Shown here: in pieces, positions 1 to 64,000 of the stretch
Position numbering within the stretch: position 1 is the first letter of the stretch
Layout of the letters: each line of letters opens with the position of its first letter
Source: Patescibacteria group bacterium
GTDB taxonomy: Bacteria > Patescibacteriota > Dojkabacteria > J137
Assembly (NCBI GenBank): GCA_963169855.1
Contig: CAUJCN010000002.1
Location: 197,508 to 261,507, forward strand
Direction: 5' to 3'
Length of the DNA: 64,000 bases
The notes under the pieces: generated by a model
What the model saw: only the letters and a program-made list of their open reading frames with translations
Database searches by the model: none
What the model was told of the DNA's origin: nothing
Position numbers and translations under genes: made by a program

Positions 1-180
1 TCCATTCTCGCGGATCCCCTACTAAAGTAGCTTTTGCTAATTTTTTCAAGGTTTCTAGAGGGACGTGTGCTTTATCATCTAAAACGAACCCTTCCAAACC
101 TAGTCTCGTGAGCTCATCTGCTTCCAGCTCTTTCAATCTAAAGTACTCAGCCATTTCTTGAATATCTTCTGTTCTCATAT
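1..180 (-). CDS. hypothetical protein, N-terminal part only (start codon at 180, runs off window edge)
   Basis: Minus-strand ORF begins ATG at 178-180 (MRTEDIQEMAEYFRLKELEADELTRLGLEGFVLDDKAHVPLETL...) and continues past position 1; no recognisable motif. Confidence 0.3.
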
Positions 181-300
181 TAAAAAAGTAAAAAAAAGGA
201 GCTACTTTGCTCCGTAAATATGATTATTTTATTATTTTTTTGATCTTCATAAGCCTAGAAGATCATAATACAAAAAACGTGTTGTTTGCAACTATAGAAA

Positions 301-1245
301 TTAAAGTGCTTTGTCTACTATGTAAATGACACCATTTGACGATATGATATCTTTAAACAAAATAGTTGAATTGTTTACAAGAATATTTTGGTCATCAACA
401 ATGAAGCTTAGTTCTTGACCTTGCTCAGTAACGAATTTAGTTCCATTAGTAAAGTCCTGGGATAAATATTTCCCCGACAAAATGTGAGAGTTTAAAAAAT
501 CTTTCATGGCATCTTTGCTTAATGTTAATGAAGCGAAAGCTGAGTCGACTGGAACAAAAATTGTGTATGGACCCGAAGTATTCAATTCTGCCTGCAAACC
601 TTCTGACTCAATCATACTGGTGAAGATTGTAAGATTGTTTGCCTTCATAAGATTTTCCACGATAGAAGAGTCTCTTGTCATAATTCCACCACCGACTGTA
701 ATTCCTGAATCAGGAACAAGAACACTATCTATAATAAAAATAGTTCCATTTTTCGATTCAATGTTTGGATGTAATACTTTTGCATCATTTACGAAAAGGT
801 CAGCACCAATTTTCGAAAAACTTAATTGTTGACTGTTTACTGTTGCCAATCTCATCCCATCAGAAAGTTCTTCGGCTTTGTAATTACCCACAATAAAATG
901 ATAAGTCAGCAAATCTGTTAAGGATGAAATTCTCTCTGGTCTTAATAAATCTTCCAACATTCCCTCTGGCAAATTGTTAAACGCTTCATTCACTGGAATG
1001 AAAATTGTGTATGGACCAACTGATTTTAGAGTTCCTGTTAAATCTGCAGCGGAAAGTGCTACAAGAGACGTTTCTAAATTTGAGGATTTGTTTACGTTCT
1101 CAATAATATCCTGTTTCGAAGACATGATGACGCCATCTACTTCTATTCCATCAACTTCTTTTTTATTGAAAAAGGCGATGTAGCCAATAGCTGCAAAAAC
1201 AACTATTAGTCCAAGAATCAGCATTCCATTGTTGCCTTTCTCCAT
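301..1245 (-). CDS. fasciclin (FAS1) domain protein, two FAS1 repeats, N-terminal membrane anchor
   Basis: Two copies of the FAS1 signature GPYTIF(I/V)PV(N/D)(E/S)AF; N-terminal hydrophobic helix (LILGLIVVFAAIGYIAFF). Confidence 0.75.
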   Translation of the reverse strand: MEKGNNGMLILGLIVVFAAIGYIAFFNKKEVDGIEVDGVIMSSKQDIIENVNKSSNLETSLVALSAADLTGTLKSVGPYTIFIPVNEAFNNLPEGMLEDLLRPERISSLTDLLTYHFIVGNYKAEELSDGMRLATVNSQQLSFSKIGADLFVNDAKVLHPNIESKNGTIFIIDSVLVPDSGITVGGGIMTRDSSIVENLMKANNLTIFTSMIESEGLQAELNTSGPYTIFVPVDSAFASLTLSKDAMKDFLNSHILSGKYLSQDFTNGTKFVTEQGQELSFIVDDQNILVNNSTILFKDIISSNGVIYIVDKAL

Positions 1246-1264
1246 AAATTGCCCTAATAAGTAA

Positions 1265-2131
1265 TTACATTACTTTGTGCAAGCTGTTTAGAACATCATC
1301 CAGTAAAGTTAATTTAGATTCTGAGCTTACACCCTCTTCGATTCCAAAATAGTAAGCATTTCCTACATAACTTCCGAATTCGTCTGTTACATTAAATGCA
1401 AATTCATTTGTTACAATAAAGTTTTCATCAATTCCACAAGCTGTATTAAATACTGTTGGATTTTCCTCTCTAGCAACATAAAGTTGAGATTCAACTCTTC
1501 GTATATTTCTACCGAAAACGAATATTTGAACGTAATCTGCATTTGTATAGTCGATAACTTGAGTTGGATCGAGTTCGAATTCTGCTCTTTCATCCCTAAC
1601 CATTTGTATGTAACTTGCTTCTGTATCTGCAAATTGTGCTACTGATGAACAACCACCGGCTCCGCCAATTCCTAGAACTCCAGCAAATTTAAAAACAACA
1701 TTGCTATTTTCATCGACAATTTCAAAACCAGTCAAACCTGAAAAAGTTGCTGCATCAGCAGCTCCTTCGTAAAGTCCTTGTGAATTAGAATATTCTATAA
1801 TATTCCATTGAGTTGGAATTGTTGCTTCTACATATATACCTCTGAATAATCTTGTGTTGCTAACTTCTTCTTCATCATTATTTGGACTGTCATCCTCATC
1901 AGAATCGTTTTCATCATCTTCATTTTGATTATTCTGATCATTTTGAGTATCTTCTTGTTGATTGTTATTTGTATCCGCAACTTGGGTGGGTCGGGTCGCC
2001 GAATAAAGCACAAACAAAATAAGTCCTATTACTATAAAGGTGAAGCACAACAAAAGACTAATTATTATAATCAACAACTTTTTTTTACTAGGTTTTTGAA
2101 TTTGAGTTTGCTCAGTTGAAACATTTTCCAT
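1265..2131 (-). CDS. membrane-anchored hypothetical protein with acidic low-complexity linker
   Basis: N-terminal TM helix (LLIIIISLLLCFTFIVIGLILFVLY) followed by Asn/Gln/Asp/Glu-rich tract (QNDQNNQNEDDENDSDEDDSPNNDEEE) and a C-terminal globular region; no recognised motif. Confidence 0.45.
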   Translation of the reverse strand: MENVSTEQTQIQKPSKKKLLIIIISLLLCFTFIVIGLILFVLYSATRPTQVADTNNNQQEDTQNDQNNQNEDDENDSDEDDSPNNDEEEVSNTRLFRGIYVEATIPTQWNIIEYSNSQGLYEGAADAATFSGLTGFEIVDENSNVVFKFAGVLGIGGAGGCSSVAQFADTEASYIQMVRDERAEFELDPTQVIDYTNADYVQIFVFGRNIRRVESQLYVAREENPTVFNTACGIDENFIVTNEFAFNVTDEFGSYVGNAYYFGIEEGVSSESKLTLLDDVLNSLHKVM

Positions 2132-2230
2132 GCATTTTGATTAACTAAGATAAGTATAAGACAGACTAAATTGAATTGATACTACGACTACAAAAATCCA
2201 TGATAATATTTAATTAGTTACTTTAAAAAT

Positions 2231-2530
2231 ATGTCTTCATTACCAAAGTTATCTAAAGATTTACTAGAAGAGCTCTTAAAATCAAGTGAGTTGGATTGGG
2301 AAATACTAGAGGATGGGGTAACTAAATTACGAAAAGAATTTAAATTCGATACATTCGAAGATGCGGTTGCATTTGTAGATAAAGCAACACAAGAAATCTC
2401 TAAACATAATCACCACCCCGATATACAAATTTCGTATAACAAAGTGGTGTTTACTACTTGGGATCACGAAGCTGAAGGAGTCACCCAAAAGGATCTTGAT
2501 CTAGCAAAAAGCATTACGCTTTTGTTTTAA
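2231..2530 (+). CDS. pterin-4-alpha-carbinolamine dehydratase (PCD/DCoH family)
   Basis: 99 aa with PCD signature ...EISKHNHHPDIQISYNKVVFTTWDHEAEGVTQKDLDLAKSI... Confidence 0.75.
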   Translation: MSSLPKLSKDLLEELLKSSELDWEILEDGVTKLRKEFKFDTFEDAVAFVDKATQEISKHNHHPDIQISYNKVVFTTWDHEAEGVTQKDLDLAKSITLLF

Positions 2531-2909
2531 GAGCAAGGTTGTAATCAGAAATCATTGCAATTGCCATGTTGTAAATTTCGAATCCGATCTCGAATCCAAA
2601 CTCCGAATGACTCACTTTACTTGATGCTCTAATCAAATCCTTTTGCAGAATATCTCTACATAACTCATCAAAGAATATTGCTCTTTCTTTTAGTTCGTCA
2701 GGTGAAACACGAGTTCTGTTTTCTGCATATCTTTTTGCTAAATACATAACTGAGCTGGATTGATCTGGAGTTGCTGGGTATTTTGTATTGATGAATTCTT
2801 CTAAACTTCCTGCAAACTGCTGCTTAGGTAAAGGAGGTGCCGCAGTTGTATCTAAAAGTGCTTCCGCGTCCAGCTTCTCGTCTTCAATAAACATATCATC
2901 ACCTGACAT
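2514..2909 (-). CDS. hypothetical protein
   Basis: 131-aa ORF, no recognisable motif; overlaps convergent PCD gene by 17 nt. Confidence 0.35.
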   Translation of the reverse strand: MSGDDMFIEDEKLDAEALLDTTAAPPLPKQQFAGSLEEFINTKYPATPDQSSSVMYLAKRYAENRTRVSPDELKERAIFFDELCRDILQKDLIRASSKVSHSEFGFEIGFEIYNMAIAMISDYNLALKTKA

Positions 2910-3006
2910 AAATTGTATTTAACAAATAAATTCTTAGTAGTCCTGAACTTGTTCAGGAATAAATATTATTCTATCACGGTATATTATCTAAGCGAAATTA
3001 CACATA

Positions 3007-3438
3007 TTATAGCGACGTATCTGAAAGTTTTAAAATAGCATCCCACTCGCCTTTCGATACCGACGAGACAGAAAGTCTAGATAATTTTACTAATTCCATG
3101 TTACTAAATTTGGGATTCATTTTGATTTCCTCCAAGGTTACTGGTTTATTTAATTTTTTAACGGGTGAAAAATCAACTACAACCCATTGACCTACGCCAA
3201 GTTTTCGGTCAATTTTCTCTGTAGGGTCTTGATAAAATTCTTTTGTAACTTTAGCAACGCCAACAATTTCTTTTCCAACATTACTATGGTAATAAAAAGC
3301 CAAGTCACCTACTTTCATTTCTTTTAAATTATTTCTTGCTCTGTAATTTCTAACTCCAGTCCATATCGACTTTCCATCTTTCACAAGATCATCCCAAGAG
3401 AATTCGTCAGGTTCTGATTTAATAAGCCAGTAGTTCAT
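3007..3438 (-). CDS. EVE domain (PUA-like) protein
   Basis: N-terminus MNYWLIKSEPDEFSWDDLVKDGKSIWTGVRNYRARNNL...GDLAFYYHS matches the EVE/thymocyte-nuclear-protein-like fold consensus. Confidence 0.75.
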   Translation of the reverse strand: MNYWLIKSEPDEFSWDDLVKDGKSIWTGVRNYRARNNLKEMKVGDLAFYYHSNVGKEIVGVAKVTKEFYQDPTEKIDRKLGVGQWVVVDFSPVKKLNKPVTLEEIKMNPKFSNMELVKLSRLSVSSVSKGEWDAILKLSDTSL

Positions 3439-3444
3439 ACGTTT

Positions 3445-4035
3445 TTAGTTAAAAATTGATAAATCTATTTTATCAAAATCTATTGGTGGATTTTCATCGA
3501 AAACTTTTTTGATTAGAACTTTATACTCGTCTTCGGTCCATAAAACTAAATTCATTTCTGATATAAACTCTTCAATTTGGTCTTCTGCTTTATTACGTTG
3601 CGATTCGTCTTCAAGCTCAATTTCAATTTCGTAGTGATCTTGTAGCAAACCCTGATTTTTTAAAGAAATTGTAAAATTCTTATATTTGTAATCCTCTCGA
3701 TAGTAAAATCTTGGACAACCATTTACAACTCCAAACATCCTTAGGAAATCGAAAATTGAGTCAATATTTTTAAGATCAAAGGGAAGGGATAGCTCCTGCC
3801 TTGCTGTATCTTTCAAGTCTCCCAATTTTGCTTTAAGTCTTGCTGTAGTTGAATTTTCAGAAAGATTCTGGGAAATTGAGATATTTATTTGATTCTTGTT
3901 TTGATCATTCTTGAAAGTGGTAAAGATTCCCAATTGATTATACTTTCCTAAGAGTTGTGAATTCTTCGAGAGGAATTTCTGAAATTCTTGAAACTGTTCC
4001 TCTAATAGTGGACCTCTTTTTTCGATTTCGATCAT
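3445..4035 (-). CDS. CYTH-like (triphosphate tunnel metalloenzyme) domain protein, paralog 1
   Basis: N-terminal acidic motif MIEIEKRG (ExExK-like) and C-terminal CPRFYYREDYKYKNFTISLK...DHYEIEIELED (R..Y...lD...ExExE pattern of CYTH); paralogous to 10346..10975 and 13422..14030. Confidence 0.45.
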   Translation of the reverse strand: MIEIEKRGPLLEEQFQEFQKFLSKNSQLLGKYNQLGIFTTFKNDQNKNQINISISQNLSENSTTARLKAKLGDLKDTARQELSLPFDLKNIDSIFDFLRMFGVVNGCPRFYYREDYKYKNFTISLKNQGLLQDHYEIEIELEDESQRNKAEDQIEEFISEMNLVLWTEDEYKVLIKKVFDENPPIDFDKIDLSIFN

Positions 4036-4121
4036 AAGATTTTGTACAAAGTTAATGATATCAGCAATCTTTTTCTTAAAGATCCACCTAAAGTTCTATG
4101 TATGTTCAGAGATAAATCACA

Positions 4122-4934
4122 TCATTTCAATATATTGCTATTTAATGATATTAGAGGAGCGAATGTTATATAACCTTCTGGTCGAGTTTTATCTGCCCCT
4201 AATAACTCTGAATAAATCTCCCTCATAGAATTGTTCAATTTAGAAGCATCCACAGTTATCTCTGGCTGAAGTGCTTCTGTATGAGCATAGTGAATATTTT
4301 TGGTTCCTAATCTCTGTACAACATCGTTTTTGGAGTAATAAAAGGCTTCGGTAAGATAAATTGCCAAACTGTTTGTTAAATTCACAGAAATTGGGATTCC
4401 TGCATATGCTGTAATATAACCATAGGTTGCCAGGACTCTACTTCTCGCAATCACAGCACCGGGGGTTTTTGTTTGACCAACAATCAATGCTGGATTAATG
4501 TATTCAATTCCAGCTTTGTACAGAGCACCAGCAACTCCTTTACCCTGGAAGTCTGGATGGACAACTATACCTACATCACATGCAAGAACTTTATAACTAA
4601 ATAATTTTTTTGAATCTAGTTCTGATGAGGTGTTTGATTTAATAAATTCTATTAGTCTACCTCCACGTTTATCCTCGATATCGTTCTTCCAAAGAATAAA
4701 ATACAAACTTCCCACCACTCTACCTTCTACTTCAGCTAGAAAAATTACAGTACGGTTTTCTCCATGATCAAATTCTTCTTCTACAACTTGTTCTTTTGTT
4801 TTGTCTCCAACAGGCATCCCATAGCCATCAATTATATGATCAGCAATGCTAGGATTCCTTTTGCCTGCTTCTACGATTTCACTTGGTGTAAAGATTTTTA
4901 TTTTGACTTCAGGAAAAGATTCAATGTGCTCCAT
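4122..4934 (-). CDS. GNAT family N-acetyltransferase with C-terminal extension
   Basis: GNAT motif A region VHPDFQGKGVAGALYKAG preceded by TVIFLAEVEGRVVGSLYFIL. Confidence 0.6.
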   Translation of the reverse strand: MEHIESFPEVKIKIFTPSEIVEAGKRNPSIADHIIDGYGMPVGDKTKEQVVEEEFDHGENRTVIFLAEVEGRVVGSLYFILWKNDIEDKRGGRLIEFIKSNTSSELDSKKLFSYKVLACDVGIVVHPDFQGKGVAGALYKAGIEYINPALIVGQTKTPGAVIARSRVLATYGYITAYAGIPISVNLTNSLAIYLTEAFYYSKNDVVQRLGTKNIHYAHTEALQPEITVDASKLNNSMREIYSELLGADKTRPEGYITFAPLISLNSNILK

Positions 4935-5257
4935 TAGTTATAAAACATAATATCTAAAACATCGATGGTTGGAGTTTCGTAAGGATGAATTTCTTTTATT
5001 GCTTTGACGACTTCAACTAATCTATCTTTGGGACAAATCATTTCTACTTTATCCTCTGGTTCTCTAGACATTTTATTCTGACTTCCAATAAAGGGAGCTG
5101 CATTTTCACTGGGGAGGTAATTACCAAAACCTTTTGTAATAAATGCACAGTGAGTATAGTTGCCTACAACACCTGCCCCTGCGTGAGACATTGCCTCTAT
5201 TAACTCGTCGGTATAGGCTTCTGGAATTGTCACAAAAATTTTATAGACTTCTTGCAT
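4934..5257 (-). CDS. CutA/PII-like small protein
   Basis: 107 aa, C-terminal HPYETP motif reminiscent of the HPYE(V/T)P motif of CutA1/Nif3; coupled by 1-nt overlap to downstream GNAT gene. Confidence 0.4.
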   Translation of the reverse strand: MQEVYKIFVTIPEAYTDELIEAMSHAGAGVVGNYTHCAFITKGFGNYLPSENAAPFIGSQNKMSREPEDKVEMICPKDRLVEVVKAIKEIHPYETPTIDVLDIMFYN

Positions 5258-5266
5258 ACAATTATT

Positions 5267-6544
5267 TTAACTATAAGGGCCGTATTGAGCAATGACAACT
5301 AGAAACTTAATACTCATGATTACAAACGCTACATAAGGAATAAACCTGAACTTATCAGAAATAGTTAAATATTTACTTAACAATAGAATAACAATAAACT
5401 GAACGACTAATACAATATTGTAGAGTAAACGGTCCCAATAGTTCCCCAAGCCAAAAAAGAAAAGAATAAACAGTCCCAGAAGTAGAAAGTATGGTCTAAA
5501 TTCAGCGACAATCTCCTTCTTCTGACTTTTCTTTAAAACAAGTAATCCAATGTACAGGACAATCATCGTTAATAACGAAATCCACATTTCAGTAGTTTGA
5601 GATAGAATGAATGAGCGAATGTGATTAACAATATTTTGAATCCCTGCACCAAATCCATTCTCAAATCCATCCAGCACCCAAACAAATTGTCGGTAAGATT
5701 CCGCTGCATGATTAAAGTATGTGCCTGTTTTCCACTTTACTACCATCGGCCAAATAATAGTTGGTAAAGCTGTAAGAGTAATTATTATACCTAGTGGTAA
5801 ATGTTTCAAAGGATTTAGTTTTCTCAAGTTAATATTTTTAAGTAAATATTGAAGTGCTAAAGCACCTGAAATCAAAACTACACTTGGGTAAAGTGTGGCC
5901 CCTAGACCAACTGAAGCAGCGATCAGATACTTTACTGAATTTTTTATTCCGTACTTATATTCATAGTAAATGATGGAAACAGAAGCAATTGGTATTAGTG
6001 CATTAAAAATTTGCTGATGAGGAGTAAACACAAATGCTTTTACAACTTCATTTGAAGCAAGCGCTATAACTCCAGTTAGTATTAAAAACAGACTGAATGA
6101 TTCTTTCTTGGCAATTTTCAAGAATAAGAAAATACTTGTAAACAATAAAGAGAAATTGAAAAGAATGAATCCCGCAAGAAATCTTGCGTCAATAAATAAT
6201 CCAGTTTCGGCTGGTGGAAATCCTGTAACTTTTGATAATGCTATAAAGGGTAACGAGTATACAATTCCAGTTGGAATCACTCCAGGTCTACTCTGCAATA
6301 ATTGACTTTCGTCAAAAACCGTTTTTGGATACTTCGCTAAATTAATTAACGCACTTGAATCGCAATTTAGAACAAACCCTGCAGAATCATTAAGTTCAAT
6401 GTACACTCCACAAACTTGATCTATTCCTTCTCTTGGAGCTGGTGAGAATAAAAATGCAAATGGCAGTAAACAAAAGATTGCTGATGTGATTAAAAACCTG
6501 GAGTTGCTTCGAATTAACATGGAGGATTTTTTAAGAAGATTCAT
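5267..6544 (-). CDS. polytopic integral membrane protein (possible GT-C type glycosyltransferase)
   Basis: 425 aa, at least ten hydrophobic helices; family assignment not supported by a specific motif. Confidence 0.4.
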   Translation of the reverse strand: MNLLKKSSMLIRSNSRFLITSAIFCLLPFAFLFSPAPREGIDQVCGVYIELNDSAGFVLNCDSSALINLAKYPKTVFDESQLLQSRPGVIPTGIVYSLPFIALSKVTGFPPAETGLFIDARFLAGFILFNFSLLFTSIFLFLKIAKKESFSLFLILTGVIALASNEVVKAFVFTPHQQIFNALIPIASVSIIYYEYKYGIKNSVKYLIAASVGLGATLYPSVVLISGALALQYLLKNINLRKLNPLKHLPLGIIITLTALPTIIWPMVVKWKTGTYFNHAAESYRQFVWVLDGFENGFGAGIQNIVNHIRSFILSQTTEMWISLLTMIVLYIGLLVLKKSQKKEIVAEFRPYFLLLGLFILFFFGLGNYWDRLLYNIVLVVQFIVILLLSKYLTISDKFRFIPYVAFVIMSIKFLVVIAQYGPYS

Positions 6545-6625
6545 TCTAGATTAGTAATTTATTTTATCTTAACATTAAATTGATAAATTTAAATCTGCTA
6601 CATTACTGAGGTATAAATTCTGATT

Positions 6626-7294
6626 TTACAATATTCTTTGATCATAAGTTTCTTGATCGACTAAATATACTCCCGTACAGGTAATTAAGTTTAGCTGACT
6701 TTGAACTCCTGAATTTTGAGAGAATAGAAATTTCCCAGCATCTTCTGTATTAACTGTGATCACTTCTAACACTTTGAATTTCTTCGAAGTTCCGTCCCCT
6801 ATCTCAATAGAAAATTCGTCATTTGGATTCAAAGAACCGAGATTTTTGAAAATCCCTCCTAAATTTGGACCATCTACATGACCATCAATAATACTCAATC
6901 CTGTATCTCCAGGTCTGACGCTGTCTACAAACCATCCAGCAAAGTGAATATTTGGAGGAACCGCGATCTCTACATTCTGATCTACACCTACTTTTAAAAC
7001 GTATCCTTCTGTGGAAATAGTTGGAAGATTAATATATTTAGGATCGGATTCTTTCCCATACCAGATATAATTTTCATCTGGTGGAACTTCATCAGGAATA
7101 TCTGTGGAATGAGTTATTACAACATCATTAGGATCAACCACCTCTGGTTCAGATTGTGGAGGCTGCTTCTGAAAGATCAGTGAAGTGTGTTCGCTAGTTT
7201 CGATAACTACATAAGGATGAGCAACAGTTTCTTGATCTAGTTTAAGCCAGTAAAGCTCTCCTTGATTGATGGCCATAATTAGTAAGTACTCCAT
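6626..7294 (-). CDS. sortase family transpeptidase
   Basis: Catalytic motifs IIDGHVDGPNLGGIFKNL (His) and LNLITCTG (TLxTC Cys) characteristic of sortases. Confidence 0.7.
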   Translation of the reverse strand: MEYLLIMAINQGELYWLKLDQETVAHPYVVIETSEHTSLIFQKQPPQSEPEVVDPNDVVITHSTDIPDEVPPDENYIWYGKESDPKYINLPTISTEGYVLKVGVDQNVEIAVPPNIHFAGWFVDSVRPGDTGLSIIDGHVDGPNLGGIFKNLGSLNPNDEFSIEIGDGTSKKFKVLEVITVNTEDAGKFLFSQNSGVQSQLNLITCTGVYLVDQETYDQRIL

Positions 7295-8025
7295 CCTCCA
7301 TCAGCTACGAGAATCGCTCCATTTATAAAACTTGCCTCGTCGGAAGCTAAGAAAAGAGCTGCTTGTGCAACCTCCATAGGATCACCAATTTTTTGATTAC
7401 CTTGATTTGAAAGCATTGATTTAATTAACTTACCCGCAGTAGAAAGATTAATACTGCCCGACATTATATTGGTATTCATTGCCCCTGGAGCTACAGCATT
7501 ACATCTAATACCAGATTTAGCATAAAAGTAAGCAGTATTTTTTGTAAGACCAACCACACCATGTTTACTTGCAGTGTATGCTGCTCCTGCTCTCCCACCT
7601 TCTAATCCTCCAATTGATGCTATATTCACAATAACCCCAGCCTTCTTTTTTTGAAAGATTTTGATTGCTTCTCTCATCATATAAAAAGTTCCTTTTAGAT
7701 TTATATTAATCACTCTATCGAATATCTCATCTGATACATCACCAACGGGATCTAGTTTATCCATAACTCCTGCATTGTTTATTAGAATATCAATCTCAGA
7801 ATTTTCAAAAACTTTCTTCACATCATCTTTGTTTGAAATATCTGCAGTAACAGAAGTTACGGTTGATCCCTGCGGAAGCTCAGACATAAATTGAGCTAAT
7901 GTTTGTTGGTTATAATCTATTGCGATTACATTAGCTCCCTGCTTCGCGAATAGGAGCGCGATCTCTTTACCTAAACCTGAGGCTGCTCCTGTAACTATAG
8001 CCGTTTTATTTCGAAGTGATAACAT
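7279..8025 (-). CDS. SDR family oxidoreductase (FabG-like)
   Basis: TGAASGLGKEIA cofactor-binding motif, NNAG, catalytic YTASKHGVVGLTK. Confidence 0.85.
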   Translation of the reverse strand: MLSLRNKTAIVTGAASGLGKEIALLFAKQGANVIAIDYNQQTLAQFMSELPQGSTVTSVTADISNKDDVKKVFENSEIDILINNAGVMDKLDPVGDVSDEIFDRVININLKGTFYMMREAIKIFQKKKAGVIVNIASIGGLEGGRAGAAYTASKHGVVGLTKNTAYFYAKSGIRCNAVAPGAMNTNIMSGSINLSTAGKLIKSMLSNQGNQKIGDPMEVAQAALFLASDEASFINGAILVADGGWSTY

Positions 8026-8047
8026 AACTGGAGTGATAAGAAATAAA

Positions 8048-8488
8048 TTAACTAACAGCTTTCTTTACTAATTCAATAATTCTTTTTTCCTCGACTGGGG
8101 TTAGCTTTAACAGTACAAACGATGTTGGCCACATGTTTCCATCATCTAAATTCGCTGAATCATTAAACCCTAATGTTGAATATCTTGCTTCGAATTTGCT
8201 TCCTGCTTGGAAAAAACAAACTACTTTTCCATCAGCATTTGCGTATGCTGGCATACTGTACCAAGTTTTTGGGAATAACTGAGGAGCTGTTTCTGTAACA
8301 AGTTTATGAATTCTTTTTGCCATAGATTTATCCGGTTCTTTCATAAGTGCAATCACAGCATCAATGGCTTTTTCGCCTTCTGCTCTATTCTTATTCATCT
8401 TTGCTTCTGCTCGTAACTCTTTTGCTCTTTCTCTCATTGCTTGTTTTTCGAAATCGGAAAATACTGGTTCTGCAGGTTTTGTTGCCAT
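8048..8488 (-). CDS. hypothetical protein
   Basis: 146-aa ORF with N-terminal Lys/Glu/Ala-rich helix; no recognised motif. Confidence 0.4.
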
Positions 8489-8579
8489 ACTTTTTTATTA
8501 AGAGTTATTAAGATCATCTTATCAGAAAAGGTGATTTTGATAAATTTTTGTGTAAAATGTTAATAGTTAATAAAAGAAA

Positions 8580-8948
8580 ATGATTTCGACACAAATTCTA
8601 ATTGCAGCTTTATGGGTAATGTTAATGCTCGTTTATCTACTTGGTGATGTTTTAAGAATATTCAGTGGAGACTTTAAACCCGGAGAAATTATGGGAAAGA
8701 AAGTAGGTCAAGCTGTGTGGTTGGGAATATCGATATTTATGTTAATTCCAATTCTAATGATCTTTTCTACTTTGACGTTGGATTATTCAGCAAATAGGAT
8801 CCTGAATATTGCTGTGGCAGCATTGTTCCTTGTCTTCAACCTGTTTGGTTTACCTAGCTACCCTTCTTGGTACGATAGATTCCTAATCGTTGTTGGATTG
8901 GTGTTTAATGTACTGACGATTGGTTACGCTTGGAATTGGGTTGTCTAA
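8580..8948 (+). CDS. small integral membrane protein
   Basis: 122 aa, four predicted hydrophobic helices. Confidence 0.4.
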   Translation: MISTQILIAALWVMLMLVYLLGDVLRIFSGDFKPGEIMGKKVGQAVWLGISIFMLIPILMIFSTLTLDYSANRILNIAVAALFLVFNLFGLPSYPSWYDRFLIVVGLVFNVLTIGYAWNWVV

Positions 8949-9787
8949 GTCTCACCAAAACCAGTAATAAGATCCTGTAATGCTTGTAGTGGTTTTCCTC
9001 CATTCAAAGAACGTGTTGGAGGAACTCCATGAACTTTTACATTAGGTACATTTTCTAAGTCAGAAACTAAAGTGCCGTCCACAGTCGCCGATCTTGCATA
9101 CTCAGGAGCATTATCTCTACGCAGAATATTGTAAGCATCTTTTTGAAACACTAAAACATTACCCCCTTTAGGCATGAATTCTCTTATTATTTTAAGATGT
9201 TTTTGTTTTTCTGCTTGTTGGATTCTTTTAAACACATTCGATCCAAATAACCTCCGAACTCCAGAGACCCCTGTCCATGGTTCGGTACTTGGAGTCGAAG
9301 GCATGGAAATAAAAGATATGAAACCTAATCTAAATGGAGATTGATAATCCAACTCTAAAAGTTGAGTTCTTCTTGTTGAATTTAACTGCTCTCTTGATTG
9401 ATTATGTAGTGTTTGATCAGTATTAAAATTTAAGAGTTGGATTTTTCTAAAGATCCTCCAAATTCTGTGTTCACGTCCATTACCTTCATACGAAAAAATC
9501 ATTTTTAGATTGATAGAACTTGGTGCTGGATTTCCAAACATGAGTAACAGAGGCGATCGGCCATCATCTTTGTCAGGAATCATCCTTTCTGAAAGATATG
9601 TTATTCTGTGACCATCTTTAAACAAGACGCCATCATTCATCTCATCAGATTTGTAGAAACTATCCCATCTACCTTCGAAAGCTTTTCTATCTAATTCGTC
9701 AGGATACAATTCGTTTAGATTTAGTACATACTTTTCTATCACATCATCATGTCTTTCTAAACTCAGTAAATTTCCAAAATCTTCCAT
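8945..9787 (-). CDS. uracil-DNA glycosylase superfamily protein (Mug/TDG-like) with N-terminal extension
   Basis: LLLMFGNPAPSS...HRIWRIFRKI resembles Mug FCGINPGLSS...NRFWKVIYQA (the motifs that in Mug/TDG enzymes form the active-site pocket). Confidence 0.4.
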   Translation of the reverse strand: MEDFGNLLSLERHDDVIEKYVLNLNELYPDELDRKAFEGRWDSFYKSDEMNDGVLFKDGHRITYLSERMIPDKDDGRSPLLLMFGNPAPSSINLKMIFSYEGNGREHRIWRIFRKIQLLNFNTDQTLHNQSREQLNSTRRTQLLELDYQSPFRLGFISFISMPSTPSTEPWTGVSGVRRLFGSNVFKRIQQAEKQKHLKIIREFMPKGGNVLVFQKDAYNILRRDNAPEYARSATVDGTLVSDLENVPNVKVHGVPPTRSLNGGKPLQALQDLITGFGET

Positions 9788-9790
9788 AAA

Positions 9791-10336
9791 TTATTTATAT
9801 GACTCTAGTAAATCATTAACGAGATCCATAATTTGGATTTCGTCTTCGACATTGATATCATATTCTACCCCTGTATTAGTAAAATCTTCAATAAAGTTTT
9901 TAACTTCCTCGGGTCTCCAATCATCAATTCTTTTAATCCTAATAGCTTTAACATTTCGAAGGATCAAGTGTTTGATATATGGATTTACTGAATCCGAAAA
10001 CATCGGTTTATATAGAAATAGAATTGGCTTATCGTGAAGTATTGCATAAGCGATTTCTATACTAGCACTAACTCCGATATATCCTATCTGATCAACGAAT
10101 TTGTTATGAACAACGTGAATAGGATTTCTCTTGATTGCTTTAAAGAAATCTATCTCTACTGAATGGAAGTTCTTTTCTTCTGTAGGAATAAAAGTGACAT
10201 CTATTCCGTTATGCTGACCGATAATTCCATCATTAAAAGGAAATTCAACAATAACTCCAGCAGACTCTAGTTTCTTTTTAAGTTCGAAAAGTCCATTTTC
10301 TAGCTTTGAAAATTTACCACCAAGTTGAGTTTTCAT
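9791..10336 (-). CDS. nucleoside 2-deoxyribosyltransferase-like (NDT/Rossmannoid) protein
   Basis: IGYIGVSASIEIAYAILHDKPILFL resembles the D-GTxFE(L/I)GyA...KP(V/I) core of NDT-like proteins; weak. Confidence 0.35.
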   Translation of the reverse strand: MKTQLGGKFSKLENGLFELKKKLESAGVIVEFPFNDGIIGQHNGIDVTFIPTEEKNFHSVEIDFFKAIKRNPIHVVHNKFVDQIGYIGVSASIEIAYAILHDKPILFLYKPMFSDSVNPYIKHLILRNVKAIRIKRIDDWRPEEVKNFIEDFTNTGVEYDINVEDEIQIMDLVNDLLESYK

Positions 10337-10345
10337 ATGAGAATA

Positions 10346-10975
10346 TTAAATATTACAAGAAATAAATTCTTTCCATTGACTAAACCACTGATCAACTGAT
10401 AATTTTGTAAAATCTACTTGAGTTTCTTCAATCTGATTAATTTTGTTGATGAATGAAATTGTATCTTCGGAATTGAGAACTTTTAAATTCTGAGCTAAGA
10501 AGAAATCTTCGATATCTTTTTCAGCTATAGTAGTTGAAGATTTCTCATCTACCGTCTTTTCAACTTCGACAAGGATTTCATCCATATGATGATACGAATC
10601 AATAGTTATGATGAGACCATTTAATTCATACTTTTTTCTAGTTACATACATTGATACAAAGTAGTTGAATCCTAGAGAAGTAAGCATGTTTACAATTTCT
10701 GAAATCTCATCATTCTGAAAATGAATTTCGTTCTCTTTTCTACCAGAACTATCATGCCAATTTCCTTTCTTCACTGTGAATAGGGACTCATTTTTAGTTG
10801 TTCTAATTTTAATATCAAGATCATTGTTAGGATCGGAAGTAAAATCAGAGTTTTGAACTTTTACTAAAGTATATCTTTTAACTTCACTTAATTTCTTACT
10901 ATTCGAATTTAAGTATATAAGAAGCTCATCGTTTTTGGCGTTTGATATCAAAGCACGTTTTTCAACTTCAATCAT
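10346..10975 (-). CDS. CYTH-like domain protein, paralog 2 (divergent)
   Basis: N-terminus MIEVEKRA and C-terminal TRKKYELNGLIITIDSYHHMDEILVEVE matching the R..Y...l.lD....G.f.EvE CYTH motif. Confidence 0.4.
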   Translation of the reverse strand: MIEVEKRALISNAKNDELLIYLNSNSKKLSEVKRYTLVKVQNSDFTSDPNNDLDIKIRTTKNESLFTVKKGNWHDSSGRKENEIHFQNDEISEIVNMLTSLGFNYFVSMYVTRKKYELNGLIITIDSYHHMDEILVEVEKTVDEKSSTTIAEKDIEDFFLAQNLKVLNSEDTISFINKINQIEETQVDFTKLSVDQWFSQWKEFISCNI

Positions 10976-10984
10976 AGTAATATA

Positions 10985-11623
10985 TTAATAAATATGATGT
11001 AACTCCGTATTAAGATTAAGTATTTCAGCAACAATTGAATCCGCTGCTCCAGCAGGATTCTCAATCGAGTTTTCGACTAAATGCTCATAACTAATGTGTT
11101 CCCTTAACTGCTCACTTGCAACATTTAATCTGTGCTCAATGACTGATTCATCTACATCGAATCCTCTATTTCTTGAAAGTATTCTTCTTCTAATTTCTTC
11201 CAATGCTAACTCTATCCCATCATCTTTTAGTAATATTTCATTAGATACAGGACTGATGAAGTATCTCCTTGATGAAATTCCTAGTTCTGATAATAATGCA
11301 TTAAGCTTTACTCCTGATAAAACATCTAGATCTAAAATAGCAGTCTTCCCATCTCGAATAATTTCTATTATATCTATTAACCTTGTACCATAATACCCAT
11401 GTTTGAAATTTGTAAACTCTCCAAACTCTTGTCGTACTAACATCTCTTCAAATTCAATCTGAGATACAAAATTGTATGTAACTCCATTAATCTCATTTTT
11501 CCCAATAGATCTGGATGTATATCGAATTACTTTTGTAACTTTAGAATCAGATTTTTTTATTATTTGGTCAAGTACAGTTCCTTTTCCAACTGTATTTGGT
11601 CCAGAAATTATTACTACATTCAT
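10985..11623 (-). CDS. guanylate kinase-like P-loop kinase
   Basis: P-loop ISGPNTVGKGT; TSRSIGKNEINGVTYNFVSQIEFEEM and FKHGYYGT align with GMK TTR...GE.DG.DY.FVS.EEFE and GN.YGT motifs. Confidence 0.6.
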   Translation of the reverse strand: MNVVIISGPNTVGKGTVLDQIIKKSDSKVTKVIRYTSRSIGKNEINGVTYNFVSQIEFEEMLVRQEFGEFTNFKHGYYGTRLIDIIEIIRDGKTAILDLDVLSGVKLNALLSELGISSRRYFISPVSNEILLKDDGIELALEEIRRRILSRNRGFDVDESVIEHRLNVASEQLREHISYEHLVENSIENPAGAADSIVAEILNLNTELHHIY

Positions 11624-11625
11624 AA

Positions 11626-12432
11626 CTAAAAGTTTTCAATAAATGAACACAATTGATTTGGTAAAGCAATTGTAACTTTTGCACTTGCAATAGAGTTTTG
11701 TTTTCTAGCTTCATCTCCACCCAATAGTTTTCTTGTTCTTTTAGAAGTTGCATCCCATAAACGTTCCATTGTTTTATCACTGTAACCCAGAGCTACATCA
11801 GCAAGATGAGCTTCTTCTTGATTATCGTTTAACCTATAAAATAGATGATCGCCCTTCAATTTAGTTCTAATTGCAAGTTCAAATACTGGAGCTTGCCGAG
11901 TTACTGGCATGTATTCCAGTGGGGCGAATGCTACCAACCAGGAAAGTACGTCCTCATCTCCGAGAGGCGTTCTTAAACCAATTGAAACTAAATCACCTAC
12001 AGGCTTTATATGTCCAACTCGGATATTTTTTAAACATACAAGAGAATTAACTATCCGAGAAACTTGTTCTGGAGTCGTTACATCTGGAAAAAGAAAACTA
12101 ATAACTTCGTTATGCGGATCAGCAATTGCTTGCGATATCATTTCGTCTAATTCAGCAAGAGTCTGATCCTCTAAGTTTCTTATAATTTTGCTTTCCCAGC
12201 CAATCTCTTCCTGCTTATATGCAATTGATTGAGCAAAGACACAACCATTTTGACCAGTGTGATGCCAATGTTGCTGTATCATTTTTACAGAGTGATCATT
12301 TTCCCAAACTTCATCTGGTGCTTTAGCGTATCCTTTCCCTAAGCAGTACTCCTCGTAATCGTTTCTCGTAGGAAAACTATCTTCCCCCACAATAAGAGAT
12401 TTAGAAATAACATGGTTTATATTATCTCTCAT
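11626..12432 (-). CDS. hypothetical protein (locally higher GC)
   Basis: 268-aa ORF in a locally GC-richer stretch; no recognised motif. Confidence 0.4.
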   Translation of the reverse strand: MRDNINHVISKSLIVGEDSFPTRNDYEEYCLGKGYAKAPDEVWENDHSVKMIQQHWHHTGQNGCVFAQSIAYKQEEIGWESKIIRNLEDQTLAELDEMISQAIADPHNEVISFLFPDVTTPEQVSRIVNSLVCLKNIRVGHIKPVGDLVSIGLRTPLGDEDVLSWLVAFAPLEYMPVTRQAPVFELAIRTKLKGDHLFYRLNDNQEEAHLADVALGYSDKTMERLWDATSKRTRKLLGGDEARKQNSIASAKVTIALPNQLCSFIENF

Positions 12433-12720
12433 AATATTATTAGTAATAATTAAGTAGCTTATGAATTAATGCCTTTTACAACTAAATTCTGTGCGAGTAC
12501 TTTTTTATTAAATGTCCTTTATTATGATTGCGAAAACTCGCCAATTCTCTTTCCCAGCAATACGATAGTGCCAATATTGATTGACATTTTTTGAAGACTA
12601 ATGTAGAATTATGATTGCAAGAAAAACACAGAGAACACTCTGATGTTAATCTTGGTACGAAGCTGATTGGTTTAGACCTCGAAATCAAAAACCAACCAGC
12701 TTTTTTTACATTGACTCTCC

Positions 12721-12778
12721 ATACACACATGTGTATAATTATACAGTTATGTGTAATACCATGTGTATAAATATTACT
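12721..12778. promoter_or_regulatory. candidate operator: 10-bp palindrome ACACATGTGT plus three direct ATGTGTA(T/A)TA repeats in divergent promoter region
   Basis: Read directly: atacacacatgtgtataattatacagttatgtgtaataccatgtgtataaatatt immediately upstream of 12780 (+) gene. Confidence 0.3.
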
Positions 12779-12779
12779 A

Positions 12780-13439
12780 TTGCAATTGATTTTATGTCAA
12801 GCAATTTTGTCAATTATATTAATCAAATACATTAATTTCATGAAAGTCTTCTTTAGTTGTTCAACAAACGATATCTTAAAACATAGAGAAAATTACGAAA
12901 CAATAGTAAAGACTATCTCAGAAGAAGGTCATGAATTAACAAGAGACTGGCTAAAACGTTCTGTTGACTTAGCTGCAAAGAATGAGCCTGAGTTAAATAG
13001 GGGTAATCACTACTCTTCAGTAATGTCGGCAATAATTGATGCAGACGTCGTTATTTTCGACAGTACTGTAAAAAGTATGAGCATAGGACATCAACTAACT
13101 TTTGCTCTAGACAAATCAAAACCTGCACTACTACTTGCAAATATATCTGATAAAGCGATGGAAGATCTGTTTATCAGCGGTTCGAAATCCTCTTTCCTTA
13201 CAATGAAAAACTACGCAAATGCAAAGGATCTTAAAGCATTAGTCAAAGACTTTTTAACAAAGAGTTCCTCAAAATCAAAAGTCCGATTTCAAATAGTATT
13301 GGACAAGGAACAGAATGACTACCTTGAATGGGCAGCATTTAAATACAAGAAGAACAAAAGTGATATTGTAAAAGTATCTTTGAATAATTCCGCCGAACAA
13401 GACGAAGATTACAACCAAAGACTATCCAATCAACCCTAG
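12780..13439 (+). CDS. DNPH1/Rcl-like (2'-deoxynucleoside 5'-phosphate N-hydrolase-like) NDT-superfamily protein, catalytic-Glu position is Gln
   Basis: MKVFFSCSTND...AIIDADVVIFDSTVKSMSIGHQLTFALDKSKPALLLA parallels DNPH1 YFCGSIRGG...ADVVVAEVTQPSLGVGYELGRA...KRILCLF; Q replaces E in the G(Y/H)(E/Q)LG element; the first Met of the ORF is probably not the true start (MKVFF internal start plausible). Confidence 0.5.
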   Translation: MQLILCQAILSIILIKYINFMKVFFSCSTNDILKHRENYETIVKTISEEGHELTRDWLKRSVDLAAKNEPELNRGNHYSSVMSAIIDADVVIFDSTVKSMSIGHQLTFALDKSKPALLLANISDKAMEDLFISGSKSSFLTMKNYANAKDLKALVKDFLTKSSSKSKVRFQIVLDKEQNDYLEWAAFKYKKNKSDIVKVSLNNSAEQDEDYNQRLSNQP

Positions 13440-14030
13440 ATCAATTTCACTCATTGGAATTGGAGGATTTTCCTTGAATACATTAAGCATGATTTCTTTA
13501 TATTCACTCTCGGTATAAGCCTGTAGATTATGTTGTGATAAAAAGTCTTCAATTAATTTTTCTGCATCATCTTCTTGGTCTTTATCTTCCAGTTCAATAT
13601 CGATTTCAAAATGATCTGGTGCTAAACCGCCTTCTTTTAAAGTAATGTTCAGTCCATTGTACGAGTAATCTTCTCTATGATAAAAACGAGGACACCCTTC
13701 AGTTATTTGAAATATTGAGAGGAATTTAAATACTTCATCAAGATCTGATTTAGTAAAATCCATACTACTTTCAATACGTTTTCCAGATTCCATTCTTCCA
13801 GTTTTACTTTTCAGTTTGCATTTAATAGTATGATTAATTTTATCTTTTGAAATTGATACATTTATGGAAGCTTTTGTATTCTCTATATCACCTAAGAATG
13901 GATTGTTGAACTCGATAAAAATATTTAATTGATTACAATCATTTACCAAAGTTGCATTCTTCTGCAAAAAGTTCCTTAGTTTTAGCTTGTTTTGAGGATC
14001 TAACCTGCCTCTTTTTTCAATTTCGATCAT
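13422..14030 (-). CDS. CYTH-like domain protein, paralog 3
   Basis: MIEIEKRG N-terminus; EGCPRFYHREDYSYNGLNITLKEGGLAPDHFEIDIELED closely parallels paralog 1. Confidence 0.45.
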   Translation of the reverse strand: MIEIEKRGRLDPQNKLKLRNFLQKNATLVNDCNQLNIFIEFNNPFLGDIENTKASINVSISKDKINHTIKCKLKSKTGRMESGKRIESSMDFTKSDLDEVFKFLSIFQITEGCPRFYHREDYSYNGLNITLKEGGLAPDHFEIDIELEDKDQEDDAEKLIEDFLSQHNLQAYTESEYKEIMLNVFKENPPIPMSEIDLGLIG

Positions 14031-14035
14031 AGGGC

Positions 14036-15004
14036 TTAACCTTGTAAGTAGGATTCTTCTGAAATATGCACAATTTTACTATCCATAAATTTATCTGCAA
14101 TCTTTTTTGAGAAACCATGTCCCATCCAAATTGTCGGTTTACATTCGATTTTAGTTCTGATTAGTTTCCCTGAATTCATTGTATCAGTACCTTCGATAGA
14201 TTTTCTTGTAACATAGTTTCCATCGAAATAGATTGGCAAAAAAGGAACCGTAGCAAAGGTATAAAATGAGGATCCTTTAAAGATTGAACCATAAAATAAA
14301 ATATTTGGATTGACCGCTGATATTATTCCTGTGTAAGTTTCTTTAAACTTCTGCACAATGAACTGCGCGCCTAAACTAAATAATAATGACATCGCGTTCA
14401 CAGGCGCACCATTAATATTGTATGCTCGAGTTAAAACTAGCATTTTTTCCATTTCTACATCAAAGGGAAGTGCTTTCTGCAAATAAATTCTATCTAATTT
14501 TGAGTAAGCAGAATATGCGAATGGAAATTGCTCACCTTTTCTAAAAAGTCCCAGATGTATAAGAGTATCTTCTCGTCTTTTACCAATATAGTGAAGGTTC
14601 TCTTGAATTGCAAAACCAATCTCGGGATCTACTTCTTTAAATTCAATTTCTAGTTCTTTACCCTGTATGTCAACTTCGATTATCTTTCCATGATTATGTT
14701 TAACTTTTGATAACTTATCGGTAGAGCTTGTTACTAAATGCTTTAAACCTTTAGGCAAACTATTGATTTTCTTTCCTAATATAAGAGCCAACCTTTTCGC
14801 CTCAAGATAAGGTGTCTGAAATTCCACATTTCCATCAGTATAGATTTCTTCAAGTGAAAATTTAGGGATGTGCAATGCAAGAGCAGTTTTTAGATAACCT
14901 GCTGGAATACTGTGCTTTTTTTCTAGATCGATAATTCTATCCCTCAGCACATCTGTAATTTCTTTTACAATCAGATTGGGACTAAAGATATCTTCTGTTG
15001 ACAT
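14036..15004 (-). CDS. hypothetical protein
   Basis: 322-aa ORF, no recognised motif; 5 nt upstream of CYTH paralog 3. Confidence 0.4.
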   Translation of the reverse strand: MSTEDIFSPNLIVKEITDVLRDRIIDLEKKHSIPAGYLKTALALHIPKFSLEEIYTDGNVEFQTPYLEAKRLALILGKKINSLPKGLKHLVTSSTDKLSKVKHNHGKIIEVDIQGKELEIEFKEVDPEIGFAIQENLHYIGKRREDTLIHLGLFRKGEQFPFAYSAYSKLDRIYLQKALPFDVEMEKMLVLTRAYNINGAPVNAMSLLFSLGAQFIVQKFKETYTGIISAVNPNILFYGSIFKGSSFYTFATVPFLPIYFDGNYVTRKSIEGTDTMNSGKLIRTKIECKPTIWMGHGFSKKIADKFMDSKIVHISEESYLQG

Positions 15005-15046
15005 TAGCTCGTGTTATACACGGGAAGTATATCATTAATGGACTAA

Positions 15047-15080
15047 AGCAAAAAGCCCTGTCATCCGACTGGGCTTTTTG
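15047..15080 (-). terminator. Rho-independent terminator downstream of tRNA
   Basis: Hairpin AAAAGCCC-loop-GGGCUUUUU followed by U-rich tract on the minus strand. Confidence 0.4.
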
Positions 15081-15081
15081 T

Positions 15082-15153
15082 ATGACCTCACGGAGAATCG
15101 AACTCCGATTAGCAGATTGAGAATCTGCTGTCCTAACCGTTAGACGATGAGGC
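15082..15153 (-). tRNA. tRNA-Glu (anticodon CUC)
   Basis: Minus-strand cloverleaf GGCCTCA/TGAGGTC acceptor, T-arm CGGAG-TTCGATT-CTCCG, anticodon stem GCAGA/TCTGC with loop TTCTCAA; CCA not encoded. Confidence 0.7.
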
Positions 15154-15261
15154 CAATTGCAGCCTTCGACTGAAAATTCAAACAAATGAAAGATCCAAGT
15201 TCGAGATTTCAGTTCCATGGCTCGCAATTATATCACGTAGTAATTAAGCTTTGTGTATAAC

Positions 15262-15286
15262 AAAAAACTCCCTTTCGGGAGTTTTC
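15262..15286 (-). terminator. Rho-independent terminator downstream of nusA
   Basis: AAACTCCC-TTTC-GGGAGTTT hairpin followed by T-run on the minus strand, 20 nt after the nusA stop. Confidence 0.5.
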
Positions 15287-15306
15287 AAAATTCAACTTAA
15301 ATTCAA

Positions 15307-16443
15307 TTATTCTACAGCACCCTCTGCTACTACAGTTGGCTCTTCAGCTACAACTTCTGCTTCTGGTTTAGCTCTTCCAGCTGCTTCTGATTCTCCTTTA
15401 ATTTCAATTGACCATCCAGTCAATTTGCTTGCCAATCTTACGTTCTGGCCATCTCTTCCGATTGCCAATGATTCTTTAGTATCTGGAACAACTATAATAG
15501 CTTGCTTTTCTTCTTCGCTTACAATCTTCACTTCGATAGCTTCTGCAGGACTAATAGAGTTCATTAAGAATTTCTCTCTGTCTTCTGCCCATGGAATAAT
15601 GTCAATTTTTTCTTCGAATGCTCCAGCTTTTAGTTCATTAGAAATTGCATTAATTCTAATTCCCTTTTGTCCAACGCATGATCCAATTGGGTCAACACCT
15701 TGTGCCAATGATCTAACAGCTACTTTTGATCTTGATCCAGGTTCTCTTGCAATGCTTACAATTTCAACTGTTCCAGATTCAATTTCAGGAACTTCCATCT
15801 TGAATAATCCGTGTAAGAATTCAGGATCAGCTCTAGAAACTAATAAGTATTTGTTTCCACTTTCTTCCTCTATAATTTCTTTTAACAATACTTTGATATT
15901 GCTTCCTAATTTGTAGAATTCTCCGTTAATCTTCTCTTCCTTAGGCATTACTGCTTTAGCTCTATTGATTTCGCAGATAACATCTCCAGTTTGTGTAACT
16001 TTCTGAACGAATACAGTAACAACTTCTCCAACCTTGTCCTGAACTTGTCTGATTGCTGCATCTTTCTCAGCTTCTCTTAATCTCTGAACAATGATCTGTC
16101 TTGCTGTTTGAGCTGCAATTCTTCCGAAGTCTCCTTTTGGAGTAATATCAACTAATACAAAATCTCCTAGTTTTAATGATTTATCTGTCTTCTTAGCAGC
16201 TTCTAAACTGATCTCGATACTTTCATCCTCTACAGTAGCCACCACTTCTTTTTCAGCAAAAACCTGAATATTTCCTTCTTCTGGGTTGATTTCAACTTTT
16301 AATCTATCTTGATCTCCAAAACCGTATTCTGCTTTATATGTAGAAGCTACAGCTTCTTTCACTGCATTAATGATCTCATCGGCATCTATCTTTCTTTCAG
16401 CTGCAATTTGTCTAATTGCTGATATAAAATCTGATTGTGACAT
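15307..16443 (-). CDS. nusA: transcription termination/antitermination factor NusA
   Basis: 378 aa; N-terminal NusA domain, S1 (GDVICEINRAKAVMPKEE...) and KH regions (RIAAQTARQIIVQRLREAEKD). Confidence 0.85.
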   Translation of the reverse strand: MSQSDFISAIRQIAAERKIDADEIINAVKEAVASTYKAEYGFGDQDRLKVEINPEEGNIQVFAEKEVVATVEDESIEISLEAAKKTDKSLKLGDFVLVDITPKGDFGRIAAQTARQIIVQRLREAEKDAAIRQVQDKVGEVVTVFVQKVTQTGDVICEINRAKAVMPKEEKINGEFYKLGSNIKVLLKEIIEEESGNKYLLVSRADPEFLHGLFKMEVPEIESGTVEIVSIAREPGSRSKVAVRSLAQGVDPIGSCVGQKGIRINAISNELKAGAFEEKIDIIPWAEDREKFLMNSISPAEAIEVKIVSEEEKQAIIVVPDTKESLAIGRDGQNVRLASKLTGWSIEIKGESEAAGRAKPEAEVVAEEPTVVAEGAVE

Positions 16444-16553
16444 AAGTGTTTTCTAAAACTTAAACATCGAATTATATCACAAGGGATTGGCTATTTCTAA
16501 TTGTATAAGCTAAAATAAAATAGCAACCGGAGACTTCCGGAACCCAAATTTTT

Positions 16554-17006
16554 ATGAATATAGAAGAAGATAATTTTGAACTCCAAAATGTTGTATTGCC
16601 TGGTCAAATGGGTTTTGATTTTGGAAATCGAAGAACTATCAATAAGCTAATAGGGCAAATCGAATATTTCCCAATTTCTAGAACTTTTGCCTTTATCTTA
16701 GCAGTAGTCTCTTCTATCCTAACAAATTTAGGTATTTTCGCCTATTTGTTGTTCAAAATTGGAGAGTTACCAGAGAAAATGCCATTGATCTACAACTATA
16801 TCGAGAAAATCTGGGTCCAGATTGACAAATTCTTACTAGTTATTGTGCCGTTTATAGTTCTAGCAATTGAGATTTCGGTGATTTTTTATTGTATACGAGT
16901 CAGTTTCATAGATAGAAGGTTATCTATTATAGCTTTGGGAATAGTATCATTATTCAATATTTTGATAATAATCAGTGCTATTCAAATTTTTAGCCTTGTT
17001 TCCTAA
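16554..17006 (+). CDS. integral membrane protein
   Basis: 150 aa with several hydrophobic helices; shares stop/start junction with downstream GT4 gene. Confidence 0.4.
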   Translation: MNIEEDNFELQNVVLPGQMGFDFGNRRTINKLIGQIEYFPISRTFAFILAVVSSILTNLGIFAYLLFKIGELPEKMPLIYNYIEKIWVQIDKFLLVIVPFIVLAIEISVIFYCIRVSFIDRRLSIIALGIVSLFNILIIISAIQIFSLVS

Positions 17007-18268
17007 TGAACGAAATCCTAATTCAAAACTTATCCAACTTGCTTTTTCTTACTCTAGTAGCTTTTTTGATTACATTCTTTGTTACACCGTTAGTTGGGAG
17101 ATTAGCTAAATTTGTTGGTGCAATAGATCTACCTGCTTCACTCAGAAATCGAACAGAAAGAGGTCTTACATCCAGAGTCCACTCATATCCTTACCCCAAA
17201 TTAGGTGGACTAGCTATGGTTATTTCCATGTCTATATTGCTTTTGTTCTTTGTTTTAAGGTCTTCGAACTACTCATCTTTATCAAATTATCTTGGAGTTT
17301 TCATAGGGCTGGGAATTATTATCCTTCTTGGTTTTATGGACGATATTTTTGAGATATCGGCAGCGGCTCAGCTTGGACTTCAGTTCCTTGCTGCCTTTTG
17401 TGTAGTTATTTCAGGAATTTCTATTAATTCGATATCATTGTTTGGCTTCCAGATTGATTTCCAATGGTTCAATGTGATGATTCAGGCAGGTGATTTTAGC
17501 TTTAGTTTAATTTTCCCCGCGGCTATCCTTACGGTTCTTTGGATAGTTGGACTTATAAATGTCATTAACTGGGTTGGTGGCGTTGATGCTTTAAACGCAA
17601 CTGTTACTAGTATCGCATTAATAACATTGTTGATTTTAGTTACTTCAGCAAACAACTTACCTTTAGCAGCTTTAATTTCTGTTCATTTAGGTTCTGTGTT
17701 GGGAGTTTTACCTTTCAATTATAATCCTGGGAAAATCATGTATGGTTCGATTGGAGACTATTTGAACGGCTATCTACTGTCAATTTTCGCAATACTTGGA
17801 GGTGCCAGGTGGTCTGCAACACTGCTTATCTTGGCTTTACCTATAATGGATGGACTTTATGTTGTTTACACAAGACTGAGGGATCACCCTGAATTAAGAA
17901 GCAAGCCTTGGAAAATTTTTGGAGTCAGCGGTTACAACCATTTTCATCATAGACTCTTGGCGAGCGGATATTCAAAGAAACTTGTAGTGCTGATCGAGGG
18001 AGCAATTATGGCAGTTGTAGCTGCAGTTATATTATTATTCAGTGATTTGAAATTTGAGTATGTAGCTTTGATTATAGTTGGTGTAATTATGCTTGCAGTG
18101 TTTGCTCTTTCTTCTTACCAAAAGAAACGCGCTGAACTTCAAAATAGAGTAAAACTTGCTTCTAATCTAGTAGACGAAGAACAAAAGGCAGGGAAAAAGA
18201 AAGGTGACGTTGTTGTAAATACAATCTACAAAGACAAAGATGCTGACCAAGAAAAGTTTATATACTAA
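17006..18268 (+). CDS. glycosyltransferase family 4 (MraY/WecA superfamily) polyprenyl-phosphate sugar-1-phosphate transferase, WecA/TagO-like
   Basis: LGFMDDIFEIS (DD motif), NVINWVGGVDALNA (N.IN..DG.DGL motif) and HFHHRLL (WecA-type IHHRL rather than MraY HHHFEL). Confidence 0.7.
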   Translation: MNEILIQNLSNLLFLTLVAFLITFFVTPLVGRLAKFVGAIDLPASLRNRTERGLTSRVHSYPYPKLGGLAMVISMSILLLFFVLRSSNYSSLSNYLGVFIGLGIIILLGFMDDIFEISAAAQLGLQFLAAFCVVISGISINSISLFGFQIDFQWFNVMIQAGDFSFSLIFPAAILTVLWIVGLINVINWVGGVDALNATVTSIALITLLILVTSANNLPLAALISVHLGSVLGVLPFNYNPGKIMYGSIGDYLNGYLLSIFAILGGARWSATLLILALPIMDGLYVVYTRLRDHPELRSKPWKIFGVSGYNHFHHRLLASGYSKKLVVLIEGAIMAVVAAVILLFSDLKFEYVALIIVGVIMLAVFALSSYQKKRAELQNRVKLASNLVDEEQKAGKKKGDVVVNTIYKDKDADQEKFIY

Positions 18269-18312
18269 AAAAGAGCTTCTTTCGAAACTCCTTTTCTGCG
18301 TTTGAGTATCTC

Positions 18313-19302
18313 TTACTTACTTACATCGTTTATTCGATTCCCTGTGATAATAGCTTCTCTAATTTGAGCTGAGATATCACTTATCGCTCCCGGTGAATGA
18401 GGTAATAGTATTGTATTAGTATGACCTGATTGACCCATCTCCTTTAGTGTGTCGAAATACTGAGTAACTAGAACTAAATTCATAACATCCTGTGCTGTTG
18501 AACCTTGAATGCTGTTTTTAAAGTCTTCTACTGAATCTTTAAGACCTTCAATAATAGCTTTCCTCTGATCAGCAATACCTTTTCCTTGTAATGCTTTTGA
18601 TTGAGCATCAGCTTCAGCAGATTTTACTTTTAAAATTCTATCTGCTTCTCCTTTTTCGCTAGCAGCTACTCTCATTCTTTGTGCTGCGTTAATTTCGTTC
18701 ATAGCTTCTTTTACTTTTTTGTCTGGTTCAATATCTGTTACCAAAGCATTTAAAATTGCGAATCCAAAGCTGTTCATTGTTTCATTCAATTCTTCCTTAA
18801 CTGCAATAGCGATTTCGTCTTTCTTTTCGAATAAATCGTCTAGATTGATTGAAGGAACTCTTGCTCTAACAACATCAAAAACATACGAATTGATCTGTCT
18901 GTCTGGACTATTCAATTTATAGTAAGCATCATATACTTTATCCGATAGTACATAGTACTGAACAGAAATAATAACGTTTACGAAAACGTTGTCCTTAGTT
19001 TTTGTTTCTGCTTTCATATCAAGCTGCATAACCCTTAAAGATAGTTTTCCAGCTATTCGTTGTACTAGAGGGATTTTGAAATGTAATCCTGGATTAGCAA
19101 TATACGAGAATTTACCGAAAGTCTCAACAATGAAAACACTTTGCTGCTCTACAATAAAGAACGTTAGAAAAAATATTATTACAGCCAATGGTAGTAAGCA
19201 GAATAAACATACAATGATGAATACTTCCATAATCTTAGTTAATAAATTATAGGACAATTGTACCATAACAGGACTCGAGCCTAGATAGACACCTAAATTC
19301 AT
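18313..19302 (-). CDS. SPFH/band-7 (stomatin/flotillin-like) membrane protein
   Basis: N-terminal TM plus SPFH core; C-terminal coiled coil EAMNEINAAQRMRVAASEKGEADRILKVKSAEADAQSKALQGKG. Confidence 0.75.
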   Translation of the reverse strand: MNLGVYLGSSPVMVQLSYNLLTKIMEVFIIVCLFCLLPLAVIIFFLTFFIVEQQSVFIVETFGKFSYIANPGLHFKIPLVQRIAGKLSLRVMQLDMKAETKTKDNVFVNVIISVQYYVLSDKVYDAYYKLNSPDRQINSYVFDVVRARVPSINLDDLFEKKDEIAIAVKEELNETMNSFGFAILNALVTDIEPDKKVKEAMNEINAAQRMRVAASEKGEADRILKVKSAEADAQSKALQGKGIADQRKAIIEGLKDSVEDFKNSIQGSTAQDVMNLVLVTQYFDTLKEMGQSGHTNTILLPHSPGAISDISAQIREAIITGNRINDVSK

Positions 19303-19323
19303 TAGTGGTATTTTGATAGTAAT

Positions 19324-20058
19324 ATGAAAATAGTAGTTTCGGGATGGCCAGGTTGCGGAGCAACAACACTTACTCTTTTACTCGCGAAAATTTACAAACT
19401 AAAGCTCGTTCGTGGCTCAGAAACGTTTCGATTAATTCTTAAAGGAATGAACCTCGGCGAAACTGGCGCAGATATCGTTAAAGCTGAAAGCCTTATTCAA
19501 CCATACTACGGACCTCTTTACGACAAATATATTTCAACACTTTTTGCAGAAAGTTCAGATGATTTAATAGTAGATAGCGATATAGCAGGATTCTTCATAC
19601 CTGATAGCGAAAATCTAACTAAGATCTTCCTTATCGGATCGGACGAATCTCGAAGAAGTCACTTCATAACTGATTCTAGAGCAGAAGATGTTGATATTCA
19701 GAAAGAAAGAGACGCATCTTTGCGAGAAGCTTATAAGATGTACGGGTTTGATATTTTTGATCAGGTACAAATAAGGGAACATTACGACATTCTGTTCGAT
19801 AATTCAGAAACACTAATCGCTGAGCAGCTCTTTCAAATTACTAACAAAATCAGACCTTTGCTGACTTTAGAACAGGCAGCCGAAATTGAGTCAGATTACT
19901 GGAAGATTGGTAAATCTGGTTTAATTGATCAATTAGCGGAGCAAAACTTAATTCTTAGAGGAAAAGAAATTCTTCAGGATATATTTAAGAAATTCGCTGA
20001 CGAAATTGAGCAATTACCCGAAGAAGTTAGGTCTGCGATACGAAAGTCAATTCTTTAG
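19324..20058 (+). CDS. P-loop nucleoside monophosphate kinase, archaeal-type cytidylate kinase-like
   Basis: MKIVVSGWPGCGATTLTLLLAKIYKLKLV N-terminus parallels archaeal CMP kinase [29 protein letters not shown]; C-terminal extension. Confidence 0.5.
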   Translation: MKIVVSGWPGCGATTLTLLLAKIYKLKLVRGSETFRLILKGMNLGETGADIVKAESLIQPYYGPLYDKYISTLFAESSDDLIVDSDIAGFFIPDSENLTKIFLIGSDESRRSHFITDSRAEDVDIQKERDASLREAYKMYGFDIFDQVQIREHYDILFDNSETLIAEQLFQITNKIRPLLTLEQAAEIESDYWKIGKSGLIDQLAEQNLILRGKEILQDIFKKFADEIEQLPEEVRSAIRKSIL

Positions 20059-21703
20059 AGTTTTTCTTCTTAACAAAGAACACCAAAACGAAAATTATTA
20101 CCCCACCTGCAATCAAAAGCGATGTTTTTACGACAGAGTCCAATGCAGTATTTACAGGATAAGATGCGCTCGATAGCACTGTAAGTTCTAGAATCTTGCC
20201 ATTGCTCAGTTCGATTTTTAATGTACCAGGAGCTTTGTTTATTGGAATTAGATTCTCTCCAGGAATTATTACTCTATCAAAACTGTTCACAATCAAATTC
20301 AGTGCTCCATTAAGTTCAGATTTGTTAATAGTAAAAATTGAATTCGTTTTATTTGAAATCTGTACAAGGTTAGCAGAAGTGTCTGTTATTGTAATTTCAC
20401 CTTGTTCTGGCATTGTTAACGCAGACATCGGTTCGATTCTTACAACCTCTGGAGTATCACCAAAAACTCCCAATGCAAGATCTTTAACATTATTAGTTAC
20501 TCTTCCCATTATTAGTTTCGTAGGATTTTGGTTTCCTAAAAACTGTTCAGCAAATAGGTTAATTTCCCCTACCTCCGAAGCTACCCAAGCAATGGGGAAA
20601 TTGATTTCAAAAGGATCTAAAATATATCCATATCTTACTTCTGCTTTAACTCCAGCTTTGTTTAAGGATGAACTGATTATCATTGCAGCTTCGAAACTAT
20701 TCAGAGCTTCGCCACTATCGGCTTTAGTCCACAACACATCTGTTAAATCTCTAGAAACTTTAAAGCCTCTATTAAGATTCATACTCGATTTCAAATAATC
20801 TAGAACCTTTGTCCTGTCTTTAAATTGAGCTTCTTGAGCTAACTCCTTATAGAATGTTGAATCCTCGTTAACCTCAATTCCTTCTGTCTCTGACACAGTA
20901 TCAGATTCCTGTGATTGAATATCTGCTGAGGCTTCTATTAGGACTTCACCGGGTTTAGCAACCCCATAATAGTTAGAATGACCTTTTAAACCCGCTATAA
21001 CCCCAGTCATTTTTGAATACTGAATACTTTGCCCTGCATCTTGAGCGGGTAGATTCACAAGAATATCGCTGCCTTCCTCTGCAAGCAATGTGTACTTAAG
21101 TCTAAAACTGTACATGTTACTTGTTCTCCAGGTAACCTTCAAATTTTCTGTAGAGGTGAAAGTCGAAATTTTCTGATTCTGAGAAGTGATCGTTGATGGA
21201 CTAACATCTCTCGATAGATAAGCACTGCCATAGCTCTCTGGAAAAGCTAAGGTGTAGTAAACGTTTTGACCTGTAATTGGATTCACAAGATCTAACTCTC
21301 TAAAGCCACTGATATTACTTTCCACTGTCGAGACAGTTAAATTCACATAAACAGAACTTCTAGCCATGTACGGGAGTGGTCTTGCGAAGTTTAAAAGAAT
21401 GCTATTGTATTCGCCTGGAGTTACTTTATAGTCTTGCAAATCATTTGTGCTTACATTCAATGCTGAGTATTCTTTGAATGGGATAGAAAATTCAAAAGAG
21501 GTAATGTATTTGTCTGGTGTGGTATTTTCAATTTCAAAATTTAATGTATACGACAACGAGTTATCGTCATAAACTTGGTATTCAGCTTTTATTGATCCTT
21601 CCACAATGTTACCGCTTGCCTTTACACTTGCAGTAAATAGTAATAAAAATCCGACAAAAATGGTAAAATGTAAGACGTATTTAGTAAATTTCAAGTGTCG
21701 CAT
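20027..21703 (-). CDS. large secreted/cell-surface protein with C-terminal membrane anchor
   Basis: 558 aa; N-terminal signal-like helix, C-terminal TM LLIAGGVIIFVLVFFV followed by KKKN. Confidence 0.4.
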   Translation of the reverse strand: MRHLKFTKYVLHFTIFVGFLLLFTASVKASGNIVEGSIKAEYQVYDDNSLSYTLNFEIENTTPDKYITSFEFSIPFKEYSALNVSTNDLQDYKVTPGEYNSILLNFARPLPYMARSSVYVNLTVSTVESNISGFRELDLVNPITGQNVYYTLAFPESYGSAYLSRDVSPSTITSQNQKISTFTSTENLKVTWRTSNMYSFRLKYTLLAEEGSDILVNLPAQDAGQSIQYSKMTGVIAGLKGHSNYYGVAKPGEVLIEASADIQSQESDTVSETEGIEVNEDSTFYKELAQEAQFKDRTKVLDYLKSSMNLNRGFKVSRDLTDVLWTKADSGEALNSFEAAMIISSSLNKAGVKAEVRYGYILDPFEINFPIAWVASEVGEINLFAEQFLGNQNPTKLIMGRVTNNVKDLALGVFGDTPEVVRIEPMSALTMPEQGEITITDTSANLVQISNKTNSIFTINKSELNGALNLIVNSFDRVIIPGENLIPINKAPGTLKIELSNGKILELTVLSSASYPVNTALDSVVKTSLLIAGGVIIFVLVFFVKKKNSKELTFVSQT

Positions 21704-22498
21704 AATTTCAAAAAAAGATTTGGTCAGAACTTCTTAAAGAATACCAGATTTGCGTGGAGATTGGTTGAAGTATCTGATCCACAAGAAGGTGATCAATACA
21801 TCGAAATAGGTCCGGGAGATGGAAACATCACCCAATTTTTGTTGGAATCTCATGTAAAAGTAATGTGTGTAGAGGTCGATTATGACCTAATTCCTAAATT
21901 GATTAAGAGATTCGACATCGATGCAGATCCAGATTCACAAATTCAGATTGTACACAAAGACGTAATGGATTTAGATAAAGATTTCTACGATAAATTCGCG
22001 GGAAAGTCAGTGAAAATTATCGGTTCTTTACCTTACAATATTTCAAAGAAGATCATCGATAAATTCTTATCAGCCCATGAGCAAGGACTTTTAGATGTTT
22101 CCAACATGACATTCATTGTTCAGGAAGAGGTGTCTCAAGATATTGTATCTATGCCACCAAAAGCTAATTTCTTTAGCACCTTAATGCACATTAGATCAAA
22201 AGTGAAAAAGTTCGAAAGTATTCCTGCAAGACACTTTTTTCCAGTTCCTAAGGTAAACGGAGGTATTCTACAGATCACACCAAATGGTAAAGGTTTCTCT
22301 GAATCATTAATCAAATTTATCAAAATTGCTTACTCATCTCCAAGAAAACAGATGGTAGGAAACATAGTAAATTCAAACAAGTATAAAGCTGAAGATGTTC
22401 GAAACGCTGTAAAAGAGCTAGGGATCAGTGAAACAGCTCGAGCTCAGGAGGTCGAAATCGAAAAATGGGAACCTTTCTACAAGAAATTGAATCCTTAA
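21695..22498 (+). CDS. rsmA: 16S rRNA (adenine1518-N6/adenine1519-N6)-dimethyltransferase RsmA/KsgA
   Basis: N-terminal RFGQNFL motif and SAM-binding EIGPGDGNITQFL. Confidence 0.85.
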   Translation: MSHNFKKRFGQNFLKNTRFAWRLVEVSDPQEGDQYIEIGPGDGNITQFLLESHVKVMCVEVDYDLIPKLIKRFDIDADPDSQIQIVHKDVMDLDKDFYDKFAGKSVKIIGSLPYNISKKIIDKFLSAHEQGLLDVSNMTFIVQEEVSQDIVSMPPKANFFSTLMHIRSKVKKFESIPARHFFPVPKVNGGILQITPNGKGFSESLIKFIKIAYSSPRKQMVGNIVNSNKYKAEDVRNAVKELGISETARAQEVEIEKWEPFYKKLNP

Positions 22499-24258
22499 AG
22501 TCTTAATCCTCCAAGTCTGAATATTGGATTCAGGTATCTTCTCAGGATTTTTAGCTCCTCCATCTTTAATAGATGGGAAACTAGGTAATACACCATAGAT
22601 GAAGTTGCAACAGTAATCATTGTAAGAATGAACAAGTTTATTGTTGTAGATCCTCTATAAGCATTACCCGTCGAAGTTGGCACTGTGTAATAAAGTACAT
22701 TCCAAGTTTTGTACATTAAATACATTGTTACAAACATAGCTAGACCTGCAATGAATTTTGGGATTAGTGATTTGAATAATTTTCCTAGTTCAAGTTTGAA
22801 TTTTGTATAGTTAAATACAAGAATCAAAGCCACAAATTCGATAGTGTAAGCTACACTCATCCCTAAAGAGATTCCTCCAACTGCAGCCATCCCCTCACCT
22901 CTAGTTGTCAGATTTTCCATTGTTACGTGAGTTGCGGTAATTGCATATTCAGCATTATGACTAAACAAGTTTGTAAATGCGATTGCAAGTACGATGTTTA
23001 ATATTAGCGATCCTAAAGATATCAAAAATGGCATTAGAGTTTCCTTGGATGCGTAGTAAAGCCTGTACATGTACCATTTGCCAATAACGAAAATGTGTCC
23101 CACAGCGAACCACAAAAGAACCCAAGCAATTTGATAAGTTCCATCTAAGTCTAAAGCTGTATCCGTTTTTAAACCAAACGTAAGTCTAACTACAGGAACT
23201 CTCATAATTATCAAAGTAATTATGAAAGGCAACGCTAAGAAAATCATTTCATTGAAAGTTTTATTCACAATGTAAACGATTCCTTTATAATCTTTATCTT
23301 CGTAGTGTTCAGAAAGCTTTGGGAAAGACGCATATGCAAAAGTAAATGCGAACAATTGCGGAACAACTAACGATAAGGAATTTGCAAAGTTCAAAGAAGT
23401 TGCAGCTTTAACCCCAAATGCGATTGCATCGTTGATAGTCAAAGCAATATGTTCCGATGCTACTGCAAACATTCTAGGTATCGAAATTCGCAGCAATTCA
23501 CCCAAATAAGGACCCTTAAATGAGAAAATCATCATATACCTCAATCCAAGGTAACGAGCTAACGGAATTTGAACAAGCAAGTGTAAAACTGAACCGATAT
23601 AAACTCCAATTACAACAGCCCATGGGGAAGGATTTCCACCCATTAACGGGATAAGTACAATCAATCCAAAAATTCTTCCTAAGTTGAAAAATAACGGTGA
23701 AAGCTGAGGAACTAAGTATCTATTATAAATATTAATTCCATTAGAAATGAAAACACTTATTGCCAAGATTATTTGTGGCAATAAAAGTACTCTTAAATAA
23801 TCAACAATGTTGGACATTTGATCTGGTGTGGGATAATTCTCACCAGCAAATGCTCCTAAATACAATGGGAAGAATCTATCAGCAAAGAAGAAAATTACTA
23901 TTGAAAGAATTCCAAAGATTAGCAAAGACCAATTCAAAATAGCATTGTACAATCTCAAGAAGGCTTCTTCTCCTTCCTTTTTTCTTGCAGAAATCAGCGT
24001 TGGAATTACAACCGCTCCTACAGAACCTAAAATTAATACATTCGAAATTAAATCAGGAATTGAGCTAGCAAGAATAAATTGATTGTATTCAACACTTTTT
24101 GTTCCAAATGATGATGCAGCAAGAAGATTGAAAACCTGTCCAGTTATCTTTGTTAAAAGTACTGGTAACATTGCGAATAAAGCAGTCTGCAAAATCTCAG
24201 TCTGTTCCATCGACAGGATATTTCTAAGATTTTGCAGACTTCTTCTGATAGGTGTCAT
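22495..24258 (-). CDS. murJ: lipid II flippase MurJ/MviN-like (MOP superfamily)
   Basis: 587 aa polytopic protein whose N-terminal pattern (...LLTKITGQVFNLLAASSFGTKS...ASSIPDLISNV...GAVVIP) follows the MurJ consensus. Confidence 0.55.
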   Translation of the reverse strand: MTPIRRSLQNLRNILSMEQTEILQTALFAMLPVLLTKITGQVFNLLAASSFGTKSVEYNQFILASSIPDLISNVLILGSVGAVVIPTLISARKKEGEEAFLRLYNAILNWSLLIFGILSIVIFFFADRFFPLYLGAFAGENYPTPDQMSNIVDYLRVLLLPQIILAISVFISNGINIYNRYLVPQLSPLFFNLGRIFGLIVLIPLMGGNPSPWAVVIGVYIGSVLHLLVQIPLARYLGLRYMMIFSFKGPYLGELLRISIPRMFAVASEHIALTINDAIAFGVKAATSLNFANSLSLVVPQLFAFTFAYASFPKLSEHYEDKDYKGIVYIVNKTFNEMIFLALPFIITLIIMRVPVVRLTFGLKTDTALDLDGTYQIAWVLLWFAVGHIFVIGKWYMYRLYYASKETLMPFLISLGSLILNIVLAIAFTNLFSHNAEYAITATHVTMENLTTRGEGMAAVGGISLGMSVAYTIEFVALILVFNYTKFKLELGKLFKSLIPKFIAGLAMFVTMYLMYKTWNVLYYTVPTSTGNAYRGSTTINLFILTMITVATSSMVYYLVSHLLKMEELKILRRYLNPIFRLGGLRL

Positions 24259-24259
24259 G

Positions 24260-24883
24260 TTATACGAATGTCCAAGATATTAAACCAATAAACATTCCCA
24301 AAGCTGCTCCAATGAATAGTTGAAATTTATTATGCTTTTCCAAAACCAATCTTGATTGAGCAATTAAAGGCAGTCCAATCAATCCCACTAACCACCATAA
24401 CGAAATCGCATTTGCTAAGAAAATCATTGTGAATCCCCAAGAATAGGTATGAAAACTCATTTTATCTATAAATTTATTAACAAAATACAAAATTCCAAAA
24501 AGCACAGTTAGAAGCATGGCAATGTACATCCAAAAGTAATTCATGTTGAAAGCTTTTGTAATCACAACTGCAAAAACTGCACCGAATAACGCAGACAAGT
24601 AAACAATATTTCTATTTTCTCTAGAAAGTGCAAATCCGTTTCCATTTCTATTCTCTTTAAATAACTGCCAAAGATAGAAGTATACAGGAATTACAGTTAC
24701 TAAGAAAAGGAAAGCTATATACTGGAATGGATCGTACTGAATAACAAGACTGTATAAGCCAAAAGACATACCTAGAACTAGTACAAATAGTGGATGCGAT
24801 ATCCCTGAGATGAATTTTGCCCAGTTTTCTTCCTTCAAAGTAGTATTGATAACTTTATTTATTGTAGAACAAATAATCGACAA
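24260..24883 (-). CDS. integral membrane protein
   Basis: 207 aa, six hydrophobic helices; start overlaps murJ-like stop. Confidence 0.4.
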   Translation of the reverse strand: MSIICSTINKVINTTLKEENWAKFISGISHPLFVLVLGMSFGLYSLVIQYDPFQYIAFLFLVTVIPVYFYLWQLFKENRNGNGFALSRENRNIVYLSALFGAVFAVVITKAFNMNYFWMYIAMLLTVLFGILYFVNKFIDKMSFHTYSWGFTMIFLANAISLWWLVGLIGLPLIAQSRLVLEKHNKFQLFIGAALGMFIGLISWTFV

Positions 24884-24899
24884 GTAGAAGCGGATTCTA

Positions 24900-24960
24900 A
24901 AACCCTAGTTCCCGCCTCCCTTCGACTACGCTCAGGGTGACAGCGGGATCTGCATAGCTT
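24900..24960 (-). terminator. GC-rich hairpin terminator downstream of pnp
   Basis: Minus-strand TCCCGCTGTCACCCT...AGGGAGGCGGGA stem-loop followed by U-rich tract, unusually GC-rich for this genome. Confidence 0.4.
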
Positions 24961-24971
24961 TTTCGAATCTA

Positions 24972-27155
24972 TTACTTCTTCTGATTATATTTTTCAAGCT
25001 TAGCTGCCATTTCTGCAGGTTGCTCTACTCCCTTCATTGTGAAGCTTAGTTTTCCTCTTTCGATTTTTTCAACTTTTACGTTTACGATTTCTCCCGGTTT
25101 GAAAACTTCTTCAACTTTCATGTCTCGAGTATTTTCTGCGATAGCTGAAACATGACAAAGTCCTGAAATATTCTGAGTTACATCAACAAAGATTCCGTAA
25201 GGCATTGGCTTAGAAATTCTTCCAGTGTAAGTCTTTCCAATCTCAGCCTGCTCGAATCTTGAATCTAATTGACTCTTAACAAAGTCTAATTGAGCTTTAT
25301 TTGAGGCAGTCACAAGAATTGTTCCTTCGTCGTCGATATTTAAGTCAAGATCTTTTCCAAGTTCTTTTCCTCTCTCAATTAATTCTCGGATATTCTTTCC
25401 TCCTGGGCCAATAAACTCACCTATTCTTTCTTTATCGATTGAGATTGTAGTTACAATTGGTGCATTAGGACTAACTTCTGGTCTTGGTGCAGGAATTGCT
25501 GCCTTCATAACTTCTAATACTTGAAGTCTTCCAGTTTTAGCAAGTCTGAATGCTTCTTTAAGAACAGCTGGTTTTACTCCTCTCAATTTGTTTTCGTATT
25601 GAATAGCTGTAATTCCTTCTGTAGTTCCTGTAACTTTAAAGTCCATGTCTCCATAGAAATCTTCAATTCCTTCGATGTCTAACAATAGTCTGTAGTCATC
25701 TTCATTTTCTGAGTTTGTAATCAAACCAACTCCGATTCCAGCAACTGCTGCCTTCATTGGGACTCCTGCAGCCATCAACGCCATGCAAGATGCACAAGTT
25801 GCAGCCATAGATGTTGATCCGTTAGAAGATAGAATTTCTGATACAACTCTAATTGTGTATGGGAATACATCCTCAGAAGGCAACATGTTCTTCAAAGCGT
25901 TTTCTCCAATTGCTCCGTGTCCAACCTCTCTTCTACCAGGTCTAAAATTGAATTTTCCAGCTTCTCCTGTTGAGTATGGAGGCATGTTGTAGTGGTGCAT
26001 AAAGCTTTTTGTGGATTCTCCTTCCATCTCATCAAGAACTTGAGCGTCTCCTAGAGAACCTAAAGTTACAATAGATAAGGACTGAGTTAATCCTCTATTG
26101 AACAACGCACTTCCGTGAACTGTATTGATTACATCAACTTCAGCAGACAAAGGTCTGATTTGGTCTAAACCTCTTTCTAATCTTCTCTTATTATTTTTCA
26201 TAATAGAATCTCTTAGAACTTTTCTAGCAACGTAGTCAATTCCCATGTCTAAATCGTGAGCAGTGAATTCTGCACCTTCTTTTGTAAACAATTCGTCCTC
26301 TAACAATTCTTTTGTGATTGTTGCAATCATTCCATTTCTATCAGCTTTTTCTGGTTGGAAAATGCTGTTTTCAATTTCAGCAATCTTTTTAGCTTTGATC
26401 AATTCGATAACCTCTTTTGGAGCTGGTAATTCGATGTCATCACCAAAATCAGTCATTCGTTCTTCCCCTTTCTTTGAGAAGTATTCGTTTACAAAGTCGT
26501 TCTGAATTTCGTTTAAAGCAGTAATTGCTTCCATAGACTTATCAAGAACCTGGTCCATCTTATCTTCTGGTAATTCTTTACCCCATCCTTCGATGTTTAA
26601 GAATTTTCCTGTTACTCCAGAGATTAAGAATTCAGCGATTTCGTCGTTTCTTTCTGTAACTAATGAATTCAAATGAATATCTCCGTTAGTACTTACTGAT
26701 GTAACAACGCTTGAAGAAGGTCCAAAATATGGAACTCCAGCCATCATTAAAGCGATACTTGCCCCAAAAACAGCTAGTGGCTCAGGGTCATTAATTCCAT
26801 CGTAGCTCATAACTGTAAGAGCCACTAAAACAGGTTTTCTAAATCCCTTTGGGAATAAAGATCTGATTGAATGGTCTACCTGTCTAGCTTTGATAATAGC
26901 TTCGTCAGAAGGTGATCCTTCTCTTTTTAAATATTTAGAGCTGTTGATTGCTCCTCTAGCGTACATTTTTTCTACGTATTCAACAGACAATGGAAAGAAA
27001 TCTTGCTGAGTTTCTTCCTTAGAAACTGTTACAGTAGCAAACAAAGTTGTTCCGCCCAGTTCAAGCAATACAGATCCTGCTGCCTGCCAAGCCAATTTGC
27101 CTGTGGAAAGTTTAACTTCTTTTCCTAAGAAGTCGTATGTTTTGGATATCTCCAT
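24972..27155 (-). CDS. pnp: polyribonucleotide nucleotidyltransferase (PNPase)
   Basis: Two RNase PH domains (RREVGHGAIGENAL), KH and C-terminal S1 (GKTYTGRISKPMPYGIFVDV); likely true start MEISKTYDF at 27155 rather than ORF-track start 27245. Confidence 0.9.
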   Translation of the reverse strand: MEISKTYDFLGKEVKLSTGKLAWQAAGSVLLELGGTTLFATVTVSKEETQQDFFPLSVEYVEKMYARGAINSSKYLKREGSPSDEAIIKARQVDHSIRSLFPKGFRKPVLVALTVMSYDGINDPEPLAVFGASIALMMAGVPYFGPSSSVVTSVSTNGDIHLNSLVTERNDEIAEFLISGVTGKFLNIEGWGKELPEDKMDQVLDKSMEAITALNEIQNDFVNEYFSKKGEERMTDFGDDIELPAPKEVIELIKAKKIAEIENSIFQPEKADRNGMIATITKELLEDELFTKEGAEFTAHDLDMGIDYVARKVLRDSIMKNNKRRLERGLDQIRPLSAEVDVINTVHGSALFNRGLTQSLSIVTLGSLGDAQVLDEMEGESTKSFMHHYNMPPYSTGEAGKFNFRPGRREVGHGAIGENALKNMLPSEDVFPYTIRVVSEILSSNGSTSMAATCASCMALMAAGVPMKAAVAGIGVGLITNSENEDDYRLLLDIEGIEDFYGDMDFKVTGTTEGITAIQYENKLRGVKPAVLKEAFRLAKTGRLQVLEVMKAAIPAPRPEVSPNAPIVTTISIDKERIGEFIGPGGKNIRELIERGKELGKDLDLNIDDEGTILVTASNKAQLDFVKSQLDSRFEQAEIGKTYTGRISKPMPYGIFVDVTQNISGLCHVSAIAENTRDMKVEEVFKPGEIVNVKVEKIERGKLSFTMKGVEQPAEMAAKLEKYNQKK

Positions 27156-27360
27156 ACTTTTATAATAAAAATTAATTAGGAGGTGATTGCGAAAAGAATA
27201 TGTATAAAAGCTCCTTGAACTTGCACACATATCCTTTCGCTGCAATTTCTCCTAAGGGCTATTATATAACATTTTTAGGCAATAAAGCACCCTTGTGGAA
27301 GTGGAATTTATAAAGTAAAATCCTGAGAATTTACAAGAAACATACACATCAATTTACAAA

Positions 27361-27975
27361 ATGGAAAATGTAAGAGAAATCGAAGCTGAATTGCATGCAC
27401 TTTTGGTTGACGAATTTGGAGAAGCTAAAGTTAACGAGATGATGAGAGATCTAGATACAGAAAACGAAACTATAAACAATAACTTGTTTAACGCTAGGAG
27501 TGATGGTTTGTGTGTATTTTTAAAAGCATGTGGAATTTCTGATCAGAAGGCACAACATTTCTTAGAGGTTGTGCTATTTAATGATGAATTAATGAAATCG
27601 TTTAATCTTATCTACATTATTTTAAAAAATACAGGAGGTGTTCATATATTTCCAGAAACAATGTCATTAGCTTCTTTCAGAATAATGCTATTTGATGGAG
27701 TAACGTCAGTCTTCATGGATCTGATAGAAAAATGCCTAGGCAAGAATCTCAGATTTCACTCAGCAACTTTGAAAGAACAACTTGAACTCGAATATTCTTT
27801 GGCAATAGTTTTTAATGCAATTATATTTGGGAAGGAGATGGTTAACCCGGTAAATGTTGATAGGGCTGAATACCACGAATCAATGCCTGAAAAAGATTTA
27901 CCTGAAGTTCGAGTGGAAGATTTTATAAACGAAAGGGCTGATATATTTCAATACTACTTTGCAGAAGCAGCCTAA
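27361..27975 (+). CDS. hypothetical protein
   Basis: 204-aa ORF, no recognised motif. Confidence 0.4.
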   Translation: MENVREIEAELHALLVDEFGEAKVNEMMRDLDTENETINNNLFNARSDGLCVFLKACGISDQKAQHFLEVVLFNDELMKSFNLIYIILKNTGGVHIFPETMSLASFRIMLFDGVTSVFMDLIEKCLGKNLRFHSATLKEQLELEYSLAIVFNAIIFGKEMVNPVNVDRAEYHESMPEKDLPEVRVEDFINERADIFQYYFAEAA

Positions 27976-29126
27976 AGAGCTTTAATAATCTCAGCGATTT
28001 TTCTTGGGGCATCTAGGTCAATTAAAGTTTTTGCGAAGTCTTGGCAGCTCTCTAAACTTTCTCCATTGAATCCTTTTTTCGACTTCTTTTGATTGATTCC
28101 GATTAGAATTGCTTGGTAAAGAGTTTCTGGCATCATCTTTTCATTTTGGATTAATGTATAACCCAATCCAGTTTTCTCTACATACTTAGCGTTTACCACT
28201 TGCTCATCATGCGAAGTATTGGGAATAGGAATCAAAACACACAATTTCCCAAGAGCAAGAATTTCTGTAATTGTGTTCGCACCACTTCTACCCACAACTA
28301 GGTCAGCTCTTCCGAATACTTCCCCAATATGTTCTGTAGAAACATAATCTGTAATAACGTATCTCCTTTTCTTTTCAATCGGTAAACTGTTCTGAATTTC
28401 TTTTGCTCTCTGGAAGTCATTAGTAACTGTAGAATTTCCTGTTTGATGAATTACGTTTACATCTTCTAAAAGTTTATCAATAAAATCGAAAACTCTTTTG
28501 TTGATTTGGTTAGACCCTTGATTTCCGCCAGTAATGTATACAGTTGGTCTTTTTGGATCTAAATCTTTAGTATAGAAATCAGTTTTAGAAACCAAAACCT
28601 CTCTTCGTATTGGGTTCCCAACTAGAACAGTCTTATTTTTTGGATAGTACTTTAGTGATGTATCCCAAGAAACTAAAACCTTATTAGCAAACTTGGCAAT
28701 TATTTTATTTGATAATCCTGCGACTACTGTTTGCTCATGAGTAACAATCTTCTTGCGGAACAACCAACCTGCAATTGCAATTGGAACTGCGGTGTATCCA
28801 CCAAAGCTTACAATGGTTTGAGGTTGCTCTTTCAGAACTATCCAAAACGCTTTAATAATTCCCACGAAAACCATAAATAAATCCCAGAAGAATTTATAGA
28901 ACTTTCGCAGAGGAAGATGTCTATTTAGTTTCCCTGAATTTAAGTTAATGAATGGAATTCCTAGTTTAGAAATTGTAATGTATTCTGCGGAATGAGATTG
29001 GTTTCCCATCTGATTGTACTTCTGTCCAACCCAAACAAATTTTGCATATCCATTTTTTCGAAGTTCTGAAAGTACTGCCAGTGCAGGTGTCATGTGACCA
29101 CCAATAAGCATTACTTTACCCTTCAT
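27972..29126 (-). CDS. murG: UDP-N-acetylglucosamine--N-acetylmuramyl-(pentapeptide) pyrophosphoryl-undecaprenol N-acetylglucosamine transferase MurG
   Basis: N-terminal LIGGHMTPALAV (G-loop 1) and ITGGNQGS; GT28 architecture. Confidence 0.8.
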   Translation of the reverse strand: MKGKVMLIGGHMTPALAVLSELRKNGYAKFVWVGQKYNQMGNQSHSAEYITISKLGIPFINLNSGKLNRHLPLRKFYKFFWDLFMVFVGIIKAFWIVLKEQPQTIVSFGGYTAVPIAIAGWLFRKKIVTHEQTVVAGLSNKIIAKFANKVLVSWDTSLKYYPKNKTVLVGNPIRREVLVSKTDFYTKDLDPKRPTVYITGGNQGSNQINKRVFDFIDKLLEDVNVIHQTGNSTVTNDFQRAKEIQNSLPIEKKRRYVITDYVSTEHIGEVFGRADLVVGRSGANTITEILALGKLCVLIPIPNTSHDEQVVNAKYVEKTGLGYTLIQNEKMMPETLYQAILIGINQKKSKKGFNGESLESCQDFAKTLIDLDAPRKIAEIIKAL

Positions 29127-31338
29127 AGACTTTGTCTTTTCTTCTTTTTCTTAAATAATTCCTAGCGCTTCCAAAAACGATTACCGAAGCAATTGGCAAT
29201 CCAAAAGCTGCAATGAACAATGTACTAATTTGAGCCTCATCTGGAGTAAATCTGACAACCTGTCTAATTTTTGATCGAAGCTCTGTTAGACTCTGTTCCT
29301 TACTCAACCATTCCAAAGAATTAATCAAGAATGTAAATACTAGTTGGTCTTGTGAATCTCTTTGAACGAGCGATGTAATAATATCGTCCGAGAATACGTC
29401 TGAATCTCCAACAACAATTGCTCTTGATTCACCTTTCTCTAAAGACGCTGCGATAGTTAAAGATTTATCATTCTCTCTTTCCGAGAACATTCTTTGAACC
29501 GAAACATCCAAAGTATCTTTATTTTCTGTGTTCGATTGAGTAGACGTTACATACAAAGGAGTTACAGTTACACCTTCCGCAGTGCCTATTGTTAAAGAAT
29601 TGCTCCATAAAATTGGAAGTGATGGTGCACCCTGAGTAATTTCGTTATTTGAATCTGGTCTAGTTGGAAGAATCCAGAATGGATAATCAATAGGTACTTG
29701 AAATAAACCATTATTAATACTTACTACATTATTTTGAAGTAAATCGTATGCTACTTCGTTATTCACTTCGATTCCGTATTCTGAGAAGAGTTTAGCTAAA
29801 GTGAATTCTGTTTCTGTTCCACCAACATCGCCTGTTTCACTAATTTCCAAAGTATCCTGAAGAAGCATTATTGATCCACCTCTTTCGAAGAATGCTTTAA
29901 TTTCATTTACCACGGAGTCATCCAATTGTTGGTTCACGCTTGGAATTAATAACACTTTTAAATCCTCAGGTAGCGTTAGTGATCCATCCTCAATTTTAAT
30001 TTGTTCGAAATCAAACAACTTTCCGATTTCAGATCTAACTATAGTATAAGTAGAATCCAATGTATGTTTAGTCCCAGTAGCCAAAACTCCGATCTTTAGT
30101 TTATTTAAACCTGCCAAAGCTTTGATTTTTGTTGTAATTTGAAACTCCAAATCATTTGATGCAGAGGTAATATTGATCACCTCTTTGGTCCCTTTGTAAT
30201 CAATTACAATACCAAAGTACCCAACTACACTCTGAGAAGAGTCTTCCGAATTAATTTGAAACAAGATTTCCTGTAATCCAGCATCAGAAGCTTCGTTTCT
30301 TGAATCCTCTGACGAGCTTGTGTTTATTCTTTCATAATCAATTTTACCTGGCAAGAATCTTGCATAGTCAGTTAGTAAATCGTTTATGCTTTTTTGAGTT
30401 GATTGTAATTCGCCTGGAAGATTTCCTGAGGTATAGAATTTTATGCTTACTTCTTCAGGCACTTGGCTAACAATATTTTTTGTTGCTTCTGATAATGAGT
30501 ATCGTTTATCTGAAGTTAAATCAATTCTAAAATACACATTTTGAAATAGAAAAATAATTCCAAACCCTAAAACGATTGTTAGTGCTAAATTTACATACAA
30601 TTTCTTGAACATTTCGCTCTTCTTCGAAAGAATCTCAGACTTAATTCCCCAATGAGCAAGTACAAAGAAAATCAGAATGAATCCAGCAAAGAAACTTAAA
30701 TCTTTTATGTCAAAAACTCCGTTAGACAAGCTCTGGTAATGAAATAGGATACTCAAATTCTGAAATGTATCTCTAGCAAATGTTGGAATAATATTTAACC
30801 AGTCTGTTCCTCCTAAAATTAAAAGTAGACTTAAAATCAAAGTAATAAGAAAAGAGGGAATTTCTGAATTAAAGAAGGTAGATACCCAGATTCCTAGTGA
30901 TAATAATGCGGAAGCAAACAAAACGATTCCCACATACTGAGCGAAAACTTGACCCAGGTCTAATGGAACAATTAAACCTACACTTAGTACAAATGGGATT
31001 GTTAAAAGTAACAAAACTGAAATCAATCCTAAGTAGGCTGTAAATTTTCCTAAGATAATATCTCTAACTTTTACTGGTATCGTAAGTAGATACTCATAAG
31101 TTCCTGTTCCTTTTTCTCGAGCAAAAGCACCCATTGTTAACGTCGGAACAATGAATGTCATTGTAATTGCCATCGCATTAAACAACTGAGTTGTATCCGC
31201 AGTTCCAAATTTTAGATACTGAAAAGCAAAGAATAGTATTAGGAATGTTACAAGGAAAAAAACTCCTGCAACAACGTAGAATGTTGGTGTATTAAGAAAA
31301 CTTTTGATTTCTTTTTTTGCGATACTTAAAAATTTCAT
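29116..31338 (-). CDS. ABC-2 type permease fused to GldG-like auxiliary domain
   Basis: N-terminal six-helix ABC-2 permease region, large extracytoplasmic domain, C-terminal TM; start overlaps the ABC ATPase gene. Confidence 0.6.
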   Translation of the reverse strand: MKFLSIAKKEIKSFLNTPTFYVVAGVFFLVTFLILFFAFQYLKFGTADTTQLFNAMAITMTFIVPTLTMGAFAREKGTGTYEYLLTIPVKVRDIILGKFTAYLGLISVLLLLTIPFVLSVGLIVPLDLGQVFAQYVGIVLFASALLSLGIWVSTFFNSEIPSFLITLILSLLLILGGTDWLNIIPTFARDTFQNLSILFHYQSLSNGVFDIKDLSFFAGFILIFFVLAHWGIKSEILSKKSEMFKKLYVNLALTIVLGFGIIFLFQNVYFRIDLTSDKRYSLSEATKNIVSQVPEEVSIKFYTSGNLPGELQSTQKSINDLLTDYARFLPGKIDYERINTSSSEDSRNEASDAGLQEILFQINSEDSSQSVVGYFGIVIDYKGTKEVINITSASNDLEFQITTKIKALAGLNKLKIGVLATGTKHTLDSTYTIVRSEIGKLFDFEQIKIEDGSLTLPEDLKVLLIPSVNQQLDDSVVNEIKAFFERGGSIMLLQDTLEISETGDVGGTETEFTLAKLFSEYGIEVNNEVAYDLLQNNVVSINNGLFQVPIDYPFWILPTRPDSNNEITQGAPSLPILWSNSLTIGTAEGVTVTPLYVTSTQSNTENKDTLDVSVQRMFSERENDKSLTIAASLEKGESRAIVVGDSDVFSDDIITSLVQRDSQDQLVFTFLINSLEWLSKEQSLTELRSKIRQVVRFTPDEAQISTLFIAAFGLPIASVIVFGSARNYLRKRRKDKVYEG

Positions 31339-32237
31339 TCTTTTAGTTTAATGAATAATTCTTCTAGATTTGTATTTCCTGGCTGCATGCTTACAACATT
31401 CAAACTATTTTCTCTTAAGACTTTGTTAATTTTGACAATTTCGTCATTACCAGATTTAACTTTCAATGAAAGCTTTGTACCTTCTTTAGATTCTTCGATC
31501 GATGGTTCAAATTCTGCAAATAGTTCTTTTTTCACTTTATCTTCAAGTATATGAATATTGTAACGAGATGAGTTTTCTCTTAAAGATTGTAGACTTCCAT
31601 CCGCAATAATTTTCCCTTTATTAATAAGGATAATTCTAGAACAAAGTGCATCTACTTCCTGAAGAACGTGCGTACTTACTAAGACTAAGCTATCTTCTGC
31701 TAATGACTTAATTAAATTTCGAATTTCATTTCTTTGTAAAGGGTCAAGACCTTCCGTAGGTTCATCGAGAATTATAATTTTAGGTTTTCCAATAATCGCA
31801 ATCGCTATTCCTAATCTTTGTTTATAGCCTTTTGATAATTCAGAAACTCTTTTGAAAAAAACTTCACTTATCCCTGTAGCTTTAACTACCCTATCTATTT
31901 CCGATTTTCGCGTTTCAACTTCGGAGATTCCTTTAAAATCCAACGCAGAATTAATACTATCTTGAACACTCAATTCTTTGTAAAGTGGATTACTTTCAGG
32001 CATGAACCCAACATTGTTTTTATAATCTTCAAAATTCTCGTAAATGGATTTGCCTTCAAACTCTACTTTTCCTGAATCAGAAAAGAAATATCCTGCAAGA
32101 ACTCTCATTGTTGTAGTTTTACCCGCCCCGTTTGGACCTAAAAGACCAACTACTTCACCTTTGCTAAGTTCGAAGGATAAGTCACTTAAAACTTCCCTAT
32201 CTCCTAAAATTTTTGAAACTTTTTCTAGTTTAAGCAT
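31335..32237 (-). CDS. ABC transporter ATP-binding protein (GldA-like)
   Basis: Walker A GPNGAGKTT, signature LSKGYKQRL, Walker B ILDEPTEGLDP. Confidence 0.85.
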   Translation of the reverse strand: MLKLEKVSKILGDREVLSDLSFELSKGEVVGLLGPNGAGKTTTMRVLAGYFFSDSGKVEFEGKSIYENFEDYKNNVGFMPESNPLYKELSVQDSINSALDFKGISEVETRKSEIDRVVKATGISEVFFKRVSELSKGYKQRLGIAIAIIGKPKIIILDEPTEGLDPLQRNEIRNLIKSLAEDSLVLVSTHVLQEVDALCSRIILINKGKIIADGSLQSLRENSSRYNIHILEDKVKKELFAEFEPSIEESKEGTKLSLKVKSGNDEIVKINKVLRENSLNVVSMQPGNTNLEELFIKLKE

Positions 32238-32239
32238 TT

Positions 32240-33271
32240 TTAAAATAATGATGGTTCATCTAAAGGTGTCATTTCTGGTTCAGAAACTTTTGTCTCTGGA
32301 GTATCTTTATCCTGCTTTTTAATTCTTTCTTTTTTCCATAATCTTACTCCTCCAAGCCACTTATTGTAATCAGAGAATTCTTCTCCTTCTGTAATTCTTG
32401 TTGTAGCTGTATCTGCAGTTCTTGTTTTTGCAGATAGATTATCTATATTTGTTAACGCCAAGGCTTCTGTAGTTGCTGGCAATACTGGGCTTCCAAATTC
32501 GTGAGAACCATGATGAGATAAGATCAAATGACAAATATGTTCAAAAGTATCGTGATCGATTTTGCCTTCTGCATATTTTGTGAACATAAGCATTCCCAAG
32601 TTAATATGTCCCATTAGAGTTCCTGTTGTTGAATATTTAACACCAATTCCAGAATAGTCAAATTCCTGAACTTTACCAATGTCATGCAATACAATTCCTG
32701 CTGTCAAAACGTCGTAATTGATTGTTGGGTAGAATCTTTTGAGTGATCTAGAAATTTCCAACATTTCTAAAATGTGTTGTAAAAGTCCTGATCTAAATTC
32801 ATGGTGAACAGTTTTGCTCGCTGGAAGATATTTTAGAATTTCGCTTGTTGTTTTATTGTTTACTATTTCTAGAACAACTTTTTTAAGCTTAGCATCTTTG
32901 ATTGTATTAATTTCTTTTATAAGCTCTTCCCACATTTCTTCTGCTGGAATTACGCTGCTTTCTAAGAAATTATCAAAATTTGTTTCGTCCGAAGTTCGTG
33001 CATCTGTAACGTTCATTTGGAAAACTCCTTTAAATTCTTCAATTTTTGCGCTTAGTGTTAATAAATTTCCTGGAGTAAAAATTGCTTTGTCTAGAAAATT
33101 TAATTTATCTGCCCAGACTTTTCCTTCGATTCGTCCAGTATTATCCATCAATGTTACTTTGCAGTATTCATTTCCATTTTTATCTAATGCTCTATCTGAT
33201 TCTAAAACCAAAAAGTCTTCGTCAAAAAGAGAATCCCCTTTCTTAAGATCTTTTACAAAAATATTTTTCAT
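32240..33271 (-). CDS. OB-fold + HD domain phosphohydrolase (YhaM-like 3'-5' exoribonuclease family)
   Basis: N-terminal OB-fold region, HD motif VLHDIGK and downstream HLILSHHG. Confidence 0.6.
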   Translation of the reverse strand: MKNIFVKDLKKGDSLFDEDFLVLESDRALDKNGNEYCKVTLMDNTGRIEGKVWADKLNFLDKAIFTPGNLLTLSAKIEEFKGVFQMNVTDARTSDETNFDNFLESSVIPAEEMWEELIKEINTIKDAKLKKVVLEIVNNKTTSEILKYLPASKTVHHEFRSGLLQHILEMLEISRSLKRFYPTINYDVLTAGIVLHDIGKVQEFDYSGIGVKYSTTGTLMGHINLGMLMFTKYAEGKIDHDTFEHICHLILSHHGSHEFGSPVLPATTEALALTNIDNLSAKTRTADTATTRITEGEEFSDYNKWLGGVRLWKKERIKKQDKDTPETKVSEPEMTPLDEPSLF

Positions 33272-33277
33272 TTGGAA

Positions 33278-33550
33278 TTATTTTATGTATATAAAATAGT
33301 ATAACCAGTATAGCACTACTGTTACTATTTCGAACACGATCGAGAAGATCTGAATGATTACTCGGCCACCTCGCAATATTAATGCGTTACCGAAGATTTT
33401 AAAGAGTTGCCACAAGATTGAAAAAATATTTACGATTGTTAATACAATCGCTACTGCAAGAAATGCTCCTTGTAATCCAATTGCTGTTTGAGAAAGCAAA
33501 TAAATTGCTGCAATAGGAATTCCAATATTTCTTAAAAGTAAACCAAACAT
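33278..33550 (-). CDS. small membrane protein
   Basis: 90 aa, two to three hydrophobic helices. Confidence 0.35.
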   Translation of the reverse strand: MFGLLLRNIGIPIAAIYLLSQTAIGLQGAFLAVAIVLTIVNIFSILWQLFKIFGNALILRGGRVIIQIFSIVFEIVTVVLYWLYYFIYIK

Positions 33551-33671
33551 ATATTAAAGTATAAGAATTAGGTTAAGGTAGAAGGCTTTTTAGAATTTCT
33601 TAGTCTTCCTCTCATCCTTTACCTCTTTTTAGTATACATTGGTGTACGCTAAGTTGAAAGTGAGAAGCTGA

Positions 33672-34412
33672 TTACTCTTGGAGCAAATTTGAAAGAGTCT
33701 TGTCTCTAGAATTTAGAAAATGTTTTGTAAGCTGATAATGTTCTGTATCTTCGTAAGCTACTTGTTGAATCGACTTTTCATCAATATGATAAATGTCCGC
33801 AGAGGGATAACCTAACAATATTGGCGAATGTGTCGCAATAATAAATTGGGAATTCTTCTTTATTAATTCGTCGATCAGAACTAACAATTTGAGCTGATTC
33901 TTCGGTGATAAAGCTGATTCTGGCTCATCTAGTATATATAGACCATTTCCCTTAAATCGATTCTCAATTAATGATAGGAAAGATTCTCCCCGTGATTGAT
34001 TATGCAATGACTTACCACCGTAAATAGAACTATCTGAATAACCTAAATTATCAACTTCTGTAGATACATTGTAAAAAGTCTCTGCTCGAAAGAAGAACCC
34101 ATCTTTAGGCAATGTTAACCCTTTCTTTAATTTAAGATATTCGTGCAGATCGGAATGAGTTTCCTTTGTACTAAATTGAAAGTTCCTTGAACCTCCTTCA
34201 GCATTAAATCCTAATGATATTGCTATCGCTTCTAAGAGTGTTGATTTACCTGAACCGTTTTCTCCTACAAAGAAAGTAACCTTAGGATTAAAAATAATAT
34301 TTGATAAATTCTTGACTACTGGTAGATTAAATGGATAATCTTTATGAGCAATGTCTTTTTGAATTGAAACCTCAAGAAGGAAATGTGTAGAGTCAATTGT
34401 TTTCATTATCAT
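33672..34412 (-). CDS. ABC-type/AAA_21-like stand-alone ATPase (COG3910-like)
   Basis: Walker A FFVGENGSGKSTLLEAIA, Q/signature-like GESFL, Walker B LYILDEPESALSP, H-loop ATHSPILL. Confidence 0.6.
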   Translation of the reverse strand: MIMKTIDSTHFLLEVSIQKDIAHKDYPFNLPVVKNLSNIIFNPKVTFFVGENGSGKSTLLEAIAISLGFNAEGGSRNFQFSTKETHSDLHEYLKLKKGLTLPKDGFFFRAETFYNVSTEVDNLGYSDSSIYGGKSLHNQSRGESFLSLIENRFKGNGLYILDEPESALSPKNQLKLLVLIDELIKKNSQFIIATHSPILLGYPSADIYHIDEKSIQQVAYEDTEHYQLTKHFLNSRDKTLSNLLQE

Positions 34413-34992
34413 CTATTTTATCACAGAGAAAATCTGCAAAGGACTTTAATTCTTTCTGAGATTCCATTAACCAACTTCTATACCTAGCCTTTGAGAGTAA
34501 TTCCGTAAAGATCTCATCTTCAATAACAAGCCTATAACCTCCAAACCCATCTCCAATAGGGTTAATTGTGAGCCTGACATGATTATTTTTATGAATCTTG
34601 TAAAATTCATAAATAAACCTACTTAGTCTGTATGCTTCATCTTTATTGAATTGTTTAAACTTTTCAACAAAAGTTTCGTATTTAGATTGATAATTTCGAT
34701 TGTTAGGATATTTCTGTATTGAGTTTAAAGCATTAAGAAAAGCTGAGCTACTCTCCAGTTTTTCCGATTCTTTTGAGGATATTTGAACGTATGGTGTCTG
34801 ACCAGTCAAATGCCCACTGCATGAACTAGTTGTTTCAAATCCTAAGGATCTTAAGATAGCAACTATATAACGTATACCTTTATCTATTGGAAGGTTTAGA
34901 CCATCAATAATGTTCAAAACCTCGTCATAGTTTCTTTGTAGTTTTTTTGATGTGAATTTCATATTATTTGTAGGATCGGTAGTGGCGTTCAA
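34393..34992 (-). CDS. hypothetical protein (partner of ATPase)
   Basis: 199-aa ORF overlapping the ATPase start by 20 nt; no recognised motif. Confidence 0.4.
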   Translation of the reverse strand: MNATTDPTNNMKFTSKKLQRNYDEVLNIIDGLNLPIDKGIRYIVAILRSLGFETTSSCSGHLTGQTPYVQISSKESEKLESSSAFLNALNSIQKYPNNRNYQSKYETFVEKFKQFNKDEAYRLSRFIYEFYKIHKNNHVRLTINPIGDGFGGYRLVIEDEIFTELLSKARYRSWLMESQKELKSFADFLCDKIDDNENN

Positions 34993-34995
34993 GTA

Positions 34996-35229
34996 TTACT
35001 TGACCGGGGGATTCACCCCGCTGCCGCGACAAACGCGGCAGACGCCTTTGCCCGGAACTGCACAGGAAGGACACTGATGTTCTTGTCCACCGGGAGCCTT
35101 TTTACGGATCCTCCCAGTTCCTGAGCAAACGTTGCACTTGCCATTGCCATTACATCCGGTACACTTAGCCACGCTAAATCCTTTCATGTAAATGCCAGAT
35201 GGCATATCATCTCTATATACTAAGTACAA
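34996..35229 (-). CDS. small DnaJ-CR-type zinc-finger protein
   Basis: 77 aa with three CxxCxGxG repeats (CTGCNGNG, CNVCSGTG, CRVCRGSG) plus CPSC; GC-rich due to Cys/Gly/Arg/Pro codons. Confidence 0.5.
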   Translation of the reverse strand: MYLVYRDDMPSGIYMKGFSVAKCTGCNGNGKCNVCSGTGRIRKKAPGGQEHQCPSCAVPGKGVCRVCRGSGVNPPVK

Positions 35230-35296
35230 GTTGATGACAATACGCTCATAACGTTCTTAAAATATAGACTATTCCTTATCATGTTAAAATAGTTCA

Positions 35297-36310
35297 ATGC
35301 AGATTCAATCTAACTGGAAATTAAGAGCAATTCTCATAGGTTTCATCGCTCTATTCCTTGCGTACAGATTATTCGATATAGAAAGTTTCTTAACTTACGA
35401 TCTGAATGGAATTCAAATTGGCTATAGGATCAATGATTTAGTAACAACTTTCAGAAGTATTTTGATTCAGTCTTTTCCATTTTTGGTTATCGGATCTTTA
35501 GTTTCAGCTGTAGTTGCAGTGTTTATAAAAGAAGAATGGCTTTTGAAGATTATTCCTAAAAATAGATTTTTATCTCACCTCGTTGTTTCTCTTCTGGGAT
35601 TTCTGATGCCTGTTTGTGAATGCGGAAATGTCCCTGTAGCAAGGCGATTCATGCTTCAAGGTTTTAAAGTTTCTCACGCTGTTACGTTCTTAATGTCGGC
35701 TCCTATTTTGAACCCGATAACTTTGTGGAGTACCTATGAAGCTTTCCGAGGTGTTTATCAAAATGATTTAATGGTCTGGTCAAGAATTATTGCAGGATTA
35801 GTTATCGCTAATGGACTCGGATTGATTATTAGCTACAAAAGAAATCAGTTCTCCCTTTTAACAGAGAAGTTCTACAAGGAAGTTTGCGAACATCCTCAAG
35901 AACCTAAAAAAGAAAAAATTGATAATTTTACACAGACTTTTGCAAAAGAATTTACGACAGTTGCGACTGCATTGATTATTGGTGCATTCTTAGCAACATT
36001 GTTCCAACTTCTACCAAGAGAATTTATTCTTGCAGTTGGACAAAGCCCGTTGATAGCAATTCTAGCAATGATTTTATACTCTTTCATAATCTCTGTTTGC
36101 TCTAATGTAGATTCATTCTTAGTAATCCGATATACATCAACATTTAGTCCTGGCGCAATCGCATCTTACTTAACGTTTGGTCCACTGATTGATATAAAAA
36201 TGCTTACAATGCTGAGATCTTCGTTCAAAGTCAAAACATTGTTATTCTTTACAGTTTTCATTTTATTAACATCGATAATTACTGGTTTGTTAGTTAATTT
36301 ACTAATATGA
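35297..36310 (+). CDS. predicted permease (COG0701/DUF318 family)
   Basis: Polytopic protein with CECGNVPVARR motif typical of COG0701 permeases. Confidence 0.6.
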   Translation: MQIQSNWKLRAILIGFIALFLAYRLFDIESFLTYDLNGIQIGYRINDLVTTFRSILIQSFPFLVIGSLVSAVVAVFIKEEWLLKIIPKNRFLSHLVVSLLGFLMPVCECGNVPVARRFMLQGFKVSHAVTFLMSAPILNPITLWSTYEAFRGVYQNDLMVWSRIIAGLVIANGLGLIISYKRNQFSLLTEKFYKEVCEHPQEPKKEKIDNFTQTFAKEFTTVATALIIGAFLATLFQLLPREFILAVGQSPLIAILAMILYSFIISVCSNVDSFLVIRYTSTFSPGAIASYLTFGPLIDIKMLTMLRSSFKVKTLLFFTVFILLTSIITGLLVNLLI

Positions 36311-37110
36311 TTTTCGGATATTTGTTTTCAATAATTTTTGGCGGATGGATTTTATTTGCACACTTTGTTCAGAATAATTTATCTATCTATACTTCCGACA
36401 GGTATTATTCTTTAATATTGATTGCAGGATTTGTTTCAATAGTTATAGGAATTGTTGGATTGGTTTTGAATCGAAGCAAATTGAATGAATACAACTCTCC
36501 AGATACATTTACACTTTTAGCAACTCTGATAGCAGGAATTCTTTTCTCACCTATTCTTTTGATATTTTCGATCTTCATTTTGGTTGTTCCTCAATTTAAG
36601 TTTAAATTAACTGCTAACTTTATATTTTTAGCAGTTATTGCAACAAGCGTTATTTTCCCAACTAAAGGGATTTCTCCTGCACTTGCCGAAGAACGTGCCG
36701 AGGAATTAAATACTGTGAATATTCAAGGAGGAAGTAGAATTTTGAACAATTTTGCGGTTTCGACAGATAAATACGGAATTGGTGATTGGCTTGCTTCTAT
36801 GGCCTACAACGGAGATCCTCAATTCTATAACGGCAAAAGTGTTAGCGTTGATGGATTTATTTTTAGAACAGCTAATCTAGCTGAAAATGAATTTTTTGTT
36901 GCCAGATACACAATCCGTTGTTGTGTCGCAGATGCAGCTCCGGTTGGGTTAAAAGTAAAGTTTGATCTTGACGATAATTTCAAAATAGGTGATTGGGTTA
37001 ACATAAAAGGTATTTTTGAAGTAGATAGCTCTAAAGGTTATGAAGAAAACATAATTATTCCAACGGAAGTTAACTCTATTCCTGTTCCAGAAAAACAATA
37101 TATTTTCTAA
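36307..37110 (+). CDS. TIGR03943-like membrane protein, partner of COG0701 permease
   Basis: N-terminal TM helices plus C-terminal soluble domain; start overlaps the permease stop, the usual pairing for this family. Confidence 0.45.
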   Translation: MIFGYLFSIIFGGWILFAHFVQNNLSIYTSDRYYSLILIAGFVSIVIGIVGLVLNRSKLNEYNSPDTFTLLATLIAGILFSPILLIFSIFILVVPQFKFKLTANFIFLAVIATSVIFPTKGISPALAEERAEELNTVNIQGGSRILNNFAVSTDKYGIGDWLASMAYNGDPQFYNGKSVSVDGFIFRTANLAENEFFVARYTIRCCVADAAPVGLKVKFDLDDNFKIGDWVNIKGIFEVDSSKGYEENIIIPTEVNSIPVPEKQYIF

Positions 37111-38480
37111 TGAAAAAAACTATAGAAACAATAACAATCGGAATCCTTTTAATAGCAGTATTAGTTCTGAGTATCATTTCACTGAATACTGATTTCAGAG
37201 TTTCTGGTTACAATGTATATACGAATAGAAATGTGGTCAGCTTGTTCTTTAACGAACCAGTTTCTAAAGATTTGAATTTGAATGACTATATTTCTGTTTC
37301 GCCAGAAAGTTCTTTTAAAGTTACTAACTTGGGAAATCGAGCAGAAATTATCTTTGATCATATTTTATTAGGAACAAAATACGAGATATCAGTTTCTAAC
37401 TCCTTATTAAATATTTTTGGGAAAGCTATAAAGGAAAATTCATCAGTTAGTTTTAACTCTAAACACCCAACTCTTGCTTTCTACAACAAGGATGGAAATA
37501 CTTCTTTCATAAAAAGTTACGATTTACAAAGACAACACGAAGAAATTCTTTATTCTACAGAAAATGTGATCAAAGGATTCTCTATAAAAAATAATTTTCT
37601 TTTAGTTAACGAACAACCTAGTTTAACTGATACAAAGCTAGTGCTTATAAATGTGAGTTCCAAGCAAACTATTAAAACAATTGAGTTAGAAGGAAAAACT
37701 TCATTCAAAGCAGATCTTGCTGCTGATGGAAGTTTCTTTGTTTACATGAGTCAAAATGTTCGTGCCGAATCGGATTTTGTTATACCACTTGGTCCTAATG
37801 AATTAACTTTGGTAAATATTAATAACAATTCAGTTGCCGATATAAATTTCAGAAAAATTACAGAAGACGTTTTGGATGTATTTGTAACACCTGATAGTAG
37901 CGCTCTTTTGATCAGAGGATACGATTCAACATTCTATATAAAATCTGCGCACGAAGACGATGAACCTGTAACGCTTTCTAAATTCATTGGAACTGGCGGT
38001 TTCGACAACAAGGGTCAGCGAGTAATATTCTCTTCTTTTGATCCAACACAAGTTTTTACTTCTTATCCTTTCATTACAATTTATAATTCTGATAGAACTA
38101 CCGAAGATATTAGATTCACAGAAGCATTCATAACCGATCCGACTTTCTATGAAGAGAACTCTGTAATGTACGCAAAGAAACTGAAGGATTTGAACGGAAC
38201 TCCAGGAATTTTTGGAATTTTTAAATACGTTGAGGGGCAAGAAACATCTGTACTAGAATCTCCAGATCTTTATGAAAGTTTTGAATTGCCAAAACTGAGT
38301 TCAGACAGCCAATACATCTGTTACGAAAGATATTCACAGATGGCACTTTTAGATTTTAATAATCAAAGAAACTTTATTAATCAGCGAAAACCTAAGGATG
38401 CAGACATTTCTGTTCGTAAGTTTGGAGCAACTTCTGATCAGATTACTTTCGAAAATGCATACGATTGTCAGTGGTACTAG
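37110..38480 (+). CDS. membrane-anchored extracytoplasmic protein (beta-propeller-like)
   Basis: 456 aa with N-terminal TM; repetitive beta-rich composition; no specific motif. Confidence 0.4.
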   Translation: MKKTIETITIGILLIAVLVLSIISLNTDFRVSGYNVYTNRNVVSLFFNEPVSKDLNLNDYISVSPESSFKVTNLGNRAEIIFDHILLGTKYEISVSNSLLNIFGKAIKENSSVSFNSKHPTLAFYNKDGNTSFIKSYDLQRQHEEILYSTENVIKGFSIKNNFLLVNEQPSLTDTKLVLINVSSKQTIKTIELEGKTSFKADLAADGSFFVYMSQNVRAESDFVIPLGPNELTLVNINNNSVADINFRKITEDVLDVFVTPDSSALLIRGYDSTFYIKSAHEDDEPVTLSKFIGTGGFDNKGQRVIFSSFDPTQVFTSYPFITIYNSDRTTEDIRFTEAFITDPTFYEENSVMYAKKLKDLNGTPGIFGIFKYVEGQETSVLESPDLYESFELPKLSSDSQYICYERYSQMALLDFNNQRNFINQRKPKDADISVRKFGATSDQITFENAYDCQWY

Positions 38481-38610
38481 GGGCTGTGAGCTATGGGCTG
38501 TGAGTTTTGAGATTCGAAACTTGAATCTTGAATCTTTTAGTCTTTTCGCCTTTTAATCTTTAACCTTTTTCTCTTTTACCTTAGACCTTTTTGCCTTTTT
38601 AATTTATACT
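38481..38610. repeat. intergenic repeat element copy A (GGGCTGTGAG decamers + CTTGAAT heptads + TTTCGCCTTTT motif)
   Basis: Seen directly; related copies at 42172..42300 and 48634..48775. Confidence 0.55.
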
Positions 38611-38632
38611 GAACAAAGTAATACACAATAAT

Positions 38633-39544
38633 ATGAAATTAGCTTTAAAGACATTCAACACATTAGCAATACTTCTTCTTTTAACAACACTAATCGGAGT
38701 TTTATCAAGAGTGAATGCTCAGACAGGTGGAATCTCTATGACTCCTGTAGAAACAGAAATTAGAGCAACTCAAGGTGACCCAGCAAGTGGATCTTTTGTG
38801 ATAACAAATAACCACGATAAGACCTTGGGTTTCTTAGTTAATTATGGAGAAGTACAAGATGATAAAGTTACCGAAGTTGCTGATTCTGCAAGTTTCTTAG
38901 CAGCAGATGTTCGAAGTTTCGTTTTACAACCTGGACAAAGTCAAACAATCAATTTCTCATTCACTGTGCCTTCAACTCAAGTAGACGGATTCTACGTACC
39001 AGTTGTAATTGTTCGAGGATCTGAGGAGTCCGAAGGGGCAGCTGTGGTTGCCGCGATTGGTCATAGAATAAATTTATTTGTATCTGGAAATGGTCAATAC
39101 AAATCAGCAATCCAACTTAATAGCTTTGACTATACCGATTCGAATTCTTTTGACAGCAATATCTCTGTAGATGTTAACTATACAAATGCTGGAACTTATC
39201 CTAGTAAGATTTTAGGTAGATTCCAAATTGTAGATCAGAATGGAAATGTTCTTTATCAAAGAGTTATTAACGAAGGATTAAAATACCTTTCGGCTGGAAA
39301 TTCCCTAGACGAAACATTCAGTTTTGATTTTAATATCCTAGACACCATTACTTCTGCACAAAAAACTGCTGAATTGCAACTGACAGATACGTATACAGGT
39401 CAGACGCAAGTTTTCAGATTAGATATTACAACCCAAAATAAAACTTTGTACGTTCTGATTGGAGGAGGTGTAGGGATTATTCTGCTTACGTTAGTGGGGG
39501 GATCCGCATCTAGAAGAAGAAAGAAAAATTTATCTAATAAATAA
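38633..39544 (+). CDS. secreted cell-surface protein with C-terminal membrane anchor
   Basis: Signal peptide (LLLLTTLIGVLSRVNAQ), C-terminal TM followed by RRRKKN. Confidence 0.4.
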   Translation: MKLALKTFNTLAILLLLTTLIGVLSRVNAQTGGISMTPVETEIRATQGDPASGSFVITNNHDKTLGFLVNYGEVQDDKVTEVADSASFLAADVRSFVLQPGQSQTINFSFTVPSTQVDGFYVPVVIVRGSEESEGAAVVAAIGHRINLFVSGNGQYKSAIQLNSFDYTDSNSFDSNISVDVNYTNAGTYPSKILGRFQIVDQNGNVLYQRVINEGLKYLSAGNSLDETFSFDFNILDTITSAQKTAELQLTDTYTGQTQVFRLDITTQNKTLYVLIGGGVGIILLTLVGGSASRRRKKNLSNK

Positions 39545-39551
39545 ACTCCGT

Positions 39552-40493
39552 ATGTTAATTAATATTATTTTAGCTTTAGTTAGCCTTGGAGTTTTAGTTT
39601 ACTCTGCAAAACTAGTCGAAGTTGCATTTGTTCATCTAGGAAGAGTTTTTAGAATAAATGAATTCTTCTTAGGATTTGTGGTTCTGGCAGTTGTCACTTC
39701 TCTTCCAGAAATAAGTATTGCTATTTTCTCCAGCGATCATCACCCAGAGATTTCAGTTGGGAATTTGATTGGAGCAACAACCGTTATTCTTACACTTATT
39801 ATTGGGCTCTCAGCAGTTAAGTATGGAAGAGTTCCTTTTGACAAACAGTTTTCTGCAAAAGAGGCACTAGGAGGAGTCTTTATAATTTTATTAGCTGTAA
39901 CAGCACTTATAGACAGAAATTTAGCTATATTTGAAGGAATAATTCTCTTAACTGGTTACTTCACATATGTTGCAATTATAAATCGGAAAATGTGGACTCA
40001 AGGTAGACAGGTTTTCTTTTTGACTCTAGACAATACCTCTATATACAGAAATATGTTCTGGGTTCTACTCGGAATATTCCTGTTGTTATTCTCATCAAGT
40101 CAGATAGTAAGTAATCTGGAAATTATTGTTGAAGGATTTGGAATTTCCGGAACTTTTGTTGGAATGATTCTATTATCTCTAGGAACAAATTTACCTGAAC
40201 TAACTATTTTAATGACTGCGAACGGCAATGATGAGCAGAACTTAGCACTAGGTAACTTCTTTGGTAGTGCATGTATAAATGTTGCGATATTAGGAACGTT
40301 GGCTGTAATGGCAAATGGAGTTCTTGTGACAGATGCAGTTACTCTTTTGATAGGAATATTCTTCTTGGTATTTGCCTTGATCCTCTTTGTCTTCTTCTCT
40401 TTATCAGAAAGATCTTTGGATAAAAAAGAAGGGATTCTACTAGTTGCCGTTTATGTTGCAATGGTAATTAGTCAGATTATTGTTTTGCTTTAG
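39552..40493 (+). CDS. CaCA family Na+/Ca2+ (cation/Ca2+) exchanger
   Basis: Alpha-1 and alpha-2 repeat motifs VVTSLPEISIAIFS and LGTNLPELTILMTA (GTSLPE-type). Confidence 0.7.
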   Translation: MLINIILALVSLGVLVYSAKLVEVAFVHLGRVFRINEFFLGFVVLAVVTSLPEISIAIFSSDHHPEISVGNLIGATTVILTLIIGLSAVKYGRVPFDKQFSAKEALGGVFIILLAVTALIDRNLAIFEGIILLTGYFTYVAIINRKMWTQGRQVFFLTLDNTSIYRNMFWVLLGIFLLLFSSSQIVSNLEIIVEGFGISGTFVGMILLSLGTNLPELTILMTANGNDEQNLALGNFFGSACINVAILGTLAVMANGVLVTDAVTLLIGIFFLVFALILFVFFSLSERSLDKKEGILLVAVYVAMVISQIIVLL

Positions 40494-40529
40494 AGGAAGG
40501 TTTTAACAATATCTTCGATTTTAACTCAT

Positions 40530-40840
40530 ACCGCGTTACTTTAAATAATCTTTTAACCTACTTTTATAACTAAAAGTAGGCAATCCCGTATTAAATACGG
40601 GACCGGGGTAAAATGAGTGAGAATAATATCACTCTTAAGTCAAACTATCAGCACAGCATTTTACCCCCGTCCCCGACATTAAACTTAAGTCGAACAAATA
40701 TGCTATAAGTAAAACTTACACGTTCATGTTCTACGGGGTTTGGGAAGAAATCGGCGAGACTTACACTAAAAAGTTACTCGTTCCGATTTCGCCCCCAAAA
40801 CTTGGGCTCCACCTTTAGTTATAAAGGTGGAAATATCTCA
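40530..40840. other. hairpin-rich GC-elevated non-coding island (candidate structured ncRNA or MITE-like element)
   Basis: Successive long stems: CCTACTTTTA/TAAAAGTAGG, CCCGTAT/ATACGGG, GGGACCGGGGTAAAATG/CATTTTACCCCCGTCCC, GAAATCGGCGAG/CTCGTTCCGATTTC, CCACCTTT/AAAGGTGG; flanking hairpins are near-identical. Confidence 0.35.
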
Positions 40841-40911
40841 ACTACACTTATACCGAAGAAAATGATTAACTCAAAAAAAGATAGGAGGTATGGCTGTATA
40901 AGAAGCTTATT

Positions 40912-42171
40912 TTACTTAAAATTGAAATCCTCAAATTTAATCCTATCCTTCTCTACTCCAAGTTTTATAAGCATATCCCTTAAGGCGTACATCATTACGC
41001 TTGGACCACAAATATAGATTTCTCGTTCTTTGAAATCGGGAATATTATTCTGAATATATTCTGCGTTTATAAATCCTTCTGAATCCGAGAAGTGTGGGAT
41101 TAGTTTGAAATCTTTAGCTTTCGACTTCTCTTGAAGTTCAGATAAGTAAACAGCATCATTATTATTTTTATTTGAATGAACAAATACAAGATCTAATACA
41201 TCTGAATCATTAACCATCGACAAAAATGGAGTGGTTCCAATTCCGCCTGAAATCCATAATTGTTTACGCTCCGTTTTATCTACAGTAAAGTAACCGTGTG
41301 GACCAACAATCTTCACTAAATCGCCTACTCTCGCCCTATCTAATGTTGAGGTGTAATCTCCAAGTGATTTTGCCGATATACGGATTATTTCATCGTGGGG
41401 ATCGGAAGAAATTGAAAATGGATGAGCTTCCTTAGAAATAAGATTGGAATCGAGGAATTTTATGAATACAAATTGTCCAGCTTTGAATAACAGCTTCTCT
41501 GCTCTAGGTTTTAGTTGTAACTCGTTAATAATTCCTAGATTTCTTATAGCAGAAATTTCGTAAATATATTTCTTATCAAGATTTCCGTAAATCCATTCTC
41601 TGTAAATAAAAGAGCCTGTTCCTAACACTATAAGTACAAAATTAAACAACCACACTACTCCAAAACTATTTTGAAAGACATGGACTGATGATAAAAACAG
41701 CACTACAATCATAAGCTTGTGGGTATACTTCCAGATATGATAAGGAAGTTTTATAACTAAAGTGAACAGCAGCAAAATGTTTAGAAGATAAAACGCTCCC
41801 ATTCCAGTATTGTAATTGAGTAAACTTCCAGGAATATAGTGCAACTTTAGACTTTCCAAGTTAAACACAGAAGAAGTTGCGAGGAATAAAGGATGAAGAA
41901 AAATGAAAACATACGCATATCTTCCAGACTTTTTATGGGATTTATAGACTTTGTCCAAACCTCCGTAAATCTTTTCCACAAAGCCGAATCTTGATGCATG
42001 GAGAAAACTATTTGCAATAAATGCTATTCCAATAAGTCCTGATAATTTCGCCAAGCCTTTCACTATTGTTACAGGAGGAGATGCATAAGCATCCAGCACC
42101 CAGACAAAAATTGCTAACAGTGGAAGAATCCAAAAAAAGATTTTATTTAATAATGAAGATTTCAAAAACAT
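40912..42171 (-). CDS. ferric reductase-like transmembrane protein with FAD/NAD(P)-binding domain
   Basis: N-terminal polytopic heme-type membrane domain; HPFSISS (FAD-binding HPF[ST]) and GGIGTTPF (NAD-binding GGxGxxP). Confidence 0.65.
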   Translation of the reverse strand: MFLKSSLLNKIFFWILPLLAIFVWVLDAYASPPVTIVKGLAKLSGLIGIAFIANSFLHASRFGFVEKIYGGLDKVYKSHKKSGRYAYVFIFLHPLFLATSSVFNLESLKLHYIPGSLLNYNTGMGAFYLLNILLLFTLVIKLPYHIWKYTHKLMIVVLFLSSVHVFQNSFGVVWLFNFVLIVLGTGSFIYREWIYGNLDKKYIYEISAIRNLGIINELQLKPRAEKLLFKAGQFVFIKFLDSNLISKEAHPFSISSDPHDEIIRISAKSLGDYTSTLDRARVGDLVKIVGPHGYFTVDKTERKQLWISGGIGTTPFLSMVNDSDVLDLVFVHSNKNNNDAVYLSELQEKSKAKDFKLIPHFSDSEGFINAEYIQNNIPDFKEREIYICGPSVMMYALRDMLIKLGVEKDRIKFEDFNFK

Positions 42172-42300
42172 TTTCTAAGTATAAAGGAAAAAGATTAAAA
42201 GGTCTAAAAATAAAGAGAAAAAGATTAAAAAGCGAAAAGGCGAAAAGAAGAAAAGACTAAAAGACTCAAGGTTCAAGGTTCAAGGTTCAAGGTTCAAGAA
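42172..42300. repeat. intergenic repeat element copy B (inverted orientation; AAAGGCGAAAAG motif + 4.5x CAAGGTT tandem)
   Basis: aaaagcgaaaaggcgaaaag...ctcaaggttcaaggttcaaggttcaaggttcaag; heptad array 42267..42298. Confidence 0.55.
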
Positions 42301-42303
42301 ATC

Positions 42304-42648
42304 CTACTTTAGATTTTTGAGTATAGCAACAAAAATTAATACCAGCTCCTTCGATTCTTTCTCAAATTCTCTAAATTTCGGATCTTGGGTCACCTCTGCA
42401 AGGATATTACACCAGTAAACAGTCTCTGTTGCCTCTTTCTTAGAAATTCTAATTCTCATTTTGAAATCTTGCGTTCCAAGATTTTGATTTGCCTCTATAT
42501 AATTTGATCCAATAGAACCAGAAGATCTTATCAGCTGTCTGAAATCGTCTACGAGCAAGGAGTTGAATTTATATACACGAAGGTGCTTCCTCACATTTAT
42601 AGAAAAACTTGAAGTTCTTTGTATTAGATCAAACTTAGGCATATCCAA
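42304..42648 (-). CDS. four-helix-bundle protein (TIGR02436; formerly '23S rRNA intervening sequence protein')
   Basis: SIGSNYIEANQ and ETVYWCNIL match the SIGANIAEG...E..YWL signature. Confidence 0.7.
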   Translation of the reverse strand: MDMPKFDLIQRTSSFSINVRKHLRVYKFNSLLVDDFRQLIRSSGSIGSNYIEANQNLGTQDFKMRIRISKKEATETVYWCNILAEVTQDPKFREFEKESKELVLIFVAILKNLK

Positions 42649-42740
42649 AGTTTAACTATGACAGTATGAGGAAAACAATGTGTTTGGATACAATAATCAA
42701 TGATTCTTTGAATCTTATAACTTGTATCTTGAAACTTTCT

Positions 42741-45014
42741 TTATATACTTCCTGCAGGTAAGATATCAAGAATGTTAATACCAATAATTCTTAATATTAA
42801 GATACTGAATGTTAAAACGATTAGTCCAGTTACAGTTCGAATTATCAACTCTCTAGCTTTTTTAACATTAGCCTCATTACCTGTCTGATACATGATTCCT
42901 GCGTAAATTAACATAATCAATGCAACACCTCCCATTACTCCGTAAACGATTCTAATCAAACCTGTAATCAATCCCGATGGTGTTGTATCTGTACATCCAA
43001 TCCCTGTCCAGACGCCTCCTTGAGCTCTGCAATTACAACAAAGGTTATAGTTTTCTGAATCGACGCCACCTGCTGAAGCACTCTGACTTGCGGAATTTGC
43101 TCCGCCTAGACATGCGATTGTATCTATAACTGAGCCGTTGCAAAGTGGAACACTTCTGGTACTATCAGTTTGAGAAGGATCGCAAATATTAAGAGTGCTT
43201 GTTGCTGCATCTACATTAATAGGCTCCCCTGGGCTGAAACATCTCTCGCATTTTAGACCAACATTTGCTGGTTGATCAAATACATTAACACCTCCTTGCT
43301 GAATACTTCTTAGAGTATCAGTATTATCTAAGAAACAACCAAAATTGCTGGCACATTTTTTTGGCGCGAGTTTTTGAGGAGCTACTGTAATTGAACCTGA
43401 AGGATAACCAACTCCCATCCCCAATCCAAATTGAGGTTTGATAATATCTGAGCCTACCTCAGTAGTCGCATCTACACTGGGAACGAATTTACCTCCAACT
43501 ACTTTAACACCAATAATCATATTCGCACCTACCATTGCTTTCAATGCCTCATCAAGCGTGTCATAAGCAATTTCATCTGCTTGATTCAATTTGTCAGCAG
43601 AATAAATTATCTGTTTATCACTTGTGTAGCAACCTTTTTGTGATGGATCAACTCCTTCAACTATATAGATACCTGGTGTCACTCCTGAGTTTGGAATCTT
43701 ACAACAAACTCCAGCTTGTAATGCTTCAACAGCACTTTGTTCTGAAGTATTTACAAACTTATACCCGCTAGGACAACACCCAGACACGAATCCAACTGTA
43801 AAATTCAATCTGTTTGGCGCTCTTTGAGGATTCCATCCAACAGGACAATATCTTGGAACTGCAAATAGTCTATCTTGAAATCCAGTTGTGCTTGCAACAC
43901 TTTCTATATTTTGACAAGATGGATTTGGTTCATTGACTTTACAAATCCCAGCATTGTTAAATTCTGAAAAAGCCATCCATCTAACTATTACATCAGAGAA
44001 TGATTGCTTAACACAAATATTGGCGTAATCATTGCCATAAGATAATTCTAAACTTTCTTGAAGTTTGTTTCTAGTAATAGTATCAAAAAGTTGTGAAGAT
44101 ATAGTTCGTTCCAACAAATTATACCCACCTGGGCAGTTCCCATAATTGTTTACACAACTAATACCTGAACCTAGAGTAGTATAATCATATTCACCGCCAG
44201 TAGTGCTGCCGGTTGTCGTCGCGACAGGAATAGTACTCCCAACAGTTAATAGACCCCCTACATTCAAGTTATTTAGTATACCTGATACTTCAGATCTACA
44301 TGACGAAGTATAATCTCCTCCAGCTAGTTTAAAATTCGTAGAAGAAGGTCTGACTGTTCTATTAAATATCAAAGCTGTAGAATTGACAGGATCTGGCTCA
44401 ATGCAAGTTACATTAGTTAAATCACTGTTAAAACAATCTTGAATTTGACCTAGAATAGAAGTAATTGCAGGTTGAAAAACATCGAAACTACCTAATGTTA
44501 AGTCCTCATCAAGTTCCGCAGTAAATCCTGGATGAGAAAGTATAAAATCAGTACCTAGATCCATAGCAAAGAAACCTCCACAAGCAAAATTTGTTAGGTT
44601 TGACTTAATGTTCGATTCATTAATATTATTCGTTTGAATATCATTAGATAAAGCTATCAGATAAGGTTTTAATATTGAATCTCTAAATTGATTTCTAAGT
44701 GGAGAGTCTGTATCAAAAAATATTTGAGCATTTGGATTAAAAGAACCCATATTGTTTTCCAGATATGTATAAAGCAAATTTATCACTTCAAGTTGATTGG
44801 ACTTTAACTGAGCGACAGTACTGCTCGAACCAGAGACATTGATTAACTGTTGTAATGCAGCATCATAGTCAATATTAGCTGCGGCACAAACTACACCTTC
44901 ATCAGGATTAACAGTTTGCTGAACTACTCTAAAAGGATTAAGTGGTGTAATACTTAAAGCTATACTGAAGAAGATTACAACTATACTTTTGATTTTAGTA
45001 AACTTCGAAACCAT
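42741..45014 (-). CDS. large Cys-rich extracellular protein with C-terminal double-TM (VirB2/TrbC-pilin-like) tail
   Basis: 757 aa, signal peptide, >40 Cys, C-terminal GLITGLIRIVYGVMGGVALIMLIYAGIMY...LIVLTFSILILRIIGI hydrophobic hairpin. Confidence 0.45.
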   Translation of the reverse strand: MVSKFTKIKSIVVIFFSIALSITPLNPFRVVQQTVNPDEGVVCAAANIDYDAALQQLINVSGSSSTVAQLKSNQLEVINLLYTYLENNMGSFNPNAQIFFDTDSPLRNQFRDSILKPYLIALSNDIQTNNINESNIKSNLTNFACGGFFAMDLGTDFILSHPGFTAELDEDLTLGSFDVFQPAITSILGQIQDCFNSDLTNVTCIEPDPVNSTALIFNRTVRPSSTNFKLAGGDYTSSCRSEVSGILNNLNVGGLLTVGSTIPVATTTGSTTGGEYDYTTLGSGISCVNNYGNCPGGYNLLERTISSQLFDTITRNKLQESLELSYGNDYANICVKQSFSDVIVRWMAFSEFNNAGICKVNEPNPSCQNIESVASTTGFQDRLFAVPRYCPVGWNPQRAPNRLNFTVGFVSGCCPSGYKFVNTSEQSAVEALQAGVCCKIPNSGVTPGIYIVEGVDPSQKGCYTSDKQIIYSADKLNQADEIAYDTLDEALKAMVGANMIIGVKVVGGKFVPSVDATTEVGSDIIKPQFGLGMGVGYPSGSITVAPQKLAPKKCASNFGCFLDNTDTLRSIQQGGVNVFDQPANVGLKCERCFSPGEPINVDAATSTLNICDPSQTDSTRSVPLCNGSVIDTIACLGGANSASQSASAGGVDSENYNLCCNCRAQGGVWTGIGCTDTTPSGLITGLIRIVYGVMGGVALIMLIYAGIMYQTGNEANVKKARELIIRTVTGLIVLTFSILILRIIGINILDILPAGSI

Positions 45015-45086
45015 ACTAATTAAAGTCTGAAATTGAAAGATTGAAGATCGAATTTTTTGTTTTCGATCTTCTTTCTTCGAGCTTCG

Positions 45087-46190
45087 TTAATTACTCATTA
45101 AACTTTTCTTCTTTCCCTGTTTTTTATTTACCATTCTATTCTTAAAGTAGTAGTATCCTACAATTATTACGGCTGTAATCAAAATAACTTTCCAAGGAAG
45201 TAGCCAGAATGACACAGCATAATCTACTCTTGCATTCTCTCCTGTTGCTTTATCCTTGTAGAATAATTGCAGTGTAGCGTTATATCTTCCAAATCTAATT
45301 TTATTTAAATCTTCCGGGTGAACAGCGAAACTGTAGTCAGTAGTTTTCGTCTGCTCATTGTAAGTTCCATCGAATCTGAATGCTCCATCACTCCAAGTGT
45401 TTACAAATTCTCTTGTTGTTCCGGAAAGAACGGAACCTTTTCCCTCGTTAATGTTTTGAATTAAGTATGTAGGTTTTGCTAAATCCCCTTGATGAACAGT
45501 AATTGATCCTCCAGGAGTTAAGTAAACGTTACCTGTATTTCTTAAAGTTAAAACGAAATTCAAAGGATGCCATTCAAACATTCCTAAAAATGGACCATTC
45601 CCCCATGCATCTTTAACATCGAAGCTACTAACTTCCAAATTGGATTTAATATCTCCAGGAACTGTTACAAAGATTAACGGTCCTAATCTAGAAGCCAATG
45701 CTACTTGGTTTGGACCTGCAGAAGGATTATATTCAGAATCTGAAAGCAATAATGCTGCTGTATATGATCCTGGTTCTGCATCTGCAGGTACAGAAATCTC
45801 GAATCTAACTTCAGCTGTATCTCCTAGTTCAGTAACAGTATAAGATTTATCTAACGGTTTAATCCAATCTTCTAAAGATGTTTTCGGTTTGTTTCTACCT
45901 TTCTCTAGGAAGACCGGTGTTCCAGATTTACCATCAGCAGTAAAGTCCGAAGTGACAGGGAATAAAGTTACAACTAAATCTGCTTCAGGATAATCATGTC
46001 TTAGCTCAAAAGAATCAGAAATTGTTCTACCCTTTTCAACTGTGTATTCCAAAACTGTTGCGTTAATAACCGCCCCATAAACTCCTTGACGAGTATCTTC
46101 ATCGACTGCCGTATCTTGTGCCAACACAAAAACCGGTGATCCTACTAAAAATAAAATGAATGAAAAGGAAAGGACTCGAAAATATTTCAT
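45087..46190 (-). CDS. secreted protein with C-terminal membrane anchor
   Basis: Signal peptide (FILFLVGSPVFVLA), C-terminal TM + KKQGKKK. Confidence 0.4.
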   Translation of the reverse strand: MKYFRVLSFSFILFLVGSPVFVLAQDTAVDEDTRQGVYGAVINATVLEYTVEKGRTISDSFELRHDYPEADLVVTLFPVTSDFTADGKSGTPVFLEKGRNKPKTSLEDWIKPLDKSYTVTELGDTAEVRFEISVPADAEPGSYTAALLLSDSEYNPSAGPNQVALASRLGPLIFVTVPGDIKSNLEVSSFDVKDAWGNGPFLGMFEWHPLNFVLTLRNTGNVYLTPGGSITVHQGDLAKPTYLIQNINEGKGSVLSGTTREFVNTWSDGAFRFDGTYNEQTKTTDYSFAVHPEDLNKIRFGRYNATLQLFYKDKATGENARVDYAVSFWLLPWKVILITAVIIVGYYYFKNRMVNKKQGKKKSLMSN

Positions 46191-46372
46191 AGAATGATTA
46201 ATAAACTAAAACAATATCATCTTACAAGAATTCATGATAGTCGACAATACTTTTTAGAGGGAAAGATGAAAATATTTTGAAGAACCTTTAAAACAAAAAC
46301 ATAGAATTAAGAACCCTCCTTCGCTCTTTCGAGCTTAGGAGGGTGGGGAATCTTTAAGTTAGTTTGCTAAGC

Positions 46373-47524
46373 TTAGAAAGAAGCTGTAACAGTGTAAGTT
46401 ACTACGTGTGAGTAAGCACCTACTTCCTGAGCAGCATCGATTCTAACTCCGTGTTCCACTAATGTAGTGTTAACTAAGTCAGTACCTGCAGGTGAAACTG
46501 GACCAGCATTAGAAACAATGTCATCAGCAGTGTTATCTGTGATTACATAGTAGTCTGTTGGAGTAGCTCCAAAGTCGCCTCCTCTAGTATGACCAGCAGC
46601 AGGTGTTAATCTAACACCGTATCCTGATGCAGCAGTTAAATCGTCTCCAGCACCAGCAACATCTGGGATACTAACAGTAGCAGTCTTTGCTAATCTGTCT
46701 TGAGTAACTCCAGCTGTGTCTGCAGAACTTGAAACATAGTTAATTGTATATCCAGATCCAGCATTTGTAGCAACCTTTAATCTATATTGACATCCGTTTA
46801 CTCCTGTACCAGGGTTTGGTGTAGCGGCAAGTTGTAGAATTCCCATATCACAAACTCTGTTTCCAGCAGTTAAACCAGGCGCTAATAAAGCAGTATCAGC
46901 AGCATTCTTCAACACAAATGATAGTGTTGGAGGAACTAAAGCAGTAATGTTAACATCGTTAGCATCTCCAATGTACCAAAGGAAAGCTCCGAAGTCCCCA
47001 GACTGGGTAGTAATTCCAACTGAAGTGTTTCCAGCTTCAACATTAGTATCTAATCTACTTGCTGCAATAATAATTTCGCAAGTACCAGGTACTCCAGTAA
47101 TTCCAGTTAAAGATAAAGTAGGATTAGCAGTGTTGTCCGCAATTGGTGAACCCGCTAGAGTTACAGCACCAGAACAACCGTTTGCTACAGTAATGTCCGC
47201 TGAGGCAAGACCTCCGGCATTATCAACGATAATTCCGTTGTTAGCAGTTAATGGACCTCCAGTAAATGTTATTTGAACAACATCTGTAGGAGCGATAGCA
47301 GTAGTAAAATCAAATGTAATTGTTGGCGTAACGTCAACGTTTACAGCTGAGGATGTAGCAACAATACCAGCTCCAGTAACATCCATGTTTGTTAACGCTG
47401 CTGCGGAAACACCAAAGAAGCCTGAAAAAGGCGCTGCTAATAGAGCAAAAACAGTTAATAGTGCAACTTGTTTTTTCATTCTATTAAAATAAAATAAATA
47501 AAATAATTTAGCATATAACAACAC
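46373..47524 (-). CDS. Thr/Ala/Gly-rich secreted surface protein
   Basis: Signal peptide; low-complexity T/A/G/V-rich beta-type sequence; locally high GC driven by composition. Confidence 0.4.
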   Translation of the reverse strand: MLLYAKLFYLFYFNRMKKQVALLTVFALLAAPFSGFFGVSAAALTNMDVTGAGIVATSSAVNVDVTPTITFDFTTAIAPTDVVQITFTGGPLTANNGIIVDNAGGLASADITVANGCSGAVTLAGSPIADNTANPTLSLTGITGVPGTCEIIIAASRLDTNVEAGNTSVGITTQSGDFGAFLWYIGDANDVNITALVPPTLSFVLKNAADTALLAPGLTAGNRVCDMGILQLAATPNPGTGVNGCQYRLKVATNAGSGYTINYVSSSADTAGVTQDRLAKTATVSIPDVAGAGDDLTAASGYGVRLTPAAGHTRGGDFGATPTDYYVITDNTADDIVSNAGPVSPAGTDLVNTTLVEHGVRIDAAQEVGAYSHVVTYTVTASF

Positions 47525-47726
47525 CTATCTTAAGATAACCCCATGCATCTCAGTAATAGTTGTGTAATAGCATTACCCTAACAGTAAAACATTTATCGAA
47601 AGTGATGTCAAGGGCCTTGGAAGCACTCAATCTGCAAAGCAGGATCTCGATCGAGAAATGAAAACACTCATTCTGAGTAAATTTGTTGATTGATTTTCTT
47701 GTAACTTTTTAGTGGAATTTGGAGTA

Positions 47727-48614
47727 TTAAGCTTGATGTTCAGCTTCTACTTTTTTGTATCTTGATTTTGCTTGGCAATCTTCTGAGCAACCGCCTTCAA
47801 ATTTTGCTTCGCATTCTTCGCAACAAATAAATTGCTTGTTGCACTTTGCATTGCAACAGTTAATGTATCTTGCAATTTTTTTCTTACAATGTTCACATTC
47901 AGAAATAACTTCTGGGTTTACTGAGTTAACAGGTACGTGAATTCTTGAATCAAAAACATAGCAAGTTCCTTCGAAATCTTTTCCTCCTGTTTCTTCGCCG
48001 TATCTAACGATACCTCCGTGAAGCTGTCTTACGTTCTTAAATCCTTTTTCAACCAAATATGCAGAGGCTTTTTCGCATCTGATTCCGCCTGTACAGTAAG
48101 TAACAATTGTCTTATCTTTTAAATCTTCAATTGAATCTACAAACTCAGACCATTCCCTAAAGTTATCGATATCTGGTGCAATTGCATTTTTAAACTTACC
48201 AATCTTAGATTCGTAGTTATTTCTGGCATCGATAAGAATAATTTCATCACCTTTTTCTTCCAACTCTTTTTTTAAATCTTTTGGTTCGATATATGGAGCT
48301 TTGTTCTTTACAGAAACTTTTGTTCTTAAAGATACAATTTCGTCTCTAACCACAACTCTTAATTTTGGAAATGGATCTTCTTCTGTATAACTGATTTTCC
48401 ATTCAATATCGCTAAATTCGGGATATTTCTGAGTAGCTTCCATATACTCATTTATAGACTCTTCACTTCCACCTACAGTGCCGTTTAATCCTTCGTCTCC
48501 AATAAGAATCCTACCCTTTAATCCGAGTCTTGCACACAAGTTGTACTGTTCGTCCCTGAATTTCTTAGGGTCTGCCAGTTCAATATATTTGTAGTATAAA
48601 AGGACTTTAAACAT
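47727..48614 (-). CDS. trhO: rhodanese-domain tRNA uridine(34) hydroxylase TrhO (YceA/UPF0176) with Cys-rich C-terminal extension
   Basis: MFKVLLYYKYIELADPKKFRDEQYNLCARLGLKGRILIGDEGLNGTVGG N-terminus; rhodanese active-site CTGGIRCE; C-terminal CxxC-rich tail. Confidence 0.7.
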   Translation of the reverse strand: MFKVLLYYKYIELADPKKFRDEQYNLCARLGLKGRILIGDEGLNGTVGGSEESINEYMEATQKYPEFSDIEWKISYTEEDPFPKLRVVVRDEIVSLRTKVSVKNKAPYIEPKDLKKELEEKGDEIILIDARNNYESKIGKFKNAIAPDIDNFREWSEFVDSIEDLKDKTIVTYCTGGIRCEKASAYLVEKGFKNVRQLHGGIVRYGEETGGKDFEGTCYVFDSRIHVPVNSVNPEVISECEHCKKKIARYINCCNAKCNKQFICCEECEAKFEGGCSEDCQAKSRYKKVEAEHQA

Positions 48615-48633
48615 AAGTGGGTTAATTATACCA

Positions 48634-48775
48634 TATGGGCTGTGGGTTATGAGCTGTGAGCTTTGGGCTTTTGGCTGTGAGTTTTAAAGACCTTTTACCC
48701 TAGTTATTTGATACTTCAAGATTCAAGATTCAAGATTCAAGATTTAAATATAATCTTTCGCCTTTGACCTTTTTC
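48634..48775. repeat. intergenic repeat element copy C (4 GGGCTGTGAG-like decamers + 4x CAAGATT tandem + TTTCGCCTTT)
   Basis: gggctgtgggttatgagctgtgagctttgggcttttggctgtgag ... caagattcaagattcaagattcaagatt; heptads at 48717..48744. Confidence 0.55.
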
Positions 48776-48817
48776 ACTTATAATAAAGAATACTTAATTT
48801 ACCACTTCAACTTTAAT

Positions 48818-50647
48818 ATGTGCGGAATTGTAGGATTTACAGGTAAGCCTGACAACGATACCCTTAAAAAAATGACTGATTGCATCATCCATAGAGGACC
48901 AGATGATGACGGATTTATCGAGACTAAAGCTTTCTCAATCGGATTTCGAAGATTGGCTTTTATTGACCTTACTGAAAACATTTATCCATTAGAGAACGAA
49001 ACTGGAAATGTAAAAGTTGTTTGTAATGGAGAAATCTATAACTATAAAGAACTTAGAGAAGAACTTATTAATAGAGGTCACAAATTCAGAACACAATCTG
49101 ATGTAGAAGTCATTGCTCATGGATATGAAGAATGGGGAATGGATGTTGTTAAATATTTAAGAGGAATGTTTGTTTTTGTTCTGTTTGATCAATTAAAAGA
49201 AATTCTATTTATTGCAAGAGACCGAATTGGAATCAAACCTTTCTACTATACAGAAGTTGATGGAAGACTAGTTTTCTCCTCAGAAATTAAAGGAATTTTA
49301 TCAGGCTACGATGTCGACAGAACTCCTGATGAAACTGCTGTTTACAAATTCTTAGCTTACAGAATTCACGATACAGATAAAAACACTTTCTTCCAAAATA
49401 TCAAGAGATTACTTCCTGGTCACTACATGGTTGTTGATGACAAAGGAAATTTTAGAACTGAAAAATTCTGGAACCCTACATACAACTCAAGTTTTTCTTC
49501 AACTAAATCTGACGAGGCTTACGCCGAAGAATTTAGAGAATTATTTGTTGATACTGTAGACAGACATTTACTTTCAGATGTTCCAGTTGGAACAACACTA
49601 TCTGGAGGTTTAGACTCAAGCGGAATTACATCTTTAGCAGCAAGACTTTATGCAGAAAAACAAAATCCAGCTCCGCTCTATTCATTCTCTGCTGTTCACC
49701 CTGGAGAAACTGTAAACGAAGAAGAATACATCGATGCAGTTGTTGACTACACAGGAGTTGAAAGCATAAAAGTTGCTCCAAGTGTTGATCAATTTTGGGA
49801 AGAATTGGATGAATGGACTTATTACCAAGAAGAACCAGTAATCAGTGGAGCGCCCTATGCATATTATGTTGTTATGAGAGAAGCACGAAAGAAAGTTAAG
49901 GCAATTCTTTCTGGACAAGGTGGAGACGAACTTTTGGCTGGATACATTCCTTATTTCATGAGTTACTGGCAGTCAGCAATGGATCAAGGAAAATCTCTTA
50001 AAGCTTTTAGTGAAGCATTTGCAGGAAAAGATTTGTACTTCAAATACCTTTTGAAAAAGATGGACGACTATCTTCACAGAGGTAATCAGATTAAAGGTGT
50101 TCACTTTTTGAATAAACCAGAAGGTTTTGAAATTCCTGAATTCAAACATAAAAGAAATTTGAACGAAAGGTTATTCGAAGATGTGACTTCTACAACAACT
50201 CCTTGTCTTTTGAGATACGAAGATAAGAACTCAATGGCAAACTCTTTAGAGTCTAGAGTTCCTTTCTACGATCATGTTATGGTTGAACACATTTTCAATC
50301 TTCCTATTGACCAGAAAATTAAACATGGATGGAACCGATGGGTTTACAGAAATGCGATGAAAGGATTAATGCCTGAGAAAAATAGAACACGAAGAAGCAA
50401 GATTGGATTTACAAACCCAGAGTGGGAATGGATCGAAAGAAAGAAGGAAAACTTCATAGAGATATTCAGTTCAGATATATTTAAATCCCGGAAATTCTGG
50501 GATGCAGATAAAATTTTAGAGGGTTTCAAACTTGCTTTGGATAACAAACTTAGAGGTGATATTTTATTCTTCTGGAGAGTCTTCTCTGTAGAAATGTGGA
50601 TGAGAACTTATGTTGATAAATTCGAAGTTCTTAAAAAGGAGAGTTAA
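48818..50647 (+). CDS. asnB: asparagine synthase (glutamine-hydrolysing) family amidotransferase
   Basis: N-terminal MCGIVGF (catalytic Cys2), SGGLDSS PP-loop; start moved to 48818 because Ntn amidotransferases require Cys at position 2. Confidence 0.85.
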   Translation: MCGIVGFTGKPDNDTLKKMTDCIIHRGPDDDGFIETKAFSIGFRRLAFIDLTENIYPLENETGNVKVVCNGEIYNYKELREELINRGHKFRTQSDVEVIAHGYEEWGMDVVKYLRGMFVFVLFDQLKEILFIARDRIGIKPFYYTEVDGRLVFSSEIKGILSGYDVDRTPDETAVYKFLAYRIHDTDKNTFFQNIKRLLPGHYMVVDDKGNFRTEKFWNPTYNSSFSSTKSDEAYAEEFRELFVDTVDRHLLSDVPVGTTLSGGLDSSGITSLAARLYAEKQNPAPLYSFSAVHPGETVNEEEYIDAVVDYTGVESIKVAPSVDQFWEELDEWTYYQEEPVISGAPYAYYVVMREARKKVKAILSGQGGDELLAGYIPYFMSYWQSAMDQGKSLKAFSEAFAGKDLYFKYLLKKMDDYLHRGNQIKGVHFLNKPEGFEIPEFKHKRNLNERLFEDVTSTTTPCLLRYEDKNSMANSLESRVPFYDHVMVEHIFNLPIDQKIKHGWNRWVYRNAMKGLMPEKNRTRRSKIGFTNPEWEWIERKKENFIEIFSSDIFKSRKFWDADKILEGFKLALDNKLRGDILFFWRVFSVEMWMRTYVDKFEVLKKES

Positions 50648-51798
50648 GCTAAATCTAAGTAAGCTTTAGCGTTTGGAATAAGGCAGTTGAATCTCTTCTG
50701 CTTTACCTTTAACTTGTTGATTGCAACCAACGTAGAAGCTCCTAACGCAACTTTCACACAATCTTTACTTGCAGATAACGCTATGTACTCTCCGATAGAT
50801 TCTGTACCTCTATTGAAGTCTTCAATTTCGTATCTTCCCATTGGTCCATACCAAGCGATTGTTTTTGCACTTTCGATTACTTCTCTAAAAAGAACAAGCG
50901 TCTTTTCTCCAAGATCCACAATAAATTTGTTGTTTGGAACAACCTGAACGTCGTTATCAATAGCTACTGGGTTTTCTAGGCTTTCTGAAACAATATGATC
51001 AATTGGTAAAATCAATTGAATTTTCTTAGATTCTACTAGTTTAATAATCTCTTGAGTTTTCTTTAAAGCTTTTTCGTCTAGTTTTGTCTTACCTGTCTTC
51101 ACACCTTTTGCTGAAAGGAAATACAATGCCATTTCTCCTCCGACTAAGATCTGATTGAACTTAGTAACTACCTTTTTAAGACCAGTTAGTTTATCTAGTC
51201 TTCCTTCACCACCGATAATCAAAACAGCAGGTTCTCTAAAACCTTCTTTCATTTTCTCGATACTATCAAGATCCTTTTGATAACTAAGACCGTAGTAAGA
51301 TGGTAATTTCTTTTCTAATATTGAAATTGAAGCTAAAGATTCATCCCCACCGAAAGCTTCGTTTACAAAAGAAGTACAGTAAGTAGTAATCTTTTCCATG
51401 AAATTTTCTTTATCTGCTGGCTTACCTTTGAATTCTTCTTTGTGGAAATTCAGGTTCTCTAGTATAAGAACATCTCCGAATTCCATGAATTTAATTGAGT
51501 TGTCGCAGTTTGCAACATCAACGAATTTTATTGGTTTTGCCAGTAAATTTCCGATTGCAAATCTAACCTGCATTAAGGAATTCTCGTCGTTGTATTCTCC
51601 AGTCTGCTCGCCTAAAGAAGCTAAAATAACTACTTTTGCCTGAGCTTTAATTAGTTCCTGTAATGTTGGGATAAGATTTCTAATCTTCGTATCGTCAAGG
51701 ATTTCACCATTAGAAAGAGGCACGTCCAAATCAGCTCTGATAGCTACGATCTTTCTTGCGAAATTACCGTCTGAAAACCTTTTATAAGTTGTTGTCAT
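50644..51798 (-). CDS. pgk: phosphoglycerate kinase
   Basis: KIVAIRADLDVPL (PGK signature R.D.N/D.P) and overall two-domain length. Confidence 0.8.
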   Translation of the reverse strand: MTTTYKRFSDGNFARKIVAIRADLDVPLSNGEILDDTKIRNLIPTLQELIKAQAKVVILASLGEQTGEYNDENSLMQVRFAIGNLLAKPIKFVDVANCDNSIKFMEFGDVLILENLNFHKEEFKGKPADKENFMEKITTYCTSFVNEAFGGDESLASISILEKKLPSYYGLSYQKDLDSIEKMKEGFREPAVLIIGGEGRLDKLTGLKKVVTKFNQILVGGEMALYFLSAKGVKTGKTKLDEKALKKTQEIIKLVESKKIQLILPIDHIVSESLENPVAIDNDVQVVPNNKFIVDLGEKTLVLFREVIESAKTIAWYGPMGRYEIEDFNRGTESIGEYIALSASKDCVKVALGASTLVAINKLKVKQKRFNCLIPNAKAYLDLA

Positions 51799-51855
51799 AT
51801 AGCTATTATATCATTTTGCCAAGGTTTTTGCAATGGATGTCCTCGCCAATATCGT

Positions 51856-53073
51856 TTACTGTTCGATATTATCGATGTTTTGCCGAGTCTCAAAAGAAGG
51901 GAAAACAACTCCATCTTTTCGAAAAATCCCTGTGCCAGTAACGAATTCCAGCCCCTTACCCTTCATTTGTCTAAACAAATTTAGGGTGCTACTTCTAATG
52001 GCATCAAGCTTTTTAGGAGGCAAGTAGCCCAATTTCAAGAATAAATCGTTACCAAATTCTTCTATAATGTCCTTTTGATGCTCTGTAATTTCGAAGTAGT
52101 AACTTTTATTACCATGGCTTAATATCAAAAGAAACGGTTTTTTCTTTGAAATGGCAATTTCCATGCCAACGATCTTACTAGCAATCTCCAAGTTAATAAG
52201 GGTTAATTTCGTGGACTTTCCAAGCAACTCTCTATACCCTTGCATATTCACTATCTTCACAGAACTAGCGAGCATAGGACTTTTTTGAGCTACTTGTGCC
52301 AACCTCGAAAGAGTAATTTGATCGAATGCTTTAAATGCCTTTCGTAATAGATCTTCTCGGGCTAAAGGAAACCCTGTTCGAGTTGCGCCAGCAGGATAAC
52401 ATTGCTCAAAAGGAACTCTAGTATTTAGGTTCACCAGGATTTTGTTAGCTTCTGTTGTATGGGTAGTAACATCTGTAAAGCCACTTTGAATCCTCCATAC
52501 TTGTTCATCGATGTAGTCTCCTGTGAATCCTGCTATAAATTTTATATAACGATACCCTGCTTGGTTTCTTGAGCAAGCAAATTTTACTGTATTCGTTGTG
52601 GGATCTGTAAGAACATAGAAATAGAAATCTCCTCCTCCATAGATCGTATATTTAAATGATGCAGAGTCTAGTTTATAAATGAGCAACTCTTTCCCTTCCC
52701 ACCCAATAACATTTTTAGGATTGTAAAAACCTTTTACGTCATCAAAGAACTCACGGTTCATAATCTCTATCTTCTCTTCTAAATCATCTTCAGACTTGGA
52801 AATTACAACTCCACCTGAACTATTAAGCCTTCCCGGACTCAATTTCTTTATTCGCCAACCCTCATTTATGATTTCCCGATTGATTCTAGCCATCGAGATC
52901 TCAAGTGTTCTTGGAGAATATCCCCTAGAAAATCTTCGTAAGTCCCATAGATTTAAATGTCCTTTTCTGAGCAATTCATCGTAAAGAAAGTTGGTGATGG
53001 ATTCTATTCCTGCTGATTCTATTATTGGTATTTTGTTCCTAAGGTCTTCCATAAAAACGATTATAACTCTCAA
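51856..53073 (-). CDS. hypothetical protein, paralog of 53134..54327
   Basis: 405 aa; shares ...R..PG....GG.VI...EDD... N-terminal block and ...LLI(L/I)S(H/N)G... C-terminal block with neighbour. Confidence 0.4.
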   Translation of the reverse strand: MRVIIVFMEDLRNKIPIIESAGIESITNFLYDELLRKGHLNLWDLRRFSRGYSPRTLEISMARINREIINEGWRIKKLSPGRLNSSGGVVISKSEDDLEEKIEIMNREFFDDVKGFYNPKNVIGWEGKELLIYKLDSASFKYTIYGGGDFYFYVLTDPTTNTVKFACSRNQAGYRYIKFIAGFTGDYIDEQVWRIQSGFTDVTTHTTEANKILVNLNTRVPFEQCYPAGATRTGFPLAREDLLRKAFKAFDQITLSRLAQVAQKSPMLASSVKIVNMQGYRELLGKSTKLTLINLEIASKIVGMEIAISKKKPFLLILSHGNKSYYFEITEHQKDIIEEFGNDLFLKLGYLPPKKLDAIRSSTLNLFRQMKGKGLEFVTGTGIFRKDGVVFPSFETRQNIDNIEQ

Positions 53074-53133
53074 TCCTCTTTTCCGAGTATCTATTTACGA
53101 AATGAAGTTACAAAAATACTCACTAAAGTCTTA

Positions 53134-54327
53134 CTAGCTTTCCCATACGGGGACTGGAAATATCAGAAATCTGTCGATCACGCATCCAGTCCCATCTGCT
53201 ATGGCAATTCCGTCTCTTTTCATAGCTGCAACCAGTCCTTTAAAGTAGTAATGAATGCTATCGTAACCATTCGTTCGCGTACCACCATATAAAATCACAT
53301 CTCCATCAAACGCGCTGATTGCACTTGCTTGTAGGGTAGAAATTTCTGCTAGCTGTAGCTCTTTTCCATTGGATATTATTAAAAGCCTGGTTCGCTCTTT
53401 AAAGAGGTTAAGCGGAATCTTGAGCTTATGTATTACTTGAGCGGTATCTAGAGGGATAAGTTTAACTTCTCCTTGTTTAAAAGCTTTTTTGGTAGCTTCG
53501 AAAGCCTTTCCAGAAGAAAGAATTTTTTGAGAAAATTTTGATGGACTCATAGAAAACGAAACCCAGTTGCTTACTAGATCTATCCTATTTCTCAAAATAC
53601 TTAGCAATGGATGCTTTCCAAGCATGGTTTTTAGGTAATCTATCCTGGCATTAGAGTTGGTAATTATGGAATACCCTCCTGCATTCGTAGCTTTAAATAA
53701 TGGTTCCATCTGGAGAATTTTGCCTAATCTTTTTACTTCGTTAACAAAATGATCGTACTTGATTACTGTTGAGAGGGTCTCCCAAATTAAGGAATCGAAG
53801 TACTCTACTTCGGCATCGTTTAACCTTTGCAGTTGGATTCCGATCAATGAATTTAAAGTAGCATAAAAAAGTCTGCTTTTTTCATTCACCCTTACATACA
53901 AAGTTATTGACTGGACACTGTAGTCAGCATCTTTAAAGTCTTCAGTACCGAAATTGAATATCTGGACTTCTCCTTCTGATGTTTTATACGAAGCTGATGG
54001 TTTCTTTTGGAGCGATTCTAGCTGAGAGTAAAATCTTTCGTTAATTTGTTGGACATAGATTGATGGATCATCTTCAAGATTAATAATGACCATCCCACCG
54101 ATACAACCTCCTGAGCCTGGTCTAATTCTAACAATTCTCTTCCCCTCATCTTTTAATTTTTCATTTAAATAATGTTGAACAGCATCTTTATAACTTTCTG
54201 AATAACCTTTTAATAGAACTGACATATCCATCCGGGTTAGGAATTTCAGATCATTTATTACCTCTACTATCCTTTCCCCTAAAGCTATCTCATTATTGAC
54301 TGGCGGAATAATTGGGTCTGTAAGCAT
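53134..54327 (-). CDS. hypothetical protein, paralog of 51856..53073
   Basis: 397 aa; RIRPGSGGCIGGMVIINLEDD parallels KKLSPGRLNSSGGVVISKSEDD. Confidence 0.4.
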   Translation of the reverse strand: MLTDPIIPPVNNEIALGERIVEVINDLKFLTRMDMSVLLKGYSESYKDAVQHYLNEKLKDEGKRIVRIRPGSGGCIGGMVIINLEDDPSIYVQQINERFYSQLESLQKKPSASYKTSEGEVQIFNFGTEDFKDADYSVQSITLYVRVNEKSRLFYATLNSLIGIQLQRLNDAEVEYFDSLIWETLSTVIKYDHFVNEVKRLGKILQMEPLFKATNAGGYSIITNSNARIDYLKTMLGKHPLLSILRNRIDLVSNWVSFSMSPSKFSQKILSSGKAFEATKKAFKQGEVKLIPLDTAQVIHKLKIPLNLFKERTRLLIISNGKELQLAEISTLQASAISAFDGDVILYGGTRTNGYDSIHYYFKGLVAAMKRDGIAIADGTGCVIDRFLIFPVPVWES

Positions 54328-54332
54328 TACTG

Positions 54333-55862
54333 TTATGAAATACGAACTAGTTGTTTATTTAAAATTTCATAAGAATATCTTACATCTATTTTCTCTAAAA
54401 AATCTACATCGTGGCTTACAACTACAATCGCTCCTTCGTATTGTAATAGTAACTCAGAAAGCCTTTCTTTGGTTTCAATATCTAGGTTGTTGGTTGGCTC
54501 ATCTAAAATTACTAAATCCGACTGAGAAACCGTAGCCAAAACAAAAGCTAGTTTTGCTACTTCACCTCCGCTTAAACTTGCTGCTTTTGAATACTTGATT
54601 TGGTTCGAAGAGAACCCTACACTACTTAATGCTTTAATTATTAATTCATCCTCCATCTCACTAGTTACTTGTTTTACATTCTCTATTGGGGTTAATTCAA
54701 GATTTACAACATCATATTTTTGATTTACGAAGAGGGTTTTAAATTCCTTTCCATATGTTACTTCACCTACAATTTGTGACGAGTGAGCGTATGGCAAGTT
54801 CTTTATGAATGTAGTTTTCCCTGAGCCGTTATCTCCAGAAATCGATACTCTATCATTTCCGTATAAAGAAAAATTGATATTTTCGAGCAGAACTTTATCT
54901 TGCAATTTTAAGAATCCATTCGTGATGTTCACTAACAATCCCTTTCTATTTGATGATTTAAATTCAATAAATATCTTTTTTCTTTTTTGTTGAGAAAACT
55001 GCTTCATTTCAGATTCGTGTTCCGCTACTCCCTGCTCGAGTTTCGATTTTGCAGCACCGTGCTTAACTTGACCGCTAAGTTTAAGAGCATTTCGAACTAT
55101 CTTTGGCATACTTCTGTCGTTACTCTTAGCAGCTCTTGTTAGTTTTGATTGAGCTTTTTGAAACTTAATATTTTCTTTGTGTAGAGAATTTTTTGCTTTG
55201 CTAAGTTCCTTCTGTGCTGATTCGTATTTTCTTGCAATTGATTCTTCAGTTTTTCTTTTTTCTTCTAAATAGAAATCATAATCTCCTCCAAAGACTTTAA
55301 GATTCCCACTCTTTAGTTCCCAGATTTTGTTTACAGTAGAGTTTAGAAAGTTAATATCGTGACTTACGACAATGAATGTTAGATTTTCCTTAATAAGGTA
55401 GTTCGACAAAAAGTTCATTGATTTCTTATCTAGATGATTAGTCGGTTCATCTAAAAGTAAAACATCCGGATTTTGATGCAATGCTATACAGATTTTAAGC
55501 TTCATTAGCTCTCCTCCACTTAAGCAACTCAGTTTCGAATCCTCGGATATTTTTGTTTGAAAGATTTCTTCTATTTTTGAGAATATTTCCCACCACTCTT
55601 CAGTGATTCTTGATAAGTACTGGTAAACCAATTCCTCGCTTCTATATTCGTCGAAATCCAGTTGACTTACATAAACGACTTTAACTTCGTTACCTGCATT
55701 GTTTTTTATTGCTTTCAGCAGAGTGGATTTACCAGTTCCGTTAACACCTATAAGACCAATGTGATCACCTTGTAGAACTGATCCGCTAACTGCGTTCAGA
55801 ATTTCCCTATCGAATGATAGGTTAAGATTATTGAATGTTATTAATGATTTTTGATTATGCAT
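54333..55862 (-). CDS. ABC-F family ATPase (tandem ABC domains, no TM domain)
   Basis: Two Walker A sites (GVNGTGKSTLL; GDNGSGKTTFI), two signature/Walker B sets (LSGGELMKL/LLLDEPTNHLD; LSGGEVAKL/LVILDEPTNNLD), charged linker. Confidence 0.8.
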   Translation of the reverse strand: MHNQKSLITFNNLNLSFDREILNAVSGSVLQGDHIGLIGVNGTGKSTLLKAIKNNAGNEVKVVYVSQLDFDEYRSEELVYQYLSRITEEWWEIFSKIEEIFQTKISEDSKLSCLSGGELMKLKICIALHQNPDVLLLDEPTNHLDKKSMNFLSNYLIKENLTFIVVSHDINFLNSTVNKIWELKSGNLKVFGGDYDFYLEEKRKTEESIARKYESAQKELSKAKNSLHKENIKFQKAQSKLTRAAKSNDRSMPKIVRNALKLSGQVKHGAAKSKLEQGVAEHESEMKQFSQQKRKKIFIEFKSSNRKGLLVNITNGFLKLQDKVLLENINFSLYGNDRVSISGDNGSGKTTFIKNLPYAHSSQIVGEVTYGKEFKTLFVNQKYDVVNLELTPIENVKQVTSEMEDELIIKALSSVGFSSNQIKYSKAASLSGGEVAKLAFVLATVSQSDLVILDEPTNNLDIETKERLSELLLQYEGAIVVVSHDVDFLEKIDVRYSYEILNKQLVRIS

Positions 55863-56002
55863 AATTCCAGATTAACAAAGTAAAGTTTGCTGGAACTTGC
55901 TGAAGATATAGAAAATCTAACTCAACGAGTTTCAGCGATTAGTTGTTTACTTTATTTCGCATCGGAATTAGTTAATCTTAAAAATGTTTACTGTGTGTAA
56001 TA

Positions 56003-56073
56003 TTCGGAGACTAGGATTCGAACCTAGACAAGCAGCTTCAAAGGCTGCGGTCCTACCATTAGACGATCTCCGA
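56003..56073 (-). tRNA. tRNA-Gln (anticodon UUG)
   Basis: Minus-strand cloverleaf: acceptor TCGGAGA/TCTCCGA, D-arm, anticodon stem GCAGC/GCTGC with loop CTTTGAA, T-arm CTAGG-TTCGAAT-CCTAG; CCA not encoded. Confidence 0.75.
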
Positions 56074-56092
56074 ATACTACACACATTCTTTT

Positions 56093-56175
56093 TGCGGGAC
56101 TAGCCCCGTATCCAGTACGGGGGAACCTAGACAAGCAGCTTCAAAGGCTGCGGTCCTACCATTAGACGATCCCGC
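56093..56175 (-). tRNA. tRNA-Gln(UUG)-like second copy with aberrant/expanded T-arm (possible pseudo-tRNA)
   Basis: 48 nt identical to the body of the first copy (D-arm through variable region) but different acceptor (GCGGGAT/GTCCCGC) and a CCCCGTA-CTGGA-TACGGGG hairpin in place of the T-loop. Confidence 0.4.
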
Positions 56176-56244
56176 AATAATGCATAGCATTTTATCAATA
56201 AAAGCTAAAAGATAGAAGTGCCAATATGCCTAATATTACTATTC

Positions 56245-56562
56245 TTATGAGGCATCTCGTAAGGAGAATACATACCCTTTAAATGAAGTTGTGCTTTCTT
56301 CAGACCTTCTCCAAGTTCTACCATCAAATTCACTATAGAACTCTCCAAAGGATGATGGTCCAAACCTGGATCCTACAGTACCTTCGAATTCTAACTTAAT
56401 AGCTCCATTGAGAGCCGATTCTAATTGGCTAGGTGGCAATAGCTGCTTTAATGTATTTTCTGGTATAACAAGTTGAAATGACATTCCAATCTGCTCTCTT
56501 AATGCTTGTAACTTTTCTACTAAAATACTAATTGCTCCAATTAAGTTCATCGAGTTAGCCAC
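56245..56562 (-). CDS. hypothetical protein
   Basis: 105-aa ORF, no motif. Confidence 0.3.
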   Translation of the reverse strand: MANSMNLIGAISILVEKLQALREQIGMSFQLVIPENTLKQLLPPSQLESALNGAIKLEFEGTVGSRFGPSSFGEFYSEFDGRTWRRSEESTTSFKGYVFSLRDAS

Positions 56563-56630
56563 TCCGTACTTTCCATAGTGTATATACTCTTGATATTCTA
56601 CACTTTTTTATGGAGAGGATCTAAGCAAAC

Positions 56631-57362
56631 TTAAAATTCTTCAACTTTCACCAATTGAAGCGAATCGTCTTTTGCCACAACCGTGTAATGATTGTGTAGT
56701 TTTAAATCTATGTGTAGTTTTTCCAGAAATTTTCTAACCTGAGAAGTTAATACCTGTATGTACGATCTTGTTAATTCTTCTCCAAAACAGTTTGCAGTAA
56801 TGTTTTCGATTGTTACAGGTCCAGCCTCTATTGTAGGTAACAGAAACTTTAACAGGAATTCCATTTTGGATTTACTCTTATATAAAAAGTTTTCAATCAA
56901 CGCAATATCTTCATCAATTTTGTTATCTCTTTTCTGTCTTTCAAGAGTAATTTTACTTTGTAATCTTTTCTGAAAAAGAAAAACGACATCCAAGTATTCT
57001 AAATGACCACCAATTACTGCTCTAAGGTAGTACAAAATATGCTGCACTGTTTTTATCTCATTTTTATCCACTTCGTAGTAGTGACTAAAAGAGTCTAATA
57101 TATCTGAAAAAAGCTCTGCCCAATCGCTTACAACTCCAAACTTCTCTTCAGAATTTGCATGGATTCTTCGAACTTTACTTTCCCATATTCTCAAAATGTC
57201 ACAAACATAATTAAACAACTTTGGTGATTGAGTATTGAACTCCGTGAGTTGTTCTCGGAAATTTACCGATTCGGTTGTGAAAATATATCTTAAATCTACA
57301 GAGTCATTCAAAGGCTGTCTTTTCGTATCTAATCTTTGTCGCTCTGAAAATGTTGCTCCCAT
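56631..57362 (-). CDS. hypothetical protein
   Basis: 243-aa ORF, no motif. Confidence 0.35.
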   Translation of the reverse strand: MGATFSERQRLDTKRQPLNDSVDLRYIFTTESVNFREQLTEFNTQSPKLFNYVCDILRIWESKVRRIHANSEEKFGVVSDWAELFSDILDSFSHYYEVDKNEIKTVQHILYYLRAVIGGHLEYLDVVFLFQKRLQSKITLERQKRDNKIDEDIALIENFLYKSKSKMEFLLKFLLPTIEAGPVTIENITANCFGEELTRSYIQVLTSQVRKFLEKLHIDLKLHNHYTVVAKDDSLQLVKVEEF

Positions 57363-57625
57363 AATGCATAATTTTTGTGATTATACTATCAATTCTTCTG
57401 ACGTCAATACGGTTGAATTTAGTTTAAATACTGTATTCTGAAATTTAGCTACAAAGAAGATTTCAGTACCGCATTGGGAATTTTTGAAATGAGCTAAGAA
57501 CTCTCCTTTAGAGTATTCAGCGTATTCTTTTGTCTCCTGTGGTGACATCTCCACAAAGCCTATATAACTGCTATATTATAGCATAGCAAGTCGCTATATA
57601 TCGGCATCAGGGAATAGTTTTAGCT

Positions 57626-59488
57626 TTAGTAGCTAATCTCGTAATCTTCGTTTTCTAGACGCAAATCTTGAATATGATCCTTAAGGAAGTTGAATGTTTG
57701 CTCTGCCTTCATTTCTTTATTTCTTAGAAGCTCATCAGCAAACGATTGAATTAATGATTTATGCTCACCTACAAGCTTTTCAGCTTCCCATTTTGATTCA
57801 GAAGCCATTTCTTGCAAGTACGAATTTGTTTTTTCGAAGTCAGTGTCATAATTTTCGCTATGCATTTCTGTGACCGGTTTGACAGATGTATTAACTCTAT
57901 CGTCTAGACCGAACTTTCTAATATAGTTTGCAATAAGACTTGTGGCTCTTTCGATATCTGATTGACTTCCGGCAGAAACCTTTTCTTCTCCCATGAATAG
58001 TTTTTCGGCCGCCATTCCAGCATATAGAACAATTAACTTCTTCTTCACATTTTCTTTAATATTAACAATCTGATGCGGGAACACAAAACCAGAGATACTG
58101 TTTGACGACGAATTCACCACAACTTGCATTGGAGCGATTTTAAATAGCTCTGAATAAAGAACTGCATGAGCCGCTTCGTGAATTGCTGTAACTTTTCTAT
58201 AAATCTCACTTTTACTTGTTCTTATTCTGTCTAATGTTCCTTGATATGAAATCTCTGAGAAAACAGAGTCTGAATTGTCCTTCCCTACGATTTGCTGTGC
58301 TTTTTCATTGTAAGAAAGATGGATTGTATTCACATTTATTTTTAGAGCTTGAGCAAGAATCATTGCTACTTTATTTTCAACAATTTCTGTAATAGTACTG
58401 AATAATGGTCTTGTTCCTTGAACTGGGAAAACACCGTTCTTGTAAATTAAGTTATGAATTGTTTGATCGAACGAAACTTCTACTCTAAAAGACTCACTAA
58501 TTTTTTCTGCTATCTTTTTAAGTCTTTCGGAAATAATTCTTTTATATGCACTTTCACTTAAACTTGGATAAATTATATGAGTGTTACCTAATCTACTTAT
58601 TTGTTCAGGTTTAAATCTTAAAGACAATGCCTCTTTAATTTTAATTACGTTGATTTGTTTGGTTTGTGCATGAAAAATATCCGCATCTACATCAGCTTGA
58701 TCGGCCTCTGCAGCCATTTCATAGGCTTCGTCTAAGTTTCCACTAATAATTACTAGTGATTTAGAAAAATCAGCCTCCTTAAGAACTGATTTTGTACTGA
58801 ACTTTTCAAAAACTAAATCATATAGTGTTGAAGCAGTGAATGTTTTTATGACTTCGATATCAAGCGGTAAATCTACAACGTTCTTTAATTTGCTAAGATC
58901 CCAACTACTCAATCTTAGTTTTGGCGGTGCTTCACCAGCTGCTTTTGCTCTTTCTTCACTTTCTCTTTCAGAATCAAGCATCGAAAGAATCGAGTAAAGC
59001 TCCATTACTGAATCCTTTACAGCAAATTTACCATCACTCAAAAGTTCCCAGAAATCTCCAAATTTTGTTTCGAAAATATCTTTTCCTTCTTGATCAATTG
59101 TTCTAAATTTCTGAATTTCGTCAAAGAAAATTATGTTTGGCTGCGATGGGTCTACAGACGTTATTCTTATTGCTTCGGCAACTGTAGACATATATCTATT
59201 GTAGCCTGCGTCTCCGTTCGTTAGAGTTATCTCTGTGAATCTTTCTCTTAAGTCCAGAAAGTCGACAAGTTTTCTAACCAAATCAGTTTTTCCGACTCCA
59301 GTTAATCCCCACAAATTTATTACAACTGGACGTGTAATAATTTCTGGCATTACATACCAGACGTATAAAGAATCAATTAGTAGATCAATTTGTTCGTCTA
59401 TTCCGAAAAATAAATTCTTCAAGTAAGATCTAGCACTGTTTAATTTTTCTTCTTGTGAGATTCTCTCGTTCATAAATCGATTATACAA
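57626..59488 (-). CDS. soluble P-loop NTPase fused to peptidase M41 (FtsH-like protease domain) without membrane anchor
   Basis: Walker A GLTGVGKTDL, Walker B IIFFDEIQK; C-terminal AIHEAAHAV (HExxH), LYAGMAAEKLFMGE and SAGSQSDIERATSLIANYIRKFGL align with FtsH HEAGHA / LYGGRLAEE / [24 protein letters not shown]; no TM helices. Confidence 0.6.
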   Translation of the reverse strand: MYNRFMNERISQEEKLNSARSYLKNLFFGIDEQIDLLIDSLYVWYVMPEIITRPVVINLWGLTGVGKTDLVRKLVDFLDLRERFTEITLTNGDAGYNRYMSTVAEAIRITSVDPSQPNIIFFDEIQKFRTIDQEGKDIFETKFGDFWELLSDGKFAVKDSVMELYSILSMLDSERESEERAKAAGEAPPKLRLSSWDLSKLKNVVDLPLDIEVIKTFTASTLYDLVFEKFSTKSVLKEADFSKSLVIISGNLDEAYEMAAEADQADVDADIFHAQTKQINVIKIKEALSLRFKPEQISRLGNTHIIYPSLSESAYKRIISERLKKIAEKISESFRVEVSFDQTIHNLIYKNGVFPVQGTRPLFSTITEIVENKVAMILAQALKINVNTIHLSYNEKAQQIVGKDNSDSVFSEISYQGTLDRIRTSKSEIYRKVTAIHEAAHAVLYSELFKIAPMQVVVNSSSNSISGFVFPHQIVNIKENVKKKLIVLYAGMAAEKLFMGEEKVSAGSQSDIERATSLIANYIRKFGLDDRVNTSVKPVTEMHSENYDTDFEKTNSYLQEMASESKWEAEKLVGEHKSLIQSFADELLRNKEMKAEQTFNFLKDHIQDLRLENEDYEISY

Positions 59489-59494
59489 TTTATT

Positions 59495-60460
59495 TTAGCG
59501 AGTTGTTACTTCTGAAGGATCTATAAATCTTTCAATTAGTGAGTGGAATTGTTCCGCCAGCTGTTCAATTAATTCTTCCTTTGAAATTTCCTTTTGAAGA
59601 TATCGTTTTAAAACAGGAGCTCCTTTTTCAATCTCAGAATAAAGTTGCACCCAGCGATCGCGCCTCGACGGATCCTTTTCATAAAGCTTTCTATAGTGTT
59701 CTAAATTCTTTGAAGGTGACATTCCAAAAACTAATACATCATTCAAGGAGTAAACTATCACTTCTTCGATAAAGTAAGAAAACGTAGCTTTATAAATGGC
59801 CTCGATAGTTCTATCAAATTCTGGGAAATGTTTTTCAAAATATACTGCTGGATTAAGTTCTTTATGAGTAAATTCGTGAGCTAAAATTAGTAGAGAATTG
59901 TTGAAATTACTTTTAGTATTTCCAGTAGTAGAAACTTGAGCGACAATTCCCTCCCCATTTGCACCACCTTGAGAAGAGTTTGGATCAGGAGAATAGGTTA
60001 TATATGCTGGTAAAACTCCACTTTTTGGAGTTGTTTCGAAAACTTCTGTAAAAATCAGAATGTTTTTTTGAGTTGTTAAATTGTTAAACTGTCTTTCTAG
60101 TTCTACTGATGTTTCTTGAATTGTTGGGAGAACAGACTCGAGCTCCTCTTTTAAAGTTTTCCCATCTTTTCTTTTGGCTTCTGCAATCGCAACTAAATGT
60201 TCTAACAACTGAGAAAATTTATCGTTTTCAGGAAATCCAGAGTAAGCCCAATTTAGTAATTCAGCTTCCTGATCCCATCCAAGCTCTGCTTTAATTCTTG
60301 CGTATTCTGACAAGTGCTGCTGGACTTCATCTGTAATTTGATAATTGGCAGTAAAGTATCTTGGAATATGTGGGCCAACAAAATAATCCCATTTAGAAGC
60401 ACCGTTTATGAAATCAACTAAAAGTACATTGTAGTTTGTTCTTACGTCAAGCGTTCGCAT
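59495..60460 (-). CDS. putative zinc metallopeptidase-like protein (HExxH)
   Basis: Single HExxH motif LILAHEFTHKEL; otherwise unrecognised. Confidence 0.4.
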   Translation of the reverse strand: MRTLDVRTNYNVLLVDFINGASKWDYFVGPHIPRYFTANYQITDEVQQHLSEYARIKAELGWDQEAELLNWAYSGFPENDKFSQLLEHLVAIAEAKRKDGKTLKEELESVLPTIQETSVELERQFNNLTTQKNILIFTEVFETTPKSGVLPAYITYSPDPNSSQGGANGEGIVAQVSTTGNTKSNFNNSLLILAHEFTHKELNPAVYFEKHFPEFDRTIEAIYKATFSYFIEEVIVYSLNDVLVFGMSPSKNLEHYRKLYEKDPSRRDRWVQLYSEIEKGAPVLKRYLQKEISKEELIEQLAEQFHSLIERFIDPSEVTTR

Positions 60461-61011
60461 TACTTTCCTCCTAATCTTACGTATTTTATGTAAGCAATTA
60501 TTAATTCATAAGCTTCGAATGCTGGAACTAAAATTGGATCTTTGTTTTCAACCATACTTTTAAATTCCTCAAACGAAAACCATTTTAATCCATCGACTTC
60601 ATCATTTTTTATATCAAGATTAAAATCGTAATTACCAAGATCAATAAATGTATGTATGAATTCGTTTTCAACGATCCCCTTTTCTGAATCAGAAAATCCA
60701 CCTCTTACAATTCCCTGCAAAAATAGTGTATCAATATTAATATCTATTCCTAATTCTTCTTTTGCTTCTTTGATTGCTGTAGAAACTGGATCTGAGCCAG
60801 CGTCAATGTGACCTGAGACTGGTGCAATCCAAAGATTAGGAAAAAGTTTTTTCAACGGAGTTCTTTTTTGTAGAAGAATATCATTGTTTTCGTTGATAAA
60901 CCAGACATGAGAAGAAGCATGCCAATCACCATCTCTATGAACTTCTGAACGATTTTTTATAGCTTCTGTTGGTCTTCCAAATTTATCGTAAAGTGTTAGA
61001 TTGTCGTCCAT
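60460..61011 (-). CDS. NUDIX hydrolase
   Basis: Nudix box GHIDAGSDPVSTAIKEAKEELGI (G.5E.7(R/K)EuxEExGu). Confidence 0.65.
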   Translation of the reverse strand: MDDNLTLYDKFGRPTEAIKNRSEVHRDGDWHASSHVWFINENNDILLQKRTPLKKLFPNLWIAPVSGHIDAGSDPVSTAIKEAKEELGIDINIDTLFLQGIVRGGFSDSEKGIVENEFIHTFIDLGNYDFNLDIKNDEVDGLKWFSFEEFKSMVENKDPILVPAFEAYELIIAYIKYVRLGGK

Positions 61012-61046
61012 TTTGATGTGTTAAATAGAATTATTCTATCACAACC

Positions 61047-61550
61047 TTACGGAGTTAAAGTGTAACCGAATACCCCTTTTGAATAGTACAAGTCGCCCCT
61101 TTTTTCGATCACAATATATGCTTGAGCATTGTAGTAAACTGAAATATTTGGATCTGTAATTTCTCCTCTGTATGTAATGTTACCTTCAATGTATTGATTA
61201 GGCTCTCCAGGTATAAATAATTTCCAGACAGTGAAGTTCTGAAAAATTCTGTCGAAGTTTAAGTAACAATAAGGTTCCCCAGGGCTCATGAAAAAGTACT
61301 GTCCTACCCAAGGATAAGATGTGATTAACGCTTCTGGACTTTCGTGACCAATTTGGAATACAGTGTTTCCATTCAAATTGAATAATCCTGGCGCATCGTT
61401 AAAATATTTATCACATACTTTATCTGGACCTGTAATTTCCAAAATTGCTGGCAACCAATAGTCTTTTGTAACAACGAACAGGAAACAACAGGAAGAGGCA
61501 ATGCAACATGCGATTAGAATGACGAAAACAAAGATAAATGGAACTTTCAT
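61047..61550 (-). CDS. secreted hypothetical protein
   Basis: Signal peptide with cysteine cluster (ILIACCIASSCCFLFV); no motif. Confidence 0.35.
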   Translation of the reverse strand: MKVPFIFVFVILIACCIASSCCFLFVVTKDYWLPAILEITGPDKVCDKYFNDAPGLFNLNGNTVFQIGHESPEALITSYPWVGQYFFMSPGEPYCYLNFDRIFQNFTVWKLFIPGEPNQYIEGNITYRGEITDPNISVYYNAQAYIVIEKRGDLYYSKGVFGYTLTP

Positions 61551-61591
61551 AATTATTTGATAACTAGTTTATGAGTACTAAATAGTGTACA

Positions 61592-61972
61592 TTACAAAGT
61601 TGCGTATAAATCGCATTTGTATCCATCGGGATCTTCCACAATACAATATCTCTGCCCCCAAAAAGCATCCCATGGTTCTTTGAAAATTGCAAATCCTGAT
61701 GATTTAATCTTTTCCGCAACTGAATTTAGTTCTTCTACAGAATCGTATTGGATTGCAAAGTGAGAATGATTACTTGGTTTTGGTTCTTCTCCTAATATTT
61801 CTGTAATCAATTTCTTGGAATCAATCATCAGTCTAGCATAACCTTCTGGTGTTTCTGGTTCTAGATGATCTTCGTCTTCTTTGTATTCTGGAAATTTGAA
61901 GCCAAGAATTGTGTAGAATTCTACAGTTCTCTTAAGATTGCTTGAGCAGACTCCAATTGCGTTTAGTTTCAT
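61592..61972 (-). CDS. VOC (glyoxalase/bleomycin-resistance) family protein
   Basis: 126 aa; MKLNAIGVCSSNLKRTVEFYTILGFKF N-terminal beta-alpha-beta-beta-beta module. Confidence 0.65.
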   Translation of the reverse strand: MKLNAIGVCSSNLKRTVEFYTILGFKFPEYKEDEDHLEPETPEGYARLMIDSKKLITEILGEEPKPSNHSHFAIQYDSVEELNSVAEKIKSSGFAIFKEPWDAFWGQRYCIVEDPDGYKCDLYATL

Positions 61973-62274
61973 ATATTTATTATACGATCGTAGTTGGAAA
62001 AAGGAAACTTAGTAAGAAAGCCGGTGGGTTATTAGAAAATTTCCAATAACACTATTGCTCAGCTTACCAAATATCCCACGGGATACTGGAATCGCTGGAC
62101 CTAAAATTCTGTGTTGAAACTCTGTGGCCACCGGCTAAATTAATTATAACTTCAAGGAAAAGAATTAGTCCAGAATTTTGTTCCAATCTTCTTATGAAAT
62201 AGAAGTATCCAAACTTTTAGCTTTTTACGTTTACATCGTCTATACTTATAGAATTCTATTTTATTCGAAATATT

Positions 62275-62796
62275 ATGAATCTAGCCATCCTCTCAGTTTT
62301 AGTTTGTGAAATTCTTCTTATCTTATTTGCAGGTTATTTGGTAATTTCCTGGATTAGCCAAACTCCGTTCTATCCTTCTTCAACGAGTAAATTGGACAAA
62401 GTTTTAAAAGATCCTTCATTGAATCTTCCAGAACACATCAATTTTGTAGATATTGGATCTGGGGACGGAAGGTTCGTTATCTGGGCAGCCAAGAAAGGTT
62501 TTAACGCGGAAGGAATCGAATACAATCCCTTTTTATCGCTTTATAGCCGTTTTAAAATATTTGTTTGGAGACTTAAAAATGCGGTGATTCATAATAAAGA
62601 TTTCAAAAAACACGACTTTAGCAAGTACAATTTTGCTTACCTGTACATCTTTTCCGAACATATGGATGGAATTAAGGAGAAATTATTCTCAGAAATGTCC
62701 GAAGGAAGTGTGATTATCACCAACAGCTTTAAGTTTGGGGATTTGCATCCAGATGCTAAAATAGACAAGTATAATATCTACTACGTTAAGAAATGA
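62275..62796 (+). CDS. class I SAM-dependent methyltransferase (small, N-terminal TM)
   Basis: Motif I VDIGSGDGRFVIWAA; N-terminal hydrophobic helix. Confidence 0.6.
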   Translation: MNLAILSVLVCEILLILFAGYLVISWISQTPFYPSSTSKLDKVLKDPSLNLPEHINFVDIGSGDGRFVIWAAKKGFNAEGIEYNPFLSLYSRFKIFVWRLKNAVIHNKDFKKHDFSKYNFAYLYIFSEHMDGIKEKLFSEMSEGSVIITNSFKFGDLHPDAKIDKYNIYYVKK

Positions 62797-63374
62797 GACT
62801 TTTTATAGGATTATTCCCACCACAAAGTTTTCTTCGGTTTGTTACGGAGACAATGCGTGAGTTCGACAAGGAAAAGAGAAATTTGAATAACATTCCTTTG
62901 GAACAAATTCATTTGACGCTTAAATTTATAGGTTCCGAAGTGAGCCTGGAAACTTATGACGAAATTTATGATCTTTTGAAAAGATTTGAAGGCCAATATA
63001 CTAAGCCTGAAATCTCGGTTAATAAAGTTCGATTGGGATTCCCTGGGCAAATCGATCCTAGACATTTAATTCTGGATATCGAATCAACAGATACTCTTTT
63101 GGAGCTTTCAAATTCTTTACATAAATTGATTAAACATCTTGGCTTAAGAGATACTATTCGATGGAAAGATAAACAGTTCAATGAATTCCATGTTTCCATT
63201 TCGAAATTGAAGGACAGTGCCTCTTCTACAAAAGGTAAAGATATTAAAAGAATTTGCGAAACTTTAAAAACTCCTATTCCAGAATCGTTCTACCCCGAAG
63301 AAATGCTTTTAATGGAAAGCGTGTTAATAAATGGAGTTCCTAAATACAGAAAACTTGCGAGTATAAAGTTGTAA
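62793..63374 (+). CDS. RNA 2',3'-cyclic phosphodiesterase (2H phosphoesterase, ThpR/LigT family)
   Basis: Two H-x-(T/S)-x motifs: HLTLKFIG and FHVSISK. Confidence 0.7.
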   Translation: MRLFIGLFPPQSFLRFVTETMREFDKEKRNLNNIPLEQIHLTLKFIGSEVSLETYDEIYDLLKRFEGQYTKPEISVNKVRLGFPGQIDPRHLILDIESTDTLLELSNSLHKLIKHLGLRDTIRWKDKQFNEFHVSISKLKDSASSTKGKDIKRICETLKTPIPESFYPEEMLLMESVLINGVPKYRKLASIKL

Positions 63375-63480
63375 AGTTTTTCAGCCTTTTTGAATATTTC
63401 GAGACTGTAAGCTAATCTATCTTAATCTTTCTGACTCTCTTTACATTCGAATGCTACTTCGTTGACATACCCAATCTCTG

Positions 63481-63954
63481 CTATTTTGAAACAACTGTAG
63501 CAAGTCCATTAAAATTGATCCGTAGCGTATCTAGATCCGCTCTTTGTAAATAGTTCTCTAAATCAGATAATGGGTCGACTGTGAAAAAGGATTTTTTAAG
63601 TATATCGAAGTACAGGACCACAAGATGCCTACTGCCTAAAACTTCATGTTGAATAGAAATCATGGCATAGCTATTCGAAACATTGGTTAAGAACCTGCAT
63701 ACTGTTGATAAATCCACACCTATAAGAGCTTCTGCTCGTAAATCAAAAACTTCGAAAAGTTGACTTGATATTCTATGGTCATATCCTCCCAATATACTAA
63801 ATGCCGGTACAAGATTTTCATCAGGATCGCTAACATAAAAATTTTGTGTATAAATAGAGTCAGCTGGTCCTAAAGTAATATCCAGTACCTCATTGCCCTC
63901 TAGGTATCTAGCCTTTGCCACTCTCACATTATTTTTGTGGAGTCCTGCTAACAT
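63481..63954 (-). CDS. hypothetical protein
   Basis: 157-aa ORF, no motif. Confidence 0.35.
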   Translation of the reverse strand: MLAGLHKNNVRVAKARYLEGNEVLDITLGPADSIYTQNFYVSDPDENLVPAFSILGGYDHRISSQLFEVFDLRAEALIGVDLSTVCRFLTNVSNSYAMISIQHEVLGSRHLVVLYFDILKKSFFTVDPLSDLENYLQRADLDTLRINFNGLATVVSK

Positions 63955-64000
63955 TATAGCTATTTGCTTTGGTGTAACAGTACTTGCTAGCTCAGAAACC

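Follow-up and report, generated by a model that had tools for sequence, protein, structure and literature searches.

A Dojkabacteria operon with a possible role in clearing and salvaging a non-canonical purine, and its relatives in several bacterial phyla

Four minus-strand ORFs lie back to back in the window (the whole 64-kb stretch of DNA that was analysed), encoding in transcription order a GMK-like kinase, a CYTH protein, an NDT-like protein (P2) and a UDG-like protein (P1) (Table 1). The ORF listing of the window gives spacers of 9, 9 and 3 nt in this order, which agrees with a preliminary description of four genes separated by 3–10 nt. Homologues elsewhere were recovered for P1 (E 1e-44 to 1e-81), for P2 (E 1e-46 to 1e-63) and, as iterative HMM matches, for the CYTH protein and the kinase; therefore, all four are real genes rather than chance ORFs. 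The boundaries drawn in that description were too narrow: it missed P5, the gene of which is co-directional and ends 2 nt before the kinase start, and the operon therefore comprises at least five genes. A consensus scan listed no terminator-like sites within 8945–12432, and no Shine-Dalgarno-like motifs were found upstream of the operon genes; the spacing and the conserved gene order suggest co-transcription. Other products encoded in the window include a weak Mom-like protein and an EVE domain; NusA is among the housekeeping genes nearby.

Table 1. Genes and candidate regulatory features of the operon and its divergent flank.
Feature	Position	Strand	Remarks
P1, UDG superfamily	8945..9787	-	280 aa; N-terminal extension of ~75 residues, then TDG/Mug-like core
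P2, NDT superfamily	9791..10336	-	181 aa; E94 is the candidate nucleophile
CYTH (triphosphate tunnel metalloenzyme)	10346..10975	-	209 aa; PF01928; N-terminal EXEXK (MIEVEKR)
GMK-like P-loop NMP kinase, divergent	10985..11623	-	212 aa; PF00625
P5	11626..12432	-	268 aa; first gene of the operon; presumed enzyme
Divergent intergenic region	12433..12839		consensus matches only
Hairpin	12660-12702		in operon leader of ~300 nt
TGTGTAT/ATACACA repeats	12721-12774		candidate operator
Promoter-like hexamers	12800-12771, 12767-12738	-	consensus match
P6, divergent NDT-like	12840..13439	+	nucleophile Glu replaced by Gln (SIGHQLTFA)

The divergent gene, P6, starts at ATG 12840 according to the gene call and at TTG 12780 in the ORF listing. 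P6 matches a protein encoded beside a related cluster (L079:5292-5900; BLASTP 4e-9) that in turn matches PF05014 at 6e-14, and P6 homologues adjoin the cluster in L079, L080 and L083; an hhalign comparison of P6 with the P2 family aligned the same motif and was not significant. Residues 163–207 show a weak match to phrog_876 ("transcriptional repressor"), and the C-terminal tail may be ribbon-helix-helix-like. We infer P6 to be a candidate ligand-sensing regulator of the operon. Promoter-like sites across the scanned region, those in Table 1 included, are not above shuffle expectation in number.

The four families named by eye in the preliminary description (a UDG fold near TDG/Mug, the NDT superfamily, CYTH and a GMK-like kinase) were all borne out, and the motifs it quoted are present (GNPAPSS...EHRIWRIF in P1; GKGT, TSR and YYGT in the kinase). 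P1 has an alpha/beta UDG fold, closest to TDG/Mug (family 2), with the motifs FGNPAPHS, EHRxW, PWTGVxG, FQKDAY and PPTR. The residues G85-N86-P87-A88 are invariant in 19 homologues, and P1 shares the water-activating catalytic Asn of motif A with the family 2 UDGs: N86 aligns with the catalytic N18 of Mug, in a pairwise hhalign match that is weak on its own (E 0.0017, probability 15%). Searches of P1 against Pfam, PF03167 included, gave nothing at E ≤ 1, and phmmer and profile searches against the PDB were empty or irrelevant, recovering no solved UDG by sequence; P1 and P2 are 7–20% identical to solved structures. P1 represents a UDG-superfamily family new to databases, with predicted DNA glycosylase activity.

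P2 has the Rossmann-like NDT/Rcl fold and is closest to the NMP N-glycosidases MilB and DNPH1, with MilB the closest structural relative. E94 of P2 is invariant and aligns with E104 of DNPH1 (pairwise hhalign E 8.6e-4), the nucleophile of that enzyme (PMC10603095). At position -6 from the glutamate, DNPH1 has S98, which binds the phosphate as does S128', and NDT a 5'-OH-binding Asp, whereas P2 has an invariant Gly88, with conserved Ser90, Ser92 and Ser114 nearby; specificity of P2 for monophosphates is therefore putative. Unlike MilB/BlsM and DNPH1/Rcl, P2 has no PF05014 match (none among nine family members at E ≤ 10) and carries a C-terminal helical extension of ~50 residues, and it represents a family not named in current databases.

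The CYTH protein matches PF01928 at 1e-7 (32.4 bits vs a cutoff of 23.2) and is presumed to be an NTP tri- or pyrophosphatase. Assignment as a class IV adenylate cyclase (CyaB) was not supported, with TIGR00318 scoring only 33 bits vs an equivalog cutoff of 57.95. The kinase matches PF00625 at 1.6e-21 (77.3 bits vs a gathering score of 25.2), whereas its score against the Gmk equivalog TIGR03263 (92.9 bits) is under the cutoff of 160.45, and its Walker A sequence, GPNTVGKGT, departs from the canonical GxxGxGK[ST] P-loop.

For P5, no sequence match was found in Pfam, NCBIfam, PADLOC or the PDB, and the sole match was to phrog_34888 (8.7e-9), a PHROG without assigned function. Clustering at 50% identity nevertheless divides the family into at least 646 clusters. 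In a set of 69 diverse members, C64, F66, R179, P182 and A211 are invariant and W56, T178 and H209 nearly so. Membership of the YqcI/YcgG family was considered and rejected: PF08892 gave no match in the 69 members at E ≤ 10, and hhalign against a validated member of that family (Pfam 9.3e-81) returned a probability of 0.3%.

The operon of the window is one version of a larger cluster spread over several bacterial phyla, of which we found no description in the literature searched. Twenty distinct P5 loci were surveyed, from Dojkabacteria and WWE3 (candidate phyla), Acidobacteria, and soil or water metagenomes; the sample is small and anchored on P1 or P5, mostly P5. The recurring set consists of P5, an NTP pyrophosphatase (CYTH, NUDIX, MazG or Ham1), an NDT-like protein and a UDG-fold protein, often with a fusion of MOSC to a cysteine-less MGMT-like (ATL-like) domain and sometimes with a methyltransferase. 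P5 is found in every cluster variant, a fused P5-CYTH ORF (P0060) exists, and P5, P2 and P1 stay together across phyla. A UDG-fold neighbour is present in 12 of the 20 loci, being of the P1 type in 10 and of an unrelated PF03167 "GEAPG" type in 2, and in six of the other eight the contig stops short of that position. Relatives keep the four genes first described in the same order, and the order is shuffled in L070 (P1-P5-CYTH-P2-MazG); this shuffling, together with a GC content of 31 to 61% across the cluster loci, is better explained by functional linkage than by inherited synteny, and we propose that the cluster has spread horizontally.

The pyrophosphatases of the cluster, of four unrelated folds, are interchangeable: a NUDIX protein occupies the CYTH slot in L011, and L070, L074, L080 and L011 carry MazG or Ham1 genes in addition (Ham1 match 2.4e-32). 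The kinase, by contrast with P5, P2 and P1, is accessory. The same clade with GKGT is complete in L011, L080 and L085, with a partial copy at the end of L083, and is missing from L008, L009, L017, L070, L079 and L082; it is among the less constant members of the cluster and is therefore not simply gmk. Thus, neither outcome that would have undone the preliminary description, namely assignment to unrelated families or scattered genes with gmk as the sole conserved element, was observed. That description did not cover the fact that the pyrophosphatase is interchangeable, the probable regulator encoded divergently, or the ATL/MOSC protein of the relatives.

Fusions of MOSC with DNA_binding_1 occur in six loci, and we know of no description of such a fusion. 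In the MGMT-like part, scans of four loci gave PF01035 matches of 3e-10 to 3e-7, precomputed matches exist in L083 and L085, and L, V, I or S stands in place of the cysteine of the MGMT motif PCHRV; the resulting motif P[LVIS][HY]R[IV], in six loci, identifies an MGMT DNA-binding domain without the acceptor cysteine, as in ATL proteins, which bind O6-alkylguanine without repairing it (PMC10779285). The MOSC part resembles the detoxifiers YcbX and YiiM, which act on 6-N-hydroxylaminopurine (PMC3831636, PMC5818509). MOSC may not be catalytic in candidate phyla, because molybdenum cofactor synthesis is unlikely there. The operon of the window lacks both the ATL/MOSC gene and Ham1; relatives have them, some of them close, with P5 in L083 and L085 (which carry ATL/MOSC) 61–62% identical to that of the window.

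We consider the best reading of the operon, at a probability of about 0.4, to be clearance at several levels, combined with salvage, of one non-canonical purine, probably guanine-like with an O6- or N-modification. The following scheme is inferred as regards substrates, flux direction, the part played by P5 and regulation by P6. The CYTH protein (NUDIX, MazG or Ham1 in other versions of the cluster) would hydrolyse the aberrant (d)NTP to the monophosphate, and P2 would cut the aberrant (d)NMP at its N-glycosidic bond via a covalent Glu94 intermediate, as in DNPH1 and MilB, yielding the free base and (deoxy)ribose-5-phosphate. P1 would flip out and excise the same base from DNA using its Mug/TDG-type Asn86. 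The step assigned to P5, central to the scheme, is a guess: P5 might return the modified base or nucleotide to a usable form, or process it in DNA. The kinase would then put the rescued GMP-like product back into the pool, the MOSC and ATL-like protein of relatives would contribute by binding lesions and perhaps by reducing N-oxidised bases, and P6 may sense a nucleoside or nucleotide and regulate the operon. The argument for a lesion leans largely on the ATL/MOSC and Ham1 genes of relatives rather than on the operon of the window. Conceivably, the CYTH protein acts as a cyclase and not as a hydrolase, which would count against clearance. The preliminary description offered broad options, from salvage or remodelling to signalling and defence. 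Our results speak for the processing of a non-canonical base both in the nucleotide pool and in DNA and do not favour nucleotide signalling; they are compatible with housekeeping sanitisation as well as with defence. In a bolder version, possible though doubtful, P5 would be a new enzyme family, perhaps with a new fold, that partners base-flipping proteins of two unrelated UDG-fold families as well as a cysteine-less MGMT-like domain, and the cluster would be dedicated to recognising one purine, hypermodified or damaged, in its triphosphate, monophosphate and free-base forms and as a residue in DNA, constituting either a new class of anti-phage defence against base-modified phages or a system for base replacement in self-DNA in candidate phyla.

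The patchy spread of the cluster across phyla, together with restriction-modification or anti-restriction neighbours at some loci, points to conflict rather than housekeeping, and the same enzymes could serve to destroy a phage-specific modified base. P1 would then excise the base from incoming or replicating phage DNA, as Brig1 and Brig2 do, while the pyrophosphatase and P2 would starve the phage of the modified dNTP and dNMP, and P5 and the ATL-like protein would recognise the modification. UDG-fold glycosylases, which spread on mobile elements, are proven defence effectors against hmC- and modified-T phages (PMC11078745; 10.1101/2025.10.29.685425). Two strains of one Dojkabacteria species have a variable island of restriction-modification, Mrr, MmeI and toxin genes with an integrase just downstream of P1; L080 carries ArdA and L074 a large serine recombinase; and P1 also occurs solo, and in multiple or truncated copies, in variable contexts in ~45 MAGs. 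We nonetheless regard defence as rather unlikely: several loci have housekeeping surroundings (L009 with PilM/N and ribosomal genes, the window with NusA nearby), a purely degradative system would not be expected to include a salvage-type kinase and methyltransferases, no att-like repeat was found beside the adjacent tRNA-Glu, and no plasmid copies were found. Searches of eight proteins against PADLOC-DB 2.0, a library that predates Brig1, Brig2 and the Dag proteins, gave only short matches to the P-loop of the kinase, which amount to noise (E 2e-4 to 0.014), and none for the other seven.

The kinase and the SAM methyltransferases fit biosynthesis at least as well as clearance. In such a pathway, directed to a modified base or nucleotide for the host's own DNA or to a free base metabolite, a canonical NTP would be converted to the NMP, modified by P5 (with or without a methyltransferase) and re-phosphorylated by the kinase for incorporation; P2 and P1 would strip the unmodified counterpart from pool and DNA, or P2 would free the finished base like MilB, itself a biosynthetic enzyme, and BcmB. 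A pyrophosphatase, a modifying enzyme and an NMP kinase together follow the logic of phage dNTP-level modification pathways, which are established for T4 and dZ phages. SAM methyltransferases are present in five loci: L011, L066 and L068 have the gene immediately upstream of P5, L070 has it adjacent to P5 on the opposite strand, and in L079 an NDT gene separates the two; Cellulophaga phages carry a short P5 homologue in their early/replication region, close to a macro-domain gene, a UDG and a DNA polymerase; and the Mom-like protein and EVE domain of the window would also fit. Biosynthesis is, however, quite unlikely in our view, given the absence of a dedicated polymerase from the clusters and of a methyltransferase from the window and most loci, the presence of two N-glycosidic-bond-cleaving enzymes and of house-cleaning (Ham1), lesion-binding (ATL-like) and detoxifying (MOSC) partners, and the near absence of viral copies from IMG/VR scans. 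A second-messenger module, with the CYTH protein as a class IV-type cyclase and the NDT/TIR-like P2 as a nucleotide- or NAD-degrading effector, is very improbable: the CyaB score is far under its cutoff, the NUDIX, MazG and Ham1 proteins of other loci cannot make a cyclic signal, the cluster shows none of the sensor or effector architectures typical of CBASS, Thoeris or Pycsar (PADLOC likewise being negative), and the constant partners are DNA base-flipping proteins. Hardly credible is an essential gmk that merely adjoins unrelated small genes; the PF00625 match is clear and no second GMK-like ORF was found in the 64-kb window, but the equivalog score and the atypical P-loop, the six otherwise identical clusters without the kinase, and the cohesion of P5, P2 and P1 speak against it.

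For clearance and salvage of a non-canonical purine, the nearest parallel is human hmdU sanitisation, in which hmU is the shared target of DNPH1 (NDT fold) in the pool and SMUG1 (UDG fold) in DNA, with all-alpha or Ham1 NTP pyrophosphatases assisting (PMC10603095). The fold types are the same (P2, P1, and MazG or Ham1 in relatives), whereas the human genes lie scattered and have not been seen in an operon, and the cluster described here is a putative single transcription unit with P5 and a kinase in addition, ATL/MOSC in relatives, and a substrate that is more likely a purine. DCTPP1 (MazG-like) and ITPA (Ham1) are human pool pyrophosphatases. If our scheme is correct, one bacterial operon packs logic that human cells spread over DNPH1, SMUG1, DCTPP1 and ITPA, and keeps one dangerous base out of both the nucleotide pool and DNA. 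The hosts are small-genome candidate-phyla bacteria, which generally depend on scavenged nucleotides; for such ultra-small cells, using nucleotides that are often modified, this protection would be especially relevant. O6-alkylguanine-type lesions are not known to be dealt with other than by direct reversal or ATL-guided excision repair; if P1 does excise them, this would be, as far as we know, the first glycosylase route. Solo P1 homologues, with a divergent UDG fold that escapes sequence searches, horizontal spread and frequent occurrence as single genes in variable regions, resemble Brig1 and Brig2, a likeness by description only; Brig1 and Brig2 act as single genes, whereas P1 of the operon sits in a metabolic cluster of 5–7 genes; should the function be defence or DNA hypermodification instead, the cluster would add a multi-enzyme strategy spanning pool and DNA to either field. 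Three families unnamed in current databases are represented, of UDG fold, of NDT fold and P5, and the repeated linkage of P5 to DNA base-flipping proteins provides a concrete handle on its chemistry.

Four minus-strand genes with guanylate kinase (GMK)-like, CYTH, NDT-like (P2), and UDG-like (P1) products had been proposed to form a compact operon. The ORF listing confirmed all four, with spacers of 9, 9, and 3 nt; the four-gene extent proved wrong, as the ORF of a further gene, P5, runs in the same direction and stops 2 nt short of the kinase start, so that the unit comprises at least five genes. No terminator-like sites were found inside the P5 to P1 interval in a consensus scan (promoter and terminator counts did not exceed shuffle expectation and carry no statistical weight), and no Shine-Dalgarno motifs were found ahead of the operon genes. 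Upstream of P5 is a long leader (~300 nt) with a hairpin (14-bp stem), and the region between P5 and the divergent NDT-like gene P6 (~400 nt) also contains clustered TGTGTAT/ATACACA repeats and minus-strand promoter-like hexamers (consensus matches, with site counts not above shuffle expectation); Rfam returned nothing for this region at gathering thresholds. The leader also contains, according to a public gene call, an 82-aa ORF that no homology supports. At the other end, a convergent ORF, membrane-protein-like by eye, overlaps the P1 stop by 4 nt (8945-8948), leaving no space for an intrinsic terminator between the two. The source is a low-GC (~35%), Dojkabacteria-like candidate-phyla bacterium, with Candidatus Dojkabacteria and WWE3 as its nearest named relatives.

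Coordinates of the operon and surrounding features in the window
Feature	Position	Strand	Size
EVE/PUA-like domain protein	3007-3438	-	
CYTH paralogue	3445-4035	-	
GNAT acetyltransferase	4122-4934	-	
Convergent ORF	8580-8948	+	122 aa
P1 (UDG fold)	8945-9787	-	280 aa
P2 (NDT superfamily)	9791-10336	-	181 aa
CYTH	10346-10975	-	209 aa
GMK-like kinase	10985-11623	-	212 aa
P5	11626-12432	-	268 aa
P5-P6 intergenic region	12433-12839		
Leader ORF	12482-12730		82 aa
Hairpin	12660-12702		
Repeat cluster	12721-12774		
P6 (NDT-like)	12840-13439	+	
P8/P7 region	13422-15004	-	
P7 (CYTH paralogue)	13422-14030	-	
tRNA-Glu(CUC)	15082-15155	-	

The family assignments made by eye for the four genes all held. The kinase matches PF00625 (1.6e-21) and, at 92.9 bits, falls far short of the 160.45-bit cutoff for the gmk equivalog; its GKGT P-loop is specific to its clade. 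The CYTH protein, which opens with the EXEXK signature, scores above the Pfam gathering score and below the class IV adenylate cyclase equivalog cutoff. P1 and P2 each represent a new family inside a known superfamily; when P1 was searched against the BFVD viral folds, nothing matched at E <= 0.001 and the hits obtained were all generic UDG domains of phages.

Searches of Pfam, NCBIfam, and PADLOC with P5 as a single sequence, with 15 relatives, or with 69 diverse relatives gave no match, and neither sequence nor profile searches of the PDB gave a significant one (best, chlorite dismutase, E 0.65). Its sole PHROGs match is an unannotated PHROG that corresponds to a short Cellulophaga phage homologue. 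P5 belongs to a sizeable family that lacks annotation, and an exhaustive profile search yielded at least 646 clusters at 50% identity. In a set of 69 diverse members, five residues never vary (C64, F66, R179, P182, and A211) and three hardly do (W56, T178, and H209), a pattern that suggests an enzyme. Affiliation with YqcI/YcgG-like proteins was rejected on comparison with a validated family member, as was the possibility that P5 is a cryptic UDG (0.7% probability in an hhalign comparison with P1). On a single 2.5-kb contig, one predicted protein (P0060) reads through P5 into CYTH, which may reflect either a genuine fusion or loss of a stop codon. Tandem P5 paralogues occur in L081 (1630-3310, 267 and 285 aa) and L084 (3531-5202, 268 and 281 aa), preceded by two-component regulator genes and, in one case, followed by a MOSC/ATL gene (see below) only; these are P5-only variants whose contigs carry neither a UDG nor an NDT partner. 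In Cellulophaga phage phi17:2 (L065, 302-3409), the short homologue gp004 (182 aa, HMM E 8.5e-14) adjoins a macro-domain gene, with a UDG four genes later and DNA polymerase I downstream of these.

Neighborhood searches anchored on P1 (genome contigs) and P5 (metagenome contigs, exact look-ups), with neighboring genes labeled by iterated HMMs and Pfam, yielded 20 distinct P5 loci. Conservation of gene order in relatives, which had been put forward as a check on the operon, was borne out by a recurring order: (methyltransferase), (P6-like NDT) / P5, (MOSC+ATL), (GMK-like), CYTH or NUDIX, P2, P1, (MazG or Ham1).

Gene order at the window locus and selected P5 loci
Locus	Source	Gene order
Window	Dojkabacteria-like	P5-GMK-CYTH-P2-P1
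L008	Dojkabacteria	P5-CYTH-P2-P1
L009	WWE3	P5-CYTH-P2-P1
L082	GC 61%	P5-CYTH-P2-P1
L011		methyltransferase-P5-GMK-NUDIX-P2-P1-Ham1
L017	Pyrinomonadaceae	P5-P2-P1
L070	soil, GC 50%	P1-P5-CYTH-P2-MazG, with divergent UPF0020 methyltransferase (N-terminus kinase-like by eye)
L079	GC 31%	methyltransferase-NDT(PF05014)-P5-MOSC/ATL-CYTH-P2-P1
L080	GC 35%	P5-MOSC/ATL-GMK-P2-P1-MazG
L085	close relative	P5-MOSC/ATL-GMK-CYTH-(contig end)
L074	metagenome	MazG-UDG(PF03167)-P5-P-loop kinase
L076	metagenome	UDG(PF03167)-P5, P-loop kinase on opposite strand
L067	metagenome	P5 with MOSC/ATL only
L081	metagenome	P5-P5 with MOSC/ATL only

A UDG-fold neighbor is present in 12 of the 20 loci, and six of the eight remaining contigs end before that position; P2 is found in 11 loci, one or more NTP pyrophosphatases in at least 12, a kinase in seven, MOSC/ATL in six, and a methyltransferase in five. 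When all DNA base-flipping modules are counted (P1-type UDG, PF03167-type UDG, or ATL), P5 is so accompanied in 16 of 20 loci, the other four contigs ending first; the PF03167-type UDG is not related to P1 at the sequence level. That the order is shuffled, that GC ranges from 31 to 61%, and that the spread is at phylum level all speak for functional linkage and horizontal transfer, and the cluster is solidly established as real and conserved. The architecture appears undescribed: no description of this gene combination was found in the literature searched, and ten P5-family, P1-family, and P2 proteins that were looked up all have public names that are blank or "hypothetical protein". P1 homologues occur on their own in ~45 MAGs (L016-L064), including Desulfobacterales, Chloroflexota, Actinomycetes, Thermoleophilia, and one Bathyarchaeia bin; several of these hold two copies or truncated fragments, in variable neighborhoods, a pattern reminiscent of mobile or defence genes.

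Four unrelated NTP-pyrophosphatase folds occur among the clusters (CYTH, NUDIX, MazG, and Ham1), with NUDIX taking the CYTH position in L011. Because these folds are interchangeable, this slot would define a step of NTP to NMP hydrolysis, which argues against a cyclase or signalling role for CYTH. Members of the Ham1 family are house-cleaning purine-NTPases, named for 6-N-hydroxylaminopurine sensitivity in yeast. The MOSC/ATL proteins combine a MOSC domain with a DNA_binding_1 domain of MGMT fold in which the alkyl-acceptor cysteine is replaced by L, V, I, or S, and so conform to the definition of alkyltransferase-like lesion binders as MGMT folds without the acceptor cysteine (PMC10779285); the MOSC proteins YcbX and YiiM reduce hydroxylaminopurine to adenine (PMC3831636, PMC5818509). 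No MOSC/ATL gene is present in the window operon, where P5 and the kinase are nearly contiguous. This looks like a lineage-specific loss, since the gene is retained between P5 and the kinase in the close relatives L083 (6805-7517, split in two) and L085 (2325-3077), the P5 proteins of which are 61-62% identical to that of the window. Together, Ham1, the ATL/MOSC and base-flipping modules, and the GMP-kinase-like enzyme point to a non-canonical guanine-like purine as the target of the cluster.

From the folds, candidate catalytic residues, and conserved linkage, we infer a role in clearance and salvage of such a base, a tentative reading to which we assign a probability of roughly 40%. CYTH would cut an aberrant (d)NTP to the NMP, from which P2 would release the base and a sugar phosphate by way of an intermediate linked to Glu94, and P1 would excise the same base from DNA. 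P5, the presumed key enzyme, would act on the base or nucleotide to convert or process it, perhaps through a reversal such as dealkylation that uses the invariant Cys and Arg and the His, and the GMK-like kinase would recycle the product. The closest precedent is the pairing of human DNPH1 and SMUG1 on hmU (PMC10603095). In broader terms, the cluster would sanitise or process bases in the nucleotide pool and in DNA, with a genuine possibility of a more distinct system.

The same chemistry could serve defence against base-modified phages, for which Brig1/Brig2 provide a precedent and which the variable defence-island context in L007 and L008 also supports; we regard this as the foremost alternative, although unlikely. 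Biosynthesis of a modified base, suggested by the methyltransferases and kinase in the clusters, the analogy to MilB, and the phage P5 homologue, is somewhat less probable again. A signalling module is improbable, given that interchangeable NTP pyrophosphatases imply hydrolysis rather than a cyclase, and a coincidental gathering of housekeeping neighbors is the least credible of all.

In L007 and L008, two strains of one Dojkabacteria species, the defence cargo immediately following P1 (downstream of 8867) differs, comprising type I restriction-modification genes and an integrase in one strain, and Mrr, MmeI, a HigB toxin, and a Beta_protein-domain (PF14350) gene in the other, which marks this region as a variable hotspot. 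Viral contig scans recovered one split P1 copy and no P5, and neither P5 nor P1 was found in the plasmid collection. In the window, tRNA-Glu(CUC) lies immediately upstream of the P8/P7/P6/operon region; a search of 1-16000 revealed no att-like direct repeat matching its 3' end, and there is thus no sign of an integrated island.

P6 has an NDT-like domain (BLASTP 4e-9 to the PF05014-positive P5 neighbor in L079) in which Gln stands in place of the nucleophile Glu (SIGHQLTFA), and its C-terminal tail weakly resembles a phage repressor; an hhalign comparison with the P2 family was not significant. P6 homologues are also found beside the cluster in L079, L080, and L083, and P6 is a candidate ligand-sensing regulator. 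Just upstream of P6 and the operon, P8 (322 aa) has a weak, sub-threshold Mom-family match (E 0.005), and the CYTH paralogue P7 begins 5 nt after it; the P8-P7-P6 layout is kept in L083 (2620-4785) and was not seen in distant loci. No relationship was detectable between P8 and the GNAT acetyltransferase. Three CYTH paralogues, all beginning MIE[VI]EKR, lie within 12 kb; P7 and the distal paralogue are closer to each other than to the operon CYTH, and their 5' ends share a 24-nt DNA repeat (96% identical). The distal paralogue forms a co-directional run (3007-4934) with the GNAT and EVE/PUA-like genes, possibly another nucleotide or modified-base module.

Follow-up and report, generated by a model that had tools for sequence, protein, structure and literature searches.

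A gene in the 64-kb window (the whole stretch of DNA that was analysed) encodes a protein made up of two domains, an N-terminal domain resembling the DNPH1/Rcl enzymes, in which the catalytic triad has been lost, and a C-terminal ribbon-helix-helix (RHH) domain that is predicted to bind DNA. Both this domain architecture and the catalytic loss are put forward with high confidence. The full model built upon them, a ligand-responsive autorepressor, is favoured with more reserve. Proteins of this family are annotated in the databases only as 'hypothetical protein', and a literature search returned no description of a DNPH1/NDT-RHH fusion or of TTHA0139, a related protein of solved structure. The domain combination, and the large family of predicted one-component regulators that carries it, are rated here as new.

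The gene had initially been described as the open reading frame 12780..13439 (+). This is indeed the maximal open reading frame, which opens with TTG, but its start lies 60 nt too far upstream. Because the protein starts MKVFF, at the internal ATG 12840, in all 18 close homologues, and because gene calls made independently on other assemblies are 600 nt, the start is placed at ATG 12840 rather than TTG 12780, giving 12840..13439 (+) as the true gene (Table 1).

Table 1. Features of the locus, in positions of the window. Handles beginning with L denote loci of homologous genes.
Feature	Position	Strand	Basis or remark
Sigma-70-type promoter TTGACT-17-TATAAT, 11/12 consensus positions	12711..12739	+	Kept in L004 and L027
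Candidate operator TACACA-CA-TGTGTA	12722..12735	.	Fills promoter spacer, overlaps -10 hexamer
Candidate half-site TATACA	12740-12745	+	
Candidate half-site ATGTGTAA	12749-12756	+	
Candidate half-site ATGTGTAT	12761-12768	+	
Second conserved 5′ element: TGTCAAG (12795-12801), TGTCAAT (12808-12814)	12795..12814	+	
Gene for two-domain protein, 199 aa	12840..13439	+	Stop TAG 13437-13439; ATG by homologues and gene calls
DNPH1/Rcl-like (nucleoside 2-deoxyribosyltransferase superfamily) domain, without catalytic triad	12840..13268, residues 1-143	+	Profile, Foldseek, PF05014
Codon CAA, Gln85 at position of DNPH1 nucleophile Glu104	13092..13094	+	Alignments; homologue conservation
Predicted RHH (CopG/Arc/MetJ-type) DNA-binding domain	13275..13409, residues ~146-190	+	Profile, Pfam, model
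Convergent overlap of 3′ ends of target and CYTH gene, 18 nt	13422..13439	.	Both stops located
CYTH-domain gene, 202 aa	13422..14030	-	PF01928 below threshold (E 0.007); convergent neighbour
Mom-family GNAT gene, 322 aa	14036..15004	-	PF25680, Foldseek; possible regulon member

A profile search of the full library found 1,602 clusters (50 % identity) at E<=0.001, 743 of them at E<=1e-10, and nearly all of the matched clusters are 185-205 aa and match over their full length. Conservation was assessed over 159 representatives, which are the proteins of 170-230 aa among 167 retrieved, most of them representatives from this search; the neighbourhood and upstream motif counts given below cover 17 loci. 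The host belongs to the Patescibacteria/CPR bacteria. Among named relatives, the nearest is a Candidatus Saccharibacteria MAG, at 70 % identity, and further family members are present in Woesebacteria and 'Patescibacteria group' MAGs.

The likeness of the N-terminal domain to DNPH1, first proposed from the layout of its motifs, was borne out by profile and structure comparisons. On its own, the window protein has no match among the Pfam, NCBIfam, and PADLOC models (nothing at E<=1 for PF05014, short of the Pfam gathering threshold), and a single-sequence search against solved structures gives only weak top matches (E~0.5), all of which are DNPH1/Rcl. Profiles and structure succeeded where the single sequence did not. 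A profile of 18 homologues (A1) matches rat Rcl and human DNPH1 in the PDB over residues 3-142 (E=1.4e-7 to 2e-5), and PF05014 (Nuc_deoxyrib_tr) is weakly matched by 9 of the 18 homologues (best E 4.8e-4). When the AlphaFold2 monomer model of the protein (pLDDT 87) was compared with the PDB using Foldseek, all of the top 50 matches were DNPH1/Rcl chains, the best with E 2e-6, with a TM normalised to the target of 0.65-0.78 and an identity of about 14-22 %. A second candidate for this superfamily in the window, a 181-aa open reading frame (9791..10336) considered as an NDT-like paralogue, is unsupported (hhalign probability 3 %, no PDB match).

DNPH1, the 2′-deoxynucleoside 5′-phosphate N-hydrolase 1 or 5-hydroxymethyl-dUMP hydrolase, has Y24/D80/E104 as its catalytic triad; S98 and, from the partner subunit, S128′ hold the phosphate, and H56 contacts the base (PMC10603095). 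In the alignment, Y24 corresponds to F4 of the window protein, D80 to V61 (in a sequence-profile alignment, adjoining a gap), and the nucleophile E104 to Q85, with GHQLT lying under GYELG of DNPH1 in both the single-sequence and the profile alignments. The preliminary description had recognised the Gln at the nucleophile position and treated it as a single replacement; alignments to the DNPH1/Rcl structures do put Q85 under E104, but all three residues of the triad are replaced. The question it had raised, whether the Glu-to-Gln state is conserved, is answered by the invariance of Q85 in 18 out of 18 close homologues, down to 39 % identity, and by its presence in 118 of the 159 wider representatives. 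Glu occupies this position in 10 of the 159 and the remainder are mostly hydrophobic. Position 61 is never Asp, and the full triad is found in none of the 159 relatives, those with Glu85 included.

The residues S8, R35-D36-W37, Y58, S79, and G83 align with pocket positions and are conserved. R35-D36-W37, S79, G83, and the LFISG helix, which aligns with the AMIRG helix of DNPH1 that reaches the partner's site, are invariant or nearly so. R35, D36, and W37 occupy the positions of the base-contacting E55 and H56 of DNPH1, with E55/H56 aligned to R35/D36. Since the triad is absent from the 159 representatives while the pocket-aligned residues are conserved, it is concluded from these alignments that the family as a whole does not consist of DNPH1-type hydrolases, yet preserves the pocket, which is still under selection. 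The phosphate-binding residues are less uniform: S79, equivalent to S98, is present in 117 out of 159, D109, equivalent to S128′, is variable (D/S/N/P), and R30 of DNPH1 aligns to N10. Because of the variable D109 and the R30 replacement, the 5′-phosphate site does not seem to be clearly retained and the class of ligand is uncertain. In human DNPH1, the E104Q protein binds hmdUMP and does not cleave it (PMC10603095); with the triad replaced, the suggestion that the domain has a binding rather than a catalytic role is the best reading of its sequence.

The preliminary description missed the RHH domain, which would turn an 'odd enzyme' into a predicted transcription factor. Residues ~146-190 comprise RFQIVLD (strand), EQNDYLEWAAFKY (helix), KKNKS (turn), and DIVKVSLNN (helix); the strand-helix-helix pattern, an alternating polar and hydrophobic ribbon, and an N-capped second helix are all present in the C-terminal domain. 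The AlphaFold2 model has helices at 156-169 and 173-187, and the RHH strand is coil in this monomer model, as expected for an RHH domain modelled without its partner, although the coil gives no positive support. A profile of the C-terminal region of 48 diverse members (A2) matches, among solved structures, TTHA0139 (2.5e-5), ORF56 (0.004), CopG-family proteins (0.011 and 0.035), 56B (0.02), and CopG (0.025), with weaker matches to ParG, AvtR, and VapB26. PF01402 (RHH_1) is matched by 12 of these 48 members (best 1e-5), and other members match RHH_5 (6.5e-6) and RHH_3. Conservation extends to the ribbon positions predicted to point towards the DNA: R149 is found in 135 and N/Q151 in 134 of the 159 representatives, which fits a DNA specificity that may be common to the whole family.

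An RHH domain would explain the palindrome and repeats that lie upstream of the gene. The perfect 10-bp palindrome noted in the preliminary description is ACACATGTGT at 12725-12734, inside the candidate operator, and TACACANNTGTGTA has a single occurrence in the window. The three direct repeats, described as ATGTGTA(T/A)TA, are there as ATGTGTA(T/A), at 12729, 12749, and 12761, which are three of only six copies in the window; the final letters '(T/A)TA' fit the middle copy only. The same palindrome is found upstream of homologues with 40-70 % protein identity in different Patescibacteria, and, of the core ACACANNTGTGT, the 17 loci contain nine copies within the 2,734 nt that precede the homologous genes and none in the other 183,085 nt. 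From the -35 hexamer through the third repeat, the sequence is almost invariant in the three closest genomes (those of the window, L004, and L027), whereas the flanking intergenic DNA has diverged. The TGTGT motif is absent upstream of the gene in L011, L021, L028, and L014. The conserved block has the appearance expected of an autoregulated RHH repressor, to which it would serve as binding site.

A second element, the oriented heptamer TGTCAAG, precedes the start codon by 10-50 nt on the + strand in 11 of the 17 loci, with three copies elsewhere; several loci have a TATAAT immediately ahead of it. The window has fewer copies of it than expected (2 versus 10). TGTCAAG is at least as widespread as the palindrome, and it may itself be what the protein binds, or else be recognised by a different factor. 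No Rfam family matched a structured RNA of ~95 nt upstream of the gene, at 12614-12712.

The gene neighbourhoods consistently hold predicted nucleotide enzymes. The commonest neighbour is a Mom-like GNAT gene, in 9 out of 17 loci, either adjacent or with only the CYTH gene between; in L007 it is co-directional with the target homologue, with a 4-nt overlap. PF25680 is matched by 11 out of 11 homologues of this ~320-aa partner (best 2.2e-9), and its top Foldseek match is the Mom protein of phage Mu (8bv8, E 1.2e-9), which carbamoylmethylates adenine in DNA using glycyl-tRNA (PMC13219725). The CYTH gene (neighbour cluster C2) is in 5 loci, in 5 out of 17 between the Mom-like gene and the target, and is a conserved convergent neighbour in a Saccharibacteria-like clade. 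A NUDIX gene follows the target on the same strand after 4-5 nt in 4 out of 17 loci, a divergent Ppx/GppA gene is present in 4 out of 17, and Ham1/ITPase in 3 out of 17. Other neighbours are thymidylate-synthase-like, two QueC, radical-SAM, adenylate or guanylate kinase-like, and GTP cyclohydrolase II genes. No remote homology was detected among the divergent genes that lie upstream in different loci (268 aa, 254 aa, and 270 aa). Behind the TATACT -10 box of the Mom-like gene there is a GTGTA half-site both in the window and in L004, a weak hint that control may reach the convergent operon as well.

The gene shares its 3′ end with the opposite-strand CYTH gene. The overlap of 18 nt reported in the preliminary description, between the target stop at 13437-13439 (+) and the CYTH stop at 13422-13424 (-), is confirmed, and it is real, since the C-terminal tail of each protein agrees with those of its homologues. 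Its length is not conserved. Both the window and L004, the locus with the 70 %-identical protein, have 18 nt, L013 and L028 have 4 nt, and L027 has a 2-nt gap. Given this variation among relatives, the overlap most likely reflects dense gene packing in a compact genome and not a regulatory device; a conserved antisense device is rejected. The only terminator-like site within the overlap partner is at chance level.

In the proposed mechanism, the gene product would be a one-component transcription regulator, in which the DNPH1/Rcl-fold domain, having lost its triad, binds a small ligand and does not cleave it. The protein would form a DNPH1-like dimer, with a non-catalytic pocket that senses a nucleotide-type ligand, probably a nucleoside phosphate or related nucleotide metabolite. 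Each C-terminal RHH domain would pair with that of the second subunit to form a two-stranded ribbon that enters the major groove and reads the TGTGTA/TACACA half-sites. As these lie across the -35/-10 promoter of the gene, its transcription would be repressed by its own product, and the repression would extend in relatives to adjacent or divergent nucleotide-metabolism genes. Ligand in the pseudo-active site would then alter the affinity for DNA and so switch the repression of the gene and of the linked nucleotide enzymes. As to DNA binding at the motif, repression, the existence and identity of the ligand, and the oligomeric state, this scheme is inferred. The Patescibacteria (CPR) have tiny genomes with few recognisable transcription factors and rely on nucleotide salvage. 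Among them, a widespread family of regulators with a predicted operator would be one of the few regulatory circuits open to testing.

A more specific version, considered doubtful, is that the family is the sensor of a Patescibacteria-specific modified-nucleotide circuit. The ligand of the dead DNPH1 pocket would be a non-canonical nucleotide from DNA turnover or salvage, such as a hydroxymethyl-pyrimidine nucleotide or an N6-carbamoylmethyl-adenine ('momylated') nucleotide. Binding would de-repress the Mom-like enzyme, as a tRNA-dependent DNA-modifying enzyme, and likewise the NUDIX, CYTH, and Ham1 enzymes, which would act in cleaning the nucleotide pool. If true, this would couple hypermodification of chromosomal DNA to sanitation of the nucleotide pool in organisms unable to synthesise nucleotides de novo. 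The analysis flags cellular, non-phage Mom-like enzymes as conserved partners of the family, so that one may ask whether these bacteria carry out hypermodification of their own DNA or nucleotides.

Three other explanations were weighed against the ligand-responsive autorepressor. The N-terminal domain might be only a scaffold for dimerisation or oligomerisation of an RHH repressor, with no ligand and with regulation by protein level alone. DNPH1 is an obligate dimer, with a helical extension that touches the partner subunit (PMC10603095); the helix is conserved in the window protein as LFISG, and the phosphate-site S128′ and R30 are not retained, all of which would suit a scaffold. A scaffold alone would need no preserved pocket, however, and the most conserved residues of the domain (S8, R35-D36-W37, S79, and G83-H84-Q85) align to active-site positions of DNPH1, with the Gln kept in 118 of the 159 representatives and not drifting. 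This explanation is considered unlikely, though it is the strongest of the three.

It is less probable still that the protein remains an enzyme, an N-glycosidase or transferase with other catalytic residues, which the RHH domain tethers to DNA or to a nucleic-acid partner. The effectors of type II retrons share the order of an N-terminal NDT-like and a C-terminal DNA-binding domain (PMC7736814), and the Glu at position 85 in 10 of the 159 relatives could be read in the same way. Even in those relatives the triad is absent as a set, as it is in 159 out of 159, and the gene-specific upstream palindrome fits an autoregulator. The locus, moreover, is not an island, having conserved chromosomal synteny beside nusA and a tRNA gene. 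There is no retron reverse transcriptase among the neighbouring open reading frames, no Rfam retron RNA at the locus, and no PADLOC defence model matched, with only an insignificant CARF match (E 0.024); membership of the retron type II effectors is therefore rejected. Least probable, and very much so, is a toxin-antitoxin-like or defence module in which the protein would act as antitoxin or regulator and the CYTH, NUDIX, or Mom-like neighbour as effector. RHH domains are common in antitoxins, there are weak VapB- and ParG-type matches, and the genes tightly linked to the target code for enzymes that act on nucleotides or DNA. Against this, the RHH domain of antitoxins sits at the N-terminus with the remainder a short toxin-binding tail, the partner gene here is inconstant (Mom-like, NUDIX, or neither), and a PADLOC search of eight genes returned nothing beyond P-loop noise.

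Set beside known systems, the predicted ligand-responsive autorepressor has its nearest relatives by fold in DNPH1/Rcl. The DNPH1/NDT-type flavodoxin-like fold and the order of motifs are common to both over ~140 residues, and the S98 equivalent (S79), the G-x-x loop, and the dimer helix are retained; the window protein differs in the additional C-terminal RHH domain and in the loss of S128′, and, on the alignments, it is the triad that places it outside the enzyme family. Its natural Gln is the same as that of the engineered E104Q substrate trap of DNPH1 (PMC10603095), and the family would thus be a natural example of such a Glu-to-Gln trap serving as a predicted sensor. By architecture, the nearest system is the NDT plus DNA-binding effectors of type II retrons, in which an NDT-superfamily domain is likewise followed by a DNA-binding domain (PMC7736814); the window locus differs from these in having neither reverse transcriptase nor msr/msd RNA, the window protein has no catalytic Glu, and the context is chromosomal housekeeping in Patescibacteria, so that it does not belong among them.

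By proposed function, the comparison is with repressors of nucleotide genes that use a catalysis-dead nucleotide-enzyme fold as the effector-binding domain. NrtR is an inactive Nudix domain with a wHTH domain, and PurR of B. subtilis is an inactive PRTase with a wHTH domain. The predicted regulator would follow the same principle, with no sequence relationship to either; here, the sensor fold is DNPH1/NDT and the DNA-binding fold is a C-terminal RHH. In NikR, a fused ligand-binding domain controls the affinity for DNA, its RHH domain being N-terminal and its sensor an ACT-like metal-binding domain, whereas here the RHH domain is C-terminal and the sensor DNPH1-like. As in NikR and the other ligand-controlled RHH repressors MetJ, CopG, and Arc, the RHH domain is predicted to read short inverted or direct repeats overlapping a promoter.

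The small transcription unit that stands alone just 5′ of the regulator gene's promoter has a TTGACA-17-TAGAAT promoter and an RNA of ~95 nt, which has a folding energy of -30.1 kcal/mol (z = -5.4). The 3′ end of this RNA is formed by a hairpin (12660-12702), after which comes a T-run. In the two closest relatives of the window locus (L004 and L027), the promoter is kept and so is the terminator stem, although bases differ on both of its arms. No Rfam family matches this RNA, and it is a candidate new sRNA.

Closer to the coding sequence, the heptamer TGTCAAG is conserved on the plus strand in 11 of the 17 homologous loci, 10-50 nt 5′ of the start codons of the family genes, and is often immediately preceded by TATAAT. 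The heptamer is depleted in the 64-kb window, with 2 copies vs 10 expected, the more distant of which is inside a 200-nt gap separating two minus-strand genes.

Features of the window (positions in nt)
Feature	Position	Strand	Remark
CYTH paralogue, first	3445-4035	-	CYTH domain
181-aa ORF	9791-10336	-	Segment SASIEIAYAILHDKPILFLY
CYTH paralogue, second	10346-10975	-	CYTH domain
CYTH paralogue, third	13422-14030	-	CYTH domain
Small transcription unit	12581-12712	+	Stand-alone, just upstream of target promoter
TGTCAAG	12795-12801	+	Heptamer copy
TGTCAAG	47606-47612		Heptamer copy
Mom-family GNAT, 322 aa	14036-15004	-	Cellular; the gene most often found next to members of the regulator family
CGTGTATAACACG	15018-15030	-	GTGT/ACAC arms as inverted pair, before Mom-like gene

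Elsewhere, the regulator is found within a gene cluster in a Woesebacteria MAG (L003, 548-7896), together with two NUDIX genes, two copies of QueC, Ham1, an AAA_17 kinase, a radical-SAM/SPASM enzyme, and a thymidylate-synthase-like gene (PF00303, E 1.3e-5); this cluster looks like a modified-nucleotide pathway. At another locus (L011, 4376-5504), two family members of 190 and 184 aa are in tandem. Both are without the GHQ motif, the first having GIAVA instead, and the TGTGT palindrome was not found 5′ of the pair.

Three paralogues with CYTH domains are present inside 11 kb of the window. The first and third are alike at their termini, starting MIEIEKRG and sharing a C-terminal ENPPI segment. 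The operon of the second also contains one gene resembling guanylate kinase and three uncharacterised genes (268, 181, and 280 aa). As a separate observation, SASIEIAYAILHDKPILFLY in the 181-aa ORF recalls the G-x-E...KP-hydrophobic motif of NDT-type enzymes. Kinship with these enzymes is unsupported, profile comparison giving a 3% probability and a PDB search with this ORF giving no support.

Directly preceding CGTGTATAACACG, in front of the Mom-like gene, is a TATACT -10-like box, and the equivalent position in L004 has CGTGTGTA. The CGTGTATAACACG site may be a second operator, but its length is too small for significance by itself. The GNAT carries an N-terminal helical extension of ~95 aa, and a cellular Mom-family protein of this kind may point to Patescibacteria modifying bases in a tRNA-dependent way. 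Its invariant residues H138/Y139, R193, and S206 are at offsets compatible with H58/Y59, R111, and S124 of Mu Mom (PMC13219725), to which they are putatively equivalent.

Follow-up and report, generated by a model that had tools for sequence, protein, structure and literature searches.

What do three short minus-strand genes, encoding a DnaJ-type zinc-finger miniprotein (ZnF), a protein of no recognised family (here called mid) and a stand-alone ATPase, do together, and does their association reach beyond a single genome? The window, by which we mean the whole 64,000-nucleotide stretch that was analysed, contains all three open reading frames at the positions first given for them, as confirmed by the ORF map. 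The first-pass annotation had described them as tightly coupled, with a 3-nt gap between ZnF and mid and a 20-nt overlap between mid and the ATPase. Both figures hold for the longest-ORF starts then used (TTG at 35229 for ZnF, TTG at 34992 for mid and ATG at 34412 for the ATPase), but the N-termini of homologues and the public gene calls favour later starts, all of them ATG (35187, 34962 and 34406, respectively), with which the gap is 33 nt and the overlap 14 nt. The promoter of the operon presumably lies in the intergenic region ahead of ZnF, where a single weak sigma-70-like match (35287-35259, minus strand) is a consensus match only. The flanking genes encode an ArsP_1 and DUF1980 permease pair, an HD protein, an ABC transporter and MurG, and an Rfam scan of the window returned two tRNAs only.

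Table 1. Features of the ZnF-mid-ATPase locus, in window coordinates
Feature	Position	Strand	Basis or remark
ArsP_1-type permease gene, divergent from the operon	start 35297	+	
Upstream intergenic region, common to the operon and the permease gene	35188..35296	-	ORF map
ZnF, 63 aa, DnaJ-CR-type zinc-finger miniprotein	34996..35187	-	homologues, ORF map
ZnF alternative starts	35205 (69 aa); 35229 (77 aa)	-	public gene call; TTG
mid, 189 aa, alpha/beta protein	34393..34962	-	homologues, predicted model
mid Asp27 codon	34882-34884	-	putative partner of the signature motif
mid signature motif T44-T-S-S-C48-S-G50-H51	34810..34833	-	putative equivalent of TYW3/Taw3 (S/T)xSSCxGR
mid end/ATPase start overlap, 14 nt	34393..34406	-	predicted translational coupling
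ATPase, 244 aa, minimal soluble ABC-type	33672..34406	-	Pfam, homologues
Walker A GENGSGKST, residues 48-56	34239..34265	-	motif
ABC signature-like QSRGES, residues 137-142	33981..33998	-	homologue alignment
Walker B and D-loop LDEPESALSP, residues 159-168	33903..33932	-	motif
H-loop ATHSP, residues 191-195	33822..33836	-	motif

The triad is found in four further lineages with differing flanks (L085/86/90/91, L088/89, L113/114 and L084); in L084 only mid and the ATPase are present, and the contig ends ahead of the ZnF position. The overlap of mid and ATPase is again 14 nt in L084 and L113 and is 4 nt in L105, and a gap of 4-6 nt separates the two genes in L085 and L088. Across the five lineages with a kept mid/ATPase junction, the ATPases are 60-70% identical and the mid proteins 35-47%, and the two divergences parallel each other. 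The triad recurs in other lineages, and 731 kb of control DNA held a single CR-type ORF; chance falls far short of explaining the arrangement, and the three coupled genes form a genuine operon, as had been proposed. Housekeeping genes surround the triad in the window, in L088 and in L113.

The triad is dispensable, because a syntenic locus (L104) keeps only the ATPase and a stub of mid, and another (L105) keeps half of mid, residues 86-184. L104 is collinear with the window over 11 flanking genes (59-88% identity) and its ATPase is 73.6% identical to the window copy, with neither ZnF nor an intact mid. Its in-frame stub (...LACDKIVDDKIN, against ...FLCDKIDDNENN at the mid C-terminus) was found by translating the right frame, the DNA alignment having shown no remnant. 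L106 and L115 carry the ATPase alone, and the ATPases from triad loci do not group apart in a neighbour-joining tree but are mixed with those from loci without the full triad. Looked for elsewhere, the triad is thus not universal, and it corresponds to no known housekeeping pair; on both points the initial view of the locus stands.

ZnF and mid also occur together at a wider range of loci. In 9 of 17 independent loci, mid has a CR-type ORF no more than 140 nt away (P = 1.3e-18, with an expectation of 0.0034 per locus), the two are widespread without the ATPase, and the ATPase is widespread without them. ZnF and mid, not mid and the ATPase, are the older unit and the conserved functional pair. 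No recurrent neighbour family other than ZnF was seen around distant mid homologues. It could be that ZnF and mid are a self-contained toxin/antidote-like or selfish pair, placed upstream of a resident ATPase gene that is itself uninvolved. The frequent occurrence of either part without the other would fit this, as would the ready loss of the pair and its makeup, with a small protein encoded next to one of ~180 aa and unknown fold within mobile or defence islands. We consider it improbable, given that the mid/ATPase junction overlaps or nearly abuts in five lineages despite their divergence and that the divergence of the two proteins runs in parallel. The ZnF gene is co-directional with mid in 4 lineages and divergent or convergent in 5; the latter orientations are atypical for toxin-antitoxin pairs, and this variability argues against a classical toxin-antitoxin operon.

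As first remarked, a DnaJ-type miniprotein is an unusual member of such an operon. Three CxxCxGxG repeats had been counted in it, and three strict ones are there (CTGCNGNG, CNVCSGTG and CRVCRGSG), but with the variant CPSCAVPG (CxxCxxxG) the CxxC motifs total four, giving 8 Cys, two predicted Zn sites and the full CR pattern. Homologues in four triad lineages are 49-66% identical, and all 8 Cys are kept in 7 of 8 aligned homologues, the exception being the L092 protein with two CxxC. Identity is high at codon positions 1 and 2 (0.62-0.75) and low at position 3 (0.26-0.45), which indicates that ZnF is protein coding. A protein-database search with ZnF matched nothing other than its own sequence. 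This result is misleading, since uncalled ZnF genes came to light when loci retrieved by way of mid and ATPase homologues were searched with tblastn; most of these small genes are missed by gene callers, and the triad looked like an orphan for this reason.

Weak Pfam matches connect ZnF to DnaJ_CXXCXGXG, BSD2_CRD and Anti-TRAP, and the gathering score of PF00684 (32.7 bits) is missed by both the window protein (14.3) and its L096 homologue (23.2). ZnF resembles the DnaJ CR domain, anti-TRAP and BSD2 in its small size and in four CxxC(xGxG) repeats whose 8 Cys would serve two zinc centres. Unlike DnaJ it has neither a J-domain nor substrate-binding domains, and it differs from all three in its scores, which fall under their cut-offs, in a conserved ...CRVCxGSG-x-PP tail of its own and, as far as is known, in being genomically tied to the mid family. 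The window protein ends in ...GSGVNPPVK and has the tail ...CRVCRGSGV.PP in common with the L110 protein.

The ZnF gene coincides with a GC spike (0.47 in the 300-nt segment 34900-35199, against a background of ~0.32), which had been attributed to Cys, Gly, Arg and Pro codons. The spike is real and about half of it is compositional (ZnF GC is 0.547, against 0.450 predicted from its amino-acid composition and the codon usage of the window), but this does not explain the excess at third positions, where a GC3 of 0.524 against 0.242 expected was reached in 0 of 10,000 simulations. In every AT-rich triad the GC3 of ZnF is twice the genome value. When RNA structure was considered as an explanation for the spike, folding gave z-scores of -4.0, -1.5 and -2.3; a conserved RNA element was rejected as its cause, because no structure common to the folded sequences was seen and third codon positions are variable.

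The claim that mid belongs to no known family was borne out by searches of Pfam, NCBIfam, PADLOC and PHROG. Its own family is large: an exhaustive HMMER search gave at least 419 cluster representatives (E<1e-3), where a word-indexed search gave 2 proteins. The AF2 model (pLDDT 96, pTM 0.90) has one four-stranded sheet and a long helical hairpin; Foldseek found no significant PDB match to it, and only borderline BFVD matches, to uncharacterised phage proteins. Searches for mid gave no match in 50,697 phage records and one in 72,556 plasmid records. The fusion partners of long family members are uninformative.

The sole recurrent Pfam match of the mid family is TYW3, weak and in register, in 11 of 126 members. 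TYW3/Taw3 has been characterised as an enzyme of wyosine-type tRNA modification in eukaryotes and archaea (PMC5311493; PMC7761594). The catalytic-centre residues of SsTaw3 are D25, T44, S46, S47, C48, G50 and R51, and D, C and R are essential in yeast TYW3 (PMC5311493). The similarity to mid spans ~35 residues (model positions 15-53 of 211), and the PF02676 gathering score of 27 bits is missed by the best member (22.4) and by the window protein (14.1). Within this stretch, mid and the tRNA-yW N4-methyltransferases TYW3/Taw3 (PF02676; 1TLJ) both have an N-terminal helix with an Asp, then a strand with T-x-S-S-C-x-G, the residues being D27, T44, S46, S47, C48 and G50 in mid against D25, T44, S46, S47, C48 and G50 in SsTaw3. 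The invariant Asp of the TYW3 N-terminal extension is matched by D27, ~20 residues ahead of the motif. An alignment of 126 mid-family sequences shows no variation at C48, G50 and H51, and conservation of 90% or more at D20, D27, T44 and S47. The full (S/T)xSSCxGR motif is not matched by mid, the last residue being His: CxGH is present in 145 of 149 family members and CxGR in 0, and the Arg51 of TYW3 is replaced by His in all 145 members with the CxG motif, never remaining Arg. In sequence, the near-invariant D27 and T44-x-S-S-C-x-G-H51 of mid mirror the TYW3/Taw3 catalytic centre with Arg changed to His.

Beyond this putative centre the two families appear to differ. The mid sequence alignments hold no conserved His besides H51 as a counterpart of TYW3 His73, a mid sequence profile did not retrieve the Taw3 structures in the PDB, and SsTaw3 (1tlj) ranks 33 among the Foldseek matches of the mid model, with a TM of 0.31. 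The TYW3/Taw3 fold consists of an N-terminal extension, RAGNYA and SHS2, whereas the mid model has a single sheet with its hairpin, and the mid family is bacterial. If mid were nonetheless a SAM-dependent methyltransferase akin to TYW3, acting on a base of tRNA or rRNA, the operon might serve housekeeping or fitness RNA modification, with ZnF as an RNA- or protein-binding cofactor and the ATPase as a translation-linked ABC protein modulated by mid. Apart from the TYW3-type motif, this can draw on the conservation of the ATPase across phyla, which suggests a conserved cellular target, on an rRNA adenine dimethylase and methyltransferases near L113 and GatCAB near L115, and on one mid-family member fused to a class I methyltransferase-like domain, a weak match (E 3.7e-4). 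We find such a role doubtful, as one sister genome, a syntenic one, has lost the module and another has it in decayed form, its distribution is patchy, the neighbourhood link to translation genes is inconsistent across loci, and the Arg that is essential in TYW3 is replaced. In the account that PMC7761594 gives of them, moreover, wyosine-family bases, the substrates of TYW3, belong to eukaryotic and archaeal tRNA-Phe.

The same conserved residues can be read as metal ligands. Were the triad a module for zinc (metal) homeostasis, the eight conserved Cys of ZnF would let it buffer or donate two zinc ions, mid would bind metal through Cys48, His51, Asp20, Asp27 and Glu171 (its near-invariant residues, CxxH and acidic ones, are classic ligands), and the ATPase would power the transfer or insertion of metal, as SufC does with SufBD or as NTPase metallochaperones do. 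On a Skermanella plasmid, aztD and zigA flank a mid homologue and DUF1826 is close by, L084 encodes a FUR-family regulator together with a ZIP transporter 2.5 kb downstream, the ArsP_1 and DUF1980 permease pair abuts the locus in both the window and L104, and the NCBIfam ABC matches include AztA and SufC. We rate this as unlikely, though worth keeping in mind: a zinc context is seen in 3 of ~20 loci, and the surroundings of most have nothing to do with zinc (glycolysis, glycosyltransferases, rRNA methylase, Shedu, SMODS). No ZnF accompanies mid at the Skermanella locus, the AztA and SufC matches are generic ABC similarity far under the cut-offs, and zinc in CR-type fingers is normally structural.

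Pfam (AAA_21 5.6e-16, AAA_15 5.9e-16) and full-length homologues make the ATPase an ABC-type protein of the AAA_21/AAA_15 kind, in line with the earlier reading of it as a COG3910-like ABC-type ATPase, and place it in a ~245-aa family whose members JGI names "predicted ATPase"; GENGSGKST, LDEPESALSP and ATHSP are present as first read. There are >8000 homologues across phyla, full length and 55-73% identical, and 19 aligned members are 57-73% identical to the window protein over 98-100% of its length. Like the rest of this stand-alone family, the window copy has Walker A, QSHGES, LDEPEAALSP and ATHSP elements and an N-terminal YPFNLP; the family motifs TFFVGENGSGKST, NAEGGS.NF, QSHGESF, LYILDEPEAALSP and QFIIATHSP are all found in it except for H139R, an Arg where His is invariant in the 19 homologues. 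The AF2 model (pLDDT 83) has generic Foldseek matches to ABC NBD, SMC head and PtuA (TM ~0.5). Family members elsewhere are lone, whereas the window ATPase is predicted to be translationally coupled to mid with ZnF upstream: no conserved neighbour was found in 80 sampled loci from many phyla. Two apparent ones were rejected as alternative-frame ORFs inside the ATPase gene in GC-rich genomes. We know of no function for the family, and a full-text literature search for COG3910 gave nothing relevant.

It had been suggested that the locus follows a defence template of stand-alone ATPase and effector. This template does not fit, because the ATPase family is partnerless in the 80 loci. The window ATPase is also without the insertion domains of AriA, PtuA and GajA and scores far under curated cut-offs. 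PARIS, Septu, Gabija, PrrC and RloC do resemble the triad in joining an ABC/SMC-type ATPase and a putative effector in one operon, and PADLOC matches of the ATPase (mad3 4.6e-22, AriA 2.3e-18, PtuA, GajA, AbiLi), together with PDB sequence matches that include PtuA, could point to a variant of PARIS, Septu/PtuAB, Gabija or AbiL. The PADLOC and NCBIfam matches are, however, partial or far under the cut-offs, and we regard membership of the triad in a known anti-phage system as highly improbable. They are limited to the P-loop and the signature/Walker B ends, NCBIfam gives 55.9 against 500 for PtuA and 28 against 420 for MAD3, so that the scores fall an order of magnitude short of the curated cut-offs, and the 244-aa protein is half the size of the ATPases in these systems and has no coiled-coil, dimerisation or TOPRIM insertions. 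The ~55-kDa AriA is not matched full length, the best-scoring stretches covering ATPase residues ~154-200, and GajA models are matched at their ends only. As for partners, Pfam and PADLOC showed no TOPRIM/DUF4435 AriB in mid or ZnF, and none was found among the flanking genes; no HNH gene, as in Septu or retron PtuA-PtuB, and no TOPRIM or UvrD-like helicase, as in Gabija, is present at the locus, which is without a nuclease partner. Membership in the PARIS, Septu, Gabija or AbiL-like classes is thus refuted by score, length and partner tests.

PDC-M01, a PADLOC candidate system that to our knowledge is unvalidated, was also compared. Its AAA_15/21-type ATPase, PDC-M01A, is matched at 2.5e-12, which is generic, and is twice as long as the window ATPase. 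Four ZnF-type proteins match PDC-M01B, weakly but repeatedly and in its C-terminal stretch only (~294-356 of 366 model positions; E 0.88, 0.28, 0.27 and 0.0039), and mid has no counterpart in the system. A search of the literature on CR-type fingers within defence islands brought up nothing to the point.

A defence or conflict role for the triad is still plausible. Distant ZnF and mid pairs adjoin SMODS with S_4TM and a serine recombinase, or Shedu SduA, Mrr_cat, PIN_4 and MT-A70, and a DNA methylase and Vsr are encoded close to L105. The weak but repeated ZnF matches to PDC-M01B have a similar flavour. An ABC ATPase with a tRNA-directed effector is a recurring theme, as in PrrC, RloC, PARIS and retron Eco7, and mid would echo it if it acted on tRNA.

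Our tentative explanation, which we hold to be quite possible, is an accessory ZnF-mid-ATPase operon that is vertically inherited and often lost in an AT-rich small-genome clade, and whose products act jointly. The ancestral core would be the widely scattered pair of a 50-65-aa two-zinc CR-type ZnF and a ~180-aa mid, which in this clade would have been placed ahead of a minimal ABC-type ATPase and translationally coupled to it. The three proteins may form a complex, in which ZnF would behave like anti-TRAP or BSD2, attaching to mid as a protein-binding zinc finger and controlling or chaperoning it. The ABC heads would dimerise with ATP and gate a TYW3-like pocket of mid, and this pocket may act on a nucleotide or nucleic acid, tRNA being the most attractive candidate. 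The biological role would then lie in conflict or stress, as an accessory function outside core housekeeping. Against this explanation we count that the TYW3 match is short and below threshold with the essential Arg always His, and that an ATPase family so conserved across phyla and so partnerless is unlike typical defence ATPases. The boldest version, that mid is a bacterial Cys-x-Gly-His branch of the TYW3/Taw3 "class IX" fold, controlled by ZnF and ATP-gated by the ABC ATPase, and that the three together modify or inactivate tRNA or some other nucleic acid as a new conflict or defence module, strikes us as a long shot.

The case illustrates how small cysteine-rich genes escape annotation. 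If confirmed, the findings would define a new conserved pair of a DnaJ-type miniprotein and an uncharacterised family of at least 400 clusters, and a bacterial family that re-uses the TYW3/Taw3 catalytic-centre motif. They would also provide the first conserved partners for a very widespread ABC ATPase family, and with them an experimental entry point; if true, the ATP-gated reading would give this orphan family its first functional handle.

All three minus-strand ORFs lie where the first-pass annotation had placed them, and the Walker A, Walker B/D-loop and H-loop motifs that it quoted are present in the third gene, an ABC-type ATPase. The starts it gave did not stand, since the N-termini of homologues and public gene calls favour starts later than those of the longest ORFs. 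With the revised starts, the gene of the DnaJ-CR-type zinc-finger miniprotein (ZnF) is separated by 33 nt from the middle gene (mid), and mid overlaps the ATPase gene by 14 nt. The three strict CxxCxGxG repeats reported for ZnF are there, but it has four CxxC motifs in all, the fourth being CxxCxxxG, and these make up the complete 8-Cys pattern of the DnaJ cysteine-rich two-zinc module.

Coordinates of the operon, its surroundings and features of homologous loci (L numbers, fetched from other genomes or contigs)
Feature	Locus	Positions	Strand	Remarks
ZnF	window	34996-35187	minus	ATG 35187, 63 aa; gene callers' start 35205, 69 aa
mid	window	34393-34962	minus	ATG 34962, 189 aa
ATPase	window	33672-34406	minus	ATG 34406, 244 aa
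ATPase residue 139	window	33990-33992	minus	Arg
Hydrophobic ORF	window	33278-33550	minus	90 aa, 121 nt 3' of ATPase
ArsP_1-type permease + DUF1980_C protein	window	35297-37110		divergent from operon
Same pair	L104	2962-4769		syntenic
Intergenic segment	L104	4770-5000		231 nt
CR-type miniprotein genes of triads	L085	1081-1251
	L088	4747-4941
	L113	2762-2941
Further CR-type miniprotein genes	L094	2648-2863
	L096	3677-3844
	L092	4470-4607
Large serine recombinase	L094	142-1557
SMODS nucleotidyltransferase + S_4TM effector	L094	4906-6718		CBASS-like two-gene system
Mrr_cat	L110	3214-3717
PIN_4	L110	6634-7506
Shedu (SduA)	L110	7565-8445
mid-like protein	L109	4665-5402		245 aa; IMG/VR contig, 111,877 bp
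mid-family gene	L112	40201-40731		NZ_CP067421.1, Skermanella sp. TT6 plasmid pTT6-1

When loci were fetched through close homologues of mid or the ATPase and then searched with tblastn, the same three genes were found in the same order in three further groups, L085/86/90/91 (identities for ZnF, mid and ATPase of 66%, 42% and 69%), L088/89 (55%, 38% and 60%) and L113/114 (49%, 35% and 67%), and L084, at a contig end, carries mid (47%) and the ATPase (68%). The flanks of the triad differ in each lineage (glycolysis/glycosyltransferases; ASCH/APH; rRNA methylase/UDG; FUR/ZIP), and mid and the ATPase gene always either overlap by 4-14 nt or are at most 6 nt apart. Word-indexed protein searches had given the impression that ZnF and mid were orphans, which tblastn on the fetched loci overturned. 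Gene finders left the ZnF genes of the triad relatives uncalled, with no gene annotated at these positions in the public assemblies of L085, L088 and L113, and the further CR-type miniprotein genes are uncalled in several public assemblies as well; this explains why ZnF seemed an orphan in a database of 5.8 billion proteins.

The triad has also been reduced. The gene order of L104 matches that of the window across 11 flanking genes (59-88% identity); the ATPase is retained (73.6%), and ZnF and mid are absent. A frame ending over the ATPase start of L104 still reads ...LACDKIVDDKIN*, a stub of the window's mid C-terminus, ...FLCDKIDDNENN*, indicating that ZnF and mid were deleted there. In L105 only mid residues 86-184 remain, fused onto the ATPase start, and L106-108 and L115 have the ATPase without either partner. 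In a neighbour-joining tree the triad ATPases are scattered within one clade alongside these reduced versions (ATPase alone or with partial mid), so that the triad is ancestral to the clade and was lost repeatedly. The intergenic segment of L104, found in place of ZnF and most of mid, has 45% GC in an AT-rich genome and a strong predicted structure (-76.7 kcal/mol, a figure without a shuffle control); no copy was found in the other fetched loci. The very hydrophobic ORF downstream of the operon has 88% identity to an uncalled counterpart in L104 and is absent from the other triads, and therefore lies outside the module. The divergent pair, whose DUF1980_C protein has an RCCVAD motif, is a putative two-component permease.

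The ZnF+mid pair is an older unit than the triad. An exhaustive HMMER search gave 419 relatives of mid at E<1e-3, typically of 170-220 aa. The distant members (26-35% identity, in genomes of 26-63% GC) have no adjacent ATPase gene, and many of them adjoin a CR-type zinc-finger ORF, divergent to mid in L094/97, L095 and L096 and convergent with it in L092 and L110. Under a single criterion applied throughout, 731 kb of control loci yielded one CR-like ORF and the 64-kb window likewise one, the ZnF gene itself. Of 17 independent mid loci, 9 have such an ORF no more than 140 nt from mid (binomial P = 1.3e-18), and several of the remaining eight are cut at contig edges. The C-terminal tails are alike, ...KGKCRVCRGSGVRPPTL in an L110 protein and ...KGVCRVCRGSGVNPPVK in the window's ZnF. 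L110 carries two CR-type proteins, one of 156 aa with nine CxxC motifs. Among four triad lineages, codon identity in ZnF is 0.62-0.75 at positions 1+2 and 0.26-0.45 at position 3, which shows it to be a protein under purifying selection.

The GC spike at ZnF is real, but the amino-acid composition to which it had been attributed does not fully account for it: GC is 0.547 against 0.450 predicted from the window's own codon usage, and GC3 0.524 against 0.242. In each of the three AT-rich triads examined (the window, L085 and L088) the GC3 of ZnF is about double the host genome's, reaching 0.40 and 0.57 in the latter two with the neighbours, mid and the ATPase, at 0.17-0.27, and in GC-normal genomes its composition equals that of its neighbours. 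In the window, mid and the ATPase are host-typical in composition. Against a conserved RNA element, we found no conservation of ZnF third codon positions and no predicted RNA structure shared between lineages. The pattern points to compositional selection, for example on translation rate or mRNA stability, and away from recent transfer or an RNA element. With starts, repeat count and GC cause corrected, the first-pass observation is essentially right.

The mid protein has no family assignment in Pfam, NCBIfam, PADLOC or PHROG. Its AF2 model is confident (pLDDT 96, pTM 0.90) and runs from an N-terminal helix through a helix-strand-strand unit and a long helical hairpin to two further strands and a long C-terminal helix; Foldseek gave no significant match in the PDB, and elsewhere only borderline ones to uncharacterised phage proteins. 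Among 126 sequences C48, G50 and H51 are invariant and D20, D27, T44, S47, P57, Y121 and E171 at least 90% conserved. The sole recurrent Pfam signal is TYW3 (11 of 126 members, 7 of the 10 closest), always pairing mid residues 19-56 with model positions 15-53, and the best score, 22.4 bits, falls below the gathering score of 27. The TYW3/Taw3 class is defined by an N-terminal Asp, an (S/T)xSSCxGR motif and a later His (in SsTaw3 D25, T44, S46, S47, C48, G50, R51 and H73), of which D, C and R are essential (PMC5311493). D27, T44, S46, S47, C48 and G50 of mid agree in residue and spacing, but H51 replaces the Arg: of 149 members, 145 carry CxGH and none CxGR. A mid profile did not retrieve Taw3 structures by sequence, and the Taw3 structure 1tlj ranks 33rd against the mid model (Foldseek, TM 0.31), which counts against whole-fold homology; we accordingly describe mid as resembling TYW3 in its catalytic centre, without counting it as a member of that family. 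The L109 protein, encoded on a viral contig, has a mid-like C-terminal half with the variant motif ASCSGVGH. A housekeeping RNA-modification factor would fit the TYW3-like motif, although it conflicts with the gene losses. The resemblance of the invariant residues to ligands lends some support to a zinc-homeostasis module, as do FUR and ZIP close to L084, the ArsP_1/DUF1980 neighbour in the window and the Skermanella homologue, annotated 'hypothetical protein' between the metallochaperone gene aztD and zigA; however, these contexts come from few loci. DUF1826 and a class III alcohol dehydrogenase lie near the Skermanella gene, in what resembles a zinc-starvation cluster.

The ATPase (Pfam AAA_21/AAA_15) has a very large family (more than 8000 matches, at least 592 genome loci), whose members are about 245 aa long and share 55-73% identity over the full length in many groups, including Clostridia, Bacilli, Alpha-, Beta- and Gammaproteobacteria, Verrucomicrobia, Planctomycetes and Saccharibacteria. 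Its AF2 model (pLDDT 83) reaches TM ~0.5 to generic ABC nucleotide-binding domains, SMC heads and PtuA, and comparison with the PDB by structure and sequence found no close solved relative. Eighty loci from diverse genomes showed no conserved neighbour gene, and neither mid nor ZnF in any of them; two seeming neighbour clusters turned out to be other reading frames within the ATPase gene. Copies are rare on plasmids, where their neighbours are heterogeneous (56 of 72,556 records), and in viral contigs (11 loci). It is a minimal, normally stand-alone ABC ATPase, and its PADLOC/NCBIfam matches to AriA, PtuA, GajA and MAD3 are confined to the P-loop and signature ends, far under curated cut-offs, so that, with its solitary loci, we place it outside the described defence systems. 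Residue 139, Arg in the window's ATPase, is His in all 19 aligned homologues (signature-like motif QSHGESF), and a sequencing error is unlikely because records of an identical protein come from 11 contigs.

Several observations favour an accessory, conflict-type role. The module is dispensable and patchy; among the distant ZnF+mid pairs, the one in L094 is flanked by SMODS+S_4TM and a recombinase, and the one in L110 has Shedu, Mrr, PIN and MT-A70 around it; L105 has a methylase and Vsr nearby; and weak but recurrent matches link ZnFs to the C-terminus of PDC-M01B, a PADLOC candidate paired with an AAA_15/21 ATPase. Against this, several triads have housekeeping surroundings, the ATPase family is unusually conserved and solitary, and mid is absent from phage records, with one match in plasmid records. 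The defence reading first proposed is neither established nor excluded. Adjacency kept in any orientation suggests that ZnF physically associates with mid, for which the CR-type finger may be a protein-binding regulator or chaperone, and the conserved coupling suggests that mid likewise associates with the ATPase; ATP-dependent ABC dimerisation would then gate the TYW3-like pocket of mid, which may act on a nucleotide or nucleic acid. We rate the triad as an ABC-ATPase-linked accessory module; what is new is a conserved ZnF+mid pair, its TYW3-like centre and the fact that particular lineages have coupled it to an orphan ABC ATPase.

Follow-up and report, generated by a model that had tools for sequence, protein, structure and literature searches.

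A tandem tRNA-Gln locus of a Dojkabacteria-related bacterium with a T-loop-less tRNA-like unit, a clamped tRNA gene and a conserved hairpin-bearing 3' half

Two tRNA-Gln units stand in tandem in a 64,000-nucleotide stretch of DNA from a Patescibacteria group bacterium (contig CAUJCN010000002.1; the whole stretch is hereafter called the window). We consider it probable, if only narrowly so, that the first unit in the direction of reading (copy 2) is an old tRNA-Gln gene that was fused by recombination to a hairpin-bearing tRNA 3' half (the module), that the second unit (copy 1) is the working gene, and that the module would be a structured, non-decoding part of the transcript. The evidence comes from the sequence and predicted folds of the locus, and from its comparison with two related lineages: L020 (GCA_964650085.1), in which the neighboring ABC-F protein is 53% identical to that of the window, and a third species, represented by L027/L028 and L029-L032, the coding DNA of which is 79.5% identical to that of L020. 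The comparison therefore comprises three lineages, two of them fairly close. The coordinates of all parts of the locus are collected in Table 1.

Table 1. Parts of the tandem tRNA-Gln locus in the window, and the free modules in the two related lineages
Feature	Location	Strand	Remarks
Putative extended -10 promoter, TGATAAAAT	56189..56197	-	12 nt upstream of copy 2; function from consensus only
Copy 2, T-loop-less tRNA-Gln-like unit	56092..56176	-	Predicted cloverleaf with hairpin T arm
Copy 2, 5' acceptor strand	56176..56170	-	
Copy 2, 3' acceptor strand	56099..56093	-	
Copy 2, A73	56092	-	
GC hairpin, CCCCGTA-CTGGA-TACGGGG	56104..56122	-	19 nt; stands in for GAATC (T-loop 57-60 and position 61)
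Window counterpart of the module	56088..56139	-	3' anticodon-stem strand, variable region, hairpin T arm, 3' acceptor strand and A tract; aligns with the free modules
Spacer between the units	56074..56091	-	18 nt; its last 12 nt (56085..56074) are the 5' strand of the helix extending the copy 1 acceptor stem
Copy 1, canonical tRNA-Gln(UUG)	56003..56073	-	71 nt; Rfam RF00005 and ARAGORN; folds as cloverleaf
Extension of copy 1 acceptor stem, 5' arm	56085..56074	-	
Extension of copy 1 acceptor stem, 3' arm	56003..55992	-	A73 plus 11-nt trailer
Free module, L020	2061..2118		Preceded by decayed 5' remnants
Free module, L027	165..222		No 5' remnants; 49 unalignable nt after the normal tRNA-Gln

Two units of unequal standing

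A previous, sequence-only reading of this DNA had described a tandem tRNA-Gln(UUG) locus. Two units are indeed present, but both are on the minus strand, so that copy 1 is located downstream of copy 2, and copy 2, which adjoins the promoter-like motif, fails the tRNA tests. Copy 1, which that reading had already placed at 56003..56073, was confirmed as a canonical tRNA-Gln by Rfam RF00005 (65 bits, E = 7.7e-12, model positions 1-71, against a gathering cut-off of 29 bits) and by ARAGORN, which called tRNA-Gln(ttg). Its acceptor stem is UCGGAGA/UCUCCGA with a U1-A72 pair, the discriminator is A73, and no CCA is encoded. It is the only canonical tRNA-Gln(UUG) gene detected within the 64-kb window, in which no other partial copies of tRNA-Gln or tRNA-Glu were found.

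The acceptor stem of copy 1 is continued outward by its leader and trailer. The long helix noticed earlier, then estimated to extend the stem by about 13 bp, is real, but consists of 12 contiguous pairs, one of them G-U; together with the 7 bp of the acceptor it forms a 19-bp helix around copy 1. Repeat I9, with arms of 19 nt that are 95% complementary, contains a single mismatch, which is a G-U pair in minus-strand RNA. The 98-nt precursor of copy 1 has a predicted folding energy of -44 kcal/mol (z = -7.05). By an identical measure, copy 1 had 12 contiguous leader-trailer pairs, whereas 25 further units, tRNAs or tRNA-like, had 0-2, and the leader-trailer duplex of copy 1 scored z = -4.0 relative to shuffled sequences. 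Complementarity above the shuffled expectation was also seen in copy 2 (z = -3.4), the L020 tRNA (-3.1) and the tRNA-Glu of the window (-2.4), and none of 22 tRNAs from unrelated organisms fell below -1.5; these four cases are a hint but do not make a rule. At a permissive threshold Rfam also returned a miRNA match, which merely reflects the long helix; beyond tRNA, all matches at that threshold were of the kind expected by chance.

Copy 2 shares with copy 1 an identical D arm, anticodon arm (UUG) and variable region. The shared body was recognized before, as 48 nt in a unit spanning 56093..56175, and needed only slight revision: the identical run is 49 nt (56171..56123 = 56068..56020) and the unit covers 56176..56092. 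The acceptor of copy 2, formerly given as GCGGGAT/GTCCCGC, is indeed distinct from that of copy 1, but reads UGCGGGA/UCCCGCA in the register of copy 1, i.e., a perfect 7-bp stem with U1-A72, followed by A73. The two acceptor stems differ by three base pairs, all fully compensated. The T region of copy 2, CTAG-GTTC-CCCCGTA-CTGGA-TACGGGG-CTAG, contains a CTAG/CTAG T stem, a GTTC bulge and the 7-bp hairpin, which replaces GAATC. The resulting T arm is predicted to fold at -12.1 kcal/mol, compared to -4.4 for the normal one.

Copy 2 scored 21.8 bits with the Rfam tRNA model, below the cut-off, in a match that ends inside the hairpin, and was not called by ARAGORN; nor did any of the folds tested yield the ordinary tRNA that the sequence-only reading had left room for. 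The elbow formed by the T-loop and the D-loop of a tRNA is used by RNase P, RNase Z, the CCA-adding enzyme and the ribosome. Since copy 2 has no T-loop, this elbow cannot form, and copy 2 would be very unlikely to decode.

Other identities were considered for the hairpin. A dispersed palindromic repeat of the REP or MITE-like kind was rejected, as the hairpin is present in a single copy within 64 kb at up to 3 mismatches. An intrinsic terminator was rejected because the scan found none at 56092..56130 and the hairpin is followed by CUAGUCCCGCAAAAA and not by a U tract. An intron-containing or split tRNA of the archaeal type was rejected because there is no bulge-helix-bulge but one 4-nt bulge on one strand only. 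The window has only two perfect GC-rich hairpins, including that of copy 2; the other is intergenic (35021..35041, CTGCCGCG-ACAAA-CGCGGCAG) and unrelated to it. A canonical terminator (AAAAAGCCC...GGGCTTTTT) does follow the tRNA-Glu(CUC) gene at 15083..15154 on the minus strand.

The window as a whole is gene-dense, with about 35% G+C, and its proteins are bacterial, among them PNPase, MurJ, AsnB and the ABC-F protein. The best named relatives of the PNPase belong to Candidatus Dojkabacteria (51-65% identity), and only two lineages are closer (85% and 78%). When 185,579 species genomes were scanned with the neighboring ABC-F protein, no close relative was found, only three unrelated loci. No integrase, recombinase, nuclease, ligase, defense-system or mobile-element gene was found among the 13 neighboring proteins (50.6-62 kb). 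Two paralogous proteins of about 398 aa without Pfam match are encoded at 51856..53052 and 53134..54327 (minus strand), the former having a single homologous cluster (55% identity) among 5.8 billion proteins searched. Six genes (101 aa, 243 aa, FtsH-like of 620 aa, 321 aa, NUDIX, and 167 aa) occupy 56245..61550, between the tRNA locus and a glyoxalase gene (61592..61972); in L020 the glyoxalase orthologue (69% aa identity) lies just 1.8 kb from the tRNA, so that synteny is broken on the 5' side of this locus.

The same locus in related lineages

Common to the window and L020 are the upstream block TTATTGATAAAATGC, the ABC-F leader downstream, and the landmark GTAAACTAATT. The block lies directly upstream of the first tRNA unit and is identical in the two, in flanks that are otherwise 67% identical. 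The first unit of L020 is a normal tRNA-Gln (64.6 bits in Rfam), and copy 2 agrees with this functional gene at 66/66 positions outside the T-loop replacement, including all 14 of the acceptor stem (14/14), such that the exchange of GAATC for the 19-nt hairpin is the sole difference. L027, too, has a normal tRNA-Gln with the acceptor of copy 2 at the matching position. Judged by both position and sequence, copy 2 is the orthologue of the older tRNA-Gln gene of the lineage.

The hairpin is also found in both relatives, in a separate place. Roughly 40-50 nt downstream of the intact tRNA, L020 and L027 each contain a hairpin-bearing tRNA-Gln 3' half, which begins at the end of the anticodon loop (its final base or bases) and continues to 4-10 nt past A73. 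In L020 it forms the intact 3' part (GCTGCC-TTGT-CTAGG-TTC-CCCCGTA-ATAAA-TACGGGG-CTAG-TCCCGCA-AAAT) of a second, decayed unit that starts 16 nt past the tRNA and retains an acceptor-like TGTAGGGC, a D arm down to a few nucleotides, and an anticodon stem with a 3-nt loop. It had been anticipated that orthologous loci might be normal and the window in error; the gene is indeed normal in the relatives, but since the same hairpin is conserved there, a sequencing error is not the cause.

The module is 58/58 identical between L020 and L027, against 79.5% for coding DNA and 41-75% for the adjacent spacers. Between the window and L020, the hairpin stem is identical at 14/14 positions and the loop at 1/5 (CTGGA in the window, ATAAA in L020 and L027), with flanks at 62-67%. 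Thus, over the three lineages the stem is 14/14 identical while 4/5 of the loop has changed, and as there are zero stem substitutions there is no covariation to score. Simple arithmetic of neutral chance gives 0.75^19 = 0.004 for L020 against L027 and 0.67^14 = 0.004 for the window against L020, which makes the identity of the 19 hairpin nucleotides unlikely under neutrality as far as these sequences go; the neighboring tRNA cannot keep these nucleotides alike by gene conversion. At the level of sequence, the comparisons document that the module is kept as strictly as the tRNA itself while the surrounding DNA decays. Because it is conserved in two related species, the hairpin piece is probably not simple junk.

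More distant ABC-F orthologues (L021-L026, 42-45% aa identity) had no tRNA upstream, and the PNPase contigs of two relatives (L033, L034) had no tRNA and provided no further pre-tRNA flanks. The 10 genes retrieved by a metagenome scan with an anticodon-arm/T-arm pattern were all ordinary, single tRNA-Gln genes from unrelated organisms, and not one had a long T arm or a tandem partner. In 2.9 million viral contigs, two specific patterns had 0 matches and a looser hairpin pattern had 4, all terminator-like and from unrelated phages, and BLAST against phage records returned ordinary phage tRNA-Gln genes only (83-89% identity). A search for literature on CPR or Patescibacteria tRNAs with T-arm changes found nothing.

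Several other features of these loci are recorded here. L027 has, just upstream of its normal tRNA-Gln (positions 1..35), a D-arm-like fragment, GTCC-[TTGCCTGCCGAAGGCATGGTG]-ATGGTA-GGAC, which is a second tRNA-Gln piece with a GC hairpin (TGCCT-GCCGA-AGGCA) in its loop; two SPAdes contigs from different samples both begin exactly at this fragment. A hairpin, GCAAGAC-N14-GTCTTGC, starts within the last three nucleotides of the L027 tRNA-Gln (112..140) and is absent from L020. In the minimum-energy fold of L027 1..235, the 5' acceptor strand of the tRNA pairs with the distal module and not with its own 3' strand. The ABC-F gene is present at the locus in the window and L020 and absent in L027, and in L020 a tandem heptamer (AAAGCCC) repeated 8 times lies at 2163..2218, between the module and the ABC-F leader, where L027 lacks ABC-F.

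The ABC-F gene itself has a 5' leader that is conserved in five lineages (window 55863..55975, minus strand; L020 2225..2371; L021 1030..1173; L023 2870..3003; L024 95..238). The leader has the motif CTA[AG]TCAG and, stopping a few nucleotides short of the ATG, a hairpin, which in the window reads TTCCAG...CTGGAA. RNAalifold predicted 12 pairs, 4 of them with compensatory changes, and there was no Rfam match; in this model the leader looks like an attenuator that would sequester the ribosome-binding site. Pairing of the copy 2 hairpin loop with this leader was considered and rejected, since the complementary 5-mers were either conserved in both genomes or AT-rich and expected by chance.

Proposed origin, transcription and role

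Judged by the 5' remnants in L020, the module is a descendant of a full-length tandem copy. Copy 2 would then be the product of an exchange in which the old gene lost its T-loop side and received the module instead. The variable region of copy 2 is of the tRNA type (GCTGC-TTGT) and that of the free modules has an extra C (GCTGCC-TTGT), and the junction is therefore placed inside TTGTCTAGGTTC. The simplest route would be deletion between direct repeats common to the tRNA and the module (...GCTGC(C)TTGTCTAGGTTC...), and the alternative would be a short-patch conversion of the T arm. The 7-mer AGAATGT comes after copy 2 in the window and likewise after the normal L020 tRNA, a placement that would fit short-patch conversion slightly better than deletion. 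Since either event removes the only normal T-loop of the old gene, and would have been tolerable only beside a second functional gene, copy 1 would already have been present downstream, where L020 and L027 have an A-rich spacer. Alternative histories include an ancestor with three copies, a conversion swap, and a later insertion of copy 1. Given its 14/14 match to the L020 acceptor, either the fusion was recent or copy 2 is itself under selection, the latter not being required by the model. The options named in the sequence-only reading were a pseudo-tRNA from duplication or conversion, a tRNA-derived regulatory RNA, and a recombination scar, of which recombination and the pseudo-tRNA are partly supported by the 66/66 match to L020, the shared upstream motif and the free 3' half in L020 and L027.

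Co-transcription of the two units is probable, because they are 18 nt apart and TGATAAAAT is the sole promoter-like motif seen for a two-unit transcript; it was not among the promoters listed by a two-hexamer scan. Transcription would likely start from this single motif (56197..56189) and produce a precursor consisting of copy 2, the 18-nt spacer and copy 1, and copy 2 would probably be the 5' part of the precursor of copy 1. In such a precursor, the 12-bp clamp would force copy 1 to fold locally despite its 49-nt identical neighbor. The study PMC9433436 describes bacterial RNase P as inhibited when the leader pairs with the 3' end and so lengthens the acceptor stem, and because of this inhibition RNase P would act on copy 1 only after the clamp had been melted or cut; cleavage of the clamp by RNase III is offered as a suggestion. 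The arrangement resembles the processing stems of rRNA precursors and the leader/3'-end pairing of pre-tRNAs (PMC9433436), where a mature RNA lies within a long leader-trailer duplex and, in pre-tRNAs, RNase P is blocked until the duplex is resolved, but a 12-bp extension around a single bacterial tRNA is not the described norm.

As to the module, it is probably a structured, non-decoding part of the tRNA-Gln transcript, as a leader or trailer element; it could contribute structure to the precursor, or else be what remains of an integration site. Functional RNAs are known to be cut from the spacers of tRNA precursors, e.g., the 3' external transcribed spacer of E. coli leuZ (reviewed in PMC8166272). 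The likeness is that a structured, conserved segment lies outside the mature tRNA, putatively on the same transcript, and in L020 and L027 a short way downstream of the tRNA; the differences are that the segment here is tRNA-derived and is known from its sequence alone. A bolder reading, to which we assign a low but appreciable likelihood, is that the module is a dedicated tRNA-derived RNA element kept beside tRNA-Gln in Dojkabacteria-related bacteria, consisting of the 3' half with a GC hairpin in place of the T-loop. It would act at the RNA level, maybe by offering the tRNA 5' half an alternative 3' partner, or by controlling the maturation or level of tRNA-Gln as a stable RNA derived from the spacer. 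In the window this element would have been hard-wired into a full-length, T-loop-less tRNA-like RNA, co-transcribed with a tRNA that needs a double-strand-specific cut.

Competing explanations and known systems

Two other explanations of the module deserve weighing, and both appear rather improbable, to a similar degree. The first traces the hairpin 3' half to site-specific integration at tRNA-Gln, of which it would be a relic in the form of a displaced or element-supplied fragment or of a landing site that is still used; copy 2 would then be a hybrid, att-type junction and copy 1 maybe a replacement brought by the element. The extent of the free module, from the end of the anticodon loop to a few nucleotides past the 3' end, is typical of the tRNA fragments (att repeats) that are left where islands and prophages end, for which the concept of the displaced tRNA-gene fragment exists (Islander database, PMC4383910); as with those fragments, it is the 3' part, near an intact gene and with variable neighbors. 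The gene content beside the locus varies, as seen from ABC-F and the 5'-side synteny break, and copy 1 sits between 12-nt inverted repeats in place of the A-rich spacer of the relatives. In contrast to att repeats, however, there is no integrase or mobile-element gene among the 13 neighboring proteins, no island between the repeats, which are 18-49 nt apart, and no further tRNA-Gln fragment in the 64 kb. The 5' remnants of L020 point to a full-length tandem copy and not to a 3'-only att repeat, the 2.9 million viral contigs lacked the hairpin pattern except for the 4 terminator-like matches, the hairpin in place of the T-loop is conserved across species, and a fragment with a hairpin T arm could not restore a working tRNA.

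The second is that copy 2 and the modules are functionless pseudogene debris of a tandem tRNA-Gln duplication, conserved by chance or by recent ancestry. The 5' part of the second unit has indeed decayed in L020 and is gone in L027, copy 2 fails the tRNA models, and the locus is full of indels and small repeats; as in known tandem tRNA duplicates and pseudogenes, there is a head-to-tail pair with an identical body, one member of which fails those models. Nonetheless, such pairs differ from the present one, in which a loop was precisely replaced by a stable 7-bp hairpin that is itself conserved, and in which the acceptors differ by three compensated pairs. Neutral decay should moreover have been equal for stem and loop, and for the 3' and 5' halves; instead, the modules of L020 and L027 are identical throughout amid diverged coding DNA and spacers, and the stem is unchanged in the far more distant genome of the window, where 4/5 of the loop is not.

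It is clearly less probable that copy 2 works as a tRNA-like adaptor, its T arm being non-canonical, e.g., one that is charged and serves off the ribosome in a non-translational role, or that its hairpin is a removed intervening sequence. The intact acceptor stem (with U1-A72 and A73), D arm and anticodon arm, the adjoining promoter-like motif, and the 66/66 agreement with the functional L020 gene outside the replacement would all suit an adaptor. However, the part that is conserved in L020 and L027 has neither a D arm nor an anticodon loop, so that any shared function would be independent of decoding or anticodon recognition. As for removal, excision of the 19 nt from copy 2 leaves CTAGGTTC-CTAG, in which T-loop nucleotides 57-61 are missing and there is no T-loop, and the single 4-nt bulge on one strand is no bulge-helix-bulge. 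No tRNA splicing endonuclease is known from bacteria. Mitochondrial tRNAs that lack the T arm, and archaeal tRNAs that are split or have non-canonical introns, are comparable in having a tRNA shape with a non-canonical or interrupted T region, but the present case is from a bacterium, its T arm is lengthened, and neither the archaeal splicing motif nor a T-loop upon excision is found. Lastly, an assembly or sequencing artefact can be practically dismissed: tandem repeats such as this one of 49 nt are known to cause misassembly, but Logan assemblies of at least 4 other runs break within the shared body with both expected unique flanks, the same hairpin stem occurs in an NCBI MAG, two ENA assemblies and one Logan contig (L029), and across the hairpin region three more Logan contigs (L030-L032) share 99.9% identity with L027.

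Overall, the locus belongs with tRNA-derived elements and tRNA-gene turnover, the conserved 3'-half module with its hairpin being the new element. Should the module be left over from recombination or integration, the locus shows tRNA-gene turnover of an ordinary sort, if in a tidy form. The 19-bp clamp predicts that the duplex is resolved before RNase P acts, and offers one defined locus at which the maturation of tRNAs in bacteria with reduced genomes can be tested. If the module is functional, it would be a tRNA-derived element, small and easily recognized, that is specific to a little-known branch of the CPR, and copy 2 would offer a natural bacterial tRNA body with a designed-looking replacement of its T-loop.
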